Shown here: in pieces, positions 1-64,000 of the stretch | How the letters are laid out: the number at the start of each line of letters is the position of its first letter | Position numbering within the stretch: position 1 is the stretch's first letter | NCBI GenBank assembly: GCA_964355175.1 | Contig: CAYHBZ010000002.1 | Coordinates: 396,537-460,536 of the forward strand | DNA: 64,000 nucleotides | Origin: an uncultured Gammaproteobacteria bacterium | GTDB lineage: Bacteria > Patescibacteriota > Patescibacteriia > Magasanikbacterales > GWA2-37-8 | Reading direction: 5' to 3' | Position numbers and translations under genes: made by a program | Notes under the pieces: generated by a model | Database searches by the model: none | What the model was told of the DNA's origin: nothing | The model's input: only the letters and a program-made list of their open reading frames with translations

Positions 1-1
1 T

Positions 2-574
2 TTGGGTACTACATTATTACTCCTGTTTGTGGAATGGAGTTTTTCCTGGGGTCTGGTAGCTTTGATCTATCTGATTTTTCCGTTTATCAGTTTTTGGCTG
101 TTACCGTCCAAGAGCCAGAACTTTTTGTCTTTTGTGCAAAAACCATATCGTCGTTGGCGATTTTGGATTACCTCTTTTGGGCTATATGGTATTTGGACCG
201 GCATATTTGCTTCGGTTTCTTTGCAGATTTTAAATATAAATTTTTGGTGGTTGTTAATTTCTGGCGCTGCCTTTACCGCCATAGTAAGTATGTGGTGGTG
301 GAAAGAGTATGGCATTGAGATGAAAGATAAATTGTGGTGGTGGGTCCTGGCAATCGGGGTATTCCTGTTGGAAATTTCCTGGGTTTTGTATTTATGGCCA
401 TTGGGATATTTTGTCAGCGCGCTGATGCTGGTGTGGCTGTGGTATGATATTTGGTTGATGGGCCGTTTTTATTTATTGCCAGCGGGCATTAATTGGAAGA
501 AACAAATTTCATTTTTCATTAGTAACGGGTTGTTGCTCTTGATTTTTTTGGCATTAATTGTTAAATGGAAGTAG
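2..574 (+). CDS. polytopic membrane protein, N-terminus outside window
   Basis: ORF open at window edge; Trp/Leu-rich translation with several hydrophobic helices; host-like AT-rich codons. Confidence 0.5.
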   Translation: MGTTLLLLFVEWSFSWGLVALIYLIFPFISFWLLPSKSQNFLSFVQKPYRRWRFWITSFGLYGIWTGIFASVSLQILNINFWWLLISGAAFTAIVSMWWWKEYGIEMKDKLWWWVLAIGVFLLEISWVLYLWPLGYFVSALMLVWLWYDIWLMGRFYLLPAGINWKKQISFFISNGLLLLIFLALIVKWK

Positions 575-607
575 TATCTTGAATCAACATTAGAAATTAT
601 AAATTTT

Positions 608-1669
608 ATGACCATCCCTCCACACATTCCCGCACCTAGTTGCAATATCTCTACTCACAAACAATGGCAGAATATCAGGGTCCTATTGTTGGCCGTAATT
701 TTCGGTTTGTTTGCTGGACTCACCGGAGCCGCTATTATGCTTGGTTGGATCTGGCCTAGTATTGGGGTGGGAGAAAGTTGGATTGGGACTTCTGATAATT
801 TGGTATCTTCTCGTGACACTCTGTCCGATAATGTGCGCGCCGAGAGTGAAGATCGTTTGGGCACGGTCTATCGTGAGGTGGCCAGTAGCGGCGGACTGAA
901 TTATCTCAGTAATGACAAAAAAATCGGTGAAGCGGTTTTTATTTCCAGTGATGGTTGGATGGCGATGTATTATCCAAATTTTGACGGTAATTATAAAAAT
1001 TGGAAAGTGCTTTTGAAAAACGGCGCTTATATGGGTGTGCAAAAAGCGCTCCATGATAGCTATACCAATTTGGTATATTTAAAAGTTGCGGCCACTCAGG
1101 CCGGCGCTCAATTCAAGGTGGCCAATTTTAATGATCAGCTAAAATCCGGACAGGATATGTTTATCCACACTTCGGTCAATTGGCGTCATAGTTTTTTTAA
1201 TGATTACTCTGCCCAGGCTTTTGTTTATCCGCATTTGGATACCGCTCCGAGTATAGTGCTCAAGCTCAATGACAGCTTTGAAACCGGTAGCTGGGTAGTA
1301 GACAGCAGCGGTAAATTTGTTGGAGTAATGGCCGGCGGCAATAATGTGTTGCCAAATAATTATCTGACTACGGTATTGTCGACAGTATTGAGCAATCAAA
1401 AAATATTTTATCGCACTTTGGGAGTAAGCGGTTGGTTTTCTATTGAACAGCCGATAGTGGTGGGCTCCGAACGCCTCAACGGTTTTGCCGTATCTAAAAT
1501 TATCAGTGCCAAGGAACTAAAAGTAGGGGATGTTATTATGTCTATAAACGGACAGCTAGTGTCGCCAGATAATTTGTGGTATAATATTAACAATTATCAA
1601 AGTGTTAAATTACAAGTTTGGCGCAAAGGTAAGCTAATCGAGTTAGTGGAAACTACTAAACAAATTTAG
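608..1669 (+). CDS. membrane-anchored PDZ-domain protein with degenerate trypsin/HtrA-like core
   Basis: N-terminal TM (VLLLAVIFGLFAGLTGAAIML); C-terminal PDZ-like GFAVSKII..VGDVIMSINGQLV; no clear GNSGG catalytic motif. Confidence 0.5.
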   Translation: MTIPPHIPAPSCNISTHKQWQNIRVLLLAVIFGLFAGLTGAAIMLGWIWPSIGVGESWIGTSDNLVSSRDTLSDNVRAESEDRLGTVYREVASSGGLNYLSNDKKIGEAVFISSDGWMAMYYPNFDGNYKNWKVLLKNGAYMGVQKALHDSYTNLVYLKVAATQAGAQFKVANFNDQLKSGQDMFIHTSVNWRHSFFNDYSAQAFVYPHLDTAPSIVLKLNDSFETGSWVVDSSGKFVGVMAGGNNVLPNNYLTTVLSTVLSNQKIFYRTLGVSGWFSIEQPIVVGSERLNGFAVSKIISAKELKVGDVIMSINGQLVSPDNLWYNINNYQSVKLQVWRKGKLIELVETTKQI

Positions 1670-1690
1670 TTTTTAATTTTTTGCTTTTTT

Positions 1691-2296
1691 ATGTTTGAAA
1701 TTTTGAGCCGTAGTTTTAAATTGATTTTAACTTGGGGAATTTTGGCGGCGGTATTATCGGCTGGTATTAGTTTGCTTTTTCCTTGGAAATATAGCGCGGA
1801 AAGTCAGGTGCTGATTATTTCACGCGATCGTACTGGTGTAGATCCATATACTCAATCCAAATCGGCTGAACGCATCGGTGATAACCTCACTCAGGTAATG
1901 CAGACAGCTGATTTTATGCAGAAAGTGATGGAAACACCCAACACCGCTTTTGACAAATCCCGTTGGCAGAATATGACTGATCGCAAAATGCGTAAACAGT
2001 GGAAACAAGATGTAGTTGGAGAGATGCAGTATGGTAGTAGTATTATGAAAGTGACTGTATATAGTACCAAAGATGATGTGTTGCCTTTGGCCAATTCGGT
2101 CACCGGTGCTGTGGTCACTCATGGTTGGGAATATGTCGGCGGTGATGTGGCTCTAAAAACTGTCAGCGCGCCACTCGTGTCCCGTTGGATTGCGAAACCA
2201 AATATTATTTTGAATGGACTTCTTGGATTTTTGGCCGGTGTAATTTTATCTTCGGCCTGGGTTATTAAATATCAGCGCCATTTGTTTGGCCGTTAA
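1691..2296 (+). CDS. Wzz/chain-length-determinant-like bitopic membrane protein
   Basis: TM at both N- and C-termini flanking a ~140 aa soluble domain, the architecture of short Wzz-like proteins. Confidence 0.4.
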   Translation: MFEILSRSFKLILTWGILAAVLSAGISLLFPWKYSAESQVLIISRDRTGVDPYTQSKSAERIGDNLTQVMQTADFMQKVMETPNTAFDKSRWQNMTDRKMRKQWKQDVVGEMQYGSSIMKVTVYSTKDDVLPLANSVTGAVVTHGWEYVGGDVALKTVSAPLVSRWIAKPNIILNGLLGFLAGVILSSAWVIKYQRHLFGR

Positions 2297-2309
2297 TTTA
2301 AATTATTTT

Positions 2310-2636
2310 ATGACGGACCAGAATATCTCAAACGAACAATCCGACGCGCAATTATTGGGCGCCAAGCTTGGTTTATTTATTTCCTCAATGCCAATTGACG
2401 ACGCGGCCAAAGCTTCGATGGTAGAAGCGGCTCTTTTGATGAATGAACAAGAATTGACGGAATTCGTCAGCGCGCTCGAAACCCAATATGCTACTTTCAA
2501 AACCGAGGGTTTTAAAGAAGAATTAAAACAAAATTTGTCGGGAGTAAAGAATAAATTTGATGCCAAACGAGAAGCTCTGAAGAAAGAAGCTTTGGCCGAG
2601 ATGTCCGATTTGGAAAAAGAATTGGATAACTTATAA
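2310..2636 (+). CDS. hypothetical acidic helical protein
   Basis: ATG at 2310 inside ORF 2286..2636; tightly spaced with the next two genes (operon-like). Confidence 0.45.
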   Translation: MTDQNISNEQSDAQLLGAKLGLFISSMPIDDAAKASMVEAALLMNEQELTEFVSALETQYATFKTEGFKEELKQNLSGVKNKFDAKREALKKEALAEMSDLEKELDNL

Positions 2637-2642
2637 ATTTTT

Positions 2643-2834
2643 ATGGAGGAAAATGTTGATCAAACTAAAAAAGATTCCGACGAGCGTTACCAAAAGTTGG
2701 TACAAGCTTTTTTGGCGGTAGAGCAGGAATTAGATCAACTCAAATCCGAAGGTTTTAATATCAAACACGATATATTTAAAGCAATCGATCACAACAAAAA
2801 GAAAAAAATAATAGACTTCATAAGTAAATTATAA
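2643..2834 (+). CDS. hypothetical small coiled-coil protein
   Basis: 63-aa ORF, 6 nt after previous stop and 4 nt before giant gene. Confidence 0.4.
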   Translation: MEENVDQTKKDSDERYQKLVQAFLAVEQELDQLKSEGFNIKHDIFKAIDHNKKKKIIDFISKL

Positions 2835-2838
2835 TTTT

Positions 2839-5800
2839 ATGGCTAGAAGTAATGCGGCCAAAAACCCCGCGCTCGAAACAGCAACGCCACCAGTGGTGCT
2901 GGTGGAAGACCTAAAAGAAAAGGAAATAAAACAAAAAAAAGAAATGAAGTTGGAAAAGATTGAGAGTGTCTTTGACGCGGCGAAGGAAAGGGTGAAAGGA
3001 AAAGAAGACCACCTGGCGGCGATGCACGCGGAATTGGTAGGTTTGCTTAATCAGATCCCGGATAAGGAAAATGGGGATTTTACGGTGCGATTACATAGAT
3101 TCGCGGATAGATTTGGAACTATTAAAAACCATTTAGATAATATGGTAGCCGAAAGCCAATTGCCGGAATTGGAATCGGGTGCTTTTGCGCCAGTGGATGC
3201 GACGGAGTCGTCGCCGGTGTCAAAGAGCAATAGTCATATTTCGGAATTAAAAAATTTCAAAGATACTAGTGGTGCTATTTTAAATGGGGCTGTAAATGAA
3301 AAAATAAAAGATAAACCGATTTTTCGCGGCAGCATGGTGTTTAAAAATGGTGACCATTATGTTGGTTTCTCTATTCTCTCAGCTGACGGATCTTATAAAT
3401 TTCACGGTGAAGGTTCTCTAGAAAAGGATGGGGGTAAGATGGCGCTTGAAGGTTTTTTTCAAAATGGCAAATTAAAAAATGGCCATCTGATTGAAAAATT
3501 AGCAGATGGTAGAACAAGAGTGGTATTTGCTGAAAATGAAAAAGCTGCGCGAGTTGAAACTGGATATTTTAATAGCAACAATCAGTTGGAAGGAGTGGGA
3601 GAAATTATTGATCAAAAACACGGTGTTAAAGAGCGTGGAGATTTTGTGAACGGCGAGCTTCGTGATGGTTATGTGGTAGATCTGATAAGCGGTAAACCGT
3701 TGGAAAAATGGGAAAATGGCAAACAAGTCGAAGCGGGAGAAAATTTACCAGCCGAAATCACTAATTCGGAAAAAAGTTTTGACAGAAGACTGGCTGCCAG
3801 AGAAAAAGAAAGAGAAATCAAAGTCGAAGAAGTTTTTGAAGCAGTCTCCGGTCTAGATGGTTTGGTAAACTTTGAGGATGTTTCCAATCAGGTTTTAAAT
3901 GGGAAAATCACTCACACGCCTAAAAGCGAACATATTTTTGACGGAGAAATAAAATCCGACAGTAGAGGCTATAAATACCAAGGCCAGGCTATTTTGGAAA
4001 GTGACGGTGTTTTCAGATTCCACGGCCAAGGAAAGCGTACCGCTGAGATGGCTTATGCAGGAAAGGTAGAACAGGAAGGTGAATTTTCCTATGGAACTTT
4101 TTTGAACGGTGTAGGAATATATACTGGCCAAGATATGGGCTACGGTGCAGATAAAGTTACAGAAAAAATGGAAAATGGCAAGACTGTAGAAAGAGTATTT
4201 TATCTTGAAAAATACAAAGATAAAAAGGATGTATTATTTGCCGGTCAGATGTTTGAAAAAGAATTTTCCAAAGACAATCTATATGTCGGTGAATTCACTA
4301 TGCCTAATGGCTCCGTATATAAAGGAGAGGCCTTTAAAAATAAAAAAGGTCAATTTGAATTGGTGAGCGGAAAGTCAGAGAGAATAAAATCCGCTACAGT
4401 GATAGATAAGTTTAAAGATTTATTTAGATTTGGTAGAAATAAAAAAGAAGAATCAAAATTAGCTACAGCCGAAGTTCAATCGGAAGTTGAGGCAGAAGCA
4501 GAACAGGCTCCGGAAGTTGTGGGCGAACAAGCGTTTCTTCTCGTCACTCCTGGAGGAGAAAATTACGCACTTAAAGGTATCGCCACTGATCAATCCGACG
4601 GCAGTAGGAAATTTAATGGAGAAATAAAAAATATTGATAACGGTGGTGAAGAGACTGGCTTCCAATATTCTGGTGAAGCAATTCTTTCTAGTAACAATGA
4701 AATAACTTTTCATGGCAAAGGAAAAAAGAGTGGCGCCTTTTTTGATGAAACCGGTGAATGGAATATGGGTGAGTTGGAAAATGGTGAAATCCATTCTAAA
4801 GATGGAGAACTTTTGAAAAAATATGTAAATGGACAAGAGGTGGCCGTGACCAAACCAGCTGAGAAGTCCAAAGAAAAAAGTTGGATCGGTAAAAAGTTGG
4901 AATCAGCCAAAGAGTCTGTAGCTTCCGCGTACAATTTTGTCACTACCAAAGAAGGAGCAAGGTTATCCAACCAAGCGGCCTATAAAATTGCCACTGGTTT
5001 TGTTGGTATTAAAATTGGAACGGATATAGCTTTGGCGGCCTATGCTGGCGCTTTGAATAAAGTTGGTGAAAAGGATTGGTTTTCGGAAGCTTTTAAAAAA
5101 CGATTGAAAGAGGAAGCGGCTGTAGCCGGAGAGTATAGTGATGTCTATAAACATCTGGGTGGTAGGGAGCAGATAGCTGCTATCAAAGCTGGATTTGCCG
5201 AATTTATGTCGGCCGTAAATCCAGAAGAAAATGAGAATGTGGAATTGAATCTGGTAGACGAGAAATATTCCGCTCTCAAAGCAAAAATCGAATCCTCCAA
5301 TAGAATCAACCAAGAAGCCAAAGGAAAATTTTTGGCTAAATTGGAAGAGATAAACCAAAAATTTGATCACAGAAATGAAAAGTTGGATGAACAGGAAGTG
5401 GCGGAAGCTAGCGCTTATATGAAAGCCTATATCGTAAATGATACGGCTGCTATGCAGATTGCCAGAGATAGTATCAGTGGCGTGGCCAAAGCGGTGATGG
5501 TTGGTGCCAGTGGCGGTAGCAGTCTTCTTTTGGCAGGAGCTATCGGCAGGGTGATGGGTATGGCCACTACCAAAGTAGTGGAGCGTGCGCAAAAAAGCCG
5601 CAGATTCAATGAACAAGCGGCATTGGAAAACAAAAAGACATTTAACGCCGCCGAGGATATCAAAGCCGCTTTGCTTGAGACAATGCACGGTTTGACTTTT
5701 AGTAAATTTAACGCGGGTAAAGATGTAAAGACCGGCAAAGATCTGGACAAGAAAGCTCTCTTTGCCAATTTTGCTAAATCGTTTGGTAATGTATTGATAA

Positions 5801-7815
5801 GCGCCGGTGTGGTGCTTGGTTTGGAAGGCAAGACTATCGGCAGTGCAATAAATGAGCTTGTCCATAAAATTTCCGGAGATGGATCAAATGCGGAATTTGG
5901 TCGTCAGATGGCGCAAAATGTTTCAGCCAAGGTTGCGGAAGCTAAAGGTGTAAATCTGGGTAAAATACCAGATAATGCTCCGGTCGCTGCCGCAATTGCC
6001 GCCGCCGAAGCCAAAGCAGCTGCTGTGGCAGCGGGCACAGCTTCAGATCATGTAGCGTCCAATGGTTTGGAAAACTCCGCCGATACCGGCGCTGGTGAAA
6101 ATTCAGCTTTGGAGACTTTCTACCAAGAGCATCCAAAATTATCGAGTGATGCCAAAGCTTTTTTTGATGATCTTGTAAAACAACATACTAAATTAAACAA
6201 TCCTGATTTTCTCAAAAAACTTTGGGAAGTTTCTGGTAATTCTAAATCTTCGCTTGATATCACCGGTGCCAAAGTACAGACCGCTATTTTCACCGAGATT
6301 ATTCACAGTGAGGGCAAGGAAGCGGCCGTAGCTTATTTGAAAGATGAAACTCATTTGCACGGTTTGGCTTTGCAAAAATTAGGAAAAGATGGCGTTGAAG
6401 CTTTTGTGGAAAGATATCTCAAAGGTGATGCTGGTGTGCAAGCCAAGTTGGAAAATAAATTATATGGGGCCATGAAAGCTGATATTGATACCGATCTTAC
6501 AAACAAAGGTTTTATCCAGAGACACGGTGATGGATCGGTTCGGGATGTCGGTGCGGCTAAAGGCCGACATTTCTTTGGGGTTGGTAAAGACGGCAAGCCT
6601 GTATTAGACGATGGTAAGGTTTCTAGGTTTACCCATCACAGCCCTGAACATTCGGTGGCCGGAAGTGGTAAAACAGCTTTGGACAAAATAGTATCCGGTG
6701 AAAAGTTACCTAAAGTTGGTTTACATGAACAAAAAATTGGCATTGGTCCAAATATTCAAAAAGGAATTCCAACTGGTTGGGCCGCCGCTAGTGAAGCAGG
6801 TCCAAAAGGGCAGGCTATGGTAAATGGTTTTATGGATGAACAGGGCCATGGAAGATTTTTAATTCATTCTACTGATCCTGGATCAGAATTTGATGTGGAT
6901 AGAGACATGCGCATGGTGGATTCTAATAGCGGCAAAATTTTTGATCTCGATGGAAATCATGTCGGTTATCTAAATGCTCCGATGGCAGAGAATACTCCAA
7001 CACCAGTGTCCGCAACTCCAGGCAGAGCTAGTTGGTCTAGTGGTGGAAATGGTTCTGAAAAAGGTAACGCCACCCAAAATGTAGTCAGAGCAGAAAGATC
7101 TGTTGATCACGGCGGCGGCGGTGCTCCGAAAGAACAAGCGGTAGTAGCTCCTGCAGAACAAGAACCTGCTCCAGAAGAGAAGAAGCCAGTTCGAGAAACA
7201 AGAGCACAAGTAAAAGCTCCCGGTATTGAAGACATGCTAAAAGCCGAACAAACTCTACAAGAAGATATGAAAGTTGGTAAATCCGTGGAGGCTGAACCTG
7301 TTCCGGTGGTAAAAGAAATTACTTCATTGGAGGATGGGCGTGAGGCGATTGCGGCTTTAGAATATTTGGACGGCGAAGAAAAAACTCGTTTGAGTAATTT
7401 TAGTTACTTACTCCAATGGCAACATGATCTCTATGGTCAAAACGGTTCAACTTTGCGCAACATGCTGGAAGGACAGGATGCGTTTGGTACTCTTGGTAAA
7501 GATCAGATCAATAGTATGATGGCCGAGTTGGCTCATAATAATGAACTGGCCAGTCGAGAGTTTATGAGAGCAGTATCAGATCATCAGCCGTATGATAAAA
7601 TTATAGAAAAATTGAATGATAAGATGCCTGGTTACGCGATGTTCCATGATGAGGATAATGCCGGCTTTGTCGATAAGATTATAAAAACGGATCTTTCGCA
7701 AAATGCAGGCGAAAATAAGGCCGCTTTTAGAGATTTGGAACTGGCAAGAGTGAAAGAAATGGTGGATCAGGCCGAGGTAAACAAGCTAATGCAGGCTCGA
7801 CAGGCAAAAAGATAA
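2839..7815 (+). CDS. giant 1658-aa protein: MORN-like repeat modules, central hydrophobic/Ala-rich region, Pro/Glu-rich spacer, C-terminal helical domain
   Basis: Single uninterrupted ORF; three ~60-aa modules (F.GEIK..G..Y.G.AIL.SDG...FHG.GK) at about aa 165-215, 360-420 and 585-645. Confidence 0.8.
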   Translation: MARSNAAKNPALETATPPVVLVEDLKEKEIKQKKEMKLEKIESVFDAAKERVKGKEDHLAAMHAELVGLLNQIPDKENGDFTVRLHRFADRFGTIKNHLDNMVAESQLPELESGAFAPVDATESSPVSKSNSHISELKNFKDTSGAILNGAVNEKIKDKPIFRGSMVFKNGDHYVGFSILSADGSYKFHGEGSLEKDGGKMALEGFFQNGKLKNGHLIEKLADGRTRVVFAENEKAARVETGYFNSNNQLEGVGEIIDQKHGVKERGDFVNGELRDGYVVDLISGKPLEKWENGKQVEAGENLPAEITNSEKSFDRRLAAREKEREIKVEEVFEAVSGLDGLVNFEDVSNQVLNGKITHTPKSEHIFDGEIKSDSRGYKYQGQAILESDGVFRFHGQGKRTAEMAYAGKVEQEGEFSYGTFLNGVGIYTGQDMGYGADKVTEKMENGKTVERVFYLEKYKDKKDVLFAGQMFEKEFSKDNLYVGEFTMPNGSVYKGEAFKNKKGQFELVSGKSERIKSATVIDKFKDLFRFGRNKKEESKLATAEVQSEVEAEAEQAPEVVGEQAFLLVTPGGENYALKGIATDQSDGSRKFNGEIKNIDNGGEETGFQYSGEAILSSNNEITFHGKGKKSGAFFDETGEWNMGELENGEIHSKDGELLKKYVNGQEVAVTKPAEKSKEKSWIGKKLESAKESVASAYNFVTTKEGARLSNQAAYKIATGFVGIKIGTDIALAAYAGALNKVGEKDWFSEAFKKRLKEEAAVAGEYSDVYKHLGGREQIAAIKAGFAEFMSAVNPEENENVELNLVDEKYSALKAKIESSNRINQEAKGKFLAKLEEINQKFDHRNEKLDEQEVAEASAYMKAYIVNDTAAMQIARDSISGVAKAVMVGASGGSSLLLAGAIGRVMGMATTKVVERAQKSRRFNEQAALENKKTFNAAEDIKAALLETMHGLTFSKFNAGKDVKTGKDLDKKALFANFAKSFGNVLISAGVVLGLEGKTIGSAINELVHKISGDGSNAEFGRQMAQNVSAKVAEAKGVNLGKIPDNAPVAAAIAAAEAKAAAVAAGTASDHVASNGLENSADTGAGENSALETFYQEHPKLSSDAKAFFDDLVKQHTKLNNPDFLKKLWEVSGNSKSSLDITGAKVQTAIFTEIIHSEGKEAAVAYLKDETHLHGLALQKLGKDGVEAFVERYLKGDAGVQAKLENKLYGAMKADIDTDLTNKGFIQRHGDGSVRDVGAAKGRHFFGVGKDGKPVLDDGKVSRFTHHSPEHSVAGSGKTALDKIVSGEKLPKVGLHEQKIGIGPNIQKGIPTGWAAASEAGPKGQAMVNGFMDEQGHGRFLIHSTDPGSEFDVDRDMRMVDSNSGKIFDLDGNHVGYLNAPMAENTPTPVSATPGRASWSSGGNGSEKGNATQNVVRAERSVDHGGGGAPKEQAVVAPAEQEPAPEEKKPVRETRAQVKAPGIEDMLKAEQTLQEDMKVGKSVEAEPVPVVKEITSLEDGREAIAALEYLDGEEKTRLSNFSYLLQWQHDLYGQNGSTLRNMLEGQDAFGTLGKDQINSMMAELAHNNELASREFMRAVSDHQPYDKIIEKLNDKMPGYAMFHDEDNAGFVDKIIKTDLSQNAGENKAAFRDLELARVKEMVDQAEVNKLMQARQAKR

Positions 7816-7841
7816 AAAATCTATATTGTAGTAATCATAGT

Positions 7842-7867
7842 AAAATCCCCTAATGTAGGGGATTTTT
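7842..7867 (+). terminator. intrinsic terminator after giant gene
   Basis: AAAATCCCCTA-ATG-TAGGGGATTTTT hairpin plus T-run. Confidence 0.6.
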
Positions 7868-7925
7868 ATTATTATATATTTTTGGCTAATTTTAGCCAAA
7901 ATAATTGATTTATTGGCCATACCCC

Positions 7926-7954
7926 TTGACAAAATTCGTAGATGGTGCTATACT
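7926..7954 (+). promoter_or_regulatory. sigma70-like promoter upstream of cassette A
   Basis: TTGACA (7926-7931), 17-nt spacer, TATACT (7949-7954). Confidence 0.5.
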
Positions 7955-8072
7955 AATCAGTTAAAATCAAATTTAACACCACGAATTATTGCGCCAGGTT
8001 TTGAGAGAGGCCCTAGCAATACATATAGACAGCTAGGTTAATTCTCTCTCAAAGGAGAATTTTTTACTTGTC

Positions 8073-8084
8073 GTTCTTTACAAT
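8073..8084 (+). promoter_or_regulatory. GTTCTTTACAAT box, copy 1 (followed by long leader hairpin, about 8093-8140)
   Basis: Exact 12-mer shared with 8941-8952 and 10397-10408. Confidence 0.5.
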
Positions 8085-8245
8085 AAATAGTGCTGAGCCC
8101 ACATGAGATCAAGAATTTCTTGATTTGATGCGGGTTCAGTGCACACAGCATTGACGTCCTCCGCGATTTTGCGGATTCGTTCAGTGCTGCGTACTGCAGC
8201 CAGGTCACGCGCCCACCTCAGTGGCGTTTCGTTCAGGAGTTTCCG

Positions 8246-8779
8246 ATGACCACCGCAAAGCACCCCGATCCGAACCATCCGGACCCCGGCACCACCGAAG
8301 AGCCCGTCGTCGACAAGGCGAAGGGCGACACGGTGGTGACCACGACGACCACCACGAGCGTTTCGTCGGCCGAGCCCATCAAGGCAAAGCCGGTGGCGAC
8401 CACCGACACCACGGCTGGCAAGACGGCGACCCAAGAGCCCAAGAAGGGTGGCTGGCCGCTCGGGACCATCGCCGGAGCTGTCGTGCTCGGTCTTCTGCTC
8501 CTCGGCGGCGTCTACTGGTTCGGCAGCCACAACAGCAGCACGCCGGTCGTCCCGCCCATCGCGGTCGCCGGTTGCTGTCTTCCCCAGGCCACCGTCGCGA
8601 GCCCCTGCTGCCCGCAACCGCCGGCTCCGCCCCCGCCGCCCGCCCCCGTCGTCAAGAAGAAGACGGTCGGCGAGTGCGTCGCCCAAGCCGTCGCCGGCAT
8701 GGAGGTCGCCCATGAGGACGACCGCCTCGCCGCGATGGACGGCGCCCGCGAAGAATGCGAGGAAGAATACGGCAAGTAG
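8246..8779 (+). CDS. GC-rich cassette A: bitopic membrane protein (Thr/Pro-rich N-terminal region, one TM, Cys/Pro-rich C-terminal region), no recognised family
   Basis: AGGAG 6 nt before ATG; strong G/C at codon position 3 in this frame only; TM WPLGTIAGAVVLGLLLLGGVYWF preceded by KKGG. Confidence 0.65.
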   Translation: MTTAKHPDPNHPDPGTTEEPVVDKAKGDTVVTTTTTTSVSSAEPIKAKPVATTDTTAGKTATQEPKKGGWPLGTIAGAVVLGLLLLGGVYWFGSHNSSTPVVPPIAVAGCCLPQATVASPCCPQPPAPPPPPAPVVKKKTVGECVAQAVAGMEVAHEDDRLAAMDGAREECEEEYGK

Positions 8780-8940
8780 CCGTTCCTGTCTCGCGTCGCT
8801 ATGTCGGTTCGGCGGGCCCTCAGCAATGAGGGTCCGCCGGCCGACTGGCTCGAATAGGACCTTTGTAGATTCCACTAGGGAAACTCCAAAGGTCCCCTAG
8901 ATTACATTCTTTTGGAAACAAGAGGATGTTGATAGGAAAA

Positions 8941-8952
8941 GTTCTTTACAAT
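8941..8952 (+). promoter_or_regulatory. GTTCTTTACAAT box, copy 2 (TTGATA 12 nt upstream)
   Basis: Exact 12-mer; about 35 nt upstream also similar to the copy 3 region. Confidence 0.5.
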
Positions 8953-9196
8953 TAAAACCAACAAAATTTTTTCCCACCTAAAAAGAATTATTATTTATAG
9001 TAATTCACTCTCGGTGGGAAAAAGTGTGGCGGAAATTCCGTTGCATAGCCTCCGACAGAGTCCCAATTGGGGCAAGTGCCCCGCGTGCGGGCTACTCTGT
9101 TACAGCGACCATTTCTGGGAAGCTGACCGAACGGCCCGCACGGCCGGTGTTCCAGTGTCTTGGTTTCGTGGGGTGAAAGTCCCCTGGAGTACAGCG

Positions 9197-10192
9197 ATGA
9201 ACAAGAATTCGAAGTTCCACAACCTCAGCATCTTGCTGACCCTGGCCATGGGGATCATGGTCGCTTCCAATTCCTACGCCGACGTGGCCACGGCTCGCGC
9301 TCGTGCCGAAGCCGCTCGTAGCCAGGCCAATCGGGCTGAGGTGAAAGCGGTCGACGCACAGACTGCGGCCAACGCGGCCAAGACCGGCGCCACCAACGCC
9401 CAGACCGCGGCCGATCAGGCCAAGGTCGAAGCGACCGCGGTGGGCACCAAGGCGGCCACTGACCTCGCTACGGCGATCCGCGCCCTCAACGGTGCGGTCG
9501 GCGGTGCGCGTGCGGCAGCGGTCAACGGTGATCGTCAGCTCGAGCGCAAGTTCAAGGCGGAGGCCGAGCGCCTTCAGACCGAGATCGAAGCGCTCAAGAA
9601 GCGGGCGCAGCACGAGTGTGCGGCGTTCGATGACAAGGGCAGCCAGGCGGCCTGTCTGACCATGCTCGAGAAGATCAACGCCAAGAACGGCGAAGTCACC
9701 ATGCACGGGCAAGACAAGGACACGGAGGTCCAGATCGCCAAGGTGGGACAGCAGTCCAAGGTGGTCCAGGAGATCTTCGACAACGCAAACCAAAACATGG
9801 ACGCCATCAAGGCGATCCAAATGGGTTGCGTCAACCAGGCCTTCGTCGACAAGGACGGCGTCAGCAAGAGCAAGTGGGAATGCCCCAAGGACATGAAGCG
9901 CGGCCCGCAGTTGCGCTACGAGCTCACGAACGTCTCGAAGTACGGCGACCACAGCGTCGTCATCGAGCCGGCCGAGAGCGGTGGCAATTCCAAGTGGGGC
10001 AAAGTGCTCGGCTTCGGCGCCATCGGTGGTGCTGCTGGCGGTGCTCTTGGCTGGGCCTTCTTCCCGAACCATGAAACCATGGAAGATGGCAGCGTCATGC
10101 ACCGGAATTACACCGGTCTCGTCGCTGGCACGGCCATCGGTTTCGTGGTCACGGCGGTGGCCACCCTGGTCATCGAAGAACTGACCGAATAG
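9197..10192 (+). CDS. GC-rich cassette B: secreted Ala-rich coiled-coil protein with C-terminal Gly-rich hydrophobic anchors, no recognised family
   Basis: GGAG 7 nt before ATG 9197; signal-peptide-like MNKNSKFHNLSILLTLAMGIMVASNSYA; GC3-biased frame; 9014-9196 treated as 5' leader. Confidence 0.65.
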   Translation: MNKNSKFHNLSILLTLAMGIMVASNSYADVATARARAEAARSQANRAEVKAVDAQTAANAAKTGATNAQTAADQAKVEATAVGTKAATDLATAIRALNGAVGGARAAAVNGDRQLERKFKAEAERLQTEIEALKKRAQHECAAFDDKGSQAACLTMLEKINAKNGEVTMHGQDKDTEVQIAKVGQQSKVVQEIFDNANQNMDAIKAIQMGCVNQAFVDKDGVSKSKWECPKDMKRGPQLRYELTNVSKYGDHSVVIEPAESGGNSKWGKVLGFGAIGGAAGGALGWAFFPNHETMEDGSVMHRNYTGLVAGTAIGFVVTAVATLVIEELTE

Positions 10193-10396
10193 GTCAACGG
10201 GTGAGGAGATCACCCCAAAGGATTGCAAGTGTGTTGGTTCACTTGCGCCAAATCTCGGTGTAGCTTATCTTGTCCCGCATTCGCGGTACGAGAGAAAGTT
10301 CACTAAACCGGTGGCGTGAACGATGGCTCAAATAGAGCTGTCGGTCACGCCCCAACAACTATCTTCTGTTTTTCAAACAGGGGATTGAGTTGGTAA

Positions 10397-10408
10397 GTTC
10401 TTTACAAT
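10397..10408 (+). promoter_or_regulatory. GTTCTTTACAAT box, copy 3 (TTGAGT 12 nt upstream; followed by hairpin, about 10426-10476)
   Basis: Exact 12-mer. Confidence 0.5.
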
Positions 10409-10641
10409 TTATTTCGTTAGATTTTCTCATACAGGACATAGGATATTTTTTGTATCTTGTGTCCTGTGTGAGAAGCCCCCAGTGGGGGTTGCCTGGGTGA
10501 AAACCCGACTAGGTCGGGGCGTTCGCTCCGGCAATTCCTCACTAGGGTGGTAAAAACGCCATCCGGACGGGTCAACTTCGACCTTTTCGGTAAAGTAGCA
10601 GTGTCTTTCTTTGTCCGCCCTTTAGTGGGCCGGAGGTTCTG

Positions 10642-12063
10642 ATGCGTAACCGGTTTCAATTGGTCGCGACTCTCGCGATGGCGGCTGCAGCCTGTGCAGC
10701 GTGTGGTGTCATCGAACATCCGGCCGATGCGGTCGTGATCGTGGTCGAAAAAGACGCCAGCAGCCAGGATGTCCAGCAGGACAACGGTCCGGCGCAGCAG
10801 CCCGAGATCGCGCAGACGGCCGACATCGCGCAGGACAACGGTCCGGCGACGAAGCCTGAGTGCGCGGTCGACAGCGACTGCGACGACAAGAACCCCTGCA
10901 CGACGGACGTCTGCGGCAGCAACGCCTGCGTCCACGTGGCCAACTCGGTCTCGTGCGACGACGGCAACGCCTGCACCAGCAACGACAAGTGCGGCTCCGA
11001 GAAGTGCTCGGGTGACCAGAAGGTCTGCGACGACAACAACCCCTGCACCGACGACGGCTGCGTCAGCGACGGCACCTGCCTGCACGGCGTCAACATCGTC
11101 AACTGCGACGACAGCGACGCCTGCACGGAAAAGGACCAGTGCGCCAACGGTAAGTGCGTCGGCCAGGTGAAGTCGTGCGACGACAAGGACAACTGCACGA
11201 CGGAATCGTGTGACAAGCTCAACGGGTGCTCGTCCACTCCGGTCGTCTGCCAGGACGCCGGGGATCCGTGCACGACGGAATCGTGCGACAAGGCAACGGG
11301 CAAGTGCTCGTCCACCACCGACTGCGACGACAAGGACGTCACCACGTTGGATGCCTGTGAACCGCTGCTCGAGACCGTGGGAATGGAGAAATGCCTCCAC
11401 ATCAAGATGCAGACCAAGTGCACCAAGAATGCGGATTGCGACGAGGACGGCGATCCGTGTTCGTTCGAGTTCTGTTCCCAGATCGGCTACTGCGCCAGCA
11501 AGTGGAAGTTGTGCGATGACGGAGACTACTGCACCCAGGACGAATGCGTCCCTCAGGCCGACTACGCCTGGTGCAAGAGCACTCAATACTCATGCGACGA
11601 CTACAACGCCTGCACGCTGGACTCCTGCACCAACGGCTACTGCCAACACAAGGGCAACGCCGCCATGTGCGACGACAAGGACTCCACCACCGCCGACTCG
11701 TGCAACCCTTCCCAGGGCTGCGTCAACACGCCGATTCCTCAACCCGGCGTGCCGAGCTCGACTCCTCCCTCGAATCCCTCGACCTGTGCGGCCTGGGGAG
11801 CGTGGATTTACTTGCCCACGGGCAACTGGCGCGGCGGCTATGACCTGACCGGTTCGTCTTCGCAAGAAACGGACCTGACAATCAGCGTCGACCAGTGGTA
11901 CGGCTTCAGCAACGCTCATTCTGTGTGGGCGTGGCTCAAGCCGTGGGGCAGTGCGGTACCGGCAAGCGTCAAGTGCACTGATCGGTGTGGTGTGGTCTTC
12001 CCCGCGAAGATCAGTGCCATGGCGGGTGGCTTCATCGCCATCTGCAGCACCGACCAGAAGTAG
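10642..12063 (+). CDS. GC-rich cassette C: Cys-rich repeat lipoprotein/secreted protein (tandem C-D-D-x-N-x-C-T-x-D-x-C units, Dicty_CTDC-like)
   Basis: GGAGG 5 nt before ATG; N-terminus MRNRFQLVATLAMAAAACAAC (signal/lipobox-like); 12 or more repeats of ~24 aa with spaced Cys; unrelated ~120-aa Trp-rich C-terminal domain. Confidence 0.75.
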   Translation: MRNRFQLVATLAMAAAACAACGVIEHPADAVVIVVEKDASSQDVQQDNGPAQQPEIAQTADIAQDNGPATKPECAVDSDCDDKNPCTTDVCGSNACVHVANSVSCDDGNACTSNDKCGSEKCSGDQKVCDDNNPCTDDGCVSDGTCLHGVNIVNCDDSDACTEKDQCANGKCVGQVKSCDDKDNCTTESCDKLNGCSSTPVVCQDAGDPCTTESCDKATGKCSSTTDCDDKDVTTLDACEPLLETVGMEKCLHIKMQTKCTKNADCDEDGDPCSFEFCSQIGYCASKWKLCDDGDYCTQDECVPQADYAWCKSTQYSCDDYNACTLDSCTNGYCQHKGNAAMCDDKDSTTADSCNPSQGCVNTPIPQPGVPSSTPPSNPSTCAAWGAWIYLPTGNWRGGYDLTGSSSQETDLTISVDQWYGFSNAHSVWAWLKPWGSAVPASVKCTDRCGVVFPAKISAMAGGFIAICSTDQK

Positions 12064-12330
12064 GCGGGGCTCAGGGGGTCTAACGGAAAAAGTTTTTGCT
12101 CTTTGGTAAAAGCAAACGGAAGGAGGTGTTCCTTTCGATAGGCCATTTCGGCCACCCATGCCAGAGGCGAGCGATCGCTAAAGGCTGGTCAACTAGGGGT
12201 GGTGTTGCTTCACCGCACACCACCCCGACCATCTCTAGCTCACAATATCTGTTGTGATCTGAAGATGGAAATAGCAATATGTCCATGACAAAAATACCAC
12301 CCTTCTCTCGGGCGGTTTTTTGTTTTTTAA

Positions 12331-12356
12331 GATTCCTCGCTACGCTCGGAATGACA
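12331..12356. repeat. REP-like element, half site (GATTCCTCGCTACGCTCGGAATGACA)
   Basis: Reverse-complement orientation of the GTCATTCCGAG...GAGGAATC family seen five more times. Confidence 0.6.
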
Positions 12357-12358
12357 AC

Positions 12359-13741
12359 TTAGACCTTGGCACTCCAATAACCCCATACTGCCCACCACCA
12401 CCAGATCACCGGGGTGTGGTGAAGCATGTTATCAGAAGCACTCAAAGTGAGATAAACAAAGATGCTAGTGATGAATACAAAATTTGTCCAAGCATTTTTT
12501 TTGCCCCATTTTATTTCTCGATAAAGTAAACTGATAAAAATTCCAATATACAGAGCTAGGCCTATAAGTCCGGATTCAAACCCAATTTTGAGATAATCAT
12601 TATGGGCCTCGGAAGTGGAGTCCCAGATGTTTTCCACCCCTTTATTATCATCCCAAACTTTGGCAAAGCTACCATAGCCGTAGCCAGTGAGAGGGTGTTT
12701 GCTCCAAAGTGGAATTACTTTATTAAAAAGATCCGCGCGCCAAGAGATAGAGTCGGCTTCCATGTTGCGGCTGGTCATACGGGCCACGAGCGGGCTTTGC
12801 TGTAGGTTTACATTTAGGGTAGTTTTGAGCCAATAATTTATTGGGAAGAATAGTCCATACAATATTAAAATTCCGGCGGTAAAAATAATGGTTTTTTCGC
12901 GAGCATATTTGAGGCCAATAGCCAATAAAAATATGGCCAAACCAATCCAGGCAATGCGGGTATAGGTAAGAGCGATAGCTACGGCCAAGAATACCATGGT
13001 CAAAACATATAGTTCACCTTTGGATTCTTTAAATAAATTTGGTTTAAATTTGAGCAGTTTGCTGGCGTGCTCTAGGTAATTATGATATTTATGAAACAAA
13101 AATATAAATAAAATTAGGGAAAAAGTGGCTAGGATATTGGGGTGGGCGAAAGTGCCATAGATGCGATTGGGGGTGCCGTCGATATCCATGCCGGTTTTGG
13201 TAATAAACTGGTAAATAGCCAGTAAGAATGTGGCAATGCCGGAAGAAATAAACAACCAAAAGAAAATTTTATCAAAAAATTCACCGTGTTTGCGGCGTAA
13301 AATATAGCTCATTCCAAACAGGGCAAATAGGTTGGCGCCTTTGAGAGTTTCGGTGATAGTGGCCATTGTATCAAAGCTCCAGAAAAAAGTGGCGCCACTC
13401 CAGACTATAAAAGCTATCCATATTCCGGTCAAAGGAACATTTTTAAATTCGCTAAAATGTTTGTAAAAAAATATTACGGACCAGGCTAATAGTAACAATG
13501 ATACGGCCGCGTTGAGATTGAGGTGAATGGCGTTGTAGGAAAAAATGACATAGTCGCGCCAGTAGTCCATGGTCGGGCGGGCTAGCAATAGGGTGAGTAG
13601 GGCATAGTCGCCAAAGAACTTGTAGAGTACGATGACCACGATGGCCAAGAGGGCTAGGATATCGCCGCCGGTGGTGGGATTGAAAATGGTAAAAATTAGT
13701 AGTCCGCCGATGAGCCACTGGGTAAGGGAGAGCTTGTTCAT
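12359..13741 (-). CDS. O-antigen ligase/Wzy-like polytopic membrane protein
   Basis: 460 aa, 10 or more TM helices with a large loop in the C-terminal half, typical of the Wzy_C/O-antigen ligase family. Confidence 0.6.
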   Translation of the reverse strand: MNKLSLTQWLIGGLLIFTIFNPTTGGDILALLAIVVIVLYKFFGDYALLTLLLARPTMDYWRDYVIFSYNAIHLNLNAAVSLLLLAWSVIFFYKHFSEFKNVPLTGIWIAFIVWSGATFFWSFDTMATITETLKGANLFALFGMSYILRRKHGEFFDKIFFWLFISSGIATFLLAIYQFITKTGMDIDGTPNRIYGTFAHPNILATFSLILFIFLFHKYHNYLEHASKLLKFKPNLFKESKGELYVLTMVFLAVAIALTYTRIAWIGLAIFLLAIGLKYAREKTIIFTAGILILYGLFFPINYWLKTTLNVNLQQSPLVARMTSRNMEADSISWRADLFNKVIPLWSKHPLTGYGYGSFAKVWDDNKGVENIWDSTSEAHNDYLKIGFESGLIGLALYIGIFISLLYREIKWGKKNAWTNFVFITSIFVYLTLSASDNMLHHTPVIWWWWAVWGYWSAKV

Positions 13742-13804
13742 AATTGGGGTTAAGTGATTTGATTATAGCATAAATTTAAGGTAAAATATAGTAGTATATA
13801 AATT

Positions 13805-13828
13805 GTCATTCCCGTGTAAACGGGAATC
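13805..13828. repeat. REP-like element variant (GTCATTCCCGTGTAAACGGGAATC)
   Basis: Hairpin variant of the same family; generates the spurious TTG-start N-terminus MSFPCKRESK of ORF 13803. Confidence 0.55.
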
Positions 13829-13841
13829 TAAAATTAATGTT

Positions 13842-14840
13842 ATGTCCCATACCAAAATGCCGATTGACTGCGTGGTAGCGCTCACCTACAACTGTAACGC
13901 CCGCTGTACCATGTGTGATATTTGGAAAATAAAAAACTCTCCGGAATTGACTTTGGAAGATTTGGCCAAATTGCCCGACTCATTGCGTGATGTGAATATT
14001 TCGGGCGGTGAAACTTTTTTGCGTAAAGATTTGCCGGAAATTGTGGCCGTGATTAAAAAAGCTTGCCCGAAAGCGCGTCTGGTAATTTCATCCAATGGAT
14101 TTTTGCCGCCGGTGGTAGATAAGGCGATGGACAAAATTCTCAAAATCGCGCCGGATATTGGCGTGGCGATTTCTATTGATGGTATGGGTAAGATGCATGA
14201 TGAAATGCGCGGCACTCCGGGCGGATTTGATCGCTGTATGGAAACCATTCGTATTCTGAAATCCAAAGGCATGACCAACTTGCGCTTGGCTTTTACTATT
14301 ACCGAATACAATGCGGAACATTTTCCGCTAGTGTATGATCTGTCTCAGGAGCTCGGCATTCAATTCACACACAGTTTTGCTCAAAGCAGTGAATTTTATT
14401 TTGGCGGCAAACAAAATATTAATAATCCGCCGCGTGAATTGTTGGTGAAAGGCTATACGCATATTATTCGCAGTGAGCTCAAAAGCTGGAATGTGAAGCG
14501 CTGTTTGCGTGCCTTTTTTGCCAGCGGTATGTTTCGGTTTATTACGAGCAAAAATCCGGTGCTCGATAATGCGCCGGGTCGTGACTTTTTCTTTTTGGAT
14601 CCGGCCGGTGATATTTATCCGTCCGTAGTGCACAATTTTATTTTGGGTAATATTCGCAAGGTAGATAATTTTCGAGAATTTTGGCTGAACCCTGACACCG
14701 ATGAGCGCCGTAAAAAGGTAGATGCGCTCAAAGTACCGGTATGGATGATCTGCACCGCGCGTACGGCTCTATACAATCATCCGTTTGCCGTAGGTTGGTG
14801 GATTTTTAGACATAAATTTTTTGGATTTAATATTCAGTAA
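13842..14840 (+). CDS. radical SAM enzyme
   Basis: CNARCTMC (CxxxCxxC) near N-terminus; ATG 13842 downstream of the REP element. Confidence 0.75.
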   Translation: MSHTKMPIDCVVALTYNCNARCTMCDIWKIKNSPELTLEDLAKLPDSLRDVNISGGETFLRKDLPEIVAVIKKACPKARLVISSNGFLPPVVDKAMDKILKIAPDIGVAISIDGMGKMHDEMRGTPGGFDRCMETIRILKSKGMTNLRLAFTITEYNAEHFPLVYDLSQELGIQFTHSFAQSSEFYFGGKQNINNPPRELLVKGYTHIIRSELKSWNVKRCLRAFFASGMFRFITSKNPVLDNAPGRDFFFLDPAGDIYPSVVHNFILGNIRKVDNFREFWLNPDTDERRKKVDALKVPVWMICTARTALYNHPFAVGWWIFRHKFFGFNIQ

Positions 14841-14847
14841 CAACAAT

Positions 14848-14902
14848 GTCATTCCGAGTGTAAGGAGGAATCTTTAAGATTCCTCACTTTGTTCGGGATG
14901 AC
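14848..14902. repeat. REP-like element, full palindrome (two inverted half sites)
   Basis: GTCATTCCGAGTGTAAGGAGGAATC-TTTAA-GATTCCTCACTTTGTTCGGGATGAC. Confidence 0.65.
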
Positions 14903-14911
14903 AAATTATAT

Positions 14912-16108
14912 ATGAAAATAGTATTGGTCAATAAATTTTGGTTTTCTCGCGGGGGAGCGGAAAAGGTGGCTATCCTTACCAAGGAGCTACTGGAGCAAGC
15001 CGGTCATACGGTGGAAGTTTTTGGTATGCGTCACCAAGATAATTTATTTGAGAATAAATATTTTACCGATTTTATAGATTACAATCAGGCTTCTTTTTGG
15101 CAGAAAATAAAATTTGCCGGCCGAACGATATATAATTTTCAAGCCGCGCGCAATTTCGAAAAGTTGTTGAGTGACTTTCAGCCGGATGTTGTACACTTCC
15201 ATAATATTTACCATCAGCTATCTTGCTCAATTATTGGTGTGGCCAAAAAGATGAATATCAAAACGGTAATGACTTTGCATGATTATAAATTAATTAGTCC
15301 AAACTATAATCTTTATCATCACGGTGGCGTGTCGGCGGAGTGTGTGGGTGGAAAATATTATCGTTGTTTACTTCATAATTGTATGGAGGATAGGGCACAG
15401 AGTGTGTTGGCTACTATAGAAGCATATTTTGTGGACCTGATGGGGTATAAAAAAATGGTTGGAAAATATTTGAGCCCTAGTGATTTTCTGCGTACCAAAT
15501 TTATCAACGCGGGATTTGATAGTGATGAAATACAAGTCTTGCCAAACCCACTGAGGGCCAATGAATTTGTTTTGGCGGGAGCGACTTCAGATTATGTCGG
15601 CTATATTGGGCGCTTGGCACCGGAAAAAGGGGTAGAATATTTATTGCAGGCCGCTGAGCTTTTGCCTGATATTGATTTCAAAATTGCCGGGGCCGGGCCA
15701 AGCCGAAAATATTTAGAAAATCTAATTGAGAAAAATAAAATTAGTAATGTGGAATTGGTAGGACAAAAACACGGAGCGGATTTGCAGAATTTTATTTTGC
15801 AGTCCCGTCTGCTAGCTGTGCCATCGGTATGGCATGAAAACGCGCCGATGAGCGTGGTGGAAGCCAAGGCACACGGCAAAGTGGTAGTGGCCTTTGCGAT
15901 GGGCGGAATTTCTGAAATTTTACCGCCGGAATTATTGGTAAAACCAAAAAATGTTTCCGAGTTGGCGCAAAAAATAAAAACTTGGTATGAAGCCGGCCCA
16001 GAAAGATTATTGGATATGGGCAAGGAATTACAAGCTCAGGCGAAACAAAATAACAGTCCGGAAGTGTATTTGGAAAGATTGTTGAAAGTTTATAAAGATG
16101 AAAAATAA
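14912..16108 (+). CDS. glycosyltransferase, GT4/GT-B family
   Basis: 398 aa; N-terminal KFWFSRGGAEKV and C-terminal E..P.SVVEA..G.VVV motifs typical of GT4. Confidence 0.8.
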   Translation: MKIVLVNKFWFSRGGAEKVAILTKELLEQAGHTVEVFGMRHQDNLFENKYFTDFIDYNQASFWQKIKFAGRTIYNFQAARNFEKLLSDFQPDVVHFHNIYHQLSCSIIGVAKKMNIKTVMTLHDYKLISPNYNLYHHGGVSAECVGGKYYRCLLHNCMEDRAQSVLATIEAYFVDLMGYKKMVGKYLSPSDFLRTKFINAGFDSDEIQVLPNPLRANEFVLAGATSDYVGYIGRLAPEKGVEYLLQAAELLPDIDFKIAGAGPSRKYLENLIEKNKISNVELVGQKHGADLQNFILQSRLLAVPSVWHENAPMSVVEAKAHGKVVVAFAMGGISEILPPELLVKPKNVSELAQKIKTWYEAGPERLLDMGKELQAQAKQNNSPEVYLERLLKVYKDEK

Positions 16109-18095
16109 ACTGATACTCTATAGGTCAGCCGTCGCGATATTTTTGGGGATTTTTATCTCAGTTTTTTGTTATTTCAATTCGTATGTTTATGGTGCTCCAA
16201 TTTTGGCCAACTATATTTTGGGTACATTGCCACAAGATAGCGACTCGATTGCCCAGCTGGCCAAATTTGATTTGCTCATAGTTTCCGCCGAGCAGGGAGT
16301 GGTGCGCAAAGCAGTTTTGCAAAAAGTGCGTGAACTAAATCCAAAAATAATTTTGTTGGCCTATGTGCCGTCGCAAAGCACCAATGATTCCTGGAAAGAA
16401 TATCCGGCCAATACTTTGTATGGAAATTTTCAGATGAATGATAACTGGTGGCTACGTGATACGGCCGGCCGTCAGATTTCTGATTGGCCGCGTCTGCACA
16501 ATGTTGATCTTAGTCAGGGTTGGTCCGATTACCTGATTGGTTATGTAAAAAATAATATTTTATCTCAAGGACTTTGGGATGGAATATTTTATGATATGTT
16601 TTATGACAGTATTGCGGATAGAAATCATGGCGATATTGATCTCAATCGTGATGGCATGAGAGATGATGCGAGTTGGGCCAACGCGCAGTGGGTGAGTAGG
16701 ATGAGTTATTTGCTCAGCGCCAGCCAACAGCGCCTCGGAGTGAAATATATTATGATCAATGGAAATTCGATTCCTTCTTTGCAAAGTATGGCCAATGGCC
16801 GTATGTATGAAAATTATCCGACTCCGTGGGAAGTTGGTGGTAGTTGGACCGGTATTATGACCGGTCTCAAACGCAATCAGTCGCTCAACGCCAAACCTCA
16901 GCTCTATGTCTTCAATGCTAATACGGCCAATACCGGCAATCAAAAAGATTATCGTCGGATGCGCTTTGGTTTTGCCAGCAGTTTGATGCTAGACAATGTT
17001 TATTTTAGTTTTGATTACGGGGATAGAGATCACAATCAGATCTGGTGGTATGATGAGTATGGTGTAGGGCTGGGAAATTCCGTTGCCAATCCAATTTCCC
17101 AAAACGGTCAGGTGCAATTTAATGCCAGCGATATTTGGCGTCGTGATTATGAGCATGGTATTGCTTTGGTCAATCCTAGTGGCAACACTCAGACGATTGA
17201 TCTAGGAAATGAGTACGAAAAAATTATCGGCAAACAAGATGCTTTTACCAACAACGGTGAAATCACTTCCAATGTTACTATTCCGGCTCGTGATGGATTA
17301 ATAATGCTCAAAACTTCCCAAACTTTACAAAATGTTTCTTTTAAAAATGGTAGTTTTGTCAGATTCTTTGATATGTTTGGCAAAAGAGCGCGTAACGGTT
17401 TTTTTGCCTTTGAAGATAGTAGTCCCGGTGGCGCAATAGTTTTTCGTGGGGATTTAAATAATGACAATACGGTAGAAAAGGTAATGTCTTCCCAGGGTAG
17501 ATTTCAAATTTTTAATACAGCGGGTCAGATTTGGTATGATAATTATCCATACAATGGTAATTATAATTCTGATCTTCGGTTTGCGGTAGGCCAGAGTTTT
17601 GGTCAAGAAAATCAGATATTAATTTCTCCGGCATCGGGTGGCAAGGCGGTTTTGTATAATTATCACGGGGGTGTGCTAAAGGATGATTTCTACCCTTTTG
17701 GTGCCAAATATAAAATGGGTTTTTATGGCGGTTTGGGACATTTTGATAGCTTGGACAGCTGGCAAATGGTTTTTGGATCAGGGGGAAAACAGGCTGGAGT
17801 AGTGCTTATTTATGATACCCAGGCAAACAAAGTGAAACAAAAGTTCTATCCTTTCAGTATAAAGTACTTGGGAGCGGTGAAAATTGCTGTCGGTAATTTG
17901 ACCGGTGACACCCATTCGGAAATAGTAGCTATGGCTAAGATTGGCCATAAAAATATTGTTCGAGTCTTTGATATGAAAGGTAAACAACTCTCTGAGTTTT
18001 CCGTCGGCGGTCCATTTGATGGGGGTGACCTAAATATCTATACTTCGGATATAAATTTCGATGGTTTCTCAGAACTGGTAATAGTAGGGGAATAG
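16098..18095 (+). CDS. exported protein: putative glycoside-hydrolase-like (GHL15-type) N-terminal domain plus FG-GAP/VCBS-like C-terminal repeats
   Basis: Signal anchor; N-terminal half resembles the hypothetical glycosyl hydrolase-like family; C-terminal D.N.D...E repeats. Confidence 0.45.
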   Translation: MKNKLILYRSAVAIFLGIFISVFCYFNSYVYGAPILANYILGTLPQDSDSIAQLAKFDLLIVSAEQGVVRKAVLQKVRELNPKIILLAYVPSQSTNDSWKEYPANTLYGNFQMNDNWWLRDTAGRQISDWPRLHNVDLSQGWSDYLIGYVKNNILSQGLWDGIFYDMFYDSIADRNHGDIDLNRDGMRDDASWANAQWVSRMSYLLSASQQRLGVKYIMINGNSIPSLQSMANGRMYENYPTPWEVGGSWTGIMTGLKRNQSLNAKPQLYVFNANTANTGNQKDYRRMRFGFASSLMLDNVYFSFDYGDRDHNQIWWYDEYGVGLGNSVANPISQNGQVQFNASDIWRRDYEHGIALVNPSGNTQTIDLGNEYEKIIGKQDAFTNNGEITSNVTIPARDGLIMLKTSQTLQNVSFKNGSFVRFFDMFGKRARNGFFAFEDSSPGGAIVFRGDLNNDNTVEKVMSSQGRFQIFNTAGQIWYDNYPYNGNYNSDLRFAVGQSFGQENQILISPASGGKAVLYNYHGGVLKDDFYPFGAKYKMGFYGGLGHFDSLDSWQMVFGSGGKQAGVVLIYDTQANKVKQKFYPFSIKYLGAVKIAVGNLTGDTHSEIVAMAKIGHKNIVRVFDMKGKQLSEFSVGGPFDGGDLNIYTSDINFDGFSELVIVGE

Positions 18096-18125
18096 CAGTT
18101 ATTTTAGCGGGTATTTGCTTGCATA

Positions 18126-18154
18126 TTGACAGGCGCTGGTTTTTTTGATTTAAT
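18126..18154 (+). promoter_or_regulatory. sigma70-like promoter of cassette D
   Basis: TTGACA, 17-nt spacer, TTTAAT; same hexamers as cassette E promoter. Confidence 0.55.
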
Positions 18155-18306
18155 AATAAGTCGTTTGTTCTTTATTTGGCAGGATAATTTTGGATTAAAA
18201 TTTTTAATTCAGAGTTATCGTGCCAACTTTCTCAATGCGTGTCGGCGAAATGCGTCGATATGTAAAGAGAGGTGCGAGAGCCTACATGGTAGGCAGGAGA
18301 GCAGGA

Positions 18307-19122
18307 ATGGCAGACAGCAGCCACAACGTTACTCAGGTCGGCATCACCGTCGGGCCGCCCAACGCCGATCTCGGCAGTGTGGTGGTTCGTCAGGAGGCGG
18401 CCAGGGCGGATCTCAATGAGCGGCGTACGCATCTCAGCTTGGTTGTCAAGCCCTCGGTCGATGATCTGGTCGCGCGGCTGAATGTCGAGCGGCAGGAAGT
18501 CGACCGCATCGGCGCGCTGGTCGATGCGGTAGAGCGCGAACAGGCGAAGAGCGTCAAGCACTTCGAATCGACGCTCGGCGGGCAGGCGCGGCTCTGGAAG
18601 AAGGGTTTCGACGCCCATGAGCGCTCGATCTTCTGGGTCAAGCTCCTCGGCGTCGTCGGCCTGGTCCTGGTCGGTATCGTCCTGGTCCTGAACCTGTCGT
18701 CCTCCTCGGACATCTCCACGGCCAAGTCGGAAGCCATCTCGGCCAAGACCACCGTGGCGGAGTTCAAGAAGGCCACCCAAGGCGAGGTCGTCAAGATCAA
18801 GAAGAGGCTCGATGCCAACAAGCTCGACATGGATCAGCTCAAGGATCAGATCAAGGTCGTCGGGCTCAAGGCTGACAAGAGCGTCGTCACTCGCATGGGC
18901 GAAGAGCTCAAAGAAGCCAACATCGAGCAGGACGGTCGGATCCAGGACATCGCCACCGCGATCATGGGCAAGGCCGACATAGCCGATCTCAAGAGCGTGA
19001 GGAGCGCAGTCGCGCAGGTTCGCCGGGCCAACGGCAAGGTGAACACGAAGATGACCAGGCTCGAAGCTCAGGTCCTGGAGCTCAAGGCCCAACTCCAGGC
19101 CCAACAGCCCAAGACCATGTAG
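18307..19122 (+). CDS. GC-rich cassette D: bitopic membrane protein with extracytoplasmic coiled coil, no recognised family
   Basis: AGGAGA 6 nt before ATG 18307; TM WVKLLGVVGLVLVGIVLVLNL; heptad-like K/D/L-rich C-terminal half; GC3-biased frame. Confidence 0.65.
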   Translation: MADSSHNVTQVGITVGPPNADLGSVVVRQEAARADLNERRTHLSLVVKPSVDDLVARLNVERQEVDRIGALVDAVEREQAKSVKHFESTLGGQARLWKKGFDAHERSIFWVKLLGVVGLVLVGIVLVLNLSSSSDISTAKSEAISAKTTVAEFKKATQGEVVKIKKRLDANKLDMDQLKDQIKVVGLKADKSVVTRMGEELKEANIEQDGRIQDIATAIMGKADIADLKSVRSAVAQVRRANGKVNTKMTRLEAQVLELKAQLQAQQPKTM

Positions 19123-19185
19123 TCCGTTCCCGATCTGTTCGGGCACTTGTAGTTTAGCCTTGATTTCTGAAGGCAAAAGCTCGGT

Positions 19186-19300
19186 GAGGACGCAAAATCC
19201 CCCCAAGGGTGTGTCGTTTACTCGACACTACCTGCTTAGTTCGCAAAAAATTGTTTGCTGAGCAGAATAAAAAATCCGCTATTATGGTGGATTTTTTAAT
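19186..19300 (+). repeat. 3' repeat R1, copy 1 (three hairpins, the last a terminator)
   Basis: About 80% identical to 20118-20238; bulged hairpin GGTGTGTCG-TTTACT-CGACACTACC; ends AAAAAATCCGC...GGTGGATTTTTT. Confidence 0.6.
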
Positions 19301-19330
19301 CTAAAATATGCTGTTTTTAGGTCAGTAGTA

Positions 19331-19359
19331 TTGACAAAGTAGGATTTTTATGTTTTAAT
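19331..19359 (+). promoter_or_regulatory. sigma70-like promoter of cassette E
   Basis: TTGACA, 17-nt spacer, TTTAAT. Confidence 0.55.
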
Positions 19360-19504
19360 AGTTCATTAGATTGTTCTTTTTAATCAATTCGCGCGACAAT
19401 TATAAATTAAAATTTTTCAATTTATAATCGTCGTGCGAATTTCAGTTTATCAATGACGGCCAGTCGGAGGTTCCGATTGGTTCAGCTCTTTCTGCGAGGT
19501 GAGC

Positions 19505-20074
19505 ATGGTTGATTTCAATCCCCCGGATCCAGTGGATCCAGAGAAGAAAAAGAAGCCTTCGTCGGCTGTGGAGACAGACCACAATTGGGAAGCCTGGGCC
19601 AACGATAATTCGGTCGATGACGGCAGTCATCCTCTGCCTGGTGAAGCCGAATACGTCGGACGGTCCGACCTTCCCATGACACGGGCACAGAAAGAGCGCA
19701 TCGCCGCGATCGTAGTCGGTACGGCCTTCCTGGTGTTGGTTTTCTTTGTCATCAATTTCGCTATCGGCAACAAGCTCAAGCATTCTGAAGCGGCCTCGTC
19801 CAACGAGGCTGGCAAGCAGAGCGCTCAGGCAAGTGCCGAAGTAGAATTGAAGGCAGAAGAAGCCGCCTCAGAGCAGGATCATACGGTCTCGCTGCCGGAT
19901 CACGCTTCGCAGGAAGATGATCTGGACGATGCTCGCGCGACCATCAAGGTCGTCGGTTTGGAGAAACGGCGCGTTCGAGATCCAGAGATGGAGCGGATCG
20001 CCGCAACCATCAAGATCGTGCCACTGCGTGTCAGTCCTGTCGCGGTACCGCTTCCAGCGGCCGCTACTCAGTAG
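19505..20074 (+). CDS. GC-rich cassette E: bitopic membrane protein with acidic C-terminal region, no recognised family
   Basis: GAGGTG just before ATG 19505; TM IAAIVVGTAFLVLVFFVINFAIG preceded by RAQKER; GC3-biased frame. Confidence 0.6.
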   Translation: MVDFNPPDPVDPEKKKKPSSAVETDHNWEAWANDNSVDDGSHPLPGEAEYVGRSDLPMTRAQKERIAAIVVGTAFLVLVFFVINFAIGNKLKHSEAASSNEAGKQSAQASAEVELKAEEAASEQDHTVSLPDHASQEDDLDDARATIKVVGLEKRRVRDPEMERIAATIKIVPLRVSPVAVPLPAAATQ

Positions 20075-20117
20075 TAGTCAAACATACTTTGAACCTAAAA
20101 GTGTGTGAGACTCCTGA

Positions 20118-20238
20118 ACAGGACAAAAAATCCCCAAAAGGGTGTGCCGACTGAAAAGTCGGCACTACCTGCTTAATCAATAAAACATTGTTTATTGAGC
20201 AGAATAAAAAATTCACTTTGAAAGGTGGATTTTTTAAT
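20118..20238 (+). repeat. 3' repeat R1, copy 2
   Basis: Same three-hairpin layout as 19186-19300; stem 1 differs by paired substitutions (GGTGTGCCGAC / GTCGGCACTACC). Confidence 0.6.
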
Positions 20239-20245
20239 TAGTTTT

Positions 20246-21136
20246 TTATTGTCCGGTAATTAGGCACGCTACCGGTCCGTTAAATTTCCAATTATTTTTT
20301 ATGGCTTGATGTAATCCTGCCACGGCCAAAGCGCTGTTGGGTGAAAGTTTTATTTTTTCTGTTCTAGATGTCAGTTGTATTGCTGAGGTTATTTCTGTAT
20401 TGCCGGCTACCCAACCAAACCCACGATTTTGTTTTAACGCTTTTAGTACGGCTGGTTTTCTGAGTGCGATTTTATCCACTATCGCTGTTGCCAGAGATTC
20501 ATTTTCTATTTCACAGCGTAATTGTGAAAAATTTTGCGCCATTGGATGTACTGATGCGGTCTGTACTATATGTATCTGAATTTTTAATTTTAATTTTTTA
20601 AATCCTTCGTCGAGACCCAGAGCGGTAGTACCAGAAGAAGTCGGCACAAACACCGCGGACAGGTTTTTTATTTTGGATAATTCTTTGGCCAGTTCAAAAT
20701 ATCCAAGTAGAGCGATGTCATCGGTCGATTGACGCAGCCATAGCGCTCGATTATTTTTTTCTAACTGAAAAGCGGATTGTTTGGGTTTTTTTATTTGGGT
20801 CAGAGTGATATTTCTATCCACTAGTTTTTGTAATTTTTTTAGTTTGGCTAAATCTATTTTTTCACCCACAAAGATTTGCAGAGTAATTTTATTTTTACTT
20901 TTCTGGTTCAGTTTTTTGATATAGAACGCGCTGGCGAGAGCCGCGTTGCCGGAAGACGAAACTACAAAATCCTTTGTCCCTGTTTTGAGGTGAGCATCAA
21001 TCATGATTGGCAAAGAGCGGCCCTTGTGTGACAGTAGCGGGTGTAGATCTTCACGCTTAAAATACAGCGGCTGTGAGAGGCCGATGGTCTGGGCTAATTT
21101 GGGATGTTTGGTTTGGGGAGTGAGCATACTTGCCAA
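20246..21136 (-). CDS. PLP-dependent enzyme, Trp-synthase beta-like fold (threonine synthase/cysteine synthase-like)
   Basis: LLSHKGRS (Lys) and VSSSGNAALA motifs typical of PALP-family enzymes. Confidence 0.55.
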   Translation of the reverse strand: MASMLTPQTKHPKLAQTIGLSQPLYFKREDLHPLLSHKGRSLPIMIDAHLKTGTKDFVVSSSGNAALASAFYIKKLNQKSKNKITLQIFVGEKIDLAKLKKLQKLVDRNITLTQIKKPKQSAFQLEKNNRALWLRQSTDDIALLGYFELAKELSKIKNLSAVFVPTSSGTTALGLDEGFKKLKLKIQIHIVQTASVHPMAQNFSQLRCEIENESLATAIVDKIALRKPAVLKALKQNRGFGWVAGNTEITSAIQLTSRTEKIKLSPNSALAVAGLHQAIKNNWKFNGPVACLITGQ

Positions 21137-21193
21137 AAGGCTAATTTTATGGTATGATTATGTTCGTTTCTCTTATATATTAATCTAATCTTT

Positions 21194-21358
21194 ATGTTAC
21201 TAGTTTGTCCAGAATGCAAGAACCAAATTGATTTGGTTTCCTACCCGGATCTAGAAGTGGGTCATGTGGTAGAATGTGAAATGTGTGGAATCACTTTAGA
21301 AGTGAACAATATGGACGGTGATCAGGTACAGGCTGGAATCGTAGACGAAGGTAAATAA
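21194..21358 (+). CDS. LysW-like zinc-ribbon carrier protein (54 aa)
   Basis: MLLVCPECKNQIDL...GHVVECEMCGITLEV...; CxxC...CxxC ribbon plus acidic tail; below the ORF-track length cutoff. Confidence 0.45.
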   Translation: MLLVCPECKNQIDLVSYPDLEVGHVVECEMCGITLEVNNMDGDQVQAGIVDEGK

Positions 21359-21366
21359 ACTTTTGG

Positions 21367-21397
21367 AAATCCCTCGACTTAGTCGGGGGATTTTTTT
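21367..21397 (+). terminator. intrinsic terminator with CGACTTAGTCG core
   Basis: AAATCCCTCGACTTAGTCGGGGGATTTTTTT. Confidence 0.6.
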
Positions 21398-21415
21398 ATT
21401 TACAAACACTCTGTT

Positions 21416-21964
21416 TTATTCCGGGAATAATATTTTTTTGAATTCACCGAGTTTTTTATCCGCCTTTAGTTTGTTCAGATAAAATGATAGCCAATTGCGG
21501 CGCCAATCGCTGGTATAAAATTCCACGAATTCTTCAAAGGACATTTCTACCAATTTTATTTTTTCACCGTTGTCCAATTTTGGTTCGGATACTTTTTCAC
21601 AATCGTGGGCAATATATAGGTGCATATCCCAATCCATTTTTACCAAAGGCTGACAGCTATGGAAAAGTTTCCATTTTTTGCTGGCCAGTCCGGACTCTTC
21701 TTTTAATTCTCTTTTAGCGGCTTTGAGTGCCGGTTCATTTTTTTCACAGCGACCGCCTAGCAGTGATAATCCGCGTTTGATACCGGGCTGGGCTTCGTCG
21801 GCCATGATTATTTTATTACCTTTGATAGGAATTACTTGTACCGTATCCACTCGGCTAATCATTTCAAAAGTGGCGGTAGAGCCGTCAAACATTTTTTGCG
21901 GCCATTGGTAAATATCAAATATTTCTCCGGAAAATACCTTTTTGGCTTTTTTAGGTAACTTCAT
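21416..21964 (-). CDS. NUDIX hydrolase
   Basis: Nudix box GGRCEKNEPALKAAKRELKEESGL. Confidence 0.8.
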   Translation of the reverse strand: MKLPKKAKKVFSGEIFDIYQWPQKMFDGSTATFEMISRVDTVQVIPIKGNKIIMADEAQPGIKRGLSLLGGRCEKNEPALKAAKRELKEESGLASKKWKLFHSCQPLVKMDWDMHLYIAHDCEKVSEPKLDNGEKIKLVEMSFEEFVEFYTSDWRRNWLSFYLNKLKADKKLGEFKKILFPE

Positions 21965-21969
21965 AAAAT

Positions 21970-23331
21970 TTATTTTATAACTTCTTCAATCATTCCGCGG
22001 AAACTATGACTGCCCATAAAGACGACAGCGTCATCTGGGCCAGGATTAGTTCTCAGGTAGTTTACCAGATCGGCATCATTTTCTATATAGCGCGTGTTGG
22101 TGTGGGTTTTGGCAATTATTTCGGCTAGTCCTGGTCCGTCTATGCTGCCTGGAGTTTTTACGGTGGTGAGGCGGGGGATTATTACTTCGTCGGCGCCATT
22201 AAAATGATTATCATATTCCGGAAAAGATTCGCTTTGGCGATTGCCGGTGTTGGGCTCAAATACGGCAAAAACTTTCCCTGGATAAATATTTTTGAGATTA
22301 TTTAAAATGGCTTGGGCCTTGGCGGGTGAGTGGGCAATATCATCATAGACATCCGCACTGTTTACAGTGGCGCCGCGTTTTTCTAGGCGTCGCTTTATTC
22401 CTTTAAAATTTTTAATTGCTTCAATGATGCGTTTTGGCTCTACTCCTAGTTCTTTGGCCATGATAAAAACCCCACAAATATTTTTAGCTGTAAAATCTCC
22501 CAGCATTGGCGAAGATAAATTAAAGTATTCGCCAAAATTTTCAATAGTAAAATCAACACTATTTTTAGTTTGGCTAATGTCTTCGTACATGTAGTTACTG
22601 TCGGTCGCGCCGTATTTTACTACCGGAGCCTTGGCGCCGGAAATTATTTTGCGAATATTTTCTTCGTCAATATTAGCGACTATCAAACCGGTTTCTGGTA
22701 CGGAAGCAATTAATTTTTCAAAGGCCTCTAAATATGATTCTTCGGTGGGGTAGACATCGGCGTGGTCCCATTTGATGCCGGTAAGCAAGAGGTGGGTAGG
22801 TTTGTAGGAAAAAAATTTGGCGCGCAGATCATCGCGACTGGTTTTGTATTCGTCACCTTCAATCACACTATATTCGCCACCCAAATCATCGGCGCTCAGA
22901 TCTAGAGAACTGGAAATCCCACCAAACATATAGGCTGGATCCAAGTTGGCTTCTTTGAGCACATAGGCGAGCATGGCGGTGGTGGTGGTCTTGCCATAAG
23001 TACCGGCACAGACGATAGAATTTTCTCTGATCAGATTTTGAGCGATTAATTCCGGATAAGAAACATGAGGAATGTTGTTCGCCAAAACATATTGCAATTC
23101 TGGATTATTGCTTCCAGCAACATTGCCCACTACTACCAAATCAGGTGTACCCATTTTTTCTGTGTGCCAGCCCGGATAGTATTCAATCTTATGTTCATTG
23201 AGGTGGGTTGAAACCGGCGGATAAAAACCAACATCACTGCCAGTGACTTTCCAACCTTTTTTCTGCCACAAAATCGCCAAGGCACTCATCCCAACTCCGC
23301 AGATACCGATAAAGTGTATGTGTTTGTTCAT
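21970..23331 (-). CDS. Mur ligase family protein (Mpl/MurC-type)
   Basis: HFIGICGVGMSALA N-terminal Rossmann motif and GTYGKTTTT P-loop. Confidence 0.8.
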   Translation of the reverse strand: MNKHIHFIGICGVGMSALAILWQKKGWKVTGSDVGFYPPVSTHLNEHKIEYYPGWHTEKMGTPDLVVVGNVAGSNNPELQYVLANNIPHVSYPELIAQNLIRENSIVCAGTYGKTTTTAMLAYVLKEANLDPAYMFGGISSSLDLSADDLGGEYSVIEGDEYKTSRDDLRAKFFSYKPTHLLLTGIKWDHADVYPTEESYLEAFEKLIASVPETGLIVANIDEENIRKIISGAKAPVVKYGATDSNYMYEDISQTKNSVDFTIENFGEYFNLSSPMLGDFTAKNICGVFIMAKELGVEPKRIIEAIKNFKGIKRRLEKRGATVNSADVYDDIAHSPAKAQAILNNLKNIYPGKVFAVFEPNTGNRQSESFPEYDNHFNGADEVIIPRLTTVKTPGSIDGPGLAEIIAKTHTNTRYIENDADLVNYLRTNPGPDDAVVFMGSHSFRGMIEEVIK

Positions 23332-23717
23332 AATTCATTTGTTGAGGCCAGTAGTTTTATTTGTTTTTTATAGATTAGTACTGGAACTAATATCACTAGC
23401 ACTGGTGTTGTCAATAAAAATATTATGTATATTATTGCTGGAAAACCTTTTAGATGTACAATGGGTAGTACAGGTAATAAAATTAAATTATACTCAAAAT
23501 TGTTAAATAACGCCTGGCCAAAAGTACATTCGTTTGATTCTTCCTTTCCCCAATCATAACAAGAGTACGTATTATTTTTATTTAAATTAGATAATTTTTG
23601 AGAGTTTTTATTTGGCCAAGAAATTATTAACGCTACTGTAAAAAATATTATTAAAAATGAGGCAAATATTTTATAAATTATAATTTCAGTTGCCGCTAAA
23701 GCCTGTTTGTTTAACAT
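23328..23717 (-). CDS. hypothetical membrane protein
   Basis: 129 aa, two hydrophobic helices; start overlaps upstream stop. Confidence 0.4.
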   Translation of the reverse strand: MLNKQALAATEIIIYKIFASFLIIFFTVALIISWPNKNSQKLSNLNKNNTYSCYDWGKEESNECTFGQALFNNFEYNLILLPVLPIVHLKGFPAIIYIIFLLTTPVLVILVPVLIYKKQIKLLASTNEL

Positions 23718-24127
23718 AAAATTTTGTTTAAATCCCCATTTAAAACAGTCGGTTTCATCGCAATAATCTCTGTTTCGTAATAAGGCATTTTTGGAATTGG
23801 GTTCAAAAGATAAATTGGTTTTTTCAAAATATACGCAAAACCCATTTCTAAAAAACTATTACCGCCAATGTATCCAGGGATGTCGTGTTTTTCAATATTT
23901 AACACCAAAACTTTGTCGCATTTTTCAATTACACTCCAATGTTCGCGCATCGCGTCTTTTTCGTATTTGTGAAACAATTTTAATTTTTCTTGTTCGTCTT
24001 CACTTAGTCCCAAATATTGATTATTGAAACTAGAAGCAAACGCCTCATGTCCGGCGGCACGAAAAAAATCTTCTGCCTCTCGAGCTTTCTGTGCGTGTTG
24101 CATGCTGTGACAAATCGCTATCCTCAT
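23711..24127 (-). CDS. hypothetical protein, possibly nucleoside 2-deoxyribosyltransferase-like fold
   Basis: 138-aa ORF; pattern VLVLN...GYIGGNSFLEMGFAY..KPIYLL; weak recall only. Confidence 0.3.
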   Translation of the reverse strand: MRIAICHSMQHAQKAREAEDFFRAAGHEAFASSFNNQYLGLSEDEQEKLKLFHKYEKDAMREHWSVIEKCDKVLVLNIEKHDIPGYIGGNSFLEMGFAYILKKPIYLLNPIPKMPYYETEIIAMKPTVLNGDLNKILC

Positions 24128-24128
24128 A

Positions 24129-24830
24129 TTATTTCAACTCTTTCTTCAGGCTGGCCAAATCCGCATGCCAGCTATTACCATCAAACCACTCCAATCCAGC
24201 AAATTGCAATTTGTAAGTGTCAGTGGGGCGAGAAGCAGAGCCGAGATAAATATATTTTTTATCAGCTTCTTGCGCCAGGACTATAGCTTTGAGCATCATG
24301 CCTAGGCCTAAATTTTGGATTTTGGAATCCAAATGATAAAAAGGATAACAATAATGCAAAGTATTTTTGGTTTCCAGAGCAATACAATATCCAATAGGAT
24401 ATCCGTTGGCATGTTTATCGTCTGAATCTTTGAAAGCAATGTGTTTCAGTATCTTTATAGGAGCAAAATAATTCAGCACCCTGTTAAAATTACTTTTTTC
24501 TTTATCCGTAATCAATTCTTTTATTTTTTGAGCGGAAAAAGTTTTCTCACCAAATTTTCTGGAATAAAAATCTTTGCCAAGTTTGTGGATAGTCCAGTCG
24601 TAGTCAGGATAGGGAATAATACTAGCGCTTATTTCCACGCTCTCCACATGTTTGAGTACCCGGCGATTTTCACTATTCAGTTTAAATTTATCCAAATTAA
24701 TTCTCAAACTACGCGTCTGATACATATCACCCCTGCCAGTACGAGTAAACAAAAATCCCTCATCATAAAGAGTCTCAATATTTTTATCAGAAAAATCGTC
24801 AATGGTTTTTGTCTTCCAAGTCAGGTACAT
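24129..24830 (-). CDS. putative aminoacyl-tRNA-protein transferase (ATE/Bpt-like) / GNAT-fold protein
   Basis: ATG at 24830 chosen because 24841-24872 belongs to a palindromic repeat arm; motif recall is weak. Confidence 0.4.
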   Translation of the reverse strand: MYLTWKTKTIDDFSDKNIETLYDEGFLFTRTGRGDMYQTRSLRINLDKFKLNSENRRVLKHVESVEISASIIPYPDYDWTIHKLGKDFYSRKFGEKTFSAQKIKELITDKEKSNFNRVLNYFAPIKILKHIAFKDSDDKHANGYPIGYCIALETKNTLHYCYPFYHLDSKIQNLGLGMMLKAIVLAQEADKKYIYLGSASRPTDTYKLQFAGLEWFDGNSWHADLASLKKELK

Positions 24831-24840
24831 ATTTATCAGA

Positions 24841-25008
24841 ATTATTAGACGGTATTTTTTTACATTGAACAAGCGAGGAAATAATTTGTGAGCCGTGAGG
24901 CGTGGCTAGCCCTGCTGTTTGAGGAGCCGAGCGACGAGTTCAGGGCTAGAGCCGAGTGGGTTGCAAATTATCCGAGCGGTTCACTGTAAAAAAATACCGT
25001 CTAATAAT
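24841..25008. repeat. palindromic GC-cored intergenic element E1
   Basis: Perfect 24-bp terminal inverted repeat (24841-24864 / 24985-25008); ~100-nt core homologous to 35968-36066. Confidence 0.65.
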
Positions 25009-25028
25009 TCGCAACTATGTAACTGTAA

Positions 25029-26141
25029 CTAGTAAAACACCGCCCAAATCCCCACAACCACCATAAAAGCATGAATAATCCAAAACCGCATCACAATCTT
25101 TTCTTCACTCCACCCCTTAAATTCAAAATGATGGTGCAACGGCGCCATTTTAAACAAGCGTTTTCCCAGCAAGCGGCGTGACATTATTTGTAAAATGACA
25201 ACCGCGGTTTCCAAATAAAAAATAAAACCAAAAAATGGAATGAATAAAGTTTTATCAATCGCGATCATATTTATCGCCAGCAATGCGCCTAATCCGAGCG
25301 ACCCCACATCGCCCATCTGAAAGCGTGCCGGTTTGACATTGAAATAAGTGTAAGCTAAAAGTGCTCCTGCCACCGTGGCATTGAGCGGTGCAAAAGCGGT
25401 GCGGCCTTCAATCCAGCTCACTACGGTAAGACCAACAAAAGTAATAATCAAAGATCCGCCAGCCAAACCATCCAGACCGTCCGCGATATTCACGGCGTTG
25501 GCCGTAAACATTACAAAGAAAATAATCAAAGGAATAATCAGCCAACTGACATCGAGGCGACCATCAAATGGTACGGCCATGGTATGCCAATGATTGTCTA
25601 ATTTAGTGTATACCCACCACGCCGCCACCGCGCCGGCGGCAAATTGTAATAATAATTTTTCATGCACCTGGACACCGCGTCCCGGATGTGAACCGAGGAT
25701 ATGAGCGAATCTTTTAAATACCGCCCATGGCAAAGTGATGATATGCCATAATCTGGTATACCAATGACGATGGACCTTGATCAGGGTAAAAGTTTGAGAA
25801 AGGGTGCGAAGACGACGCTTGGCCCCAAAAGTATTGAGCAGATCATCGGCCGCGCCGAGCAATGCGGCGATACCCATCACGCCTATTGGTACATAGGTAT
25901 ATTTACGACTCCAATTGAAAAGCATGGTGATGGCGGTGACTACTATTATTACCAGCAGCCCGCCCATTATTGGTGTGCCTACTTTTACTTGTCGGTCGCC
26001 ATAGAGAGTGAAATCATATTCAGAGCGACGGGTAATTTTGAATTTATAAAGTAATTTGGTCAGCAAGGGTGCCAACAAAAAAGAGAGGGCGCAAGCCCCG
26101 ATAAAAAACAGTAAAGATGTTTCTAAAAGACTAATAGACAT
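25029..26141 (-). CDS. mraY: phospho-N-acetylmuramoyl-pentapeptide transferase
   Basis: NAVNIADGLDGLAGG and PLHHHFEFKGWSE motifs. Confidence 0.9.
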   Translation of the reverse strand: MSISLLETSLLFFIGACALSFLLAPLLTKLLYKFKITRRSEYDFTLYGDRQVKVGTPIMGGLLVIIVVTAITMLFNWSRKYTYVPIGVMGIAALLGAADDLLNTFGAKRRLRTLSQTFTLIKVHRHWYTRLWHIITLPWAVFKRFAHILGSHPGRGVQVHEKLLLQFAAGAVAAWWVYTKLDNHWHTMAVPFDGRLDVSWLIIPLIIFFVMFTANAVNIADGLDGLAGGSLIITFVGLTVVSWIEGRTAFAPLNATVAGALLAYTYFNVKPARFQMGDVGSLGLGALLAINMIAIDKTLFIPFFGFIFYLETAVVILQIMSRRLLGKRLFKMAPLHHHFEFKGWSEEKIVMRFWIIHAFMVVVGIWAVFY

Positions 26142-26190
26142 GGCTAAATATTAGCTTAAATTCAAGGAAAAATCAAGTTTTTGCGAAAAA

Positions 26191-27483
26191 CTAATCACTC
26201 CACTCCTTGGTTTGGCGCACCAATAATTTGGGAGCGTCGAGTGGTTCGGCCATCACTTCTTTGACAATTTTTTCCATGCGCATGCTCTGGGATCCTTTGA
26301 TGAGTACCACATCGCCTTGATTTAATTTTTCTTGAAGAAATTTTCCGGCCGTTTTGCTATCGGCAAAAGAGGCAATTTGATTATCATCCATTCCGGCTTC
26401 GCGCGCGGCGATAGCCGTATGTTTACTGGATTCGCCCACGGTAATCAGGAAATCTATTCCTAGTTCGGCAGTCTTTAAACCCACTTCACGATGAGTATTT
26501 TCCGTTTCTGATCCGAGTTCCAACATATCCGCCAACACCGTAATGCGTTTACCACCATCGTGGGGGGTGATTTTTGATAAAGTATAGAGCGCCGATTTTA
26601 CCGGCTCCGGACTGGAATTGTAGGTATCGTCGATGAGTAAAGTGTTTTTAATTCCATTGATAATGCACATGTGTCCAGGCAGTGGCTCTATTTTTCGAAG
26701 TGCGATAGCGGCTTCTACTACATTAATACCTAAGATATGTCCGACTGCTACCGCGGACAAAGCCGAAGGAATAAGGTGGACAGCGATTGCTCCCGGTAAA
26801 AACATCGGAACAATATTGCCGTCGTAATTTAGTTTGAAATTTAAGCCCGATGGCCAGCCGGTTTTTTCGTCGATAATAATATTGATATCAGTAGCCTGGA
26901 AAGTAGCACCATCTTTAAAACCAAAAGTGACCACTTCGGCTTTGGTGGTATTGCCATTTTGCATTACCATGTCATTGTCATAATTTAAAACCGCAAAACC
27001 ATCGCGTTGTAAATGTGAAATGATAATACGTTTTTCTTGAGCGATTTTTTTAATGGTTTTGAAAGTCTCGGTATGAGCGTGAGAAATATAAGTAAGCACA
27101 CCAATTTTACAAGGAGCAAGTTCGGTAAGGTAAGCAATATCTCCCGGTTTGTCAGCGCCCATTTCCAATACCAAAATTTCGGGATAATTTTTGTCGGTAA
27201 CGAGAAGCAGCTCAATGGCTTTTATTATCACCATTATCCAGCCGAACACTGAGCTATTTGGAGATTTTTCTACGCCAATAATTGCCAGCGGTATGCCAAT
27301 TTCGTTGTTGTAATTTTTAAAACTTTTGCGAACATTAAATTTGCTTTTCAAAACTAAATAGATTGCTTCCTTGGATGAAGATTTTCCAATCGAGCCGGTA
27401 ATGCCAATCACATCTGGATGATATTTCTGGATAATTTTTTTGGAGAGTGATCGTAGTATCAAATTTAAGAAATTTCTAAACAT
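26191..27483 (-). CDS. murF: UDP-MurNAc-tripeptide--D-Ala-D-Ala ligase
   Basis: Mur ligase P-loop GITGSIGKSS; position between PBP gene and mraY. Confidence 0.8.
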   Translation of the reverse strand: MFRNFLNLILRSLSKKIIQKYHPDVIGITGSIGKSSSKEAIYLVLKSKFNVRKSFKNYNNEIGIPLAIIGVEKSPNSSVFGWIMVIIKAIELLLVTDKNYPEILVLEMGADKPGDIAYLTELAPCKIGVLTYISHAHTETFKTIKKIAQEKRIIISHLQRDGFAVLNYDNDMVMQNGNTTKAEVVTFGFKDGATFQATDINIIIDEKTGWPSGLNFKLNYDGNIVPMFLPGAIAVHLIPSALSAVAVGHILGINVVEAAIALRKIEPLPGHMCIINGIKNTLLIDDTYNSSPEPVKSALYTLSKITPHDGGKRITVLADMLELGSETENTHREVGLKTAELGIDFLITVGESSKHTAIAAREAGMDDNQIASFADSKTAGKFLQEKLNQGDVVLIKGSQSMRMEKIVKEVMAEPLDAPKLLVRQTKEWSD

Positions 27484-27499
27484 ATTCTATAGGGTTATT

Positions 27500-29227
27500 T
27501 TATTTATCATTTGGTACCGCGTAGTATTGCAGAGCAAAAGTAAGTAGATCACGAAATATTGGTAGGGTAGTCTGCTCCGCCCACTGACGCTGGGGCTCTT
27601 CATATTTTACCACCAAAACAAATTGTGGGTTAGAGGCGGGTGCAAAACCAGCAAAGGTGTGGTTGGTGCGATCCACACTATATTTGCCCGCTTCGGCAAT
27701 TTGAGCGGTACCGGTTTTGCCGGCCACATAATAGCCAGGGATCTTGGCAGCGCGGTAATGGTTTTCCACCACTGATACTAGCATACCACTAACTAACTTG
27801 GCAGTGCGAGCCGAGATTACGGATTCGGAAGTCAAAGGGGAAGTGATTTCTTTTTTCCCATCGGGATAGTGCACTTCCGAAATGATATATGGTTTTGGCA
27901 TGAGGCCTTGGTTCGCTATAGCAGAATAAGCGGAAGCGAGTTGCAATGGAGTAGCGGTGAGACCCTGGCCAAATGATCCTACGGCGGCATAGATCTGACC
28001 TTTTTTGTCCAGCGAAGAAATATCCGCACCAGATTCAGGAGATAGTTCAATGCCGGTTTTTTGGCCAAAGCCAAATTTTTTAGCGTAATCAGACAAGCGT
28101 TCGTGACCAAGTTTATCGGCCACAAACATCATCCCGGTATTTACCGAGTTTTCCAAGACCTGAGTCATATTTATAGTGCCGTAACATTTATTTTGAGCGT
28201 TGCGAATTGGGAAGCCGCCATACACGCGCACGCACGGATCGGTAAAAGTGGTGTTGGGTGAAATCAGGCCGAGGTCTATGCCGGCCGACATAGTGATAGG
28301 TTTAAAAACCGATCCTGGTTCATAAGGAGTAAAAATAGCGGTGTTGTTGTACTGTCGAATATCTTTTACTTGTGAATAATCGTTCGGATTAAAATCCGGC
28401 AGACTGCACATCGCTAGGATAGCGCCGGTCTTTGGATTCATCATTACCAGTGACGCGCTTTTGGCTTGGTATTCTTCCAAACCTTTTTGTAATAGCAAAC
28501 AAGCTTTGTATTCTAGGCTACGGTCTATGGTTAGCACTATGTCCGCGCCGTCTTGAGCGTTCACTTGAGAATGGTCTGACATGGCTACCAAACTACCAAA
28601 AGCGCCGCGTTCACCAATGGCAAAACCTTTGCGTCCGGATAAAATTTTATTCCAATAACCTTCGGTGCCGTAGCTGCCGATTTGTTCGGTGCCGCTGTCG
28701 TCTAGTCGGCAAAAGCCCAAAATTGGACCGGCTAAATTTTGTTCGGGATAATAACGGTATTCCTGTTCGTTGGCATAAATTCCCGGTAATTTTTCCGTTT
28801 TTAATTTTTCGTAAGTATCACTATCAATTTTTTTGGCAACCGGTTCGTAGAGGTCGTTACTTTTGGATAATTTTTTATTTAAAATTTCTCGATCGGTTTC
28901 TGGCAAGTTTAATATTTTTATTAATTTGTCCACGGTCATGGCTATCTCTTCCGGTTTTATATTTTTGGGTATAGCATAAATTAGATAATATTGGCGATTG
29001 ATAGCCGCCGGGAAAAGAGTTTTGGTGCGAGTATCTTGGAAAAATATTTCTCCGCGTTTGGGGTGAAGTTGTTTGTAAATTTCATGGCTGTTTAGTGCCA
29101 GAGTGTGATAATAATTATATTGTACTATTTGCAACAAAAATAATTTGATAATTATTATCAAAGCTACCGCTAAAAAGAAAACAGCGATAAAACGTAAACG
29201 GTTATCAGTTTTTTCTTTGTGCGTCAT
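27500..29227 (-). CDS. class B penicillin-binding protein (FtsI/PBP2-type transpeptidase)
   Basis: N-terminal TM; SVFKP (SxxK), SVN (SxN) and KTGT motifs. Confidence 0.85.
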   Translation of the reverse strand: MTHKEKTDNRLRFIAVFFLAVALIIIIKLFLLQIVQYNYYHTLALNSHEIYKQLHPKRGEIFFQDTRTKTLFPAAINRQYYLIYAIPKNIKPEEIAMTVDKLIKILNLPETDREILNKKLSKSNDLYEPVAKKIDSDTYEKLKTEKLPGIYANEQEYRYYPEQNLAGPILGFCRLDDSGTEQIGSYGTEGYWNKILSGRKGFAIGERGAFGSLVAMSDHSQVNAQDGADIVLTIDRSLEYKACLLLQKGLEEYQAKSASLVMMNPKTGAILAMCSLPDFNPNDYSQVKDIRQYNNTAIFTPYEPGSVFKPITMSAGIDLGLISPNTTFTDPCVRVYGGFPIRNAQNKCYGTINMTQVLENSVNTGMMFVADKLGHERLSDYAKKFGFGQKTGIELSPESGADISSLDKKGQIYAAVGSFGQGLTATPLQLASAYSAIANQGLMPKPYIISEVHYPDGKKEITSPLTSESVISARTAKLVSGMLVSVVENHYRAAKIPGYYVAGKTGTAQIAEAGKYSVDRTNHTFAGFAPASNPQFVLVVKYEEPQRQWAEQTTLPIFRDLLTFALQYYAVPNDK

Positions 29228-29228
29228 G

Positions 29229-30233
29229 TTAACTGATATTTTTTAGGAAATCTTTTAAGACCAGTTCTGGCTTTGCTCCGTTCCAAACAATTTCATGGAC
29301 AACTTTGGCTAGCGGCATGGTGACGCGGTATTTTTTGGCCAAAGCCAAAACGGTTTTGCAAGTTTCGACACCCTCTACGGTTTGGCCGATAGCTTTGGCA
29401 GCTTGTTCTTTGTTTAAATATTTTGGCAAACAGGCGCCAAAGCGACGGTTGCGGGAATGCTCGGACATCGCGGTGCCGATGAGATCGCCGAGTCCGGCCA
29501 AATCATAGACGGTTTTTTCGTGTCCGCCCATTTTTTTCACCAAGGTGGAAATTTCTTTGAGGGCGGAAACAAAAATTGCGGCCTTGGTATTCATCGGATA
29601 GTCATAACAGTCGCACAATCCGATAGCGATAGCATAAACATTTTTGAGAGAGCCGGCTACTTCGGTGCCAACCAAATCATCACTTTTTATCAGACGCAAA
29701 TTATCATTTTCCAAAACTTTTTTGGTGAGCGCGACGGCGGATTTGGCGCCGGCAATATTCATGGCGGTAAAATAATTTTTTACCATGTCGGTCGCTACGG
29801 CCGGACCGGAAATTACCACAATATTATTTCGCAGGTTGGATGGTAAATTGCGAGATATTATTTTGGAGACAGTGGATAGACTCATGCTGTCGAGCCCTTT
29901 GGAAGCATTAACGCAGACAGTTTTTTTGGAAAGATAAGGGGAAATTTTTTTTGTCACCTCGCCAATAAATCCACTCGGCACGGCTAAAAATATTATGTCA
30001 GTTTTGGAAACAGCAGTGAATAATTCTTTTTCTACTTTGATGTTTTTGGATAATTTTATTCCCGGTAAATATTTTTTATTTTCACCAGTTTGGCTGATCT
30101 GATTTAGTGGTTCTACATCACCTTCGTAGTTCCATAGTCTTGCTACGAAGCCATTGTTGGCAATTATATTTGCCAAAGCGGTGCCCATGTTGCCGGCACC
30201 GAGCACAGTGACTGAAATATTTTTTGTTGCCAT
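29229..30233 (-). CDS. gpsA: NAD(P)H-dependent glycerol-3-phosphate dehydrogenase
   Basis: VTVLGAGNMGTALA dinucleotide fold and overall GpsA-like sequence. Confidence 0.85.
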   Translation of the reverse strand: MATKNISVTVLGAGNMGTALANIIANNGFVARLWNYEGDVEPLNQISQTGENKKYLPGIKLSKNIKVEKELFTAVSKTDIIFLAVPSGFIGEVTKKISPYLSKKTVCVNASKGLDSMSLSTVSKIISRNLPSNLRNNIVVISGPAVATDMVKNYFTAMNIAGAKSAVALTKKVLENDNLRLIKSDDLVGTEVAGSLKNVYAIAIGLCDCYDYPMNTKAAIFVSALKEISTLVKKMGGHEKTVYDLAGLGDLIGTAMSEHSRNRRFGACLPKYLNKEQAAKAIGQTVEGVETCKTVLALAKKYRVTMPLAKVVHEIVWNGAKPELVLKDFLKNIS

Positions 30234-30242
30234 ATTAGATTT

Positions 30243-31292
30243 TTAAACTTTATCTTTATTGGCCAACTGTCCGCAGGCGGCGGCGATATCCAGACCTTGT
30301 GAACGACGCACGGTGCAGACAATATCTTTGTCGTTCATTTTTTGTTGCCAATGTTTGATGGTTTCCATCGGAGTGGTACCAAAAAAATCATTACTGCTAG
30401 CCGGATTGTAAGGGATCAGGTTCACGCGTACGGAGCCCATTTTGTGAACTAGTTTTATGAGAGCGTCGAGATTTTTTGGAAAATCGTTGACGCCACCAAG
30501 CATGATATATTCAATGCCGATAAAATGCGTGCGACTAGGAAAGGCTTTGTGATAACGGCGCGCCCAGTCTACCAAAAATTCCAAAAAGTCACTGCGGTTG
30601 GAAGGCATGATGGAAGTACGGTTTTCGTTGATGGCGCTGTGGAGTGACAAAGCAAAACGGACCGGTGGCCAATTTTTATCATCTACCATTTTGTCCATCG
30701 TAGTGGCCAAGCCGACGGTGGATACTGTAATTTTGCGTGGACCCATTTTGGCGGCCTTGATCAAAATATTAATAGCCTGTTTTACATTGTTATAATTTAA
30801 GAGTGGCTCACCTTGGCCCATAAAAACAATGTTATCTACTTCACCTTCGTTATTTTTCCATAGTATTTGTTGCCAGTAGCGCATCTGATCCACAATTTCG
30901 CGATAAGTAAGATTGCGCGCAAAACCCATTTTACCGGTAGCACAAAAAGTACAGGCCATCGGACAGCCAACTTGAGACGATACACAAATAGTATAGCGCG
31001 GACGATCCCCAGGAATCATTTTTTTGCTCACACGCGGCATCAGCACACTCTCGATTACTTTGCCGTCACTAAATTCTAGCAAGGCTTTGCGAGTGCCGTC
31101 GATTTTGCTCTGCAATAATACTTTTTCTTTTACTGTCACCCAAGGAATGTCCTTGAGCTTGGCGCGTAGATCTTTGGATAGGGTAGTGATCTCTTCAAAC
31201 GAATTTATTTTTTTATCAAACCAGGATAAATAAATTTGTTGGCGGCGAAAGGCCGGTTCGTCTTTGAGGATTTCTTCTAAATTATCGTTCAT
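30243..31292 (-). CDS. rlmN: 23S rRNA/tRNA adenine-C2 methyltransferase (radical SAM)
   Basis: CPMACTFCATG cluster motif and RlmN-like N-terminal domain. Confidence 0.85.
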   Translation of the reverse strand: MNDNLEEILKDEPAFRRQQIYLSWFDKKINSFEEITTLSKDLRAKLKDIPWVTVKEKVLLQSKIDGTRKALLEFSDGKVIESVLMPRVSKKMIPGDRPRYTICVSSQVGCPMACTFCATGKMGFARNLTYREIVDQMRYWQQILWKNNEGEVDNIVFMGQGEPLLNYNNVKQAINILIKAAKMGPRKITVSTVGLATTMDKMVDDKNWPPVRFALSLHSAINENRTSIMPSNRSDFLEFLVDWARRYHKAFPSRTHFIGIEYIMLGGVNDFPKNLDALIKLVHKMGSVRVNLIPYNPASSNDFFGTTPMETIKHWQQKMNDKDIVCTVRRSQGLDIAAACGQLANKDKV

Positions 31293-33793
31293 ATTTTTTT
31301 AGGTCTTAAGGCCAATCCGGTCAAGATCATAGCGGATATGGAAATGGTGATTAAAGCTAAGAATTGATTTTGATTTATTTTTACAAGGTGAAATATTTCT
31401 CTGAGCTGTGGTATCGACATTATGAGCGTGAGAGCTATGATTGTTAGTACCCAAATGCTCATCAACAGGAAATTATGTTTTATTTGTTCCCATTCGCGGG
31501 TGACCATTATTAGTGTGACCTGGGTGATGGTGAGCGAGGCAAAAGTAAAGGTGCGGGCCATATCAGTATCATGTCTATAAAGGGCGTGGTAGCAGTAAAA
31601 ACTAGCCGCCACGGCCGTGATAGCCAATCCTTGAATAATAACTTTTTTAAATAGTTTGGGATTTATTAGCGGTTCTTTAATTGGTCGGGGTTTTTCGGTC
31701 ATGAGGCCTTTGCGGGCTCGATCGCGTTCAAATCCTATTACGGAAGCGGGGTCGCAGAATAATTCCAGGAATACTACATTGATAGGGAAGAAGACCAATG
31801 GTTCGCCCAGGATCAGAGGAAATATAGCCATAGCCACTATCGGAATATGAAAAGAAAATAAAAAGACAAAAGCTTGGCGCAGATTATCATAGATGCGACG
31901 TCCTTCTTGTATGGCACTGACGATAGTATTGAAATTATCATCAAGTAAAACTATGCCGGCAGCGGCCCGAGCCACTTCGGTGCCTTTTTCGCCCATAGCG
32001 ATACCGATGTTGGCTTTTTTTAGAGCAGGGGCATCGTTCACTCCATCGCCGGTCATGGCTACAATTTCACCTTGTTTTTGCAGAGCTTCCACAATTTGAT
32101 ATTTTTGTTCCGGTTTGACACGAGAAAAAATATCGTGGTTTCGGACAATTTCGTCGAATTGATCGGCGGAAATATTTTCCAATTCATGGCCGATAATTAT
32201 TTTTTCGTTGTGTTTTAGTCCAATAGACACGGCGATATTTTTGGCGGTCAGATGATTATCACCGGTAATCATGATTACACGGATGCCGGCTTTTTGACAG
32301 ATGTCGATAGCTTCCTTCACATTAGCGCGCGGCGGATCGCTCATCGCTAGCAAGGCCACAAATTCCAGATCATATTTTTCAATTTGTTTTTTGTCTCCCA
32401 GATTTTTTTGGGCAATCGCGATTACGCGGTAGCCTTGTTCAGCCAAAGCTTCGTATTTTTTTTGGATTTCATCTTTTTCGATGACGGATAAATTTGATTT
32501 GGCAATAATAGATTCGGGAGCGCCGGCACTATATTGAACTGAAATTTTTTCAGGATTTTGAAATAGGTGATGAAGAGTCTTGGTGGTGGATTCAAAGGGG
32601 TGGGTCTCGAGATGAGCGTGTTCGTTGAAATGGTTGGTGGTATCAATGCCGAGACTGGTGGCAAATCTCTGCACTTCTACTTCCATCGGATCGGCGGCGA
32701 TGCGTTCGAGCGACAATAGAGTTATTTTCATTAATTCCTTTAGATCTTCTCTGTTGGTCGCAAAATCTTTTTTACTATAGTTTTTATTTTGATAAAAAAT
32801 TTCTTCCAAAGACATTTTGCCTTCAGTGAGCGTGCCGGTCTTGTCGGTGCAAATTACGGTAGCCGATCCCAAAGTTTCTACCATCGCCATTTCGCGCACC
32901 AAAGCTTTTTGTTTGGTCATGCGCCATACGCCCATGATGAGAAATACACTGAACACAATCGGAAATTCTTCCGGTATCAGAGCCATAGCCAAAGTGACCG
33001 AGCCGAGTAGTCCATTTACCAAAGAAGTTTTTAAAGCAATTAAAATACCGACCAAAAAAGAGGTGCTGATGGCGATGATAGCCACGCTCTTTATTAGTCG
33101 GCGAATATTTTTTTGTAGAGGAGTGTCCAAGCGTTCGATATTTTCCAATAAATTTCCCAGTTTGCCATAGGCAGTATGGGCGGCCGTGTCGGTGACCAAC
33201 AGGTAACCTTCGCCTTGAGCGATTAAAGTTCCTTGAAAAAGTTTATTTTCTTCGGTTATTTTTTGCAGGTCTTGGGTGGAATTTTTGGAAACTACTATCG
33301 ATTCACCGGTTAGCATTGATTCGTCTACCAATAAACCGACCGAATCTAGCAAAACACCGTCCGCCGGAGCTTTGTCGCCGGCATTTAGATACACCAGATC
33401 ACCCGGTACTAAATTTTTTATTTCAGTTTTTTGGATTTTTTCATCGCGAAATACGCGGCAAAAATCTACTACAATTTTATCCAATGCTTCGATGGCTTTG
33501 TCCGTGCGTCTTTCTTGAATAAATTCAATAATTAAAATTGGAACAATTGAAACCAGCAATATGATGGTATCCACATGGTCGCCCAAAAAAAGATAGGCCA
33601 AAGCGGCTATAAACAATAACAAGATCATCGGCTCGGAAATTATCTTGGCCAGACGCTTGAAACTACTTTGTTTTTTCTTGGCGGGACGCAAATTCAGACC
33701 GTATTTTGCCAAGGCAATTTTATATTGCTCAGAAGACAGGCCTTTGTATTTTGTTTTTAACGCTAAAACTGCTTCCAAAATTTCGGTATTCAT
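31289..33793 (-). CDS. cation-transporting P-type ATPase (type II-like)
   Basis: DKTGTLT, MITGDN and GDGVNDAPAL motifs; 834 aa. Confidence 0.9.
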   Translation of the reverse strand: MNTEILEAVLALKTKYKGLSSEQYKIALAKYGLNLRPAKKKQSSFKRLAKIISEPMILLLFIAALAYLFLGDHVDTIILLVSIVPILIIEFIQERRTDKAIEALDKIVVDFCRVFRDEKIQKTEIKNLVPGDLVYLNAGDKAPADGVLLDSVGLLVDESMLTGESIVVSKNSTQDLQKITEENKLFQGTLIAQGEGYLLVTDTAAHTAYGKLGNLLENIERLDTPLQKNIRRLIKSVAIIAISTSFLVGILIALKTSLVNGLLGSVTLAMALIPEEFPIVFSVFLIMGVWRMTKQKALVREMAMVETLGSATVICTDKTGTLTEGKMSLEEIFYQNKNYSKKDFATNREDLKELMKITLLSLERIAADPMEVEVQRFATSLGIDTTNHFNEHAHLETHPFESTTKTLHHLFQNPEKISVQYSAGAPESIIAKSNLSVIEKDEIQKKYEALAEQGYRVIAIAQKNLGDKKQIEKYDLEFVALLAMSDPPRANVKEAIDICQKAGIRVIMITGDNHLTAKNIAVSIGLKHNEKIIIGHELENISADQFDEIVRNHDIFSRVKPEQKYQIVEALQKQGEIVAMTGDGVNDAPALKKANIGIAMGEKGTEVARAAAGIVLLDDNFNTIVSAIQEGRRIYDNLRQAFVFLFSFHIPIVAMAIFPLILGEPLVFFPINVVFLELFCDPASVIGFERDRARKGLMTEKPRPIKEPLINPKLFKKVIIQGLAITAVAASFYCYHALYRHDTDMARTFTFASLTITQVTLIMVTREWEQIKHNFLLMSIWVLTIIALTLIMSIPQLREIFHLVKINQNQFLALITISISAMILTGLALRPKKI

Positions 33794-34000
33794 ATCGGAT
33801 ATTCTATCAGAAATAAGGGTATTTTACAAGGAATAAAAAATACCCTACCAAAGGTAAAGTATTTTTATAATAATGCCTATTTTACCGAGATCTCCTGTTA
33901 AATTTTTACCAATATATTTGATAAAGATTTAGCATTGGGAGATCTTGGTGGACCGCGACCTCCCAACGCCAGACTTGCGTCGGTCTGTCGGTAGGCGAGT

Positions 34001-34354
34001 CTACCAGGCGCCCATGGGCTGAGACGTAGGCTTGGCGACTTCCAGTTCCTGGGCCGTGGCCAGACGCGCTCCGGCACAGGTGCCCAGCACCCACTGGATC
34101 ACGAGCAGGTCACCGACCTTGGTCTCCTTGGGGACGAACAACGGGAAGCCGCTGCGGTCCTCGTCGGCTCCGCGCTTGTGTTCGTTCTCTGCGAAGTAGC
34201 GATGGCCGCTCTTGTCGCTACGTCCGAGCACGTAGAAGATCGGAGTCTCCGGATGCTGGTCGGCGTTGTTGCTGTCGCGACGGATGAGTTTGCCTTGGGG
34301 TACAAAGATACCGACACCGGTTTCGAGCCGGAAGACACCGTGAAAGATAAGCAT
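34001..34354 (-). CDS. GC-rich cassette F: 117-aa soluble protein, no recognised family
   Basis: AAGGA 6 nt before ATG; GC3-biased frame on minus strand; own promoter and leader hairpin. Confidence 0.6.
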   Translation of the reverse strand: MLIFHGVFRLETGVGIFVPQGKLIRRDSNNADQHPETPIFYVLGRSDKSGHRYFAENEHKRGADEDRSGFPLFVPKETKVGDLLVIQWVLGTCAGARLATAQELEVAKPTSQPMGAW

Positions 34355-34401
34355 TGATTGTCCTTGAGTTGCATCAACCGAAACGCTCGGCTGATATGAT
34401 G

Positions 34402-34430
34402 TATATACACTGATTTTAGCAAAAAGTCAA
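34402..34430 (-). promoter_or_regulatory. sigma70-like promoter of cassette F
   Basis: Minus strand TTGACT (34430-34425), 17-nt spacer, TATATA (34407-34402). Confidence 0.5.
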
Positions 34431-34502
34431 TGGTAAATTGGTTTTTTGAGATAATAAAATAAAAAATCCCCTATTTTATTAGGAGATTTTAGTTTTAATT
34501 TT

Positions 34503-35906
34503 TTAAGAAAAATATTTTTTTTCCAGCGATTTTATTTTTTCACTCAGTTGGTCTATGGAAAGTGGTGGATTAATCTGAGATTTTTCTAGTAACTCGATTA
34601 TTGTTTTTAGCAGTTGTTTGGCGCCGGGTATAATATGATTATTACGATCTTCCGCGTATGATAAGCGCAGATAGCCACTTCCGCCACTGCCAAAATCGCT
34701 GCCTGGTATGGCCGCAAAGCCTTTTTCTTGTAGTAGCCAGCGGCTGAAATCTTTATCATTTTTTATTTTTAGATCTTCAGCCACATATTTTAATTTCAAA
34801 ATGTTTTCAATATTTGGAAACAAATAAAAAGCGCCCTCGGCTTGATTTGGTAAGATAAAAGGGGAGAGCAGTGAGAGAGATTCGAATAAAAATTTACCTT
34901 TTTTCTCGTACTCGGCAAAATCGGTTTGTAAAATTGGTTCAATTTTTTCGCGTACCGATGGATAGTGGCATCCGTCCAAATCGACATCGCCAAAAATCGT
35001 GCCCGCCACAATCTGGTTGGCGCGACTGACACAACTCCATTTATTTACTGCGAGTTGTCCGAAAATTTCTATGAGCCACTCGGGTGCTATCACAAATCCC
35101 ACACGCCAGCCGGTCATCGCATAATTTTTGGAACAACCATTGAGATTGATAGTAAAATCAAGCATGCCCGGCACCGATAAAATGCTAAAATGCTTGCGAC
35201 CGTCAAAAGTAATTTGATCGTAAATGTCATCAAACACCACCATGAAGCGATATTTTTTGGCCAGTTCGGCCACAGCGCGCAATTTTTCTTCGCCCATCAT
35301 CATGCCGGTCGGATTTTGCGGCGTGTTGAGAAAAAGTAATTTTATATTTTTATTTTCCAATAAGATTTTTTCCAAATCCGATACATTAAAATCCAAAGTT
35401 TTATCATCCGGATTTTGTCGGGCTGTCCATTCCAAAGGTTTTTTGCGCGTATAAAAATTAGAGAGCGAAGCGTAGATAGGATACGAAGGATTTTGGACAA
35501 TAATTTGATCATCTTTATTCACCAAAGCTTGCAAAGATAATTCAATTGCCGGTTTGCCGCCCGGTTCAAGCAAAATATTTTCTTTTTTAATTTCCACCCC
35601 ACGCGTAGTCGTCCAAAATCGCGCAATGTTTTCGCGCACCTGCGGATACCCCAAGAAATGCCCATATTTGGTCTGCTTATCTCGAAGAGCCTGAATCGCC
35701 ACCTCAATAATCGGTTCCGGAGTCTTTGGACCAGTATCCCCAATATGAAATTTATAAACAGTCAAAAACTTTTTCGAAGCCTCCACTTTCGCCACCTCCA
35801 CCCCAAAAGCAAACGAAGATTCATCCCCCAAAAAATTCAAATCACGATTATAATCCACCTTCGGAGACATTTCATCATTATTCAAAAATTTCGCAGACAA
35901 TTTCAT
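34503..35906 (-). CDS. class I/II aminotransferase
   Basis: NTPQNPTG and SKNYAMTGWRVG (PLP Lys) motifs; ATG at 35906. Confidence 0.8.
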   Translation of the reverse strand: MKLSAKFLNNDEMSPKVDYNRDLNFLGDESSFAFGVEVAKVEASKKFLTVYKFHIGDTGPKTPEPIIEVAIQALRDKQTKYGHFLGYPQVRENIARFWTTTRGVEIKKENILLEPGGKPAIELSLQALVNKDDQIIVQNPSYPIYASLSNFYTRKKPLEWTARQNPDDKTLDFNVSDLEKILLENKNIKLLFLNTPQNPTGMMMGEEKLRAVAELAKKYRFMVVFDDIYDQITFDGRKHFSILSVPGMLDFTINLNGCSKNYAMTGWRVGFVIAPEWLIEIFGQLAVNKWSCVSRANQIVAGTIFGDVDLDGCHYPSVREKIEPILQTDFAEYEKKGKFLFESLSLLSPFILPNQAEGAFYLFPNIENILKLKYVAEDLKIKNDKDFSRWLLQEKGFAAIPGSDFGSGGSGYLRLSYAEDRNNHIIPGAKQLLKTIIELLEKSQINPPLSIDQLSEKIKSLEKKYFS

Positions 35907-35927
35907 ATCCAATTTAAAGTATAAAGA

Positions 35928-36104
35928 AAATAAATATTTCCCCTGAACGAGCCGCTGAAAATCCGAGCAAATAATTTGTGAGCCGACGAGGCGTCTCTGG
36001 CCGTGCTGTTTGAGGAGCCGCGCGACGAGTTCACGGCCAGAGTCTCGACGGGTTGCAAATTATGCGAAGATTTTCACAGGCGAGAGAAGGGGAAATATTT
36101 ATTT
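35928..36104. repeat. palindromic GC-cored intergenic element E2
   Basis: 16-bp perfect outer inverted repeat (35928-35943 / 36089-36104); core homologous to E1 with paired substitutions. Confidence 0.65.
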
Positions 36105-38324
36105 GATAATAGCACGAAGAATTTTAGATTCAATTTCCGGCGGAGTCAAATGCGCCAATTCATAAACCTCATCCACATTCCCAGACTTCAAATAAGTATC
36201 AATACAAATAGAGCGCTTCTCATAATTCTTCGGCAACATGAAAGGATACAAAAATCCTTTCCAGCCATTGTGCAAAGCCACCACCAATTCACGCTCATGA
36301 TCCGGCAAAATTTGTTGAGCCACGCGCTCGTTGGTATGGCGTAGTTCTTCAAATAACTCCGGAGAAGTGACGCAAATAATTTTTACATCATAATCTTTTT
36401 CCAAATTTGGCAGAATCTCCAGAGTGTTAAACAGCATATGCGCGCCACAAATCGCCAATACAGTTTTTTGTTGGCCGTTTTCTTTGAAAGGTTTGTAAAC
36501 ATAGGCGCCCCAAGTGGCCGCGATAGCTGGCGGCACATCACCGCCGCGTTTGATTACCGGAGTATCCGGACGCATGGCCGAGAGCGCGATTGGTTCACCT
36601 TTTTCTAGAGCATAAAATAACATTTCTACCATTTCATTGGCATCCATTGGTTTGTATACTTTTATTCCTGGAATAGCATTATACAAACTCATCCAGTACA
36701 AACCCTGATGAGTAGGGCCGTCTTCACCAGTTTCCGGGCCGTCATGGGCCGCGTACATTATGAAGAAGCCTTTGTGAGCGGGGAAGAGATGGTTGTTAAT
36801 TACCGCCAAGCGCACACAGTTGGCTATCATGGTAGTGAACACAGCATAAGTACCAAATACGGAAATAGGATGAAATCCGCCCGGCAAAATATCCTGGGTC
36901 AAAGTCGCGCTCATCATCGCCATGTTTTGCTCGGCAATACCAAAGCGAATACCGCGACCCAAAGGATTTTTTGGCGTAATTAAGCCATAGACATTTTCCG
37001 CTGCCGCCGTGAGTACGGATCCGGAAAGATCGCCCGCACCGGCATAAAAAAAGGCGGTTTGAGTCATGAGCCATTTATACCACGCGCCCGCGGCTTTGCG
37101 AGTCGCTACTTTTGACCCCTCTTCAAAAATTAATTCCGGTGGCAAAGTTTCCGGGCGGCGCACGGAGGTGGGATTTACCAAGGCGCGTCCGTTTAGAGCC
37201 AGAGCCATTTGGCGTACCAATTCAGATTCCGGTTTTATTTTTTTAGCGGCAATATCCAATTTTTCCAAAACATATTTTTCATCTTCCGGTGAAATATTTT
37301 TTAGGATCACTTCAATATCTTTTATCGCTTCACCTTTTATTCCCGGAATATCAAAGCCGAGATTTTTCATGACTTCGATGTATTCTTCATGTTTTATCGG
37401 AGCACCGTGACTGGCCGCGGTATTTTCTTTACTGCCATATAATTTACCTTTTAGCGTGTGGCAAATTATTACCGTTGGTCTGTTATTATTAAAAATTTTT
37501 GGTGCGAGGCGATAGGCGTACATTACTTCAAGTACATTATGTCCATCTACTTCGATCATATTCCAGCCCATGCCACGCCAATGATCAATATAAGTAGAAT
37601 TCATCGCTTCTTCTATCGGGCCATCAATACCAAAATGGTTGTAATCCAAACTGACGATCATATTATCCGTACCGGTAGCGGCCAAGACATTGCGGGCTTC
37701 ATAAGTCATACCTTCTTCGCTTTCGGCGTCACCCATCATTACATATACTTTAGTTGGCAAGCCACAAGATTTGTGGACTATTGCCATACCGCCGGCCCCA
37801 GAAAAGCCGTGACCAGATGGGCCGGTAGAGGTGTCGGCTAAGGGATAATGGCCCTCAGCGTGGCCTTGTGGGCCATCAGTGTGGCGAAAGCGTAAAAGAT
37901 GTTCTGGGAAAACCGGCTGAACCACCGCTTCCGAAAATTGTCGGCCACTGCGGCGTAGAATTTCATAGATTAGAGAATTCATCGCGAAAAGACCGGGCGT
38001 ACAATGTCCCGCGCTCCAAATAATACGATCGCGTCCGGAATTTTTAGGATTGATTGGGTCAAAAGCTAAATTTTCTCCCAGCACCAAAGCCAATAGTTGC
38101 TCTACTTTGCCGCTACTGCCACCGGGATGTCCGCTTTGACCAGCTTCGACCGCCACAAAAATAAAAGCACGCAAAATCTGAGCCAAATGTTGCAGTCGCT
38201 TCACATCTACTCCGGGAAGATCCGTTAAATCTGTGCCGGATAAATTTATGTAGTTTCCGTTTACCCTGTTTTTATCTTTGGAAAATTTTTTCCAATCTTT
38301 TTCTTCAAACAAATTCAAACTCAT
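36099..38324 (-). CDS. tkt: transketolase (741 aa)
   Basis: SGHPGGS thiamine-diphosphate motif region and full-length transketolase-like sequence. Confidence 0.85.
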   Translation of the reverse strand: MSLNLFEEKDWKKFSKDKNRVNGNYINLSGTDLTDLPGVDVKRLQHLAQILRAFIFVAVEAGQSGHPGGSSGKVEQLLALVLGENLAFDPINPKNSGRDRIIWSAGHCTPGLFAMNSLIYEILRRSGRQFSEAVVQPVFPEHLLRFRHTDGPQGHAEGHYPLADTSTGPSGHGFSGAGGMAIVHKSCGLPTKVYVMMGDAESEEGMTYEARNVLAATGTDNMIVSLDYNHFGIDGPIEEAMNSTYIDHWRGMGWNMIEVDGHNVLEVMYAYRLAPKIFNNNRPTVIICHTLKGKLYGSKENTAASHGAPIKHEEYIEVMKNLGFDIPGIKGEAIKDIEVILKNISPEDEKYVLEKLDIAAKKIKPESELVRQMALALNGRALVNPTSVRRPETLPPELIFEEGSKVATRKAAGAWYKWLMTQTAFFYAGAGDLSGSVLTAAAENVYGLITPKNPLGRGIRFGIAEQNMAMMSATLTQDILPGGFHPISVFGTYAVFTTMIANCVRLAVINNHLFPAHKGFFIMYAAHDGPETGEDGPTHQGLYWMSLYNAIPGIKVYKPMDANEMVEMLFYALEKGEPIALSAMRPDTPVIKRGGDVPPAIAATWGAYVYKPFKENGQQKTVLAICGAHMLFNTLEILPNLEKDYDVKIICVTSPELFEELRHTNERVAQQILPDHERELVVALHNGWKGFLYPFMLPKNYEKRSICIDTYLKSGNVDEVYELAHLTPPEIESKILRAIIK

Positions 38325-38680
38325 ACGGTAATTGTATACTCTTTGCCTTCACGCACTTTGCGTTTATCTTTTTTATCTTTTTCGCGTTGCATTACTTTGT
38401 GTTTTTTTAGCTCACTTTCCAGATAATCGCGTACTTTGTCTATCGCTTTGTAAACATCTTTTTCATTTTTGGAAGCAAACAGGTCGTTGCCCGGCACTTC
38501 CAGTTTACATTCGCATATAAAAATTTTTCCTTTCAAGTGGTGGTTGGTTTCTAAACCCACTCGTACTTGAGCGCGCATTATTTTATCGTAAAATTTATCC
38601 AAACCATTAATTTTCTTTTCTACGTATTCTTGAATAGAGGAGGTGAGCTCGATTCCTTTGCCGGTAATTTGGATTTGCAT
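38321..38680 (-). CDS. hpf: ribosome hibernation promoting factor / RaiA family
   Basis: MQIQITGKGIELT..I.EYV.KK...L.KF, typical of HPF. Confidence 0.8.
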   Translation of the reverse strand: MQIQITGKGIELTSSIQEYVEKKINGLDKFYDKIMRAQVRVGLETNHHLKGKIFICECKLEVPGNDLFASKNEKDVYKAIDKVRDYLESELKKHKVMQREKDKKDKRKVREGKEYTITV

Positions 38681-38708
38681 AGCATTAGGGCTAGTGAATT
38701 AAAACTTT

Positions 38709-39650
38709 TTATTGGACTATTTCTACTTCCGGTTCGATATTTAATTTAAACTTATTATACGCTTTTTCTTTCATTATTTCAACAATTTTTAGCACATCTT
38801 CCTGTTTGGCGTTGTTGAAGTTGATCACGAAGTTTCCATGTTCGTCGGATACTTTGGCGCCGCCGATGGTGAGGCCTTTGAGATCCAGTTGTTCCATTAC
38901 CCAGCCCACCGGTATCATACCGCGTTCACGGAATAGCTCTGGTAATTCTTCTTTATTTCCCGGCCATTTGGATATTTGGATATTTTTGAAGAAACTTCCG
39001 GCTGATGGGGTATGTGGGTAGCGTCCGGATCTTTGCTTCATATAGGTAGTGGCGCGTTGCATTATTTCTTTTTTGTCGCCAGGCTTCAGCTTGAACCAAG
39101 CGCGTAGTACAATGTCACCATTAAATTTGAAATGACTTTCGCGGTAATCAAATCCACACTCGGAATTTTGTAATTCAATCACTTCGCCGTCACGCCAGAT
39201 CTGTACTTTTTCCATACAGGTGGCAATATTTTTGCCCATGGCTCCGGCATTGCCGCGCACCGCTCCGCCTACCGTACCTGGCACGCCCACGCCCCATTCC
39301 AGTCCTTCTAGGCTATGAGCCAGAGATAAATTTATTAGAGTACCAAAGCCTACCCCAGCATCGGACATGATGGTGGTGTCGTCTGCCATCTCTACTTTTT
39401 TGGTTTGAATTTTTACGGTGACGCCCTCGATATCTCGGTCCGGCATGAGTAAATTACTACCGCCTCCCAAGATAAAAAAGTCTACGCCATTATTTTTGAG
39501 ATAATTCAGCAAGCCAACCAATTTTTCGGTATCGGTCACGGTGACCAACCGCTGGGCCATTTCTCCCACCGCAAAAGTAGTCATTTTTTTGAAAGATACG
39601 TTGGTCTTTACGTCACCAAAATTTTGTAATTCTTTGTACAGGTCATCCAT
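38709..39650 (-). CDS. murB: UDP-N-acetylenolpyruvoylglucosamine reductase
   Basis: FAD-binding ILGGGSNLL motif and MurB-like C-terminus. Confidence 0.85.
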   Translation of the reverse strand: MDDLYKELQNFGDVKTNVSFKKMTTFAVGEMAQRLVTVTDTEKLVGLLNYLKNNGVDFFILGGGSNLLMPDRDIEGVTVKIQTKKVEMADDTTIMSDAGVGFGTLINLSLAHSLEGLEWGVGVPGTVGGAVRGNAGAMGKNIATCMEKVQIWRDGEVIELQNSECGFDYRESHFKFNGDIVLRAWFKLKPGDKKEIMQRATTYMKQRSGRYPHTPSAGSFFKNIQISKWPGNKEELPELFRERGMIPVGWVMEQLDLKGLTIGGAKVSDEHGNFVINFNNAKQEDVLKIVEIMKEKAYNKFKLNIEPEVEIVQ

Positions 39651-39695
39651 AGTATATAATTGCCAAAAGGTGGTTATTTTAGTATAATCTCCTAT

Positions 39696-40901
39696 ATGCC
39701 ATTTTCTCTAAAACAGCCAATAATTTATGTAGCGCGGGATCTAGAGCGAACTCTGGGATTACCTCTGAGTACCCCTGGCAACTATATTATCTCAAATTTT
39801 ACTTCCTTTGCCAATAGTTTGGCCAGAGGGCATAAAAATGTTTTATTAATCAAAAATAAGGCGCTTTTGGATACCAGGGATCTGCTCACACATCCAAAGG
39901 CCGAGAAGTTTATCGCGGGTTTAAAAAATCCCGGGATTTTGGTTTTTAAAAATACGCCACTATTGGAAAAAATCTGTGTTCAAAAAGGATACCGACTGCT
40001 AAATCCTAGTGCTGAGCTGGCCAATACCGTGGAAGAAAAAGTCACTCAGGTAAAGTGGCTGGGAAATTTGAGAAAATTTTTGCCACCGCATGAAATAAAA
40101 CCATCCAAAGAAATAAAATGGAAAGGTAAGAAATTTATTTTACAATTTAACCATGCCCATACCGGCAACGGCACTTTGCTCATTACCAATGAAAATCAGC
40201 TCAAAGAAGTGCAAAAAAATTTTCCCGACCGACCGGTGCGCGTGACCAAATATATCGATGGTATTATGCTTACCAATAATAATGTGGTGGCCGATAAAAA
40301 AATATTGTGTGGAAACATCAATGTGCAACTCACCGGCATTCTTCCTTTTACTATTCGGCCGTTTGCCACTGTCGGCAATGATTGGGCCTATCCTCACAAA
40401 ATTTTAAATAACGCGCAAAAAAAGAGCTATGAAAAAATAGCCAAAGCCGTGGGGGAGAGATTGTATCAAAATAATTGGCGCGGGCTATTTGGGATTGATG
40501 TTATTTTTGAAAAAAGCACCGGCAAATTATTTTTAATTGAAATCAATGCGCGTCAACCGGCCAGCACCAGCTTTGAATCTATTTTGCAGATGAGAAAAAA
40601 TAAAATAGGGCTGACCACTTTTCAAGCGCATCTTTTGGCTGTGACCGGTATGAAAATCGGCGGCAAACTTACGACCATAAAAAATGGCGCCCAGATCACT
40701 CAAAAAGTTTTGGATAAAAAAATTGATAATAAAAAATTGAATAAGGAAGTGGCACGATTGCAGAAAGCAGGTTTTGGTGTATTTAAGTATGACAATACGG
40801 AAGTTGAATCGGATTTTGTGCGTATGCAATCGAACCAGGGGATTTTGGAAAGTGAAAATGTTTTAAATAGCGTCGGTAAGAAGCTAATATTGAATATATA
40901 A
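39696..40901 (+). CDS. ATP-grasp domain protein
   Basis: C-terminal GLFGIDVIFE...LFLIEINARQ ATP-grasp motif; ATG 39696 preferred over TTG 39660. Confidence 0.6.
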   Translation: MPFSLKQPIIYVARDLERTLGLPLSTPGNYIISNFTSFANSLARGHKNVLLIKNKALLDTRDLLTHPKAEKFIAGLKNPGILVFKNTPLLEKICVQKGYRLLNPSAELANTVEEKVTQVKWLGNLRKFLPPHEIKPSKEIKWKGKKFILQFNHAHTGNGTLLITNENQLKEVQKNFPDRPVRVTKYIDGIMLTNNNVVADKKILCGNINVQLTGILPFTIRPFATVGNDWAYPHKILNNAQKKSYEKIAKAVGERLYQNNWRGLFGIDVIFEKSTGKLFLIEINARQPASTSFESILQMRKNKIGLTTFQAHLLAVTGMKIGGKLTTIKNGAQITQKVLDKKIDNKKLNKEVARLQKAGFGVFKYDNTEVESDFVRMQSNQGILESENVLNSVGKKLILNI

Positions 40902-40920
40902 GAATGATACAGAATTTATT

Positions 40921-41718
40921 ATGTTATCTACAAAAGCTCAAAAAGTTTTAAATGATTATTTCAATCTTCCCTTTGAAGGTTTGTCTGGCGTGCGTTGTCC
41001 TTATTTTAATAATGCCCGCCTCAAACAGCGCGCGCAATTGCGGGTGTTGGTAGGCAAAGGATCCCCGGCCGAGATTGTGGAGGAGGCCAAAATTATTTCC
41101 GTGCAATACCATGCGGGATTATTTGATAAAGCCGGACATTGCTGTCTGCATAATGAGCACACCGGTGAAGAAATTACTGCGGAGCAATTGCGTAAATTTT
41201 TAATCGATAATAATCTGGGGATTGAATGTTCCGGTTTTATCACTCAGATTCTGCGCGCGCACTTTTTGGAAACCCGGGATGTGGATATAGCGCGTAAGTT
41301 TTTTATAGTTTCGCCGCGACATGTTTTCCGCTATTTTATTTCTCTTTTGCGCCCGGTAGAAAATATCGGTGTAAAACATTACAGCGATGATCGCAATACC
41401 AAGAAAATTTCTTGGAACGAGGCTCAAACCGGCGATGTGGTGGTAATGCTCGAAGCCGGTGCCAAAAATAACTTCAATCATATTTTGCTGATTACCGAAA
41501 AAACTGCTGATGTTATCAAATACGTCCATGCCCGCACCTGGGATAGTGAAGGCAGATATGGTCATGGCGTATCTCTAGGAGAAATAAAAATTTCCCAACC
41601 CGTCGGTTCGCTACTGGATCAGCGCTGGGTAGAGCAAGGATTGGAAGGAGAAAAAAATGAAACTTTTGTGGAAGCCAAGCAGGCAAAAATTTTGGAAGTA
41701 AGGAGAATAAGATACTAA
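40921..41718 (+). CDS. NlpC/P60-like (papain-fold) cysteine amidase, no signal peptide
   Basis: GIECSGFITQIL resembles the G-x-D-C-S-G catalytic Cys motif; downstream NHILLI His candidate. Confidence 0.45.
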   Translation: MLSTKAQKVLNDYFNLPFEGLSGVRCPYFNNARLKQRAQLRVLVGKGSPAEIVEEAKIISVQYHAGLFDKAGHCCLHNEHTGEEITAEQLRKFLIDNNLGIECSGFITQILRAHFLETRDVDIARKFFIVSPRHVFRYFISLLRPVENIGVKHYSDDRNTKKISWNEAQTGDVVVMLEAGAKNNFNHILLITEKTADVIKYVHARTWDSEGRYGHGVSLGEIKISQPVGSLLDQRWVEQGLEGEKNETFVEAKQAKILEVRRIRY

Positions 41719-41719
41719 T

Positions 41720-42946
41720 ATGGATAAGAGAAGATTTGTAGATATTAATGCCATCGGCATTGATCCCAACAAAGATGTAAGTAAAAAATTTGTAAATGTC
41801 GGTCCTTTAGAAATATTTTTTGGTAAAAAAGAACAAAAAATTACTCAAGCCGATGTTGCGGCCTATGCTCGAGAAATTTTGTCTGTTTGTAAAAGATTTG
41901 TCGATAGTAATCAGTCCGATTTAGGTATTTCTTTTTTGATTCATTCTCTATCTACCGATAAATTATTTGCCGATCTTGGATTTACCGCCACCTCACTGTT
42001 TTATTATCCCCGAAAGGAAGATTTTGAAGAGAATGCCGATGTCGCTTTAAACAGATTGCGCGCCGGGCTAATGGAAGAAATTAAAAAACAGCTTAATTCT
42101 AGTGAAGAATTTGCCAATTTGAATCAAGATGATATTTTCATGAAAAATTTTAGTGCCAGTGATTTTGGTGTAGAAAATGAGGTTGGAGAAATTACCAATA
42201 TTCCAGGGAAGCAATTTTATTTTAAAAGATTGAAGTTAAAAAATTTGGATAGAGAAGATTTGGAAAAACTTAATAGAAGCCGTTTAGAATTTTTGACCAA
42301 GGCTCAGGAAGATAAGAAAAAAGGTACATTGCCTCCATCTATTTTGCTTCCTCAGTCTGCCAGTCCCGAGTCCACTGAATTACTTAGTGTGAAGCGTGAA
42401 ATGTTTGTCTTGAATGATTTAATTCAAGTAATAAAAAGTAATAAAGGAATTGACCACAAAAAAGTGTTAGAGGATTTATCAGTGGCTGTCCAAATGATTT
42501 TGGATGCCGCGCGCGGCTGTCTTTATATTCAGGAGCAGGGTTTTGTTTTGATGGATATCGATCGATATAATATTGGTTATGATATGCAAGACAAACACGG
42601 GATTATGTTTGATTGGGATTGTATGGCCAAAATTGGCGATGAAATCGGGGATGATAGATTGCATAAAGCGCCTTTGTATAGGGATGATAAATTTAAGTAT
42701 GGTAAATATGCCCATGCTCAGGAAATGGTTTTTCAATTAGGTGTGGCCCTCAAAGAAGTCGCCAACCTGGGTAAAAATTATTTATCGGATAAAGTTTTTG
42801 GAGAGCTTTACGCTCTATCTTTAATGATGGTAAAATTTGATGGGAGAGAGGGGCAAACAGATGTCACACCTTTATCCTCCAAGATCGGTCAGCCCGATTT
42901 GAAGCGGGTAATAGAGGTGCTAGAGGAAAATCATAAGGAAATATAA
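41720..42946 (+). CDS. hypothetical protein, possibly protein-kinase-like fold
   Basis: VLMDIDRYNIGYD ... MFDWDCMAK resembles catalytic-loop and DFG-like spacing; weak. Confidence 0.35.
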   Translation: MDKRRFVDINAIGIDPNKDVSKKFVNVGPLEIFFGKKEQKITQADVAAYAREILSVCKRFVDSNQSDLGISFLIHSLSTDKLFADLGFTATSLFYYPRKEDFEENADVALNRLRAGLMEEIKKQLNSSEEFANLNQDDIFMKNFSASDFGVENEVGEITNIPGKQFYFKRLKLKNLDREDLEKLNRSRLEFLTKAQEDKKKGTLPPSILLPQSASPESTELLSVKREMFVLNDLIQVIKSNKGIDHKKVLEDLSVAVQMILDAARGCLYIQEQGFVLMDIDRYNIGYDMQDKHGIMFDWDCMAKIGDEIGDDRLHKAPLYRDDKFKYGKYAHAQEMVFQLGVALKEVANLGKNYLSDKVFGELYALSLMMVKFDGREGQTDVTPLSSKIGQPDLKRVIEVLEENHKEI

Positions 42947-42950
42947 TTTT

Positions 42951-43454
42951 ATGTCATTTTATTTTACTCTATTGGCCTGTGTAGTGTTGTTAGGGTTTAT
43001 TTTTTCACCATTGTTTTTGGGTGTGCCATTTTTGCCGACCCATCGTCGTCAAGCTCGCAAGATGATGGAGTTGGCAGAAATAAAGCCCGGTATGAAAGTG
43101 ATCGATTTGGGATCAGGGGCTGGCCGGCTGTTGTTTATGGCAGCGAATCAAGGGGCGACGGCTATTGGCTATGAACTCAATCCATTTTTGGTTATTTGGA
43201 CAAAACTAATGATTTTATTAAAAGGCAAAAGGGGACAAATAAAAGTTTTTTATAAATCAATTTATGACGCGGATATCGCTGATGCCGATGCTATCATGAT
43301 GTTTTTGTATCCACCTCACATGAAAAAATTGGAAAGTAAGATATTTAACGAGGCCAAGCCGGAAGTGAAGATACTATCATATGTTTTTCAATTCCACAAT
43401 TATACACCGATAGCCAATGAGCAGGGGATTTTTATTTATAAAAAAACACTATAA
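42951..43454 (+). CDS. class I SAM-dependent methyltransferase with N-terminal TM
   Basis: VIDLGSGAGRLL motif I. Confidence 0.6.
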   Translation: MSFYFTLLACVVLLGFIFSPLFLGVPFLPTHRRQARKMMELAEIKPGMKVIDLGSGAGRLLFMAANQGATAIGYELNPFLVIWTKLMILLKGKRGQIKVFYKSIYDADIADADAIMMFLYPPHMKKLESKIFNEAKPEVKILSYVFQFHNYTPIANEQGIFIYKKTL

Positions 43455-43541
43455 ATATTGACCAAACCGTTTTTTTGTTGTAGTATTTGGAAATATTTGG
43501 CCCGTGAGACACTTCGTGTCCGGTCGGGCCGGCATTCACTT

Positions 43542-43616
43542 GGCCCGTTCGTCTATCGGCTAGGACATGGCCTTCTCAAGGCTAGAAGAGGGGTTCGACT
43601 CCCCTACGGGCTACCA
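43542..43616 (+). tRNA. tRNA-Glu (anticodon CUC), CCA encoded
   Basis: Hand-folded cloverleaf: acceptor GGCCCGT/ACGGGCT, anticodon loop TTCTCAA, T-arm AGGGG-TTCGACT-CCCCT, 3' ACCA. Confidence 0.85.
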
Positions 43617-43617
43617 C

Positions 43618-43655
43618 AAAAACACTCTCCTTAAATAGGAGAGTGTTTTTGTTTT
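43618..43655 (+). terminator. intrinsic terminator after tRNA-Glu
   Basis: AAACACTCTCC-TTAAAT-AGGAGAGTGTTTTTGTTTT. Confidence 0.65.
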
Positions 43656-43737
43656 GAATTTTTTAACCAATGTGGTGTGGCACTGAAGACGGCCCGTGGA
43701 TTTTTTTTGGCTGGTTGTAAAAAAGTACAATGTATAT

Positions 43738-43977
43738 TTAGTTTCCGTTTGTCTGTTGTGTCGCCGGTGCTGGAGATGGTTGCGGAGTCGGCAATTGAAC
43801 GTTAATATTGGTAGTAGGTTTTTGCGTTGGTTTTTGGTAATTTCGTATCATAGGCAAACCGTAGGCGAAAAACACAAAAAAGAGAGAGGCTAAAATCAGA
43901 ATAGTAACCACAACGGCAGCCACTCCGGAAGAAGAATTATCGTTGCCTCCAGCTGGGGTATTTACTATAGTTGTCAT
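43738..43977 (-). CDS. small bitopic membrane protein (Pro/Thr/Gln-rich tail)
   Basis: 79-aa ORF with one TM, downstream of the ArsR gene on the same strand. Confidence 0.45.
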   Translation of the reverse strand: MTTIVNTPAGGNDNSSSGVAAVVVTILILASLFFVFFAYGLPMIRNYQKPTQKPTTNINVQLPTPQPSPAPATQQTNGN

Positions 43978-43997
43978 ATATTTTTAGTTAGAATAAA

Positions 43998-44336
43998 TTA
44001 AATTTGTTTTGCTATTTTTTCAGATTGCTGAATCGTTTTAATAACCAGCTTAACGATCGGGCTGCTGTGTTCAAGTTTGGCAAAAACTTTTTCCCCTTTC
44101 CTTTCCTTTTGGATAAGGTTGGTATTAGTTAAGATTCTCAAATGTTGCGACGCTAAAGATAAGGAAATGTCCAAAATTTGCGCGATATTAGTAATGGAAA
44201 GCTGTGGCTGTTTGAGGAGAATCCGAAACATTCGATATCGATTAACGTCGCTTAGAACTTTAAAGACCAGTGTCATTCTTTTGTCAGTTTCGCTAAATAT
44301 TTTACGATTTTTTAGAATTTCTTTTTTTTCAAGCAT
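43998..44336 (-). CDS. ArsR/SmtB-family transcriptional regulator
   Basis: Winged-helix pattern LSDVNRYRMFRILL...SITNIAQILDISLSLASQHLRIL. Confidence 0.75.
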   Translation of the reverse strand: MLEKKEILKNRKIFSETDKRMTLVFKVLSDVNRYRMFRILLKQPQLSITNIAQILDISLSLASQHLRILTNTNLIQKERKGEKVFAKLEHSSPIVKLVIKTIQQSEKIAKQI

Positions 44337-44682
44337 AGATGTTTAAATTTAATACTTGTTTAATATTTAAAGTGGACGCCTGATTGGATAACCTGTCAAG
44401 GATTCACATCGGTATGGTTGCTTTATTAGTGGAGTTTTTTTAATCTCAGAAAGCTTCACGTCTTTCCGTTGACTTTTCAAAATACTGTTATCATTGACAG
44501 GTTTCCGTTTTAGATATATAATTGAATAGTTAAACAAGTATTTAATTATAATTATCTATGCTCGATGATAAAGAATTGCGAAAAGCACGCCGGATACTGA
44601 GCAAAACTAATAAAAACATGGCGGTGGCATTAAAGATAGCATAAGAGAGTGGATTTAGTAGCTAATTAATTGAAATTATTAT

Positions 44683-45738
44683 ATGAAAAAAAGTAAAAAA
44701 ACAGCAGTGTTCTTTCTAGTAGCCCTTTCGTTCGCGCTTGGGCTTGTCGGTCCACTGGCCGCATTGGCTGGTCCAACCAAGATTGAACTTTTGTCGGCCG
44801 ATAATTTTGCCATCCTTGCCGGTTCCACCATTACCAACATTGGATCGAGCATCGTTGGCGGAGATCTTGGCTTGAGCCCGGGTACCGCGGTCACCGGGTT
44901 TCCACCGGGAATTGTGAACGGAACCCAGCATGTGGCTAATGCCGTTGCCGCTCAGGCGCAGTTAGATGTCACTACCGCTTATACGACAGCGCTTGGATTT
45001 GCGTCTATTTCCACTATACCAACCGAACTTGGCGGAACGACTAAAACCCCTGGTGTTTATGATTCCGCGGCTGGGACTTTTGGAATCACTGGTACACTAA
45101 CGCTCGACGGTGAGGGTGATGCGAACGCGGTGTTTATTTTTAAAACCGCTACCACTTTTATCATGGCCGCAGGGAGTAAGGTGGTTCTTGTGAACGGCGC
45201 GCAAGCGTGTAACATCGTTTGGCAAGTAGGTAGTTCAGCGACGCTTGGAACAAATTCTACGTTACAAGGCAGTATTCTAGCGTTTACTTCCGCCACGCTT
45301 AATACTGGCGCACATGTCCAAGGGCGAGTATTAGCTCGCAATGGCGCCGTTACTTTAGATTCTAGTACTGTTACCAAAGCTACTTGTGCTGTGCCTGTTG
45401 TGGAACCAATTGTGGTATCAGCGCCTCAGCCCACATCGACTCCTAATTTTTCGACATCCACTCCTACATCCGTGATAATACCATCGTTTTCAACTTCAAC
45501 ATCAATGCCAGCGCCCAGCACAACACCATTGGTATTCTCAGCCACTGTGACAGCTTCGCCTACACTGAATGTTGCTCCGCTTGTGTCTACATTTATTCCT
45601 GATTTTCCCAATACCGGTCTTTCTCCACAAGAGACAAGTATGTGGTGGGGTAGTCGATTGTTTGTCGCTAGCGCGCTTTTGATTTTGACTTTATTGTTGG
45701 TAATCTTAAAAAAACGTTCATCATCTTTGGGTGTTTAA
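44683..45738 (+). CDS. ice-binding-like (DUF3494) surface protein with sortase sorting signal
   Basis: Signal peptide; FAILAGSTITNIGSSIVGGDLGLSPGTAVTGFPPG motif; C-terminal FPNTG plus hydrophobic helix plus KKR. Confidence 0.75.
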   Translation: MKKSKKTAVFFLVALSFALGLVGPLAALAGPTKIELLSADNFAILAGSTITNIGSSIVGGDLGLSPGTAVTGFPPGIVNGTQHVANAVAAQAQLDVTTAYTTALGFASISTIPTELGGTTKTPGVYDSAAGTFGITGTLTLDGEGDANAVFIFKTATTFIMAAGSKVVLVNGAQACNIVWQVGSSATLGTNSTLQGSILAFTSATLNTGAHVQGRVLARNGAVTLDSSTVTKATCAVPVVEPIVVSAPQPTSTPNFSTSTPTSVIIPSFSTSTSMPAPSTTPLVFSATVTASPTLNVAPLVSTFIPDFPNTGLSPQETSMWWGSRLFVASALLILTLLLVILKKRSSSLGV

Positions 45739-45739
45739 T

Positions 45740-46342
45740 ATGTCTAGTCGTGTAAAGATGAGTCTCGTTGCCTTAGTTGTTTTTTTCTTCATTCTCGGCC
45801 TGTCTGTCTCTGAACTCTATACGAAGGTACCTTTGTCCGCAAATACGCTTGCAACCTCGACGCAGTTGATAGTCCCATCAGAGCAAACGCTTCTAGGCTT
45901 GCCGATACATCTCACGATCCCACGGATCCATGTCGATGCCTCCCTTGAATATGTTGGCCTCACAGCGACCGGGGCAGTGGATGTGCCAACAGTGCCAGCG
46001 AATCCAGCCTGGTACTCGCTGGGGCCGCGTCCGGGGCAAACTGGCAGTGCGGTGATTGTCGGGCATTTCGGCTGGAAAAAAGGGATGCCAGCGGTTTTTG
46101 ATGATTTGTCTACTCTGCGTAAGGGCGATAAGTTGTATGTCAAAAATGAACACGGAGCGACTACTACTTTTATAGTACGCGAGTTGCGAAGCTATAGCGC
46201 GCATGACAGTGCTGTGGAGGTATTTAGCTCTAGTGATGGGAAAGCGCATCTGAATTTGATCACCTGTGAAGGAACTTGGAATAAAATTGAGGAGAGTTAT
46301 TCAAAGCGACTGGTGGTATTTGCTGATTTAGAAGATAGATAA
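45740..46342 (+). CDS. sortase (class E/F-like)
   Basis: N-terminal TM; VIVGH His, LITCEG (TLxTC-type Cys) and C-terminal Arg; overlaps end of its likely substrate gene. Confidence 0.8.
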   Translation: MSSRVKMSLVALVVFFFILGLSVSELYTKVPLSANTLATSTQLIVPSEQTLLGLPIHLTIPRIHVDASLEYVGLTATGAVDVPTVPANPAWYSLGPRPGQTGSAVIVGHFGWKKGMPAVFDDLSTLRKGDKLYVKNEHGATTTFIVRELRSYSAHDSAVEVFSSSDGKAHLNLITCEGTWNKIEESYSKRLVVFADLEDR

Positions 46343-46439
46343 AATTTGATGGTTATTTTTAATAAAAGGTGTATAATAAAATATAGAGCTAGTGTTAATG
46401 GTTAAAGGTCGGAAATTTAATTTATTAACTTATAATTGT

Positions 46440-46595
46440 ATGATACAATTTTTTGATCCACCAGCAGAGGAATTGGAAAAAGAAGCTCGTGAACATACCA
46501 AAGAAACAGTAAAAGAAGCAGTAGAAGAAGGGGCTAAAGAAGGTAAAGAAGAAGGAGAAAGAGAAGCAAAAGATGATATCCATAATGAAGAATAA
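46440..46595 (+). CDS. small highly acidic Glu/Lys-rich protein (51 aa)
   Basis: ATG 46440 within ORF 46392..46595; followed by hairpin terminator; low-complexity product. Confidence 0.3.
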   Translation: MIQFFDPPAEELEKEAREHTKETVKEAVEEGAKEGKEEGEREAKDDIHNEE

Positions 46596-46765
46596 TGGAG
46601 AAAAATCTAAATAAAAAATCAGTCATATTGTGGCTGATTTTTTATTTTCTTAATTATAAGTATTGACAAAAATCCTAGCATTTTTTGACTAGGCACTTGA
46701 CCAATTTTCAAAAACCCCTTATAATTGTTATAGTAAATTTAATTATTAATTAATTTTATCCATAT

Positions 46766-47047
46766 ATGGCTAAAATGACAAAGTCAGCGATCATCGCTTC
46801 TCTTGCCGAATCCACTGGTTTGAGCAAGAAACAGGTAGACGGTTTACTCGGTGAAATGGCCACTTTGGCTTACAAGGAAGTCAAAAAGAGTGGTGAATTC
46901 GTAGTTCCAGGTTTGGGCAAATTGGTGAAAATCAAGAGAGCTGCTCGTCAGGGACGCAACCCAGCTACTGGTGAAACTATCCAGATTGCCGCCAAGACTG
47001 TGGTGAAATTCCGCGTTGCTAAGGCTGCCAAAGAAGCTGTATTGTAA
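46766..47047 (+). CDS. hup: DNA-binding protein HU
   Basis: Full-length HU pattern incl. RNPATGE..I; upstream TTGACC-17-TATAAT (46697-46725). Confidence 0.9.
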   Translation: MAKMTKSAIIASLAESTGLSKKQVDGLLGEMATLAYKEVKKSGEFVVPGLGKLVKIKRAARQGRNPATGETIQIAAKTVVKFRVAKAAKEAVL

Positions 47048-47062
47048 TTTTTACAACAATCA

Positions 47063-47093
47063 AAGAATCCCGACTAGTCGGGATTCTTTTTTT
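47063..47093 (+). terminator. intrinsic terminator after HU gene
   Basis: AAGAATCCCGACTAGTCGGGATTCTTTTTTT. Confidence 0.7.
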
Positions 47094-47134
47094 ATGGTAA
47101 AATCTTGTCACCGTTAATTTATAAAAATCATTTT

Positions 47135-47485
47135 ATGCAAGACCTACAGCAGATCTTCAATCACATTCAGGAAATCAAAAAAAAACAGAAAGATATTAAA
47201 GCCGCTTATCGTGATGCTTTGGCCGCCAGCAGTGAATATAAAAATTTAACCGACAAATCCAAAGAATTACGCGGGCGCAAAAAAGAAATTGAAATGTCGG
47301 TAAAGTCGGATTTTTCTAGTGAGTTTCAAAAATTGGATGATTACAAAGTAGATTTGGAATCAGATATGACCATGCTCTCGGATGCCGCTATGACCAAACT
47401 AATGAAAGGTGAGACGGTGCAGGTCACCGATGAGTATAATACTAATTACGAACCGGTATTCAGCGTGAAATTTAAAAAAGCATAA
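47135..47485 (+). CDS. hypothetical coiled-coil protein
   Basis: ATG 47135 within ORF 47105..47485. Confidence 0.45.
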   Translation: MQDLQQIFNHIQEIKKKQKDIKAAYRDALAASSEYKNLTDKSKELRGRKKEIEMSVKSDFSSEFQKLDDYKVDLESDMTMLSDAAMTKLMKGETVQVTDEYNTNYEPVFSVKFKKA

Positions 47486-47514
47486 TTGTCTTGGCAAAAT
47501 CGTAGTTAATATTT

Positions 47515-48708
47515 ATGAATAAACAAAAGTGGACCATTGCCTTTACGGTACTGATGGATGTGATTGGGCTTGGTATCGTATTGCCGTCGTTGCCTTTTTA
47601 TATTGCCAGATTTGGCGGCTCGGCCGTGGAAATTACTTATCTATTTGCCGCTTACGCGGTTTGTTCGTTTTTAAGTACGCCGATGTTGGGCGCACTTTCT
47701 GATCGTATTGGTCGTCGTCCGGTGTTGATGGCTAGCATTGGTAGTACGGCCATAGGTTGGCTGGTATTTGCTTCGGCCAAAGCTTTGCCGATTTTATTTT
47801 TGGGTCGCATTATTGATGGTTTGGCCGCCGGTAATTTTTCTACTGCCCAAAGTTATTTGGTGGATATATCCAAGGATGAAGTGGATAGAACCCATAATTT
47901 GGGAATGATTGGTGCTTTGTTTGGAATTGGATTTATTATTGGCCCAATACTTGGCGGTGTGCTGGGCGCTATTTCGCCATCGCTGCCTTTTTGGGTAGCG
48001 GGTGCTTTGGCTGGTTTGAATTTTATTGCCGCTTATTTCTTTTTGCCTGAAACCAATCACAATCGCAATACGGACAAGATGTCTATTAATCCTTTTCGTC
48101 CGATAGTGCGCGCTTGGGCTAATAAGCAGTTACTTCCTTATTTTATAGTTTGGTTTTTATTTGGCGTGGCCGTGTCGGGTGTTTTTTCAATAAACTCTAT
48201 TTATTTCGCGGATAGATTTGGTTTTAACGCCTTTACTATCGGTGTCATCATGGCGATACAGGGAGTAATTATGGCCGTAAACCAAGTGGTCTGGCTCAAG
48301 CGTTTCTGGCTGTATCGTTTCAAAGAGCCGCAGTTGGTATTGATGATGTTCTTGGCGTTTGCGGTTGGTTATGTTTTGATGGGAATGTATTATGCTATTT
48401 TCTTTTTTACCGGAATTTTATTTTCTGTTTTCGCGCAGTCCATTTTGCGGGCGGTGTTTACTAGCGAAGTAATTGGTTTGGCGGAGCCAAAAGTAAAAGG
48501 CGAAGTGATGGGTATTCTGGGTTCGGTGACATCTTTGGGAATGGTGGTGGGGCCACTGATTGCTGGTGTGGTTTATAGCTACCGAGATAATCTTTCTTTT
48601 ATAGCCAGCGCGGTCTATATGTTTATTGCTTTTGTAATAATTTATCGCCATCGTCAGAAATTGACCAATGTGGTGCCTGACGAAAATGCCGAAGTGAATG
48701 TAGTTTAA
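47515..48708 (+). CDS. MFS transporter
   Basis: 12-TM profile; GALSDRIGRRPV loop 2-3 motif. Confidence 0.8.
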   Translation: MNKQKWTIAFTVLMDVIGLGIVLPSLPFYIARFGGSAVEITYLFAAYAVCSFLSTPMLGALSDRIGRRPVLMASIGSTAIGWLVFASAKALPILFLGRIIDGLAAGNFSTAQSYLVDISKDEVDRTHNLGMIGALFGIGFIIGPILGGVLGAISPSLPFWVAGALAGLNFIAAYFFLPETNHNRNTDKMSINPFRPIVRAWANKQLLPYFIVWFLFGVAVSGVFSINSIYFADRFGFNAFTIGVIMAIQGVIMAVNQVVWLKRFWLYRFKEPQLVLMMFLAFAVGYVLMGMYYAIFFFTGILFSVFAQSILRAVFTSEVIGLAEPKVKGEVMGILGSVTSLGMVVGPLIAGVVYSYRDNLSFIASAVYMFIAFVIIYRHRQKLTNVVPDENAEVNVV

Positions 48709-48778
48709 ATTTAAACCTGCCATTTTGGCAGGTTTTTTAATAGTTGATCTTTGATTTTTTTAGGTATATTATAGAGCC

Positions 48779-49879
48779 ATGTCCAATTTTAGATTTAAAT
48801 TTTATCGGAATACTTCCGACGCTCTGGCCGCCATGCGTGAGGCGATTTTGGGCGCGCAAAAATCTATTTACTGGGAAATTTATACTTTGATAGATGACCA
48901 GGTCGGCGGTCAATTTTTGGATATACTATGCGACAAGGCCCGAGCTGGAATGGAAGTAAAGGTAATAGTGGATGGAATTGGGAGCTTTGAGCTGTCGCGT
49001 AGTGGCTTTGATCGTCTGTTGGCGGCAGGTGTGGATGTGGTTACTTATAATCCGTTATTTCGCGGCTGGTCTTTGCGTGGCTGGATGCGTTCTTTTTGGT
49101 ATAGGAACCATCGCAAAATTTTGGTGGTGGATGAAGATATAGTATTTATCGGCGGAGTAAATGTGGCTCATATGTATGCCGCTTGGGATGATCTGCATGT
49201 GCGTCTCACCGGCCGAGTGGTGTCGCCGCTATTGCGATCTTTTGCCCAATCCTATGTGCGCGGCGGGGGAGATAAAAATAAAGTCAAACATCTTTTGCGA
49301 CTGCCTTTTAAAAAAGAATGGGAAGAGTTTAAAAATCGCTATAGTTTTATTTTGAACTCACCTTTGCAAAATAAAAAGCCGCGCGCGCAAAAAGTTTTTT
49401 TTAATAGTTTGGCCAAAGCCAAAACACGTTTTAGTATCTTGACGCCGTATTTCGTGCCGGATAAAAGTTTTTTTAAATTGGTAAAAGAAGCCAAAGCGCG
49501 CGGGGTAGTGGTAGAATTATTTTTGCCTATTCGCCAGGATAAAAAATATTTGGAGTGGGTATTGGGTTTGTATTCTACTATCGCTCACAAAAAAGGCATT
49601 GATGTGTATCTTTCCGAGAAAATGCATCATGGCAAAGCAATGATTGCCGATGATGTGGTGGGTTTTATTGGGAGCACCAATTTTACCTATCGTAGTTTTT
49701 TTATCAACGATGAAGCTGGGATTGTTTTTCATGATACTGCCATGATTAGAGAGCTCAGTACTGTCTTTGAAGATTTGCGTCATACTAGTATCAAATTAAC
49801 TGAAAAAAATTATTTGCATCACGGTTGGCTAGGAAAAATTAAAGATTGGCTGGGTAAAAAATTTGGAGATTTAATATGA
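48779..49879 (+). CDS. phospholipase D/cardiolipin synthase-like protein
   Basis: Two HKD motifs (NHRKILVVDE; HHGKAMIADD). Confidence 0.75.
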   Translation: MSNFRFKFYRNTSDALAAMREAILGAQKSIYWEIYTLIDDQVGGQFLDILCDKARAGMEVKVIVDGIGSFELSRSGFDRLLAAGVDVVTYNPLFRGWSLRGWMRSFWYRNHRKILVVDEDIVFIGGVNVAHMYAAWDDLHVRLTGRVVSPLLRSFAQSYVRGGGDKNKVKHLLRLPFKKEWEEFKNRYSFILNSPLQNKKPRAQKVFFNSLAKAKTRFSILTPYFVPDKSFFKLVKEAKARGVVVELFLPIRQDKKYLEWVLGLYSTIAHKKGIDVYLSEKMHHGKAMIADDVVGFIGSTNFTYRSFFINDEAGIVFHDTAMIRELSTVFEDLRHTSIKLTEKNYLHHGWLGKIKDWLGKKFGDLI

Positions 49880-51129
49880 CAAACTTCGCGCCTTTACCGG
49901 ATAGAATGCGTCCGCAAAATTTTGAAGAATTCTTTGGGCAGGAAGAAATTGTGGGCAAAGGGAAAATGCTCAGGAATCTAATTGAATCGGATCAATTGTC
50001 TTCGATAATTCTTTGGGGACCGCCGGGAGTGGGCAAGACTACTTTGGCGCAAATTATTGCCAAACAAACCAAAGCCCATTTTGTTTCCATTTCGGCCGTA
50101 ATGGGCGGCAAAGACGAATTACGCAAAGCCGTGGAAGATGCCGAATATCATCGTCGTTTGGAAAATAAACGCACGGTCTTATTTATTGATGAAATCCATC
50201 GCTGGAACAAAGCTCAGCAGGACGCACTTTTGCCGTATGTAGAAAAAGGTTTAATAATTTTGATTGGCGCTACTACTGAAAATCCTTCTTTTGAAATTAT
50301 CGGCGCTTTGCTTTCGCGCTCGCGGGTTTTTATTTTGAAATATTTGGAGAAAAAAGATTTGGTAAAAATTATCAATCAAGCTTTGGCTGATAAAGAGCGG
50401 GGGCTTGGAAATCTGAATATTAAAATTGAGAAAAAAGAAATAGAGATGCTGGCGGATTTGGCTTCAGGTGACGCGCGCGCCGCGCTCAATAGTCTAGATT
50501 TGGCCGTGAAATCCAAAAGTAATGTCGCCAACAAAGCTGTCATCCCGAACAAAGTGAGGGATCTTATAAAAATTACCGCCGAAGACATCAAAGAGGCTCT
50601 ACAAAAAACTCATTTGGTTTTTGATAAAAAAGGCGAAGAGTTTTATAATCTAATTTCAGCCTTGCATAAAAGTATGCGTGGCAGTGACGCGAATGCGGCA
50701 ATTTATTGGCTCGCTCGCATGCTCGAGGGCGGAGCAGATCCACTATATATCGCGCGTCGGGTATTGCGTTTTGCCAGCGAAGATATTGGTATGGCTAATA
50801 GCGAAGCGATGATCCAGGCCAACGCCGCCTATGATGCCTGTCATAAAATTGGTTTTCCGGAATGCAGTGTGCATTTGGCACAGGCGGTAGTGTATTGCGC
50901 AAAATCCAAAAAATCTAATTTGCTATACAGTGCCTACAACGAAGCCAAAGTGGATGCGCTGGCCACTTCACATTTGGGTGTGCCTATCCATCTGCGCAAC
51001 GCGCCGACGAAATTTATGAAAGAGATTGGGTATGGCAAAGATTATAAATATAATCCGGATTTTGATGAGCCGGTGGAGCAGGATTATTTGCCGAAGGAAT
51101 TGAAAGGGAGGAAGTATTTCGGAAAATAG
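49876..51129 (+). CDS. rarA: replication-associated recombination protein A (AAA+ ATPase)
   Basis: [13 protein letters not shown] Walker [12 protein letters not shown] Walker B; contains an in-frame REP-like insert at 50539-50563. Confidence 0.85.
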
Positions 51130-51130
51130 C

Positions 51131-51329
51131 GATAAAAAAATAAAACAAAAAAATACCGTGCAATTTTTACCTGATAAAAGTTCGCATAATTGGCTATAAA
51201 TTTTCGTTACGGCTCTAAGGGTAGAGCCGTTGCCCTACGGGGCACCACTCAAATTTATTTAACGCCAATTAGGGGCTCACTTTTATGTGGTAAAAATTGC
51301 ACGGTATTTTTTTGTTTTATTTTTTTATC
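51131..51329. repeat. palindromic intergenic element E3 (41-bp perfect inverted repeat, branched GC-rich core)
   Basis: 51131-51171 is the exact reverse complement of 51289-51329; lies between convergent rarA and tsaE; right arm overlaps the tsaE stop. Confidence 0.65.
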
Positions 51330-51745
51330 GTTATTTTCCTCTGATTATCTTCGGAATGCTCGATGGTGATGGTTGTGGTTTTTTTGTCTTTTAATAGGTT
51401 GGCAATTTTTTCTGGCCATTCTATGATGCAGAGTGTGTCAGGCTTGCCGAGATAATCTTCTGCGCCAATTTCGATTAATTCTTGCTCGTCTTTCAGGCGG
51501 TAGGTATCAATGTGTACTAGAGTTTTTATTTTTTCTAAATCTACCGGATAGGTATTTAGTAGGGTGAAAGTGGGGCTGGTGATTTCATATTTTATTTTTA
51601 ATCCGATAGCCAAGCCTTTTACTAGGGTGGTTTTACCGGCGCCAAGCTCGCCTTCCAATAATAAAATATCGCCACCTTGTAGCTGGGTGGCTAATTTTTT
51701 ACCGAATTCAGTGGTTTCCTCGGTTGTTTTGGTGATTATTTCCAT
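51317..51745 (-). CDS. tsaE: tRNA t6A biosynthesis ATPase TsaE
   Basis: GELGAGKTTLVKG P-loop; 142 aa. Confidence 0.8.
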   Translation of the reverse strand: MEIITKTTEETTEFGKKLATQLQGGDILLLEGELGAGKTTLVKGLAIGLKIKYEITSPTFTLLNTYPVDLEKIKTLVHIDTYRLKDEQELIEIGAEDYLGKPDTLCIIEWPEKIANLLKDKKTTTITIEHSEDNQRKITIKK

Positions 51746-51785
51746 ATGGGGTCTGGCGGGTTGTAAGTTTTAGTTTAGAAAAAAA

Positions 51786-52001
51786 TTAATTTCTTTTTTT
51801 CAAAAACATTGTTTTTAATACAAGGGTGGTTTTTCCATCGCGGCATTCAATTGTTTCGGTGTCATCTGTAATTCGGATATTTTTAAAAACGGTTCCAATT
51901 TTATAAGTAGTGGAAGAACCTTTTAGTTTTAAATCTTTATTGAGTTGCACAGAATCGCCCTCATTTAGTACATTGCCGTTGCAATCTTTTGTTTCTGACA
52001 T
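51786..52001 (-). CDS. PhnA/YjdM C-terminal-domain-like small protein
   Basis: DCNGNVLNEGDSV..NKDLKLKGSS...KIGT..KNIRI pattern; ATG at 52001. Confidence 0.55.
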   Translation of the reverse strand: MSETKDCNGNVLNEGDSVQLNKDLKLKGSSTTYKIGTVFKNIRITDDTETIECRDGKTTLVLKTMFLKKRN

Positions 52002-52155
52002 AGGTTTATAATTAATTTTTATAAAAAATATCACTAATTTATGTCGTTATTGTGATACAAATACACTCTAGTGTCAAGTTTAACTTTTAGAATCATTAGG
52101 TTTGCTTTTTTGCCAAGTATTTTGTATAATAGCCACATCGTTTTTATAGAAATTT

Positions 52156-52455
52156 ATGTCTTTATCCATTGAAGAAGTACGAAAGATTGCTCTGTTGGCT
52201 CGTCTGAAATTGACTCCGGCCGAAGAAAAGCGTCACGCCGAAACCATTTCCACGGTTTTGGATTTTGTTGCCCAATTAAATGAAGTAGATACAGAGGGGG
52301 TAGAGCCGACCGCGCAGGTGACCGGGCTGGAGGATGTGTCGCGCGAAGATTTGTCGCGTGATTGTGCGCACAAAAAAGAACTTTTGGCGCAGATGCCGAT
52401 GGTAGAAAATAATCTATTAAAGGTGCCGGCTGTTTTTAAAGATAGTGAAGAGTAG
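52156..52455 (+). CDS. gatC: Asp/Glu-tRNA amidotransferase subunit C
   Basis: IEEVRKIALLARLKLTPAEE start typical of GatC; precedes gatA. Confidence 0.85.
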   Translation: MSLSIEEVRKIALLARLKLTPAEEKRHAETISTVLDFVAQLNEVDTEGVEPTAQVTGLEDVSREDLSRDCAHKKELLAQMPMVENNLLKVPAVFKDSEE

Positions 52456-52459
52456 ATTT

Positions 52460-53884
52460 ATGAAATTAAATGAACTTACAATTAAAGAAGCTCGCTCTGG
52501 TTTGGATAGCAAAAAATTTACAGCGGTAGAATTGACCGAGGCTTGTCTAAAAAGAATAAACGAAAGAAATAAAGAAATCAACGCGTTTATTACGGTGTCG
52601 GATGATTTGGCCCTAGGGCAAGCTCGCGCGGCAGATAAATTAATTAGCGCCGGGAAACAAATGCCGCTTACAGGTATTCCTTTTGCCGTGAAAGATGCTA
52701 TTTGTACCGCTGGTGTACGCTCTACCGCTTCGGCCAAAATTCTTGATACTTATACGCCGCCATATAATGCCACTGTAATTCAGAAAATTTTGGATCAGGG
52801 TGCGGTGATGATTGGTAAAACAAATTGTGATGCTTTTGGTCATGGAGCCAGTAATGAAAATAGTATGTATGGCTCGGTAGCCAATCCGCATGATCTGACC
52901 AAAGTATCCGGTGGTTCATCTGGCGGTTCAGCCGCGGCGGTGGCCGATAATATGTGTTTGTTTGCGATTGCCGAAGATACTGGTGGATCTATTCGTCAGC
53001 CGGCTAGTTTTTGTGGCATTGTGGGTTTGCGTCCTAGTTATGGTCGTAATTCTCGTTTTGGTATTATGCCGATGGCTTCTTCTTTTGATACTGTCGGTCC
53101 AATGACCAAAACCGTGGAGGATATGACCGTAGTAATGCAGGTGATGGCTGGACAAGATGAACTGGATGCTACGACCGTGCCAGAAATTGTGCCGGATTAT
53201 TCCGCAGAATTTGAAAAAGATATTACCGGTTTGCGCGTCGGTGTGCCACGAGAATATTTTGAAAATGAAAGTATCGACGCGGAAGTAAAACAAGCAATGG
53301 AGAAACAGATAAAAAATTTAGAATCGCAAGGTGCAAAAATTATTGATGTATCTTTGCCAATGACCAAATACGCCATTTCTGTTTATTATATTCTGGTGCC
53401 GAGCGAAGATAGCTCTAATTTGGGACGCATGGATGGTGTGCGCTATGGTGTGCGCGCGGATGGAAAAGATTTATTGGATCTCTATGCCAATAGTCGCGAG
53501 CAGGGTTTTCCTGAAGAAGTAAAGCGTCGTATCTTAATCGGTACTTACGCTTTATCGGCCGGATATTATGATGCTTATTACAAAAAAGCTCAGCAGGTGC
53601 GTACTTTAATTCGTCGTGATTTTGATCGTGTGTTTAGTGAAGTGGATGTGTTGATCACGCCAACCTCACCATTTGCCGCTTTTAATATCGGTGAAAAATC
53701 CAGCGATCCTATGCAAATGTATTTGGCAGATGTGTTTGTGTCTCCGGCTTGTAGTGCCGGCATCCCGGGTATTTCCGTGCCCGCCGGTATGACCAAATCC
53801 GGTTTGCCTATAGGCGCTCAGATTATGGGGCCGCGTTTGAGCGAAGGTTTGGTAATGCGTGTTGCTAATAAAATTAAAATTTAA
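52460..53884 (+). CDS. gatA: Asp/Glu-tRNA amidotransferase subunit A
   Basis: Amidase signature GGSSGGSAAAVA; ATG 52460. Confidence 0.9.
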   Translation: MKLNELTIKEARSGLDSKKFTAVELTEACLKRINERNKEINAFITVSDDLALGQARAADKLISAGKQMPLTGIPFAVKDAICTAGVRSTASAKILDTYTPPYNATVIQKILDQGAVMIGKTNCDAFGHGASNENSMYGSVANPHDLTKVSGGSSGGSAAAVADNMCLFAIAEDTGGSIRQPASFCGIVGLRPSYGRNSRFGIMPMASSFDTVGPMTKTVEDMTVVMQVMAGQDELDATTVPEIVPDYSAEFEKDITGLRVGVPREYFENESIDAEVKQAMEKQIKNLESQGAKIIDVSLPMTKYAISVYYILVPSEDSSNLGRMDGVRYGVRADGKDLLDLYANSREQGFPEEVKRRILIGTYALSAGYYDAYYKKAQQVRTLIRRDFDRVFSEVDVLITPTSPFAAFNIGEKSSDPMQMYLADVFVSPACSAGIPGISVPAGMTKSGLPIGAQIMGPRLSEGLVMRVANKIKI

Positions 53885-53889
53885 TTTCT

Positions 53890-55311
53890 ATGCCAAAAGC
53901 CAAAGTAAAAACTTTTCCGCTGAAATCGCTAGGCACTATGCCGATGCCAGAGCCGCTTGAGGTGACCATGCCTATCATGACCATCACCTCGCCGACTGAG
54001 CGTATTTTGCCGCCGGAAAATTTTACTACGGCTGGTGAAGTGGTGAATTTTCGTGATAGTTGGAGAATTTTCAAAATTATCAGCGAGTTTATTGACGGCT
54101 ATGATTTTCTCAAACAATTCAAACGCGAAGTTACTATTTTAGGTTCGGCGCGTTTGCCAAAAAATGACCACTATTACAAAGAAGCACAGGAGCTCGGCTA
54201 TATGTTGGCCAAGCATGGCTTCACTACTATTACTGGTGGTGGTCCGGGCATCATGGAAGCCGCCAACCGTGGCGCGTTTGAAGGCGGCGGTGAAACTGTG
54301 GGTATTAATATCCAATTGCCATTTGAACAGCGCATCAATCCTTATGTGAAACATTCGGTCGGTTTTTATTATTTCTTTACTCGCAAGGTGATGCTCACTT
54401 CGCCGGCCAATGCCTTTGTGTTTTTCCCGGGCGGTTTTGGTACGCTTGATGAATTTTTTGAAGTAGTGGATTATATGGAGCTTGGCTATATGCCGAAGTC
54501 GCCGATAGTTTTGGTCGGTCGTACTTTTTGGGATCCGGTAATTAAATTTTTAAGAGAAAATTCTAGCGGTTTAGTGCACTGTGTATCGGAAGAAATTATC
54601 GATAGCTGGAAAGTAGCCCATACGGCGCAGGAAGCTTTTGAATTTATCAAGGATTCAGAAGACAGACCAAATGATTTTGATACTACCCCTGATCAAATCC
54701 AATCTAAAGGCGGGCCAGATTGGCGCGTATTTCGTATCATGGCCGAATTGGTAGATGGTTTTGAATTTTTGGCCACGATGAAAAATGAAGTCACTGTTTT
54801 TGGCACCAAAAGTATTTTACCAGGATCTTCGTACTATCAAGCCGCTCAGGCGACCGGAGAATTATTGGCAAAAAACGGATTCTCGGTTATTACCGGCGGG
54901 GGAGCCGGCACGATGGAAGCGGCCAACCGTGGCGCGTTTGAAGCGGGTGGTGAAAGTGTCGGTATGACTATTGTGCGTGAGAATGCTATTCAGAATAATA
55001 ATTATCTCACGAAATCAATTGGCTTTTCTTTTCCATTTGTGCGCAAATTAATTATTACCGCCCCTTCCAAAGCCTTTATATTTTTCCCGGGCGGTTTTGG
55101 TACGCTTCATCAATTATTTGAACTCCTTACTTTGCAAGAAACCGGGAAGATGCCTTTGACTCCGGTAATTTTGTTTGGCCGAGATTTTTGGCATCCAATG
55201 ATTGAATACTTCCATATGCTCTATGGTAACTTTAAGACCATCAGCATGGTAGATCAGAAATTGGTAAATGTTGTAGACAGGCCGGAAGAAATTTTGAGAT
55301 TTATCAAATAA
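53890..55311 (+). CDS. tandem-duplicated LOG/TIGR00730-family (Rossmann-fold nucleotide-binding) protein
   Basis: Two copies of GGGPG.MEAANRGA ... PGGFGTL(D/H)E within one 473-aa ORF. Confidence 0.75.
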   Translation: MPKAKVKTFPLKSLGTMPMPEPLEVTMPIMTITSPTERILPPENFTTAGEVVNFRDSWRIFKIISEFIDGYDFLKQFKREVTILGSARLPKNDHYYKEAQELGYMLAKHGFTTITGGGPGIMEAANRGAFEGGGETVGINIQLPFEQRINPYVKHSVGFYYFFTRKVMLTSPANAFVFFPGGFGTLDEFFEVVDYMELGYMPKSPIVLVGRTFWDPVIKFLRENSSGLVHCVSEEIIDSWKVAHTAQEAFEFIKDSEDRPNDFDTTPDQIQSKGGPDWRVFRIMAELVDGFEFLATMKNEVTVFGTKSILPGSSYYQAAQATGELLAKNGFSVITGGGAGTMEAANRGAFEAGGESVGMTIVRENAIQNNNYLTKSIGFSFPFVRKLIITAPSKAFIFFPGGFGTLHQLFELLTLQETGKMPLTPVILFGRDFWHPMIEYFHMLYGNFKTISMVDQKLVNVVDRPEEILRFIK

Positions 55312-55312
55312 T

Positions 55313-56116
55313 ATGATTCCATATTTCCAAGCCAATGCTTTTGCGATTGGGCCAATCACTATCCAAGTGTGGGGGTTGATGGTGTCACTTGGAATGTTGG
55401 TAGGATTGGTGATTTCTTATAAATATGCCCGTCGATATTTTTTGTCCGAACAGGTCATTTTGGATTTAGCGCTCTGGAGTATTATTGGCGGATTTATCAT
55501 GGCTCGAATTTTCCATATAATTTTTTACGCGCCGGATTATTATCTTTTACACCCGTCGGAAGTAATTTATTTTTGGCAGGGTGGAGCTTCGTCTATTGGT
55601 GGATTTGTCGGAGCCGCTTTGGCGATTTATATTTTTGCCAAAATAAAAAACTTTTCTTTTGTTGAGTTGCTGCCATATTTTGATGTGATGGCGGTGGGAT
55701 TGTGGATTGGATGGGCGATAGGGCGTATCGGCTGTTTCCTTATTCATGATCATCCAGGCACATTATCGCATTCGTTGTTGGCAGTGAGGTTTCCGGATGG
55801 CGCTCGATTTGATTTGGGTTTGTTTGATTCCATTTTAGCTTTTTTCATATTTTTTATTTCTGTTTTGTCTTTTAAAAAATTGGTTAAAATCCGTTATGGC
55901 CTGATATCCAAACTATCTTTTATGATATATGCTTTCGCGCGTTTTTGGTTAGATTTTCTGCGCGCATCGGATTTGAGTCAGTCTGATATGCGTTATGCCC
56001 ATCTCACGCCGGCGCAATGGGGGATGGCTGTGATTTTTATAGGATTGACTTTTTCTCTCTTTTTTGATAAAATCAAGTCCGATGTCATCCCGAATGAAAT
56101 GAGGGATCTTAAATAA
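55313..56116 (+). CDS. lgt: prolipoprotein diacylglyceryl transferase
   Basis: GRIGCFL motif and multi-TM profile; last 9 codons derive from a REP-like element. Confidence 0.85.
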   Translation: MIPYFQANAFAIGPITIQVWGLMVSLGMLVGLVISYKYARRYFLSEQVILDLALWSIIGGFIMARIFHIIFYAPDYYLLHPSEVIYFWQGGASSIGGFVGAALAIYIFAKIKNFSFVELLPYFDVMAVGLWIGWAIGRIGCFLIHDHPGTLSHSLLAVRFPDGARFDLGLFDSILAFFIFFISVLSFKKLVKIRYGLISKLSFMIYAFARFWLDFLRASDLSQSDMRYAHLTPAQWGMAVIFIGLTFSLFFDKIKSDVIPNEMRDLK

Positions 56117-56121
56117 TCACT

Positions 56122-56206
56122 GGAGAGGTCGCATAGTGGCCGAGTGCGCCGCCTTGGAAAGGCGGTATACCGCAAGGTATCGAGGGTTCAAATCCCTCTC
56201 TCTCCG
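56122..56206 (+). tRNA. tRNA-Ser (anticodon GGA), long variable arm, CCA not encoded
   Basis: Hand-folded: acceptor GGAGAGG/TCTCTCC, anticodon stem CCGCC/GGCGG with loop TTGGAAA, 16-nt variable arm, T-arm GAGGG-TTCAAAT-CCCTC. Confidence 0.85.
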
Positions 56207-56244
56207 CTGGGTCACGCTTATATGAGCAAAGGGTTCATATTCCA

Positions 56245-56276
56245 AAAACATCTCGACTAAGTCGGGATGTTTTTTT
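56245..56276 (+). terminator. intrinsic terminator after tRNA-Ser
   Basis: AAAACATCTCGACTAAGTCGGGATGTTTTTTT. Confidence 0.65.
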
Positions 56277-56405
56277 ACCAGATAAAAAAATAATTCTTCA
56301 TAAAAACACACCGTCGGGTGTGTTTTTATATTGACAAAAATGTATTTTTAGTATAGGCTCTAGCCTGATCGTTCTCGCGGATTTCTCGCGCTACAGGAGG
56401 ACATC

Positions 56406-56774
56406 ATGGCAGATTCTCTGCCGTTCCAAGAAGATCTGCGTAAGCCATTCCACATCTCAGTCTGCGACCGGATCGCTCTCTGCCTCACGGCAATGAGCAT
56501 CTCCGGTGGAAGGGAGATCCCGCTCGGCATCCAGGAGGTGACCAGAGACCTGGATCTCTTGGACAAGACCAAGGTCCCGGCCAAGGAACTGCCCAGTGTG
56601 ACAAAGGCCCTCTACGGCCTGCGGGTGATGTACGGCCCTCTCATGCCGACGGTTTCTCAGCGCCTGACCCAATCGATCGACCTCTTGGTCGTGTATCAAG
56701 AGGAGCTGGCCGAGGATGGCAAGCTGGATCGCGACCTCGTGTGGTTGCCGCCTGTCGTCGACCCGGTAGCCTAG
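56406..56774 (+). CDS. GC-rich cassette G: 122-aa soluble protein, no recognised family
   Basis: AGGAGG 5 nt before ATG; GC3-biased frame; TTGACA at 56331. Confidence 0.6.
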   Translation: MADSLPFQEDLRKPFHISVCDRIALCLTAMSISGGREIPLGIQEVTRDLDLLDKTKVPAKELPSVTKALYGLRVMYGPLMPTVSQRLTQSIDLLVVYQEELAEDGKLDRDLVWLPPVVDPVA

Positions 56775-56900
56775 CTGGTCTGTAGATTTTCACCCGGTCT
56801 TCGTCTATGTCCGGGTTGAGAGGTGTTCATACACCACTCCGTCCCGACTTAGTCGAGACGTGAATCACCGCAAGGTAGTGACGAGAACATCAGACATTCA

Positions 56901-56970
56901 GACTGTTCGCGCTCACTTAAGATTATAACTTGATTATAGTTTTAAGTGACGAACAGTCTTTTTGTTTTTT
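56901..56970 (+). terminator. long hairpin terminator of cassette G
   Basis: AGACTGTTCG..TCACTTAA-(AT-rich apex)-TTAAGTGACGAACAGTCT followed by TTTTTGTTTTTT. Confidence 0.6.
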
Positions 56971-57041
56971 CTAAAGGATATTTTATAGATACGGATGGCA
57001 ATACTTTTGGTTTGCATCAGCCGGATGAAAAGGCGGCATAA

Positions 57042-57070
57042 TTGACTTTTTTGAATTTAATCGCTAAAAT
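57042..57070 (+). promoter_or_regulatory. sigma70-like promoter of cassette H
   Basis: TTGACT, 17-nt spacer, TAAAAT. Confidence 0.55.
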
Positions 57071-57105
57071 GGTGTTCAGCCATTTTGGCTTTTTGGAGTT
57101 TCGCC

Positions 57106-57327
57106 ATGAGTGTAAAATATCGTCCGGGAACCGGCAGGGAGCCGCGCATCTTCCATGAGAGTATGGGCTTGCCCAGCCGGACGGTCGTTCAGATCGACTG
57201 GTGGACCTGTCCGAACCTGATCGTGAAGGATGAGCAGTTCGGAAATCGCGAACTCTGTGACTTTCAGAACCCGTCTTGGGAACACAAGTGCCAGGGTTGC
57301 GGTGCCGATCGTCCCGATAAGTCCTAG
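57106..57327 (+). CDS. GC-rich cassette H: 73-aa protein with RanBP2-like zinc-ribbon (WWTC...C-x3-N-x6-C-x2-C-GA-x-RP)
   Basis: TGGAG 7 nt before ATG 57106; GC3-biased frame; C-terminal motif shared with cassette I. Confidence 0.6.
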   Translation: MSVKYRPGTGREPRIFHESMGLPSRTVVQIDWWTCPNLIVKDEQFGNRELCDFQNPSWEHKCQGCGADRPDKS

Positions 57328-57335
57328 GAGGACTC

Positions 57336-57362
57336 ATGCGTATCCGCGCACCCCCGCCTTAA
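57336..57362 (+). CDS. putative arrest-type mini-ORF MRIRAPPP*
   Basis: Stop of cassette H embedded in TAGGAGGA; ATG 3 nt after the SD; 8 codons ending RAPPP-stop; homologous to 58764..58793. Confidence 0.4.
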   Translation: MRIRAPPP

Positions 57363-57387
57363 AAAAGGCACAGGGAAGTAGCGGAAT

Positions 57388-57453
57388 AAAAACCGCCGCC
57401 AACCTGTTTTGTTTCCAAATACAATTGGAGATGGGATAGGCTGGCGGTTTTTT
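57388..57453 (+). terminator. long hairpin terminator of cassette H
   Basis: AAAACCGCCGCCAACCTGTTTTGTTTCCAA...TTGGAGATGGGATAGGCTGGCGGTTTTTT. Confidence 0.6.
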
Positions 57454-57455
57454 GT

Positions 57456-57484
57456 TTGACTTCCAGAGAGGGATTTGATAGTTT
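57456..57484 (+). promoter_or_regulatory. sigma70-like promoter of cassette I
   Basis: TTGACT, 17-nt spacer, TAGTTT; -35 abuts the terminator T-run. Confidence 0.45.
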
Positions 57485-57523
57485 TGATGGGCGCAAATTT
57501 CGCGCCAACCAGTGAGGAACACA

Positions 57524-57925
57524 ATGACTTGTGGTCAACGTCGCAAACTGCGTCTTGATATGATCGTGGTCAAGGGCTGGAACGGTCGTCGCCTCTCCAA
57601 GGGGTGTCGGAAGTACATACGCCGTCACCTGCCTCTGGAATGGCAGGCGATCGAGGATCGTGCTCAACAGGAGCGTGAGCTGGTGCGGCAGATCGAGCTG
57701 CACAAGGCGGCTGCTCGCAACAAGCAGACGGCTACGCGGCCGAGCTTCTCCGCGCCGTCGTTCGCTACGGCGAAGCCTGCACCGGTGCCGGTCAAGCCTC
57801 CGCGGGATCCATGGTGGACCTGCAAGGCCGAAACCAAGGGAGGTTATTTCTCCGGCGCCTGCAACGAGCTGAACTACAGTAATACCTCCTGCACCTACTG
57901 TGGTGCGGCTCGCCCGGCAGCGTGA
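57524..57925 (+). CDS. GC-rich cassette I: 133-aa basic protein with C-terminal RanBP2-like zinc-ribbon
   Basis: GAGGA 5 nt before ATG 57524; C-terminus PWWTC..(11)..C-NEL-N-YSNTS-C-TY-C-GAARP, paralogous to cassette H tail. Confidence 0.6.
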   Translation: MTCGQRRKLRLDMIVVKGWNGRRLSKGCRKYIRRHLPLEWQAIEDRAQQERELVRQIELHKAAARNKQTATRPSFSAPSFATAKPAPVPVKPPRDPWWTCKAETKGGYFSGACNELNYSNTSCTYCGAARPAA

Positions 57926-57931
57926 GGAATC

Positions 57932-57958
57932 ATGCACTACTCCACCGGACCGCCTTGA
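57932..57958 (+). CDS. putative arrest-type mini-ORF MHYSTGPP*
   Basis: Stop of cassette I embedded in TGAGGA; ATG 3 nt after; 8 codons ending GPP-stop. Confidence 0.35.
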   Translation: MHYSTGPP

Positions 57959-57988
57959 AATATAGGTGGGCAGGGCGGAGGAAGATTA

Positions 57989-58053
57989 CATCGACCACCA
58001 AACTGCTTTGTATGAAAATTTTTTATATAGAGCAGAGTGGTCGATGTTTTTTT
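57989..58053 (+). terminator. long hairpin terminator of cassette I
   Basis: CATCGACCACCAAACTGCTTTGTAT...ATATAGAGCAGAGTGGTCGATGTTTTTTT. Confidence 0.6.
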
Positions 58054-58064
58054 ATTTGAAATAC

Positions 58065-58093
58065 TTGACAAAAGCTCTATTTTTGTCTATAAT
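58065..58093 (+). promoter_or_regulatory. consensus sigma70 promoter of cassette J
   Basis: TTGACA, 17-nt spacer, TATAAT. Confidence 0.6.
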
Positions 58094-58197
58094 CATTAGT
58101 TAATTAATGGTCATCATATGATGCACGCCCAAAGAGGTTGGTCGTGTTTCATACCGTGATCCGTTAAGGAACATGGGCAACTCGCGTAGGGGGAAAT

Positions 58198-58746
58198 ATG
58201 TTGGAAATCATTTTGGAACCGAAGCTCAAGAACAAGTTCCTGACCGCTCGGGTCAAGGCGCATTGCGGGGTCATGACATGGTCGTTTTGCACCGCTGAAG
58301 GCGGTGTGGCGATCATCGAAGCGTTCGTCCGCGAACGCGTCTGGGGCTGGCAGGAAACTCGTCCGCTCTGCCGCCAGATGGAAGCGACTTTCCCCAAGGA
58401 TGCCAGCAAGTTGGCCGCCTGGCTCAACATGTTCGAGTCCTCCTCGTGCGATGTGGCCGTTCAGCCCATCCATCTCGTGGATCAAGCCGGCGCTTCCCTC
58501 GCTATCAGTGGCAACCAGCTGCATGATGGTGTGGTCGCTACGATCGGTACGGCCGTCTGCATGCTGGATCACTACCTCGTTCGCGGGGTGTTGCGCAACG
58601 GCGACTGCATCTCCGCGACGCAGCAGATGCTCCAGGCTGGCATGACCGACGTCATTTCGGAAAAGGCGTTTCGTGCTTTGACCGGTGGCATTCCGCTGTC
58701 CGGTTTCAACGAGTACGACTACCGTCGGATGGTCGGTCAACTCTAG
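58198..58746 (+). CDS. GC-rich cassette J: 182-aa soluble Cys-containing protein, no recognised family
   Basis: GGGGG 4 nt before ATG; clear GC3-biased frame. Confidence 0.65.
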   Translation: MLEIILEPKLKNKFLTARVKAHCGVMTWSFCTAEGGVAIIEAFVRERVWGWQETRPLCRQMEATFPKDASKLAAWLNMFESSSCDVAVQPIHLVDQAGASLAISGNQLHDGVVATIGTAVCMLDHYLVRGVLRNGDCISATQQMLQAGMTDVISEKAFRALTGGIPLSGFNEYDYRRMVGQL

Positions 58747-58763
58747 TCAAAGAGGAGGAGAAC

Positions 58764-58793
58764 ATGGTTTCTATCCGTGCTCCGCCCCGATAA
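58764..58793 (+). CDS. putative arrest-type mini-ORF MVSIRAPPR*
   Basis: AGAGGAGGAG then 3 nt then ATG, 17 nt after cassette J stop; 9 codons containing IRAPP. Confidence 0.4.
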   Translation: MVSIRAPPR

Positions 58794-58824
58794 AGGGCGA
58801 TAGGAAGGAGTACGGAGACAAAGA

Positions 58825-58888
58825 AAGCCGCGCACCAACCTATTTTGTTTCTAAATTTTTGGAAATAGAATAGGGTGCGTGGCTTTTG
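58825..58888 (+). terminator. long hairpin terminator of cassette J
   Basis: AAAGCCGCGCACCAACCTATTTTGTTTCTAAAT...GGAAATAGAATAGGGTGCGTGGCTTTTGTTTT; homologous to 57388-57453. Confidence 0.6.
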
Positions 58889-58947
58889 TTTTCCCCTATA
58901 CAAAACCTCATTTTTTGTGTAGGATAAGGGTTGATAACTTAATCAAT

Positions 58948-59919
58948 ATGTACGAAATAGTCTTATTTTATAAATACATTCACATAGCCGATCCGGAAGC
59001 CTTGATGAAGGCTCAGCGACAGGTGTGTACCGACCTTGGTCTCAAAGGCCGTCTTATTATTGCTACCGAGGGAGTCAATGGTACTTTTGAAGGTACTAAA
59101 GAAAATATTGCCAAATATATTGCCATCCTCAAAAAAGATGAGCGTTTTAATAATATTCATTTTAAATTAAGTTCCGGTACGGGGGGTGCTTTTCCTAGAT
59201 TATCTATAAAAGTGCGCAATGAAATTGTGAGCTCTCATCTTGGTGAAAAAGATATTGATCCTCGCACTACGACTGGTAAATATCTACAAGCCGAAGAATT
59301 ACACGAATGGATCCATGGTGGCAAAGAATTTTATATCGTGGATATGCGTAATGATTATGAATTTGAAGTTGGCCGCTTTGCCGGTTCGATTTTGCCACCG
59401 CTGAAAAATTTTCGTGATTTATCTGGAATTTTGCCGTCTCTAAAAAGTCTCAAAGATAAAACTGTGCTTACGGTTTGTACTGGTGGTGTGCGCTGTGAAA
59501 AGGCGTCAGGGTTTTTGGTAGACAATGGTTTTGCCGATGTGTATCAGCTGTACGGTGGTATTGTGACTTATATGGAAAAATATCCAAATGAAGATTTTAA
59601 AGGCGCACTGTATGTTTTTGATGGTCGTGTCACCATGGGTTTTAATTTGACTGATCCAAAACACGAAGTGGTAGGGAAGTGTTGGTTGTGCAAAAATCCC
59701 GCTGAAAAATATTTGGATTGTGCCTTTTTACACTGTCGCGGCAAGCGTCACTTTCTCTGCTGTCAGAGTTGTGAAAAAACCAAACAAGGATATTGTGGCA
59801 CAATTTGTAAATTGAAAGAAAAATTAGGACCAGTATCGTTGACCATTGAACGTTTTTACTATAAAATAAGTAGTGTAATCAAAAAATACCATGTCCAAAA
59901 AAACCACTCTACAAATTAA
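58948..59919 (+). CDS. trhO: rhodanese-domain UPF0176/TrhO-family protein (tRNA U34 hydroxylase-like)
   Basis: N-terminal LFYKY..I.DPE...GL.GR.I.A.EG.NGT and CTGGVRCEKAS rhodanese loop; ATG 58948. Confidence 0.7.
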   Translation: MYEIVLFYKYIHIADPEALMKAQRQVCTDLGLKGRLIIATEGVNGTFEGTKENIAKYIAILKKDERFNNIHFKLSSGTGGAFPRLSIKVRNEIVSSHLGEKDIDPRTTTGKYLQAEELHEWIHGGKEFYIVDMRNDYEFEVGRFAGSILPPLKNFRDLSGILPSLKSLKDKTVLTVCTGGVRCEKASGFLVDNGFADVYQLYGGIVTYMEKYPNEDFKGALYVFDGRVTMGFNLTDPKHEVVGKCWLCKNPAEKYLDCAFLHCRGKRHFLCCQSCEKTKQGYCGTICKLKEKLGPVSLTIERFYYKISSVIKKYHVQKNHSTN

Positions 59920-60658
59920 AAATCTTCAAGCTTCAATCGATGGTATTAAAATTCTCAACGGTGTTTCTTTAAATGTCACTTCTGGTGAAGTGCATGTGAT
60001 AATGGGGCAAAATGGCTCTGGAAAATCCACTCTGCTTTCGGTACTCATGGGCCATCCTAGATATGATGTCGATGGCGGCAGTGTGATGCTCGACAAAAAA
60101 AATATTTTGAAAATGTCTCCGGATGAGCGTGCTCACGCTGGATTGTTTTTGGGTTTTCAGCATCCGCAAGTTGTGGCCGGTGTATCGTATGGAAATTTTT
60201 TGCGTACTGCTCGCAATACTGTAGCGACTGCCCGTGACAAAAAAGCCGCTGCAATTTCTCCAATGGATTTTTCCAAAGCCATGAAAGAAGAAATGGGCCG
60301 ATTAAAAATTGATCCAATTTTTATTTCTCGTTCTGTAAACGAAGGATTCTCGGGCGGTGAAAAGAAAAAATCCGAAGTGTTGCAGATGGCGATGCTCGAG
60401 CCCACAATCGCATTTTTAGATGAAATAGATTCTGGATTGGATATTGATGCTCTAAAAATTGTCGCCAAAGAATTAGTCGCACTTCATAAAAAACAAAAAA
60501 TGGCTTTGATTGTAGTAAGTCACAATCCAAAATTGATTGCGCTATTGTCTCCAAAAAAAGTACATGTAATGTCCAAAGGTAAAATAGTGAAAAGCGGTGG
60601 CAAAGATCTGGTAAAAAAAATTGAAAAAGGCGGCTACGACGCGTTTCTAAAAAAATAA
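59891..60658 (+). CDS. sufC: Fe-S cluster assembly ATPase
   Basis: GQNGSGKSTL Walker A, ABC signature FSGGEKKK; precedes sufB. Confidence 0.9.
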   Translation: MSKKTTLQIKNLQASIDGIKILNGVSLNVTSGEVHVIMGQNGSGKSTLLSVLMGHPRYDVDGGSVMLDKKNILKMSPDERAHAGLFLGFQHPQVVAGVSYGNFLRTARNTVATARDKKAAAISPMDFSKAMKEEMGRLKIDPIFISRSVNEGFSGGEKKKSEVLQMAMLEPTIAFLDEIDSGLDIDALKIVAKELVALHKKQKMALIVVSHNPKLIALLSPKKVHVMSKGKIVKSGGKDLVKKIEKGGYDAFLKK

Positions 60659-60667
60659 TTTTGGCCT

Positions 60668-62086
60668 ATGGCCGTACCTCAAAAAACCAAAAAGCTTCTT
60701 GCCAATACCGGTGACTCTTCCGCTTTTAGTTTCAAAACAGAAACTAAAAGTGTTTTTCAATCTCAGCGTGGTCTTACCGAGCGAGTGATTCGTGAAATTT
60801 CCGCTTTCAAAGATGAACCGCAGTGGATGCTCGACTATCGTCTCAAAGCCTATAAAATTTTTCTAGAAAAATCTATGCCGACTTGGGGCGCGGATTTATC
60901 CGGCATTGATTTTGAAAATATTCGCTACTATGTGCGTCCGCAAGATAAAGCCAAAACCAAATGGGAAGATGTCCCGTCTGAAATTAAAGATACTTTTGAA
61001 AAATTAGGCATCCCCGAAGCCGAAAGAAAATTTTTGGCTGGTGCGGGCGCGCAATTTGAATCGGAAATGGTATATCACTCGGTACAAGAAAGCCTTTCTA
61101 AACAAGGTGTGATTTTTGAGTCCACTGATGATGGGTTGAAAAATCATCCTGAACTTTTTAAAAAATATTTTGGTACAATTATTCCAGCGCATGATAATAA
61201 ATTTTCCGCACTCAATTCAGCGGTATGGTCCGGTGGATCTTTTATCTATATTCCCAAAGGTGTGCATGTAGAATTACCACTACAAGCATATTTCCGTATC
61301 AACACTGAAAACATGGGTCAGTTTGAGCGTACCTTAATTATTGCCGACGAAGGCAGTAGTGTGCACTATGTAGAAGGCTGTACCGCTCCGACTTATTCCT
61401 CTGATTCTCTACATAGCGCGGTGGTAGAAATTATTGTAAAAAAAGGCGCGCGTGTGCAATATACTACTATTCAAAATTGGTCTAGTAATGTTTATAATCT
61501 GGTGACTAAGCGTGCCTTTGCGCATGAAGACGCTGAGATGTTTTGGCTAGATTGTAATTTGGGATCCAAAGTGACGATGAAATATCCAAGCATTATTTTG
61601 GGAGGCCGTCGCGCCAAAGGTGAAATTCAGTCCTTGGCTTTTGCGGCGCACGGTCAACATCAGGATGCGGGTGGTAAAGTAATTCACTTGGCTCCGGATA
61701 CTAGCTCCACAATTATTTCCAAATCTATTTCCAAAGATAACGGTCGCTCTACTTATCGCGGACTCGTAAAAGTAGTGAAGGGTGCCACCAATGTAAAAAC
61801 TCGTGTGGTTTGTGACGCGCTCATGCTTGACGCGTCTTCTCGCTCCGATACCTATCCTACTATGGATATTAAAGAGCAAGATGTAGCCGTAGCGCACGAA
61901 GCCACTGTGGCCAAAATTGGCGAAGAAGAATTATTTTATCTCATGAGTCGTGGACTCACCGAAGAACAGGCGGCGACAATGATAGTAAATGGTTTTGCCG
62001 CTCCGATTGTAAAACAGTTGCCGATGGAATATGCGGTTGAGCTTAATCGTTTGTTGGCGCTGGAAATGACCGGATCAGTTGGATAA
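60668..62086 (+). CDS. sufB: Fe-S cluster assembly scaffold SufB
   Basis: 472 aa with conserved SufB C-terminal half (HEATV.KI.EE.LFYL.SRG). Confidence 0.9.
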
Positions 62087-62090
62087 TTTT

Positions 62091-62702
62091 ATGAAACAAG
62101 AAATTCGTTTTATTGAAACTATACCGGACGAAACTATTACCTTGGCTCCCAAGGCTGATTTAGTTTTGGTAGCACTGGTGACTAAAGGTTGGGAAGGTAC
62201 GCGTGAATTTAAAGTAGATGCTTCCGGGGAGGGAAGTATCTTTAGAGGAATATTTTTTGTGCTGGGAGAAAAGAGTGATTCCTTTTTGTTAAACATTACC
62301 ACTATTCATAGTGCCAACGATACTCTGATTCATACCCGCATGCGCGCGGCTCTCACCGATAGCGCGGTTTGTAATGTGTCGGGTGTAGCTAAAGTACAAG
62401 AAAAAATAATTGGCGCTGATTCGTATTTCTCTCACCATACATTATTGCTCTCGGGAAATTGCTCCGCTAAAGCGGCACCAAATTTGGAAATAAAAAGTGA
62501 TAGTGTAAAAGCCGGACATGCCGCCAGTGTGGGTAAAGTAGATGAAGAAGCTTTGTTCTATTTATTATCTCGTGGTATTAGCCGGAAAGACGCGAAAGCA
62601 TTATTGGTGCAAGGATTTTTTGAAACTGAAATGAGTGAGATTGAAGATGAATATATTAAAAGCGCTATTCGCGAAGCTCTCACTAAATTTCTTTTTAAAT
62701 AA
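62091..62702 (+). CDS. sufD: short SufD-like protein
   Basis: HAASVGKVDEEALFYLLSRGI motif; only about 200 aa; position between sufB and sufS. Confidence 0.6.
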   Translation: MKQEIRFIETIPDETITLAPKADLVLVALVTKGWEGTREFKVDASGEGSIFRGIFFVLGEKSDSFLLNITTIHSANDTLIHTRMRAALTDSAVCNVSGVAKVQEKIIGADSYFSHHTLLLSGNCSAKAAPNLEIKSDSVKAGHAASVGKVDEEALFYLLSRGISRKDAKALLVQGFFETEMSEIEDEYIKSAIREALTKFLFK

Positions 62703-62704
62703 TT

Positions 62705-63925
62705 ATGCCTCTCAATATCCAAAAAGATTTTCCAATTCTCAAACGCCGCATCAATGGCAAACGATTGGTGTATTTGGATAACGCCGCTACTTCTCAAAAA
62801 CCAAAAGTAGTTTTGGATGCTTTACAAAATTTTTATACTACGATGAATGCCAATATTCATCGCGGTGTGCATACATTGTCCGAAGAATCCACGGCCGCCT
62901 ACGAAGCGGTGCGTGAAAAAACTGCCAAATTTATCGGCGCTAAATCTGCCGGTGAAGTTGTATTTACCAAAAACGCGACCGAATCTATCAATTGTGTGGC
63001 CGTCAGCTGGGCCAAGAAAAATATTAGAAAAAGGGACGAGGTAATCGTGAGTGCGCTGGAGCACCATGCGAATCTAGTGCCGTGGCAAGAACTTTGCCGT
63101 GAAACTGGAGCGGTGCTAAAAATCATTCCATTGACCGAAGATTTTTTATTGGATATCGAAGGATTTCAAAAATTATTAAACCTCAATACTAAATTGGTTT
63201 GTGTCGCCGGTATGTCCAATGTTACCGGCAGTATTGTGCCAATAAAAGAAATTATTGAACTATCCCATGTTGTAGGAGCAAAAGTTCTAGTAGATGCTTC
63301 TCAAAGTATCGTGCATAGCGCGGTAAATGTGCAAAATATTGGTTGTGATTTCTTAGTTTTTTCTTCTCATAAAATGCTCGGCCCGATGGGAGTGGGTGTT
63401 TTATATATTAAAGAAAGTTTGATTGCCGCAATGGATCCGTATATGTACGGTGGTGATATGATTGAAACCGTAGATCAATATACTTCCAAATATAAAACTG
63501 ATTATTCCAAATTTGAAGCTGGTACACAAAATGTGGCGGATGTGATTGCTTTTGGTGCGGCTTTAGATTATCTTAAAAAAATTGGTATGAGCGCGATTGA
63601 AAAGCATGATCGTGAATTGCTTGTTTACGCCAAAACTCAATTTAGTAAATTTAAACAAGTAAAATTATTTAGTCCAAAAAATATTAAAAATTGCGGACCA
63701 GTATTATCGTTTGTAGTAGCTGGTGTGCATCCGCATGATATTGCTAGTGTATTTGATAGCGAAGGCGTGGCGATTCGTGCCGGTTTTCACTGTGCGGAGC
63801 CGCTAGTGCGTCGCTTGGGCGTGGCTTCTACTGCCAGAATGAGTTTTTATCTGTATAATACCAAAGCGGATGTCGATGTGGCCATGAAAGCTCTGCAAAA
63901 AACTCTTAAGATTTTTAAGGTTTAA
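62705..63925 (+). CDS. sufS: cysteine desulfurase, SufS type
   Basis: HKMLGP PLP-Lys motif and RAGFHCA active-site Cys region. Confidence 0.9.
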   Translation: MPLNIQKDFPILKRRINGKRLVYLDNAATSQKPKVVLDALQNFYTTMNANIHRGVHTLSEESTAAYEAVREKTAKFIGAKSAGEVVFTKNATESINCVAVSWAKKNIRKRDEVIVSALEHHANLVPWQELCRETGAVLKIIPLTEDFLLDIEGFQKLLNLNTKLVCVAGMSNVTGSIVPIKEIIELSHVVGAKVLVDASQSIVHSAVNVQNIGCDFLVFSSHKMLGPMGVGVLYIKESLIAAMDPYMYGGDMIETVDQYTSKYKTDYSKFEAGTQNVADVIAFGAALDYLKKIGMSAIEKHDRELLVYAKTQFSKFKQVKLFSPKNIKNCGPVLSFVVAGVHPHDIASVFDSEGVAIRAGFHCAEPLVRRLGVASTARMSFYLYNTKADVDVAMKALQKTLKIFKV

Positions 63926-63930
63926 TTGAT

Positions 63931-64000
63931 ATGGATCTTTATTCCGAAAATATTTTGGATCATTATCAAAATCCGCACAACAGCGGTGAAATTAGCGATC
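63931..64000 (+). CDS. sufU: SufU/IscU-like scaffold, 3'-truncated by window edge
   Basis: MDLYSENILDHYQNPHNSG N-terminus typical of SufU/NifU-like proteins. Confidence 0.6.
   Translation, partial: MDLYSENILDHYQNPHNSGEISD

Follow-up and report, generated by a model that had tools for sequence, protein, structure and literature searches.

A GC-rich surface-protein locus of a Candidatus Magasanikbacteria genome as a possible native operon with boxA-like antitermination modules

Results

Locus 1 contains three tandem GC-rich units with a common layout

The three tandem GC-rich genes at Locus 1 of the window (the whole 64-kb stretch of DNA analysed), whose host is a member of Candidatus Magasanikbacteria (CPR), are best explained as a native operon that combines rRNA/nut-like antitermination modules with rapidly diversifying surface proteins, a reading to which we assign a probability of about 0.55. 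The genes appear to be an odd but long-standing feature of the lineage rather than recent foreign DNA.

The GC content between positions 8090 and 12260 was about 61-65%, compared with 41% genome-wide. In 500-nt windows from 8001 to 12000 it ranged between 0.57 and 0.63, with the exception of 10001-10500 (0.52), and the flanks showed values of 0.37-0.46. A finer scan resolved three GC-rich blocks, 8121-8920 (0.65), 9001-10260 (0.62) and 10441-12260 (0.61), separated by spacers of 0.27-0.30 GC; the value for the stretch 8091-8245 was 0.54. The GC3 values of genes A, B and C were 0.87, 0.82 and 0.84, respectively, and those of host genes 0.34-0.49. The three units encode a bitopic membrane protein (A), a secreted coiled-coil protein (B) and a Cys-rich lipoprotein (C), and in each of them a single-stranded 12-mer is followed by a long hairpin, a GC-rich structured leader and the ORF, the whole being flanked by one canonical promoter and one palindromic terminator (Table 1). 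These data bear out the three tandem cassettes for envelope proteins proposed in a preliminary description of the sequence. The 12-mers, the hairpins and the conserved intercistronic RNAs had no place in that first reading.

Table 1. Features of Locus 1 (positions in the window)
Feature	Position	Strand	Remarks
Sigma-70-type promoter	7926-7954	+	TTGACA-17-TATACT, TG before the -10; scan score 11/12
Conserved leader RNA, ~105 nt	7961-8066	+	From alignments and fold
boxA-like element 1	8073-8084	+	GTTCTTTACAAT; unpaired in the MFE fold
Long hairpin 1	8090-8142	+	-33.8 kcal/mol, z -7.1; boxB-like or possible RNase III substrate
GC-rich 5' leader of A	8143-8245	+	AGGAG Shine-Dalgarno 9 nt before ATG
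ORF A	8246-8779	+	177 aa; bitopic; Thr/Pro-rich N-terminal part
3' trailer of A	8780-8940	+	Two hairpins (8808-8845, 8857-8895) without U-tracts, then AT-rich spacer
boxA-like element 2	8941-8952	+	GTTCTTTACAAT; orthologous L055 site, GTTCTTTAAAAT
Long hairpin 2	8968-9023	+	UUUUUCCCACC...GGUGGGAAAAA; z -5.1
GC-rich structured 5' leader of B	9024-9196	+	Non-coding; 1-nt indel in L005
ORF B	9197-10192	+	331 aa from ATG
Structured 3' trailer of B	10193-10396	+	Helices 1-8 of the B-C intercistronic RNA
boxA-like element 3	10397-10408	+	GTTCTTTACAAT
Long hairpin 3	10424-10474	+	23-bp stem without interruption
GC-rich structured 5' leader of C	10475-10641	+	GGAGG Shine-Dalgarno; helices 12-13
ORF C	10642-12063	+	473 aa; lipoprotein-type; ~12 Dicty_CTDC repeats and small C-terminal domain
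3' UTR of C	12064-12295	+	12200-12295 conserved class-wide
Palindromic terminator	12296-12330		Common to Locus 1 and the convergent wzy gene

Pfam searches identified a Wzy_C O-antigen-ligase-like gene, a radical SAM gene and a GT4/GT1 glycosyltransferase as neighbours, in agreement with the O-antigen-ligase/glycosyltransferase cluster and the cell-surface region in which the locus of this CPR genome had been placed. The 1658-aa protein encoded upstream, taken earlier for a giant MORN-repeat protein, gave no MORN match in Pfam even at E<=10. The giant hypervariable gene adjoining Locus 1 has a GC3 of only 0.34.

Proteins A, B and C have features of envelope proteins

Hydropathy and inspection of the sequences revealed in A a single TM segment (residues 68-94) with Lys on its N-terminal side, followed by a C-terminal part with CC..CC, poly-Pro and, in all, 6 Cys. 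The same approach indicated for B a signal peptide (MNKNSKF...SYA/DVAT), a long Ala-rich helix and a Gly-zipper; a 4-Cys middle part precedes a C-terminal TM segment (306-327), and the C-terminus is predicted to form a membrane hairpin. An AlphaFold2 (AF2) model of B showed helices at 30-142 and 266-330, with low confidence (pLDDT 59). Although an automated ORF call extends B to a GTG at 9014, a 1-nt indel in L005 shows that its leader is non-coding; this leader is 90-100% identical to those of L004 and L005 up to about position 9136. By hydropathy and inspection, C begins like a lipoprotein and contains 50 Cys, its orthologues carry the canonical lipobox LVVSGC, and an Lgt gene is present within the window. 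The Pfam Dicty_CTDC family matched C with E=5e-25, and the AF2 model, again of low confidence (pLDDT 58), consisted of beta-hairpin repeats. The earlier sketches of A (bitopic, with a Thr/Pro-rich head and a CC..CC/poly-Pro tail), B (signal peptide, Ala-rich coiled coil and Gly-rich C-terminal hydrophobic helices) and C (lipoprotein-like Cys-rich repeat protein) thus fit these features, as does an extracytoplasmic or membrane-anchored location of all three.

The locus is syntenic in related genomes and its ORFs evolve fast

When related genomes were compared, as the preliminary description had proposed, most of the Magasanikbacteria sampled proved to carry GC-rich cassettes at this syntenic site, upstream of the wzy and radical SAM genes. 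In 28 of 41 loci the GC3 of one ORF or more exceeded the locus median by at least 0.22, and these loci extend to relatives whose neighbouring radical SAM protein is about 50% identical. L007, L054-L056 and L070-L072 have kept the A-B-C architecture and the non-coding elements. The ORFs are hypervariable and mosaic, their products being 42-50% identical compared with 85-95% for the neighbouring proteins, a fast evolution as expected if A, B and C are exposed. The middle gene depends on the lineage: in some it is of the B type, whereas in L008, L011 and L013 its product is putatively beta-barrel-like. Logan contigs of other samples end precisely at the spacers. Searches for relatives returned only 4 for A among 5.8 billion clusters and 4 for B among 1.84 billion representative proteins; those that could be traced all belong to this locus, and no high-GC organism is among their sources.

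The non-coding regions are conserved and structured

The promoter at 7926, which is kept in 12 related genomes, is the sole promoter-like site on the + strand of Locus 1. The leader RNA that follows is a candidate attenuator, with a possible pairing of GAGAGAG (8003-8009) with CUCUCUC (8045-8051) and, as an alternative, an AUUCUC/GAGAAU hairpin followed by U6 (8042-8066) that resembles a weak terminator; it had no match in Rfam. Since this weak terminator sits upstream of the first boxA-like element, read-through at this point is not explained by boxA.

The two intercistronic RNAs (417 and 449 nt) are 87-94% identical in L070-L072, and the A-B intergenic region 87-88%, whereas four-fold synonymous sites of host genes in the same relatives are 47-59% identical. 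Compensatory changes in the B-C RNA were found at 15 pairs, compared with 5.6+-1.8 in shuffles (0/500). Conservation so far above that of neutral sites suggests that these are functional RNAs. None of the trailer hairpins has a U-tract, and a weak terminator-like site at 10243 on the + strand was the one such match of the scan inside Locus 1. Classical Rho loading sites are C-rich and G-poor; the intergenic regions are not. Within 12200-12295, a hairpin (CCAUCU...AAGAUGG) is followed by AAAUAGCAAUAU. The terminator at the end of the locus, whose loop CUUCUCUC does not vary among 8 genomes, was scored by the scan on the - strand; on the + strand it shows one A.C mismatch and then T6GT6.

A boxA-like 12-mer and a long hairpin precede each unit

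Exact copies of GTTCTTTACAAT occur only three times in the window (8073, 8941 and 10397), one ahead of each unit, the chance expectation for an exact 12-mer being about 0.008 in 128 kb (both strands). The 12-mer agrees at 10 of 11 positions with the published boxA (NusB/NusE) consensus GYTCTTTAANA (PMC5725501), which is gamma-proteobacterial and may not be the host's own; the departure is the C at position 9. At the orthologous sites of L055, L011 and L012 the match GTTCTTTAAAAT is perfect. The first 8 nt are identical to those of the functional Legionella boxA GTTCTTTAAAA (PMC7862264) and the Taylorella rrn boxA TGTTCTTTAACA (PMC2666751). Among the 43 motif instances with GC-rich DNA downstream, 42 lie in the sense of the cassette. 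Positions 1-4 (GTTC) hardly vary, and the least conserved position is 12 (T), on which a -10 hexamer would depend as its key -7 base. The site of element 1 is kept in L007, L054-L056, L070 and L072. The motif core was wholly unpaired at 65% of 48 sites, and the 100 nt from the motif onward had a median fold z of -4.6, compared with -0.2 in GC-matched controls (p=6e-12). In a metagenome scan, 13 contigs carried GTTCTTTACAA at a distance of 91-151 nt upstream of a 16S gene; Magasanikbacteria were not among them, and the number is within the reach of chance. No NusB, NusE, NusG or Rho gene was found within the window.

The long hairpins are conserved as well. In the L007 orthologue of hairpin 1 bases have changed and the stem is kept, and hairpin 2 is kept in L004, L005, L007 and L054-L056. 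Hairpin 3 (helix 11) shows compensatory changes at three pairs, and the segment 10397-10480 that includes it has a folding energy of -36.8 kcal/mol (z -8.9).

Discussion

The 12-mer could alternatively be a -10-like element (TACAAT with an upstream extension) read by the housekeeping sigma factor or by a dedicated one, the cassettes then being three independent transcription units of a regulon and each hairpin a stabilising 5' stem-loop. TACAAT does agree with TATAAT at 5 of 6 positions, the motif of cassette 1 lies in AT-rich DNA directly after a terminator-like hairpin, the hairpin would fall at the extreme 5' end of its transcript, an arrangement known from the stable ompA and S-layer mRNAs, and every GC-rich cassette of Loci 2-4 has a canonical promoter to itself. 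However, the motif lacks a conserved -35 at workable spacing (TTGA-like hexamers are 12 nt upstream), the promoter scan found no site at the 12-mers, and the last T of the hexamer varies most (TACAAA in 7 of 43 instances, including the orthologous L007, L055 and L056 sites) and GTTC hardly at all. At Locus 2, moreover, the motif core is located 3' of a canonical TTGACA-17-TTTAAT promoter, i.e. within the transcript. We therefore regard promoters at these sites as unlikely. The array might also be built by integron-like or other site-specific recombination at GTTCTTTACAAT plus the hairpin, and tandem single-gene units, each bordered by a conserved motif that includes GTT and by an imperfect palindrome, and a middle gene that differs in kind between lineages would suit such a mechanism. 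The attC core is GTTRRRY, and attC stems typically carry extrahelical bases; GTTCTTT departs from this core, no inverse core is found beyond the hairpin, and the stems of Locus 1 are perfect. Neither the Pfam-scanned ORFs of the window nor the listed gene calls of the syntenic loci L054-L056, L070 and L072 include an integrase or recombinase, and conserved, covarying intergenic RNAs of 400 nt are unlike integron junctions, all of which brings this explanation close to refutation.

With respect to the high GC content, an expression site of programmed antigenic variation was considered, in which frequent gene conversion from silent cassettes through the conserved flanks drives GC upward, as at Borrelia vls, whose GC is reported to be elevated relative to the genome. 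Conserved flanks around hypervariable, mosaic ORFs, a GC content above the genome level and contigs that end at the spacers, which would follow from different neighbours within one population, agree with it. Nevertheless, no silent copies or flank repeats exist within the window, the three ORFs are mutually unrelated, and the differences were seen between genomes, not within one; the giant neighbour gene is equally hypervariable at its low GC3, so variability alone does not raise GC. This proposal is improbable. A recent import of the three genes into a surface-gene island from a high-GC donor, e.g. the host of an episymbiont, would account for their GC content, for a GC3 above the usual value of about 0.40, for a codon usage like that of a high-GC genome and for the many relatives of the C repeat domain in GC-rich Myxococcota/'Deltaproteobacteria' MAGs; further GC-rich loci in the window, one of them adjoining tRNA-Ser, could be read in the same way. 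Yet these bacteria share no more of C than its repeat domain, which also occurs in other CPR, whereas none of the traceable relatives of A and B, sought among 1.84-5.8 billion proteins, lies outside this locus. The order A-B-C and the non-coding elements are kept in relatives with near-saturated synonymous sites, in which a neutral foreign GC3 should have decayed by now, and the GC3 of the island tracks that of the host modestly (r=0.45, p=0.017). A mobility gene or integrase, a tRNA flank and a phage signal were looked for at Locus 1 and none was found. Synteny, conserved architecture and the confinement of the traceable A and B relatives to the locus thus largely refute the foreign origin put forward in the preliminary description, and we hold it to be very doubtful.

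A native operon with antitermination modules would work as follows. The 12-mers would act as boxA elements of the kind known from rRNA operons, lambda nut sites and CRISPR arrays, at which a NusB/NusE (Nus-factor) complex is loaded onto RNA polymerase, and neither Rho nor hairpins would then stop the polymerase within the long untranslated, highly structured RNAs. Processing by RNase III at the long perfect hairpins may set free stable monocistronic mRNAs, and the 5' leader may serve as an attenuator. The GC-richness itself seems to be actively maintained rather than a leftover of recent transfer. The functions of A, B and C are inferred from topology alone, and a role in attachment or host interaction is possible. 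The intercistronic RNAs may double as homology arms through which strains swap alleles of the exposed proteins, an exchange in which phage, host or competitors would impose diversifying selection.

Composition and gene content of Locus 1

The GC content of Locus 1 in 500-nt windows was 0.57-0.63 from 8001 to 12000, with a dip to 0.52 at 10001-10500, as compared with 0.37-0.46 in the flanks and a window mean of ~41%. A finer scan resolved three rich blocks (8121-8920, 9001-10260 and 10441-12260) with GC values of 0.61-0.65, divided by short spacers of 0.27-0.30 and containing one plus-strand ORF each (A, B and C), which bears out the tandem GC-rich cassettes of the preliminary description. The GC3 values of A, B and C were 0.87, 0.82 and 0.84, respectively, versus 0.34-0.49 in neighbouring genes, and a Shine-Dalgarno sequence was present upstream of every ATG. 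Antisense and out-of-frame ORFs at the locus were dismissed as high-GC by-products, and an in-frame GTG extension of B (from 9014) was considered non-coding because the otherwise conserved leader of L005, a short contig from another sample, carries a 1-nt indel.

Features of Locus 1 and position of the other GC-rich loci of the window
Feature	Position	Strand	Remarks
Promoter TTGACA-17-TGcTATACT	7926-7954	+	Sole promoter-like site on the plus strand of Locus 1
Long hairpin 1	8090-8142	+	Fold z of the three hairpins, -5 to -9
Long hairpin 2	8968-9023	+	
Long hairpin 3	10424-10474	+	
ORF A	8246-8779	+	177 aa
ORF B	9197-10192	+	331 aa
ORF C	10642-12063	+	473 aa
Palindromic terminator	12296-12330		Shared with the convergent wzy gene; end of Locus 1
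Locus 2	18220-20100		GC-rich single-gene units
Locus 3	33921-34360	-	GC-rich single-gene unit(s)
Locus 4	56361-58840		GC-rich units; begins right after tRNA-Ser (56122-56207)

Simple hydropathy analysis and inspection agreed with the topologies proposed earlier for the three products. The bitopic protein A showed a single TM segment (68-94) with Lys residues on its N-terminal side and a Cys/Pro-rich tail beyond; in B, a signal peptide was accompanied by a long helix rich in Ala, a Gly-zipper and a TM segment at the C terminus; and C had a lipoprotein-like N terminus and 50 Cys. Protein C was recognized as a Dicty_CTDC (PF00526) repeat protein (Pfam E=5e-25, 87.3 bits versus a cut-off of 27, four stretches reported), and its orthologues retained an invariant C/D/T pattern throughout. 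The lipobox of the window protein (...LAMAAAACAAC) is atypical, orthologues carry LVVSGC, and an Lgt gene is present in the window. With its ~12 repeats behind a lipoprotein signal, C resembles the Cys-rich Dicty_CTDC lipoproteins of Myxococcota and CPR, but it differs from them by a short C-terminal domain restricted to the Magasanikbacteria orthologues. Neither A nor B had a Pfam match, and NCBIfam yielded nothing above its cut-offs. The possibility that the Ala-rich coil of B belongs to a tail fibre was discarded, since the PHROGs matches were weak (best E=1e-6) and were treated as compositional. The AF2 models of B and C (pLDDT 59 and 58, respectively) were too low in confidence for fold searches.

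The surface-polysaccharide genes announced for this region were also found, i.e. a Wzy_C O-antigen-ligase-like gene and a glycosyltransferase gene, plus a radical SAM gene. In contrast, the giant 1658-aa protein encoded upstream could not be maintained as a MORN-repeat protein, because there was no match to Pfam MORN (PF02493) even at E<=10; it lacked any Pfam family at E<=0.01. The protein itself is highly variable, with 38-70% identity in relatives that share 85-95% identity in their other proteins, and the GC3 of its gene (2839-7815), 0.34, is ordinary to low despite this variability. Ordinary cellular genes of the window code for Mur ligases, PBP, MraY, transketolase, GatA, SufB and Lgt.

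Locus 1 in related genomes

A search with the neighbouring radical SAM protein against one genome per species provided 48 loci, and the close matches were all from Candidatus Magasanikbacteria/Patescibacteria MAGs, with identities of 92, 87, 79% and downward. Most of these relatives had GC-rich islands upstream of wzy and the radical SAM gene, and in 28 of 41 loci the GC3 of one or more ORFs exceeded the locus median by 0.22 or more, even at ~50% radical SAM identity. The gene order giant gene, A, B, C, wzy was shared by the six loci reached via A/B homologues (L054-L056 and L070-L072), and Locus 2 of the window, which lies between the GHL15 and PALP genes, corresponds to a site that was GC-rich in several relatives too. 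Relatives of B were limited to three among 5.8 billion clusters and four among 1.84 billion representatives (exhaustive HMMER), four matches were found for A, and every traceable match of A and B fell within the Locus 1 site. The many relatives of C (1012) concerned its repeat region only and were named Deltaproteobacteria/Myxococcota and CPR (Azambacteria, Uhrbacteria, Magasanikbacteria). A profile search of IMG/VR and JGI metagenome contigs revealed no relatives of B, the alignment of A was too variable for profile scanning, and a 17-mer of the conserved B-C RNA produced only chance 18-nt matches, in viral contigs.

These data bear on the origin of the locus, which had been regarded as foreign. 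An atypical composition is indeed shared with genomic islands and phage morons, and each unit of Loci 2-4 is one gene equipped with a promoter and terminator of its own. However, no tRNA or mobility gene was found at Locus 1, nor any phage signal, and a recently transferred island does not account for a distribution that is not patchy, with an island at the same site in most relatives and with A and B lacking relatives in any donor lineage. A prophage moron is likewise rejected, because synteny is kept across a class-level lineage and donors, mobility genes and prophage context are all missing. Four-fold synonymous sites of host genes were only 47-59% identical between the window and L070, i.e. 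near saturation. Judged from these comparisons, Locus 1 is old and resident; an imported neutral GC3 of 0.85 would have decayed over such a divergence, and therefore something maintains it.

Conserved spacer RNAs and variable ORFs

When the window was compared with L070-L072, the closest relatives with flanks, host proteins were 85-95% identical, whereas A was 50%, B was 42-44% and the giant protein was 38-70% identical; C was 43% identical in L070 and L071 and gave only a partial match in L072 (55% over 24% of C). In contrast, the four non-coding segments of Locus 1 showed 87-94% DNA identity, far above that of housekeeping synonymous sites. In L055 the B-C intergenic region was 88-89% identical, versus 79% for host genes at the DNA level. 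Thirteen helices make up the fold of this intercistronic RNA, and 15 pairs are supported by compensatory changes versus 5.6+-1.8 in shuffles (0/500) and 0-4 with partners slid.

The same pattern was observed in the short contigs L004 and L005 from other samples, whose spacers and leaders were 90-100% identical to the window while ORF B was only 49% (L004) and 42-46% (L005) identical. Moreover, ORF B is a mosaic, the 3' part of L005 being like the window and the middle parts of L004 and L005 being like each other and unlike the window; in the A allele P0127 the C-terminal third is near-perfect to the window and the rest is poor. Two further contigs from other samples, L001 (equivalent to window 8925-12330) and L003 (8064-8929), are 100% identical to the window and end exactly at the AT-rich spacers and the terminator, which suggests that assembly graphs branch there because neighbours differ within populations, and that MAGs may lose such islands.

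Conserved flanks around a divergent and mosaic coding part are a hallmark of hypervariable surface-antigen loci (flagellin and O-antigen alleles, Campylobacter fetus sap, Borrelia vls), which Locus 1 also resembles in its envelope products, in the adjoining surface-polysaccharide genes and in an atypical composition, as at vls. Locus 1 differs from them, however, in that no silent cassette archive was seen, copies of flanks or ORFs being absent elsewhere in the 64-kb window, in that its flanks are structured RNAs under their own selection, and in that the GC-richness reaches unrelated cytoplasmic small ORFs at other loci. A diversity-generating retroelement target was also considered and rejected, since there was no RT among the scanned ORFs and no TR/VR-like repeat, and the divergence spans whole ORFs. 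We favour, with a probability of about 85%, a native locus that pairs conserved spacer RNAs with hypervariable ORFs.

A boxA-like element precedes each ORF

The 12-mer GTTCTTTACAAT occurred exactly three times in the window (8073, 8941 and 10397), each time in the AT-rich spacer before one ORF, and a long hairpin followed 9-30 nt downstream. The 12-mer was unpaired in the window folds, save for a weak pairing of its 3' end at the third site. In related loci (<=2 mismatches) the motif lay on the cassette sense strand in 42 of the 43 instances with GC-rich DNA after them, and the 100 nt from the motif start had a median fold z of -4.6 at 48 sites, versus -0.2 in GC-matched controls (p=6e-12).

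The 12-mer matched 10 of the 11 positions of the boxA consensus GYTCTTTAANA, which derives from gamma-proteobacteria, i.e. another phylum (PMC5725501), and it contained exactly the 8-nt boxA core GTTCTTTA, the part that is recognised. The orthologous sites in L055, L011 and L012 read GTTCTTTAAAAT and matched all 11 positions. Other reported boxA elements are GTTCTTTAAAA of Legionella, which is functional and, when placed upstream, raises pre-crRNA about tenfold (PMC7862264), and TGTTCTTTAACA of the Taylorella rrn spacer (PMC2666751), and boxA before CRISPR arrays prevents Rho termination of the long untranslated RNA (PMC7665894). Positions G1-C4, T6-A8 and A10-A11 of the motif were near-invariant, whereas T12, the would-be -7 base, was the least conserved one and was replaced by A in 7 of 43 instances; this profile appears to fit a boxA, not a -10 hexamer. 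At Locus 2 the core GTTCTTTA was found downstream of a canonical promoter as well. In a metagenome scan, GTTCTTTACAA was present 91-151 nt upstream of 16S in 13 contigs of other taxa, a number compatible with chance.

The likeness extends to the surroundings of the motif. As in the boxA/nut systems of rRNA operons, lambda nutL/nutR, CRISPR arrays and suhB, an 11-12-nt motif that is predicted to be single-stranded lies on the sense strand past a promoter, next to a stem-loop (compare boxA-boxB of nut) and ahead of a long structured RNA that would be transcribed and left untranslated. However, in Locus 1 a copy of the motif stands ahead of every one of three protein-coding genes in one CPR operon, the hairpins are far longer (20-25 bp versus the 5 bp of boxB), no N-like protein is known, and NusB/NusE binding, like any effect on termination, is putative. 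In the RfaH/ops (LPS, capsule), LoaP and EAR (Bacillus eps) systems, a dedicated cis element in the leader is believed to sustain the processivity of RNA polymerase along extended operons for envelope structures. Locus 1 would share with them a candidate leader cis element at such an operon; nevertheless, its element resembles boxA rather than ops (GGCGGTAGnnTG) or EAR, and no NusG paralogue was seen in the window. The nusB and rho genes lie outside the window. An integron gene cassette array does not agree with the data either, because there was no intI integrase among the scanned ORFs, GTTCTTT misfits the GTTRRRY of the attC core (RYYYAAC...GTTRRRY), and the hairpins are perfect and without an inverse core. 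On the strength of the motif and its context, we lean slightly towards Nus/boxA antitermination at Locus 1.

Leader and 3' end of the locus

The leader between the promoter and the first 12-mer (7961-8066, ~105 nt) was conserved in at least 12 genomes and can form two mutually exclusive helices, GAGAGAG:CUCUCUC versus CUCUC:GGAGA ahead of a U-run, for both of which covariation tests gave no clear signal either way. Rfam had no match to this leader; at gathering thresholds it reported only two tRNAs in the whole window, and at E<=1 only a chance mir-187 hairpin in 7850-12400. The leader is a candidate for a new attenuator, riboswitch or small RNA of Magasanikbacteria. The trailers contained hairpins and lacked U-tracts.

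A 3'-end element of ~130 nt (window 12200-12330) was conserved across the class, with copies in L008 (8415-8552), L009 (1540-1672), L011 (5344-5482), L012 (102-236) and L013 (6383-6517). It consists of a hairpin CCAUCU...AAGAUGG, the stretch AAAUAGnAAUAUCUCCAUUACAAAAA and the terminator. The loop of this terminator is invariant (CUUCUCUC) and finds its complement in the 5' leader, where GAGAGAG (8003-8009) is invariant too. The element could mediate a leader-trailer contact as in rRNA operons, or could represent a separate small RNA.

Other GC-rich loci

Loci 2-4 comprised seven further GC-rich single-gene units (GC3 0.62-0.85), none of which reached a curated Pfam cut-off. Locus 2 encodes two bitopic membrane proteins; a canonical promoter, a boxA-like core (GTTCTTTA at 18167 and GTTCTTTTTAAT at 19373) and a long hairpin precede each of their genes. 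Its 3' flanks (19196-19300 and 20127-20240) are homologous repeats of ~110 nt with the layout AAAATCCCC..AAGGGTGTG-hairpin-CACTACCTGCTTA..TGAGCAGAATAAAAAAT-terminator. The products of Loci 3 and 4 are small and soluble, and every unit there has a TTGACA-17-TATAAT-type promoter and an AT-rich terminator of its own. In Locus 4, mini-ORFs (57336-57362, 57932-57958 and 58764-58793) were located 6-15 nt past the stop codons of three genes, each preceded by a GGAGGA-type Shine-Dalgarno sequence and followed by a hairpin and terminator of similar sequence. Their products (MRIRAPPP*, MHYSTGPP* and MVSIRAPPR*) have IRAPP/GPP endings, which we take to resemble SecM/ApdA-type ribosome-arrest motifs (RAGP/RAPP), and they may serve as a stalling-based 3' regulatory or stabilising device. 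Two small GC-rich ORFs of Locus 4 (57085-57327 and 57512-57925) end in a RanBP2-type zinc-finger-like WWTC...C...N...CxxCGAxRP, the former with a Pfam Zn_ribbon_RanBP match below cut-off (E=0.003). Elsewhere in the window, the protein encoded at 44683-45738, in a slightly GC-elevated stretch, has a strong Ice_binding-like domain (Pfam E=6e-60).

In distant relatives the middle cassette (L008 4949-5539, L011 2585-3283 and L013 3584-4180) encodes a ~200-aa protein that bears a signal peptide and alternating hydrophobic strands and ends in ...GWRF or ...FGFRF. This protein, for which Pfam gave no match, appears to resemble an outer-membrane beta-barrel signature, which is unexpected because, to our knowledge, CPR bacteria are generally regarded as being without an outer membrane.

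Discussion

Throughout the class, Locus 1 has kept its layout, in which a single promoter and a single terminator enclose three modules of a boxA-like element plus hairpin. Transcription would start near 7961 and then pass or stop at the leader hairpin. Loading of NusB/NusE at each boxA would allow the polymerase to cross the untranslated structured spacers of 417 and 449 nt unterminated, the 20-25-bp hairpins might act as RNase III sites or stabilisers, and the conserved spacers could provide homology arms for swapping alleles of exposed proteins under diversifying selection.

The GC-richness of the native locus calls for an explanation of its own. Codon or translational selection is unlikely to be the only cause, given that the enrichment extends to non-coding leaders and trailers (0.51-0.60 versus about 0.3 in the spacers), and recombination-driven GC-biased gene conversion is unlikely as the sole cause, because the equally variable giant gene has a GC3 of 0.34. 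Import is made unlikely by the lack of donors. Island GC3 and host GC3 showed a modest positive correlation (r=0.45, p=0.017). The GC bias may stem from a targeted process that favours GC, or from selection for RNA that is strongly folded, persists long or resists Rho. A far wider and rather doubtful proposal is that the GC-rich genes of Magasanikbacteria (GC3 about 0.8 versus 0.4) constitute a compartment of their own, mostly lineage-restricted orphans and many of them envelope genes, with an rRNA-operon-like transcription (boxA, long processing hairpins and conserved structured spacer RNAs) and a composition actively maintained by an undescribed process. Such a process might be selection for structured, Rho-resistant, long-lived mRNAs in ribosome-poor cells, or GC-biased repair or conversion targeted to the units. 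The conserved spacer RNAs could also be new functional RNAs in their own right.

The known kinds to which the locus relates are boxA-type antitermination, hypervariable surface loci and Cys-rich repeat lipoproteins, and it is their combination that is new. It consists of boxA-like modules repeated within a CPR protein-coding operon, spacer RNAs more conserved than housekeeping genes, and a strong, lineage-wide compositional anomaly that is not HGT; no description of GC-rich cassettes in Magasanikbacteria was found in the searchable literature. A strong anomaly of this kind without horizontal transfer matters for HGT detectors, MAG binning and curation, all the more as such islands tend to break assemblies and get discarded. 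A long-term GC3 near 0.85 in a ~0.40 genome also raises a testable question on mutation, repair and selection in reduced genomes.

Although a lifestyle attached to other cells is assumed for CPR bacteria, next to nothing is known of how they regulate their genes or of the proteins on their surface. BoxA antitermination, a mechanism associated above all with rRNA operons and lambda nut and lately also with CRISPR arrays, may recur inside a protein-coding operon of this deep-branching lineage. The envelope proteins A, B and C diversify fast, are lineage-specific and make good candidates for contacts with hosts or phages.

Follow-up and report, generated by a model that had tools for sequence, protein, structure and literature searches.

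The analysed stretch of DNA (hereafter the window; 64,000 nucleotides) belongs to a Magasanikbacteria-like (CPR) genome of ~1 Mb and 41% GC, in which cassettes of GC-rich orphan genes, at least 11 of them, are interspersed with housekeeping genes. The cassettes have a GC3 of 0.62-0.87, compared to 0.33-0.49 for the host genes. Five of them, termed A to E and all encoded on the forward strand, share a 5' module composed of a short sequence box and a long hairpin. The ORF of cassette A (8246-8779; GC3 0.87) follows the Shine-Dalgarno sequence AGGAG and encodes a single-pass membrane protein of 177 residues, whereas that of cassette B (9197-10192; GC3 0.82) encodes a 331-residue protein with a signal or membrane anchor, a coiled coil and C-terminal membrane segments. 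Cassette C (10642-12063; GC3 0.84) encodes a 473-residue protein with a lipoprotein-like signal and Dicty_CTDC Cys-rich repeats. Cassette D (18307-19122; GC3 0.85), read from an ATG with a Shine-Dalgarno sequence, encodes a single-pass membrane coiled-coil protein of 271 residues, and cassette E (19505-20074; GC3 0.62) a single-pass membrane protein of 189 residues. The products of A to E are fast-evolving surface proteins of oddly GC-rich genes. Relatives with 84-88% identity in their host genes keep the order and position of A-B-C and of D-E, and the non-coding scaffolds of the cassettes are more conserved than their ORFs. In a second island, the cassette content varies among relatives. A tRNA gene adjoins one cassette island.

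Upstream of cassette A lies a predicted promoter (7926-7954; TTGACA-17-TATACT, with a TG before the -10) that matches the consensus at 11 of 12 positions. Neither a comparable promoter upstream of B and C nor a clear intrinsic terminator between A, B and C was found, and the promoter at 7926-7954 probably drives A and, via read-through, B and C. A probable terminator closing the A-B-C unit (12296-12332) consists of an imperfect stem followed by TTTTTGTTTTTT and is conserved in the relative L103; it was scored on the reverse strand, and its forward-strand version has one A-C mismatch. Cassettes D and E each have a predicted promoter of their own (18126-18154 and 19331-19359, respectively), both TTGACA-17-TTTAAT and conserved in three taxa, that of E being invariant and that of D reading TTGACA-17-TATGTT in relatives, 5 nt ahead of the box.

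The box was defined without reference to any known element. The exact 12-mer GTTCTTTACAAT occurs three times in the window, all on the forward strand and only ahead of cassettes A (8073-8084, ~119 nt downstream of the -10), B (8941-8952) and C (10397-10408; GUUCUUUACAAUUUA including the spacer), compared to 0.01 copies expected from shuffled sequences, none of 100 of which reached three. Thus, both the coordinates of these copies and their absence outside the cassettes, as claimed in the first-pass annotation, hold for an exact search of the window. The proposed variants ahead of D (18167-18178; GTTCTTTATTTG, differing from GTTCTTTACAAT at four positions) and E (19373-19384; GTTCTTTTTAAT) have no significance by mismatch search of the window alone, which yielded 90 matches with up to three mismatches against 90.4 expected. 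Nevertheless, they are genuine. Of the 14 copies of the heptamer GTTCTTT in the window, five lie in sense in the 5' modules of A to E, and the remaining nine are scattered, none adjoining a cassette 5' module; moreover, the core is kept in the orthologous modules of relatives (marked by a prime). L104 has GCTCTTTACAAT as its D' box and L103 has GTTCTTTTAAAAT, E' is GTTCTTT in both relatives, and the exact 12-mer is kept in B' of L096 and C' of L095.

Altogether, the core GYTCTTT is present in 11 of the 11 copies, from five paralogous modules and their orthologues, for which core sequence is available. By contrast, the copies differ in their flanks and in the TACAAT portion, which is replaced by TATTTG in D of the window and by TTCTAC in E' of L104. 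The conserved core of the box is therefore GYTCTTT(A) and not the -10-like TACAAT to which attention had first been drawn. The similarity upstream of B and C, described at the outset as spanning about 35 nt, is real (34 nt at 74% identity) and includes a TTGA located 12 nt before TACAAT in both; however, this spacing is not fixed, as the gap is 11 nt in L096. A 12-nt spacer is too short for a sigma-70 promoter. The boxes of D and E are located 5-17 nt 3' of the -10 of a conserved promoter and are therefore probably transcribed, as we infer from the sequence, and the boxes of B and C would be transcribed by read-through from the A promoter. Among the three roles originally suggested for the box, namely an operator, an alternative-sigma element and a 5'-end RNA motif, this evidence favours the last over the other two.

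Every box is followed by a hairpin of 22-25 bp (z -4.1 to -7.7), and none of 200 shuffled sequences folds as well, so that the long imperfect hairpins reported initially, including the sequences quoted near 8093-8140 and 10426-10476, are borne out. They start 9-27 nt, mostly 13-17 nt, past the start of the box. Hairpin A (8090-8142; z -5.9) has 23 pairs, four of them G-U, and is more stable in the sense than in the antisense orientation (-32.3 vs -21.9 kcal/mol), as are hairpin C (10423-10475; ~23 pairs, z -7.7; -34.8 vs -20.2 kcal/mol) and hairpin D (18176-18226; z -5.1; -27.4 vs -13.3 kcal/mol). Hairpin B (8967-9025; z -4.1) has an AT-rich apex and is nearly identical in sequence in L095 and L096. 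Hairpin D contains two compensatory pairs and hairpin E (19386-19441; z -5.6) three, the inner stem of the latter being rewritten in relatives and still pairing. The hairpin sequence varies from module to module. The compensatory changes, the one to four G-U pairs per hairpin and the greater stability of the sense fold (8 of 12 cases) point to a function at the RNA level, in the sense RNA. In addition, the leaders of B and C are themselves strongly structured (z -4.2 and -8.5, respectively), and the GC-rich leader of B (9026-9196) is 98.9% identical to that of L095, although the B proteins share only 49% identity.

The box matches the published boxA consensus GYTCTTTAANA, which may not be that of the host, at 10 of 11 positions, including C4 and T6, mutation of which abolished boxA function. 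A random 11-mer in the window would match as well with a frequency of 1.6e-4 (~20 in 128,000 positions). The likeness extends into the NusA-binding spacer: compared to the E. coli rrn sequence UGCUCUUUAACAAUUUA, boxA plus spacer of cassette C (AGUUCUUUA-CAAUUUA) is identical at 14 of 17 positions and D' of L104 at 15 of 17. The E. coli rrn element was confirmed ~100 nt upstream of the 16S rRNA at a median of seven copies per genome. Outside rRNA operons, boxA is established at suhB and CRISPR arrays (Baniulyte 2017; Stringer 2020). The boxA consensus drifts between phyla, and foreign genes are preferentially silenced by Rho. Based on the sequence and its context, we propose with moderate confidence that box and hairpin form a boxA/nut-type antitermination and RNA-chaperone signal that loads NusB/NusE in the leaders of A to E.

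Several observations qualify this proposal. The boxA consensus alone is non-specific in an AT-rich genome: with one mismatch allowed, it has 20 matches in the window compared to 14.8 expected, which is no enrichment, and two perfect matches lie antisense within coding genes. Consensus position 9 (A) is a C in cassettes A to C, the E copies match only seven of eight core positions, the hairpins greatly exceed lambda boxB in length and vary in sequence, and no N-like protein was seen. The box is carried by five of the at least 11 GC-rich cassettes, and the six further cassettes that manage without it count against the boxA reading; in its favour, however, all five boxed cassettes have long leaders, and the six without a box have leaders of ~30-100 nt. 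The first-pass annotation had overlooked that at least six GC-rich cassettes lack the box. Moreover, the known effects of boxA include promotion of Rho termination and repression of translation, as at suhB, so the direction of its effect here is uncertain. If the box is a boxA, the motif would also be expected before rRNA genes elsewhere in the genome, and the cassettes would then have co-opted a host signal of general use instead of having a private one.

In the proposed mechanism, the transcribed GUUCUUUA(CAAU) would be bound by the NusB-NusE(S10) heterodimer, and NusA and NusG would join to render RNA polymerase processive and resistant to Rho and to pausing, the same complex also acting as an RNA folding chaperone. 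This would allow the polymerase to pass through untranslated, highly structured GC-rich leaders of 132-256 nt and through ORFs with a codon usage foreign to a 41% GC genome, which are likely to be poorly translated, leaving transcription uncoupled and exposed to Rho. A-B-C would form one operon with a fresh boxA ahead of each cistron, whereas D and E would each use their own promoter with boxA at ~+5 to +11. The role of the hairpin, presumably exerted in the sense RNA, is the least certain step. It might mark a site of RNase III-type processing or stabilise the 5' end, so that the mature mRNA is parted from the boxA with its Nus factors, or it might cause a pause during which the complex can assemble. 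RNase III-type leader processing occurs in the lambda N leader and in rRNA precursors.

A hairpin acting as a processing site is compatible with the boxA reading, but the whole module might instead serve RNA processing, with the U-rich single-stranded box as an endoribonuclease site (RNase Y, E or J type) and the hairpin as the protective 5' stem-loop of a mature monocistronic mRNA. A polycistronic A-B-C precursor is plausible because B and C have no canonical promoter and no clear intrinsic terminator separates A, B and C, and the sense-strand structures directly follow the box; in S. aureus, a stem-loop located a few nt downstream is reportedly required for RNase Y to cleave saePQRS, and mRNAs are stabilised by 5' stem-loops. 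We consider this unlikely, however, as it leaves the boxA match and the rrn spacer match unexplained, known RNase sites are degenerate rather than exact 12-mers across paralogues, and cleavage would be of little use in D and E, whose primary transcripts already carry the box at the 5' end. The resemblance of a 12-nt leader motif ahead of long foreign-looking surface-protein genes to RfaH ops raises another possibility, namely that the box loads a specialised elongation factor (NusG paralogue, RfaH or LoaP type) or a dedicated RNA- or DNA-binding protein, e.g. a repressor with its operator at the transcription start. Such NusG paralogues act on leaders of foreign or surface-polysaccharide operons, LoaP requires a leader hairpin, and the predicted transcription start of D' falls within the box, as is classic for an operator. 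Nevertheless, the box has no similarity to ops (GGCGGTAGnnTG), is non-palindromic and lacks a repeat partner, the hairpins differ in sequence from module to module, and a gene for a regulator or a NusG paralogue was not seen in the ~90 kb covered from this genome and its relatives. The geometry is also poor for an operator, the A box being far from its promoter and the B and C boxes near none. Overall, a loading site or operator is improbable.

It is highly doubtful that TACAAT is the -10 of a cassette-specific promoter, with GTTCTT as an upstream element (housekeeping or alternative sigma) and the hairpin as a 5' stabiliser. TACAAT would be a good -10, a start ~7 nt downstream would put hairpin A at ~+1 and hairpins B and C at ~+8 to +12, and B and C have no other recognisable promoter. 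However, TAnnnT is not conserved where GYTCTTT is, neither a -35 at 16-18 nt nor a TG extension is present, and D' and E', with the box directly 3' of a conserved canonical promoter, would have two overlapping promoters. The boundary of a mobile or recombining cassette, be it an integron attC-like site, an IS200/IS605-type end (a TTAC target with a subterminal hairpin behind it) or some other site of site-specific recombination, is largely refuted already and hardly credible. The cassette-like layout with a short conserved motif beside an imperfect palindrome, the variable second island and the presence in the box of TTAC, the target of IS608, would fit such a boundary. Yet no integrase, transposase or TnpA was found in or near any island, the box is unlike the attC core sites (GTTRRRY and RYYYAAC) and is not part of the hairpin, the hairpins differ in sequence and contain G-U pairs, which argue for RNA rather than DNA, A-B-C and D-E are syntenic in relatives, and relatives of the B and D proteins were not found in viral contigs, three pattern matches being due to chance.

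Among known systems, the module resembles the rRNA-operon boxA (NusB, NusE, NusA, NusG, SuhB, S4) in its core GYUCUUUA, its A/U-rich spacer and its position in the transcribed leader of a long structured RNA, untranslated over more than 130 nt. In rrn operons, boxA lies in the leader and again in the 16S-23S spacer; the cassette box likewise recurs within a multi-gene unit. Compared to the E. coli element, which may differ from that of a CPR host, the cassette box is one A shorter, lies ahead of protein-coding genes and precedes its hairpin, whereas boxB precedes boxA in rrn. The order of boxA, an 8-9-nt spacer and a hairpin is rather that of phage lambda nut, with 13-17 nt from box start to hairpin in most modules compared to 17 in nutR, and both are sited in leaders of host-foreign genes. 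Between nutL and the N ribosome-binding site, the lambda N leader contains a long stem that is sensitive to RNase III. However, lambda boxB has 5 bp and a GNRA-like pentaloop, whereas the cassette hairpins have long stems and variable loops, and their differing sequences make a sequence-specific binder unlikely. Similar to the cassette box, boxA of the suhB 5' UTR and of CRISPR leaders precedes long, untranslated or Rho-vulnerable non-rRNA units and was first found by sequence match and position (Baniulyte 2017; Stringer 2020). Those cases are backed by ChIP and genetics; each has one boxA and no hairpin is obligatory, in contrast to the hairpin of each boxed cassette, and at suhB the effect of boxA is repression rather than protection. 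RfaH ops and LoaP also license processive transcription of foreign surface-structure operons through a short leader motif, accompanied by a hairpin for LoaP, but ops differs in sequence, depends on a NusG paralogue of a kind not seen in those ~90 kb and works as non-template DNA, whereas the cassette evidence favours RNA. As compact self-contained units of deviant GC between unrelated genes, the cassettes finally recall phage morons and genomic islets. Unlike morons, they reside in a cellular core genome outside any phage or integrase context, and consist of clade-restricted orphan genes whose position and GC richness are kept across species and whose non-coding parts outconserve the ORFs.

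At least 11 GC-rich cassettes are located within ~79 kb, ten of them in the window and one (K) just outside. Cassettes A, B and C (8246-12063) and D and E (18307-20074) lie on the forward strand and possess leaders with a 12-nt box and a hairpin; J (34001-34354, reverse strand), F (56406-56774), G (57106-57327), H (57524-57925), I (58198-58746) and K (L105 4712-5062, reverse strand) are also GC-rich and have no box. The GC content at third codon positions (GC3) is 0.62-0.87 in the cassette ORFs, compared to 0.33-0.49 in every host gene tested, and host DNA has ~41% GC. As the window belongs to a contig of 953,736 bp, the genome is probably about 1 Mb in size. Identical cassette proteins are found on contigs assembled independently from several other runs, and the cassettes are therefore no assembly chimera; one cassette-protein homologue carries the label Candidatus Magasanikbacteria. 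The flanks consist of ordinary housekeeping genes, among which no integrase or transposase was found. Shine-Dalgarno sites are present in all nine cassettes checked (A-I).

The cassette products are mostly membrane, surface or small zinc-ribbon proteins, in which Pfam, PHROGs, NCBIfam and PADLOC detected almost no recognisable domain. The exceptions are Dicty_CTDC repeats in protein C, a weak RanBP-type zinc ribbon in protein G, and weak coiled-coil matches of protein B to tail fibres. An exhaustive HMMER search with protein C returned 9,498 repeat-protein matches, almost none with a taxon name, and the predicted structure of protein I was too poor for use (mean pLDDT 34.5). For each of proteins I, B and D, only two to four relatives exist among 5.8 billion proteins, and all relatives with fetched context either occupy the corresponding position in a related genome of low GC content or are accompanied by the same non-coding modules.

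Cassettes F-K were absent from the first-pass annotation. Each of them has its own TTGACA-N17 promoter and a short leader, and the five in the window have a GC3 of 0.69-0.77. F-I form an island (56300-58900) directly after tRNA-Ser(GGA) (56122-56207), in which G and H share a common C-terminal zinc ribbon and look like tandem paralogues. A 3'-end remnant of an AT-rich glyoxalase-family gene lies between F and G (56977-57042), and this gene is intact in relatives (L091 821-1219; L108 2-238). Cassette H is absent from L091, and in L108 the glyoxalase gene is immediately followed by I; gene content thus turns over within the island between closely related species. Directly upstream of cassette A, a 1,658-aa protein of host composition (2839-7815) has no precomputed Pfam domain and contains repeated G-x-Y-x-G-E/F-type (MORN-like) segments; it is possibly a giant surface protein.

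The box, GTTCTTTACAAT, has three exact copies in the 64-kb window (at 8073, 8941 and 10397), all on the forward strand, compared to 0.01 expected from dinucleotide-preserving shuffles of the window. They lie upstream of A, B and C as the first-pass annotation had placed them, and its coordinates and quoted sequences agree with the window. The variants that it had assigned to D and E gain no support from a search allowing up to three mismatches, which gave 90 matches in the window versus 90.4 expected; they are defensible through the sense heptamer GTTCTTT, present in both 5' modules, and through the readings in relatives. This heptamer occurs 14 times in the window, five of them in sense orientation within the 5' modules of A-E. 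Among orthologous modules, the exact 12-mer is retained before B' (L096) and C' (L095), the D box takes the form GCTCTTTACAAT in L104 and GTTCTTTTAAAAT in L103, and GTTCTTT is kept in three of three E modules; because of these readings, GYTCTTT(A) is the conserved core. The -10-like TACAAT is missing from D in the window and from E' in L104. A coding role was rejected, because the reading frame differs in each of A, B and C, as was pairing with the 3' regions, the complement AAAGAAC being absent from every cassette. When GYTCTTT sites were ranked by downstream folding energy, the cassette sites came 1st, 2nd, 3rd, 6th and 8th of 27, a ranking confounded by the GC-rich DNA downstream.

All copies of the box are in sense orientation. 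In D and E, a predicted promoter precedes the box by 5-17 nt, and in A a predicted near-consensus one precedes it by 119 nt. The D' and E' boxes follow, at 5-17 nt, the -10 of TTGACA-N17 promoters conserved in three taxa, and would thus fall between about +1 and +11 of the predicted transcript. A promoter and terminator scan revealed neither a canonical promoter for B and C nor a clear intrinsic terminator between A, B and C; transcription through the B and C boxes would need read-through from A. The five box-bearing cassettes are those with long leaders (132-256 nt from box to start codon), of which those of B and C are highly structured (z of -4.2 and -8.5), compared to leaders of ~30-100 nt in the six box-less cassettes.

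A long hairpin of 22-25 bp with near-perfect pairing comes after the box in each module of A-E (z of -4.1 to -7.7; none of 200 shuffles folds equally well), which bears out an earlier description of a long leader hairpin after every box. The distance from the start of the box to the hairpin is 13-17 nt in most modules, compared to 17 nt in nutR. The hairpin sequence varies from cassette to cassette, with U-rich and variable loops. Three double-sided compensatory changes were found in the E hairpin, the inner stem of which has been rewritten between species, and two in the D hairpin, with pairing maintained. Together with the 1-4 G-U pairs in each hairpin and the higher stability of the sense strand in eight of 12 cases, these changes point to a function in the sense RNA.

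Comparison with relatives revealed that the host genes SufB, SufC and TrhO share 84-88% nucleotide identity with their counterparts. The coding sequence of B shares ~66% (44-49% at the protein level), compared to 82-99% for its non-coding parts (box, hairpin, leader and 3' region), and the 174-nt B leader is 98.9% identical to that of L095. Because of this difference, the non-coding scaffold is taken to be under constraint and the ORFs to be fast-evolving; the ORFs are GC-rich in every relative nonetheless, with a GC3 of 0.82-0.87. The B 3' region shares 89-91% identity (window 8780-10641 against L095 and L096), and the C leader switches from conserved to variable ~90 nt ahead of the start codon, a pattern suggestive of recombination breakpoints. 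With SufB as query, species-representative genomes gave only Actinomycetota and Chloroflexota matches of 62-68% identity; with the GHL15 gene that separates C from D, a metagenome scan gave three relatives, all of them distant (37-50% identity) and none accompanied by a GC-rich block.

boxA is an RNA signal for NusB and NusE in antitermination, with the gamma-proteobacterial consensus GYTCTTTAANA, in which mutation of C4 and T6 abolished function (PMC5725501). The boxes of A, B and C agree with this consensus at 10 of 11 positions, C4 and T6 among them, and the corresponding D' sequence in L104 is GCTCTTTACAA. The core GYUCUUUA is present at 8/8 positions in A-D and 7/8 in E, and the sequence continues from GYTCTTTA into CAAU(UUA). 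Compared to the E. coli rrn boxA and spacer, UGCUCUUUAACAAUUUA (PMC2724277), the identity is 14/17 for cassette C and 15/17 for D' (L104). The E. coli element itself, ~100 nt upstream of 16S rRNA, is 100% identical in 5,426 of 5,426 complete genomes, and its median copy number is seven. Beyond rRNA operons, boxA is known from the suhB leader (PMC5725501) and upstream of CRISPR arrays, and its consensus drifts between phyla. No rRNA genes were found within the window or any fetched locus of the lineage, and the Rfam 15 covariance models yielded only two tRNAs at gathering scores, the sub-threshold and permissive matches being generic hairpins.

With one mismatch allowed, GYTCTTTAANA has 20 matches in this AT-rich window versus 14.8 expected, which is no enrichment. 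Two perfect matches on the reverse strand (3624-3634 and 61867-61877) lie antisense inside coding genes and are taken as chance; by itself, the consensus therefore carries little weight in this genome. What gives the argument its strength is an independently defined, conserved and leader-located motif that agrees with the boxA consensus (~1.6e-4 per register). From sequence and context, the box is most plausibly interpreted as a putative boxA or nut-like module, found here in an unusual setting.

The first-pass annotation had considered an operator, an alternative-sigma element or a 5'-end RNA motif, of which the RNA motif is partly supported and the promoter is not. Among four rival explanations, the most plausible is an RNase cleavage site with a 5' stabiliser hairpin, which is compatible with the boxA reading, followed by the loading site of a specialised factor, or an operator. 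A promoter element ranks third: the TTGA reported 12 nt before TACAAT in B and C does lie at that distance, but at 11 nt in L096, compared to the 16-18 nt of sigma-70, and there is no TG extension, nor is TAnnnT conserved in D and E' (L104). The box thus departs from a sigma-70 promoter in hexamer spacing, TG and -10 conservation alike, and LexA, ECF-sigma, SPO1-type promoter, attC and IS608-end readings were dropped for misfits in sequence or spacing.

Least plausible is a recombination site or the end of a mobile element, which, like the promoter, fails on spacing, conservation, gene content and conserved gene order. An integron attC or CALIN was rejected, as the box lies outside the hairpin and fits neither the RYYYAAC nor the GTTRRRY core, with no integrase; an IS200/IS605-type end was rejected on hairpins that differ between cassettes, the lack of a transposase, and cassettes at the same positions in relatives. 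A viral origin was also rejected, with no relatives of proteins B and D in IMG/VR. Three matches to the extended box pattern in that database lie in AT-rich phage DNA with neither hairpin nor GC-rich payload, and are attributed to chance.

As a boxA, the transcribed box would load NusB-NusE, which together with NusA and NusG would make RNA polymerase processive and Rho-resistant; the Nus complex may also help the RNA fold. Rho preferentially silences foreign genes (PMC12360218), so that the cassette ORFs, foreign in their codon usage, are plausibly among its targets. The C/G ratio, used as a proxy for Rho sites, did not discriminate: the cassettes have 27-38% C versus 16-22% in host genes, yet are equally G-rich. 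The role of the hairpin is the weakest link of the proposed mechanism: it might serve RNase III-type processing or stabilisation, freeing the mature message from the Nus-bound box, or alternatively act as a pause element. In the lambda N leader, a processing hairpin separates the Nus-bound boxA from the mature message. The direction of the effect is uncertain, as boxA is able to repress, as in suhB.

The 3' regions are elaborate as well. D and E have a conserved 3' module in common (19190-19297 and 20125-20234; L103 7880-8000 and 8815-8935), composed in order of AAAATCCCC..AAGGGTGTG, a hairpin, CACTACCTGCTTA, a second hairpin, and GAGCAGA..AAAAAATCC..GGATTTTTT as the terminator, which is kept in relatives with compensatory changes; the B 3' region has a related GAGGAGATCACCCCAAAGG start. 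The multi-stem F 3' region of ~190 nt (56780-56975; L091 555-745) ends in a long AT-rich terminator hairpin and shows apparent compensatory changes in the relative, such as cccggtc..gtccggg versus cctggtc..ggctggg. Mini-ORFs of 8-9 codons start 5-18 nt past the stop codons of G (57336-57362, MRIRAPPP*), H (57932-57958, MHYSTGPP*) and I (58764-58793, MVSIRAPPR*), each with a strong Shine-Dalgarno site before and a nested-hairpin terminator just after, and have counterparts in relatives (L091 1508-1534 and 2337-2366; L093 333-359 and 1161-1190; L108 1000-1029). In four taxa, the post-I mini-ORF reads MVSIRAPPR, MVSIRAPPQ (twice) and MYSIRAPPR, with synonymous Ala codons GCT, GCA and GCC. RAPP is a ribosome-arrest motif (PMC10951233, PMC12992588), and its position after a gene and before a terminator, rather than upstream of a regulated gene, looks unusual. 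In addition, a 27-nt palindrome, AAGATYCCTC-N8-CGGRATGAC, occurs five times in the window versus none expected, at or near gene ends (12329-12355 and 14876-14902, forward; 14848-14874, 50539-50565 and 56084-56110, reverse), and appears to be a host-genome repeat of REP-like type.

The cassette setting is more surprising than the box itself. Although their rate of evolution is several times that of housekeeping genes, the ORFs retain a high GC content from species to species. This argues against simple recent transfer with subsequent amelioration and suggests active maintenance of their composition, possibly through repeated exchange with an unseen pool of GC-rich genes, through a GC bias driven by recombination, or through adaptation of the messages to a GC-rich partner organism, on which such epibionts are thought to depend. 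The genes are wrapped in nut-like leaders, elaborate structured 3' regions and, in some, RAPP-type mini-ORFs just before the terminator. The cassettes are clade-restricted orphans that combine conserved, host-like regulatory RNA with fast-evolving ORFs; that they form one system, actively maintained in composition and expressed via dedicated antitermination, is a rather unlikely reading. If true, such antitermination would let a tiny AT-rich genome express compositionally alien genes. We found no account of such a system in the literature on Magasanikbacteria and GC content, and to our knowledge transcription control in the candidate phyla radiation is essentially unstudied. A working boxA would extend Nus-factor antitermination to protein-coding genes in this radiation, with boxA used repeatedly, cistron by cistron, for genes of foreign composition. 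It would also offer a handle on a long-standing practical problem, namely the expression and regulation, in reduced AT-rich symbionts, of fast-evolving surface proteins that probably mediate host contact. Moreover, GC-rich orphans with non-coding parts better conserved than their ORFs, some with conserved RAPP mini-ORFs, pose a sharper evolutionary question.

Ribosomal RNA operons contain boxA in both leader and spacer, a layout paralleled by A-B-C with a box before each cistron. Lambda nut sites consist of boxA, a spacer and a stem-loop (PMC2724277), and the cassette modules share with them the order of a boxA-like motif, a short spacer and a stem-loop at similar spacing. Compared to lambda boxB, which has a short stem, a specific purine-rich pentaloop and an arginine-rich binder of the N family, the cassette hairpins have stems of 22-25 bp and U-rich variable loops; in stem length, loops and variable sequence they depart from a lambda-type boxB, and no N-like protein was recognised. 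Repeated use of a working boxA to express the cassettes would be a cellular counterpart of lambda nut sites and of enterobacterial RfaH.

What the first reader, a model, noticed from the sequence alone, without database searches (positions are those of the whole stretch)
10642..12063. Cys-rich tandem-repeat lipoprotein (C-D-D-x-N-x-C-T-x-D-x-C units) in a CPR-like genome
About 300 residues consist of a dozen or more ~24-aa units. Examples are CDDKNPCTTDVCGSNACVHVANSVS, CDDGNACTSNDKCGSEKCSGDQKV, CDDNNPCTDDGCVSDGTCLHGVNIVN and CDDSDACTEKDQCANGKCVGQVKS. They match the Dictyostelium CTDC-type repeat pattern, which is also seen in high-GC predatory or social bacteria. A Pro-rich linker and a Trp-rich ~120-aa domain of unknown type follow. 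Such disulfide-rich adhesin-like repeats fit with the gene having been acquired from a high-GC donor.
Basis: partly seen in the sequence, partly recalled or inferred. Interest (0 to 1): 0.5.

Follow-up and report, generated by a model that had tools for sequence, protein, structure and literature searches.

The report
Cysteine-rich stalk lipoprotein, oddly GC-rich
This gene in a tiny symbiotic-type (CPR) bacterium encodes a membrane-anchored surface protein with a rigid cysteine-rich stalk and a previously undescribed head domain; related bacteria keep it and two neighbouring genes in a 'foreign-looking' GC-rich codon dialect for far longer than a simple import should last.

Summary
ORF 10642-12063 (+) encodes a 473-aa protein with 11 Dicty_CTDC units (Pfam PF00526, E 5e-25). 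It also has a lipoprotein-type signal, a Pro-rich hinge and a 92-aa Trp-rich C-terminal domain. The genome is a Candidatus Magasanikbacteria (CPR) contig, about 41-43% GC.

The C-terminal domain defines a small undescribed family. It models as a beta-sandwich with no clear structural relative. It always sits at the C-terminus of repeat-stalk lipoproteins.

The 'acquired from a high-GC donor' reading is only partly supported. Gene GC3 is 0.84, against 0.34-0.49 in the flanks. Its codon usage resembles that of Myxococcota CTDC genes, where the family is hugely expanded at native GC.

The gene is not a recent island:
- Its true orthologs are in CPR genomes, at the same position beside a Wzy_C/glycosyltransferase cluster.
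- They are GC3 0.77-0.91 in every lineage, although flanking genes are saturated at synonymous sites.
- Two neighbouring secreted or membrane protein genes share the anomaly. One of them has no homolog outside these CPR contigs.
- All three genes carry the same promoter-like box, GTTCTTTACAAT (3 exact copies; 0.01 expected).

Most likely this is a co-regulated surface 'stalk-and-head' binding module. Why it stays GC-rich is unexplained.

The parts
8073..8084 (+). Promoter-like box GTTCTTTACAAT, copy 1, 162 nt before ATG 8246
   Evidence: This is one of 3 exact matches in the window, against 0.01 expected and 0 of 100 shuffles reaching 3. It is also part of direct-repeat family D7.
8246..8779 (+). 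Gene 1 of the module: a 177-aa single-pass membrane protein with Thr- and Pro-rich stretches. GC is 0.695 and GC3 is 0.865.
   Evidence: ORF and composition. It has no Pfam hit. A gene of similar size and composition (217 aa, GC3 0.77) sits at the same position in L003, but BLAST finds no similarity between them.
8941..8952 (+). Promoter-like box GTTCTTTACAAT, copy 2, 245 nt before ATG 9197
   Evidence: The same box precedes the gene-2 homolog in L102.
9197..10192 (+). Gene 2 of the module: a 331-aa protein with a signal peptide, an Ala-rich coiled coil and a C-terminal Gly/Ala-rich membrane segment. GC3 is 0.82.
   Evidence: The start was taken from the 331-aa gene call on L001. Only two homologs exist among 5.8 billion proteins (P0172 49%, P0173 42% identity), plus the 286-aa gene of L096. 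All are GC3 0.83-0.87.
10397..10408 (+). Promoter-like box GTTCTTTACAAT, copy 3, 234 nt before ATG 10642
   Evidence: The same box lies upstream of the CTDC orthologs in L003, L009, L096, L101 and L177.
10412..10641 (+). Long, moderately GC-rich (about 0.54) structured 5' leader, with a CAGTGTCT motif at 10599 and GGAGG before the ATG
   Evidence: The RNA fold is -88.6 kcal/mol, z = -4.5 against shuffles. CAGTGTCT occurs only at 9153 and 10599 in the window. Only one small hairpin is conserved across orthologs.
10642..10704 (+). Signal peptide with lipobox (aa 1-21; Cys21 is the probable lipidated residue)
   Evidence: C21 is an invariant column aligned with the lipobox Cys of the orthologs. 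L101 has FVAC|G at the same place. The AF2 model has a helix at aa 4-19.
10705..10860 (+). Acidic, Gln/Ala/Pro-rich low-complexity tether (aa 22-73) containing an 18-nt repeat
   Evidence: pLDDT is below 50 for aa 20-68. The tandem repeat is at 10792-10833, with direct repeat D5.
10861..11736 (+). CTDC rod: a cap Cys plus 11 Dicty_CTDC units (aa 74-365, 44 Cys). Units 1-4 form a 150-nt super-repeat.
   Evidence: Pfam PF00526 and the unit list. TRF finds period 150, 1.9 copies, 76% matches. In the AF2 model every unit is a beta-hairpin, with pLDDT 88-96 for aa 80-200 and 58-87 beyond.
11737..11784 (+). Pro/Ser/Thr-rich hinge (aa 366-381)
   Evidence: Read from the sequence. It is aligned with the Pro-rich hinges of the orthologs.
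11785..12060 (+). C-terminal Trp-rich head domain (aa 382-473, 4 Cys), a member of an undescribed family
12359..13741 (-). Conserved low-GC neighbour: Wzy_C (O-antigen ligase-like) gene, the first gene of an envelope-polysaccharide cluster. It is context, not part of the high-GC module.
   Evidence: Pfam PF04932, E 1e-21. A Wzy_C gene lies next to the CTDC gene in L003, L005, L006, L094, L095 and L096.

Best explanation
The gene encodes a cell-surface 'stalk-and-head' lipoprotein of a Candidatus Magasanikbacteria (CPR) cell.

Architecture (shown):
- A lipobox Cys anchors it in the membrane.
- A roughly 50-aa disordered acidic tether follows.
- Then comes a rod of 11 disulfide-stapled CTDC beta-hairpin units, a Pro-rich hinge and a 92-aa disulfide-bonded beta-sandwich head that belongs to a small undescribed family.

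Genomic setting (shown):
- It is the third gene of a conserved, separately promoted three-gene module.
- The module is a single-pass membrane protein, a secreted coiled-coil protein with a C-terminal membrane segment, and the CTDC lipoprotein.
- The module sits beside the Wzz/Wzy_C/glycosyltransferase/GHL15 envelope-polysaccharide cluster.
- Each gene carries the same box GTTCTTTACAAT and a long leader.

Function (inferred): the rod is a variable-length spacer (1 to 11 units in relatives) that projects the head beyond the envelope. There the head binds a ligand, most plausibly a glycan or surface component of a partner cell or of the cell's own envelope.

Origin (inferred): the CTDC array probably entered the CPR lineage long ago from a Myxococcota-like high-GC donor. 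Since then the module has been inherited vertically and given native promoters. Its GC-rich codon usage is being actively kept rather than being a fresh scar of transfer.
For: Architecture:
- Searches support the domain layout.
- The rod models with pLDDT 88-96.
- Its closest solved folds are the Cys-rich region of the Entamoeba Gal/GalNAc adhesin lectin heavy chain (Foldseek E 4e-5 to 9e-4).

Head domain:
- Relatives carry the head family at the C-terminus, mostly on lipoproteins with other stalk repeats: CTDC, CxxC-type and TSP3-like.

Variable stalk and swapped heads:
- L096 has the same head on a single CTDC unit (192 aa). It is in the same gene order, coiled-coil gene, lipoprotein, then Wzy_C on the minus strand, and its Wzy_C is 66% identical to the window's.
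- P0108, P0106, P0026 and P0014 have orthologous rods but a different head.

Synteny with the envelope cluster.

Shared box:
- 3 exact copies in the window, 0.01 expected.
- All three lie upstream of the module genes.
- The box is conserved in L003, L009, L096, L101, L102 and L177.

Old and vertical inheritance:
- Flanking orthologs between the window and L003 are 47-75% identical in protein.
- They are random at 4-fold sites: 0.29-0.37 identical against 0.25-0.27 expected.
- The module stays at GC3 0.77-0.91 in at least 8 independent assemblies.

Donor-like codon usage. In Myxococcota the gene has native composition.
Against: - No experiment or expression data exist for this protein or its family.
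- The lipobox of the query itself is atypical (AAAC/CAAC), and no signal-peptide predictor was run.
- Repeat sequences give no reliable phylogeny, so the direction and date of any transfer are not shown.
- Gene 2 has no homolog outside these CPR contigs, and no relative of gene 1 was found at the syntenic position in L003. An import from Myxococcota therefore cannot explain the GC-richness of the whole module.
- The force that keeps GC3 high is unknown.
- The box may be an operator rather than a promoter.
Confidence: 0.6

Rival explanations
1. This is the first reader's reading: the gene lies in a recently acquired genomic island from a high-GC (Myxococcota-like) donor, and its composition simply has not had time to ameliorate.
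For: GC3 is 0.84 against 0.34-0.49 in the flanks, and codon preferences are inverted (AAG 93% against 14%; GAC 86% against 22%). Codon usage is close to that of Myxococcota CTDC genes. The family is massively expanded in Myxococcota.
Against: Orthologs at the same locus in at least 5 diverged CPR lineages all keep the anomaly. Four-fold sites are near saturation among these orthologs and saturated in the flanks. The best non-CPR matches are only 34-43% identical over the repeats, and none shares the architecture. There is no integrase, tRNA or flanking direct repeat at this islet. The promoter regions are AT-rich and conserved within CPR. Neighbouring gene 2 is CPR-restricted.
Confidence: 0.08
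2. No transfer is needed. The module is an endogenous CPR gene set whose GC-rich synonymous codons are maintained by selection. One possibility is translational gating of a surface-protein regulon written in codons that are rare in this genome. Another is selection for mRNA structure or stability. A third is GC-biased gene conversion at a recombination hot spot for variable surface genes.
For: GC rises in steps: promoter 0.26-0.39, leader 0.51-0.56, CDS 0.60-0.69, GC3 0.77-0.91. The bias is therefore strongest at codon third positions rather than regional. It persists past synonymous saturation. It is shared by CPR-only genes and by other islets in the window that encode membrane proteins. A dedicated conserved box points to a regulon. 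CTDC repeats can be encoded AT-rich elsewhere, with GC3 0.20 in viral contigs, so the protein sequence does not force the bias.
Against: No precedent was found in the literature searches. The resemblance to donor codon usage and the rarity of CTDC proteins in CPR compared with Myxococcota are more simply explained by an import. The tRNA set and expression data were not available. Known bacterial gene-conversion effects on GC3 are far smaller (my own knowledge).
Confidence: 0.25
3. The protein is not a binder. It could be a structural or redox/metal-handling envelope component, for example a spacer that sets envelope or S-layer distance, or a Cys-rich metal sink.
For: The protein is 10.6% Cys. 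It lies next to envelope-polysaccharide genes. The head has no specific lectin relative.
Against: The Cys count in the rod is even (44) and the Cys lie in the conserved CTDC register, each unit modelling as a beta-hairpin at high confidence. That fits disulfides rather than free thiols. Heads are swapped between orthologous rods and rod length varies from 1 to 11 units. This pattern is typical of variable surface-recognition proteins rather than fixed structural spacers (inference).
Confidence: 0.15
4. The islet is an assembly chimera or contamination: a high-GC fragment wrongly joined into a CPR contig.
For: The composition jumps abruptly. Many module genes are found on short contigs.
Against: The same high-GC gene joined to low-GC CPR flanks is seen in independent assemblies from NCBI, JGI, ENA and Logan. 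Two other runs give DNA identical to the window across 8925-12330 and 10641-12075.
Confidence: 0.01

Closest known systems
Pfam PF00526 Dicty_CTDC repeat proteins of Dictyostelium (extracellular Cys-rich 24-aa repeat proteins)
   Same: The roughly 24-aa unit has the same four-Cys register (C-D-D-x-N-x-C-T-x-D-x-C...), and the match is well above Pfam's gathering score. The family has no solved structure: it is listed among repeat families without a known structure in PMC8078820, and there is no PDB sequence hit.
   Different: This is a bacterial lipoprotein, not a eukaryotic secreted matrix protein. The array is short (11 units) and ends in a distinct head domain. The role of the Dictyostelium proteins in the extracellular matrix is stated from my own knowledge and was not tested here.
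CTDC-repeat lipoproteins of Myxococcota MAGs ('cysteine-rich repeat protein')
   Same: They have the same repeat type, an N-terminal lipoprotein-like signal and a modular C-terminal domain. Their codon usage is similar to that of the CPR copies.
   Different: The Myxococcota proteins are longer (600-830 aa) and occur as many paralogs per genome. They are often fused to enzymes or known domains (FGE-sulfatase PF03781, amidase PF01510, LTD PF00932, cupredoxin PF00127). Their genes have the GC content of their genome. None has the irregular unit 7, the 11-unit layout or the Trp-rich head of the window protein.
Orthologous CPR lipoproteins P0108 (Candidatus Magasanikbacteria, GCA_041666745.1), P0106, P0026 and P0014
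   Same: The rods are orthologous unit by unit, including the irregular unit 7. They share the lipobox, the acidic tether, the Pro hinge and the genomic position beside Wzy_C. They show the same GC3 excess and carry the same upstream box.
   Different: They are only 36-41% identical. They carry a different C-terminal head (about 115 aa, ending in GCP) that aligns poorly with the window's head.
Cys-rich region of the Entamoeba histolytica Gal/GalNAc lectin heavy chain (PDB 9gjc, 9gjb and related entries)
   Same: These are the best solved-structure matches to the rod model (Foldseek E 4e-5 to 9e-4, probability 0.82-0.98). Both are extended disulfide-rich stalks of surface proteins.
   Different: TM-scores are low (about 0.1) and identity is 15-18%. 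There is no sequence-level relationship. This is a resemblance of fold class only, not homology.

Membership tests
Pfam PF00526 Dicty_CTDC repeat | Match to the family HMM above the curated gathering score | tested here: met
   87.3 bits against a cut-off of 27, E 5.4e-25, 8 stretches.
Pfam PF00526 Dicty_CTDC repeat | Tandem units of about 24 aa with a conserved four-Cys register | tested here: met
   There are 11 units, ten of 23-27 aa and one of 38 aa, with 44 Cys in aa 74-365. The strict motif occurs 7 times against 0.0035 in shuffles. The Cys columns are invariant across 40 homologs.
Pfam PF00526 Dicty_CTDC repeat | Disulfide-bonded extracellular fold | not testable with these tools
   The AF2 model gives one beta-hairpin per unit at pLDDT up to 96. 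Disulfide bonds and location were not measured.
Bacterial lipoprotein (signal peptidase II substrate) | Basic n-region, hydrophobic h-region, then a lipobox [LVI][ASTVI][GAS]C | tested here: inconclusive
   The query has MRNR + FQLVATLAMAAAA + C18-A-A-C21, an atypical lipobox. The orthologs have canonical VSGC, ISGC and VAC|G aligned with C21. No SignalP or LipoP tool was available.
Recently acquired genomic island | Atypical base composition and codon usage | tested here: met
   GC is 0.60-0.70 and GC3 is 0.82-0.87, against about 0.42 and 0.34-0.49 in the flanks.
Recently acquired genomic island | Patchy presence among relatives, or absence from the syntenic site in related genomes | tested here: not met
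   The gene is present at the same site beside Wzy_C in L003, L005, L009, L095 and L096.
Recently acquired genomic island | Mobility signatures: integrase or transposase, tRNA target, flanking direct repeats | tested here: not met
   There is no tRNA near 8-12 kb. No flanking direct repeats were found; the only repeats are the promoter box and the coding repeats. The three genes have no PHROG or Pfam mobility hits.
Recently acquired genomic island | A close homolog in a candidate donor lineage | tested here: not met
   The best non-CPR matches are 34-43% identical over the repeats only. Gene 2 has no non-CPR homolog.
NCBIfam Cys-rich repeat families (for example the Myxococcus cysteine-rich repeat) | Match to an NCBIfam model | tested here: not met
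   No NCBIfam family matches at E <= 0.01.
Carbohydrate-binding module (for the C-terminal head) | Significant structural or sequence match to a CBM family | tested here: inconclusive

The most novel reading that the evidence does not exclude
Magasanikbacteria-type CPR genomes (about 41-46% GC) carry a conserved regulon of secreted and membrane surface-protein genes. It is marked by a dedicated box (GTTCTTTACAAT) and long leaders. Its synonymous sites are held at GC3 0.8-0.9 over evolutionary times that saturate neutral sites. On this reading, gene-specific selection or a biased process maintains a second 'codon dialect' inside a tiny genome. One possible purpose is translational gating of host-interaction proteins. 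The CTDC lipoprotein with its swappable head and variable-length stalk would be the recognition component.
Probability: 0.3. Interest if true: 0.75.

Novelty: new variant of a known kind. Interest (0 to 1): 0.55.

Why it matters
CPR/Patescibacteria are thought to live attached to other cells, yet their attachment molecules are almost unknown. A conserved, separately regulated surface module gives a concrete candidate for partner or envelope recognition that can be expressed and tested. It has a rigid disulfide stalk of variable length and exchangeable head domains.

Separately, the locus challenges the routine rule that atypical GC means recent horizontal transfer. Here the atypical composition sits at one syntenic site across lineages whose neutral sites are saturated, and it also covers a gene with no homolog outside CPR. 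If this holds genome-wide, it would be a clear case of a long-maintained second codon usage in a streamlined genome. That bears on HGT detection, binning of metagenomes (these genes often end up on short orphan contigs) and translational regulation.

Tried and rejected
- The word-index protein search with the head domain alone found nothing, not even the query itself. The exhaustive phmmer search was needed.
- The AF2 full-length model left the head unmodelled, with pLDDT below 40. A separate 7-sequence alignment fixed this.
- The PDB sequence search gave no hit.
- NCBIfam, PADLOC and PHROGs gave nothing for the CTDC protein. Gene 2's weak 'tail fiber' PHROG hits (E 1e-6 at best) lie in its Ala-rich coiled coil, and I take them as compositional.
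- A phage origin is unlikely. Only 4 viral contigs encode CTDC relatives, at 31-34% identity. Three of them are AT-rich and the fourth has about 48% GC; in all four the gene matches its flanks.
- Rfam found nothing credible in 7800-12400. The only E < 0.01 hit is an animal microRNA family below its threshold.
- A consensus structure for the leader across orthologs gave only one 6-bp hairpin with a single compensatory pair, so I make no riboswitch claim.
- The metagenome scan for the 16-nt box returned mostly chance hits in AT-rich contigs. Three are followed by high-GC DNA in a low-GC context (L177, L106, L193), and only L177 has a clear downstream CTDC lipoprotein gene.
- I did not attempt a phylogeny of the repeat region, because repeats align promiscuously: long Myxococcota proteins outscore the true orthologs.
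- Literature searches found no description of CTDC proteins in CPR or of persistent high-GC gene sets in CPR.
Full report
**1. What is there**

ORF 10642-12063 (+) is real and encodes 473 aa. A GGAGG ribosome-binding site lies 6 nt upstream of the ATG. Pfam assigns the protein to PF00526 Dicty_CTDC with E 5.4e-25, 87.3 bits against a cut-off of 27.

Reading the sequence gives this layout:
- A basic and hydrophobic signal ending in C18-A-A-C21.
- An acidic low-complexity tether, aa 22-73.
- A cap Cys plus 11 CTDC units, aa 74-365. The units start at 80, 105, 129, 155, 179, 203, 228, 266, 291, 318 and 343. Unit 7 is irregular at 38 aa.
- A Pro/Ser/Thr hinge, aa 366-381.
- A 92-aa domain with 7 Trp and 4 Cys, aa 382-473.

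A strict unit motif occurs 7 times, against 0.0035 in shuffles. At the DNA level, units 1-4 are a 150-nt super-repeat with 76% matches.

**2. Whose genome**

Ten window proteins were looked up by exact sequence. Nine are in the collection, and eight of them, including all the housekeeping proteins tested, are recorded on a 953,736-bp contig. Transketolase-like, SufB and TIGR00730-family proteins cluster at 90% identity or more with proteins named Candidatus Magasanikbacteria. The window averages 43% GC. The 'CPR-like' label is confirmed.

**3. Structure**

With a 40-sequence alignment, AlphaFold2 models each CTDC unit as a beta-hairpin. pLDDT is 88-96 for aa 80-200 and 58-87 up to aa 365. The tether and the head are unmodelled.

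The nearest solved folds to this model are the Cys-rich region of the Entamoeba Gal/GalNAc adhesin lectin heavy chain (Foldseek E 4e-5 to 9e-4). TM-scores are low, as expected for a flexible rod. No PDB chain matches by sequence. PF00526 is listed among repeat families without a known structure in PMC8078820.

**4. The head domain**

An exhaustive phmmer search of 1.84 billion representatives found 10 proteins at E <= 0.001, one of which is the query itself. The convincing relatives are P0155, P0156, P0157, P0159, P0160 and P0162. All carry the domain at the very C-terminus of predicted lipoproteins whose middle parts are different stalk repeats: CTDC, CxxC-type or TSP3-like.

**5. Orthologs and synteny**

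Among 1090 homologs, long Myxococcota proteins score best because they have more repeats. Only P0108, P0106, P0026 and P0014 share the whole layout with the window protein. That layout includes the lipobox, the tether, the same unit order with the irregular unit 7, and the hinge. P0056, a shorter near-identical variant of P0014 that lacks the irregular unit, belongs with them.

P0108 lies in a Magasanikbacteria MAG (GCA_041666745.1) in the same gene order as the window. That order is a 353/355-aa gene, a Wzz-like gene, a giant 1658/1669-aa gene, two small genes, the CTDC gene, then Wzy_C, glycosyltransferases, radical SAM and GHL15. P0026 is directly followed by a Wzy_C gene. The cut gene after P0106 begins with the same N-terminal sequence as that Wzy_C gene.

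These rods end in a different head (about 115 aa, ending in GCP). Conversely, L096 has the window's head on a single CTDC unit (192 aa). L096 comes from a closer relative, with Wzy_C 66% identical, and has the identical local order. L095 has four high-GC secreted protein genes, three of them with CTDC-type repeats, next to Wzy_C. Stalk length and head type therefore vary on a conserved scaffold and locus.

**6. Composition**

The three + strand genes at 8246-8779, 9197-10192 and 10642-12063 have GC 0.63-0.70 and GC3 0.82-0.87. Flanking genes have GC3 0.34-0.49. Codon preferences are inverted: AAG 93% against 14%, GAC 86% against 22%, ATC 85% against 24% and GTC 71% against 13%.

The same excess is seen in other assemblies:
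- CTDC orthologs in L003, L005, L009 and L010: GC3 0.77-0.90, beside low-GC neighbours.
- L095 and L096.
- L101 and L102.
- L177.

Of the 80 GTDB loci with CTDC genes, 76 have enough flanking DNA to compare. In 73 of them the gene matches its flanks within -0.056 to +0.039 GC. Only the Magasanikbacteria locus (+0.165), an 'Azambacteria' locus (+0.139) and one mislabelled low-GC MAG (+0.109) deviate.

CTDC repeats are not intrinsically GC-rich. Three viral contigs encode them at GC3 0.20 and a Chitinophagales MAG at GC3 0.415.

**7. Is it a recent import?**

No, for five reasons:
- Window and L003 flanking orthologs are 47-75% identical in protein and essentially random at 4-fold sites: 0.29-0.37 identical against 0.25-0.27 expected.
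- The five CTDC orthologs are near saturation too: 0.39-0.59 against 0.34-0.41. Every lineage still keeps GC3 at 0.77 or above.
- Gene 2 has only two homologs among 5.8 billion proteins. Both sit on short contigs with the same box and GC3 0.83-0.87. No high-GC donor is known for it.
- There is no tRNA, integrase or flanking direct repeat at this islet.
- GC rises stepwise: promoter 0.26-0.39, leader 0.51-0.56, CDS 0.60-0.69, GC3 0.77-0.91. The bias is therefore strongest at codon third positions and is not a regional mutational effect.

In favour of an old import of the CTDC array: the family is enormously expanded in Myxococcota, and the CPR copies use nearly the same codons as the Myxococcota copies, except for more GAA and GGT. 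I conclude that an ancient import of the CTDC gene is plausible but unproven, and that it cannot by itself explain the persistent, module-wide composition.

**8. A shared cis element**

GTTCTTTACAAT occurs exactly three times in the window, at 8073, 8941 and 10397. Each copy is on the + strand, 162-245 nt upstream of one of the three module genes. The chance expectation is 0.01, and 0 of 100 shuffles reached 3. The repeat finder recovered the same three sites independently (family D7).

The box is conserved upstream of the orthologous genes in L003 (twice), L009, L096, L101 and L102. A metagenome scan for the 16-nt form gave mostly chance hits, but it also found L177, where the box precedes a CTDC lipoprotein gene with GC3 0.91.

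The leader of the CTDC gene folds stably, with z = -4.5. It shares CAGTGTCT with the gene-2 leader. Cross-species covariation is minimal. The three genes therefore look like separately transcribed, co-regulated units with native AT-rich control regions.

**9. Mechanism proposed**

Shown: the domain architecture, the conservation, the synteny, the shared box and the composition.

Inferred: the protein is lipid-anchored on the outer face of the membrane. The disulfide-stapled CTDC rod acts as a rigid spacer whose length is tuned by unit number. The head binds a ligand, plausibly a glycan given the neighbourhood (Wzz, Wzy_C, glycosyltransferases, GHL15) and the fold class.

In an episymbiotic CPR cell this could serve attachment to a partner or organisation of its own envelope. 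Swapped heads and variable stalks fit a recognition function under diversifying pressure.

**10. Known relatives and novelty**

The protein is a member of PF00526. It is related to, but architecturally distinct from, the Myxococcota CTDC lipoproteins. Its head belongs to an undescribed family. I found no paper describing CTDC proteins in CPR or persistent high-GC gene sets in CPR.

I rate the protein as a new variant of a known kind. The long-maintained GC-rich 'dialect' of a box-marked surface module is the surprising part, and it remains unexplained.

Noticed in passing
window 18200-20100 (ORFs 18220-19122 and 19499-20074), 34001-34354 (-), 56400-58750: There are further high-GC islets (GC 0.55-0.69; GC3 up to 0.81) in the 41-43% GC window. 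They encode small proteins without Pfam hits, several with a membrane segment or coiled coil. The islet after GHL15 has a positional counterpart in L003 (179 aa, GC3 0.73) with no detectable sequence similarity. About 9 kb of the 64 kb is in such islets.
   Followed up: partly
window 56122-56207 and 56400-58750: tRNA-Ser(GGA) lies immediately upstream of one high-GC islet. Two ORFs there (57085-57327 and 57512-57925) both end in a W-x-C...C...N...C-x2-C-G-A-x-R-P motif that looks like a zinc ribbon. This could be a remnant of an integrated element, unlike the 8-12 kb islet.
   Followed up: no
window 2839-7815 (+) and L003 2321-7330: A giant 1658-aa protein with no Pfam or NCBIfam hit sits just upstream of the module. 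The syntenic 1669-aa protein of the other Magasanikbacteria genome shows no BLAST similarity to it beyond 23 residues. This means either extreme divergence or replacement at a fixed position.
   Followed up: partly
window 10412-10641; also 9153 and 10599: The roughly 230-nt leader of the CTDC gene is predicted to fold much better than shuffles (z = -4.5). CAGTGTCT occurs only twice in the window, both times 35-45 nt before the start codons of module genes 2 and 3. The orthologous leaders share it together with a GCGGG-AAAA-CCCGC hairpin.
   Followed up: partly
L001, L002, L005-L012, L096, L101, L102 (short contigs): Module genes are very often found on short contigs of 1.4-6 kb that end in or near the module. 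Assemblies seem to break there, and such high-GC fragments would be easy to mis-bin away from their low-GC CPR genome.
   Followed up: no
L094 (Candidatus Azambacteria MAG JACRAK010000032.1) and L093 (Candidatus Uhrbacteria JAPLZK010000003.1): Other CPR lineages carry tandem CTDC genes. The Azambacteria MAG has four next to the same Wzy_C-GT-GT-GHL15 cluster, with GC3 0.70-0.85 against 0.46-0.53 in the flanks. The Uhrbacteria MAG has two between the Cu-oxidase_4 and murB genes, in a neighbourhood that also holds a Mur ligase gene, with only a mild excess (GC3 0.51-0.55).
   Followed up: partly
window 43542-43616: A tRNA-Glu with anticodon CUC, which reads GAG only, is present in a genome where 81% of Glu codons in ordinary genes are GAA. 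This may be relevant to decoding the GC-rich gene set.
   Followed up: no
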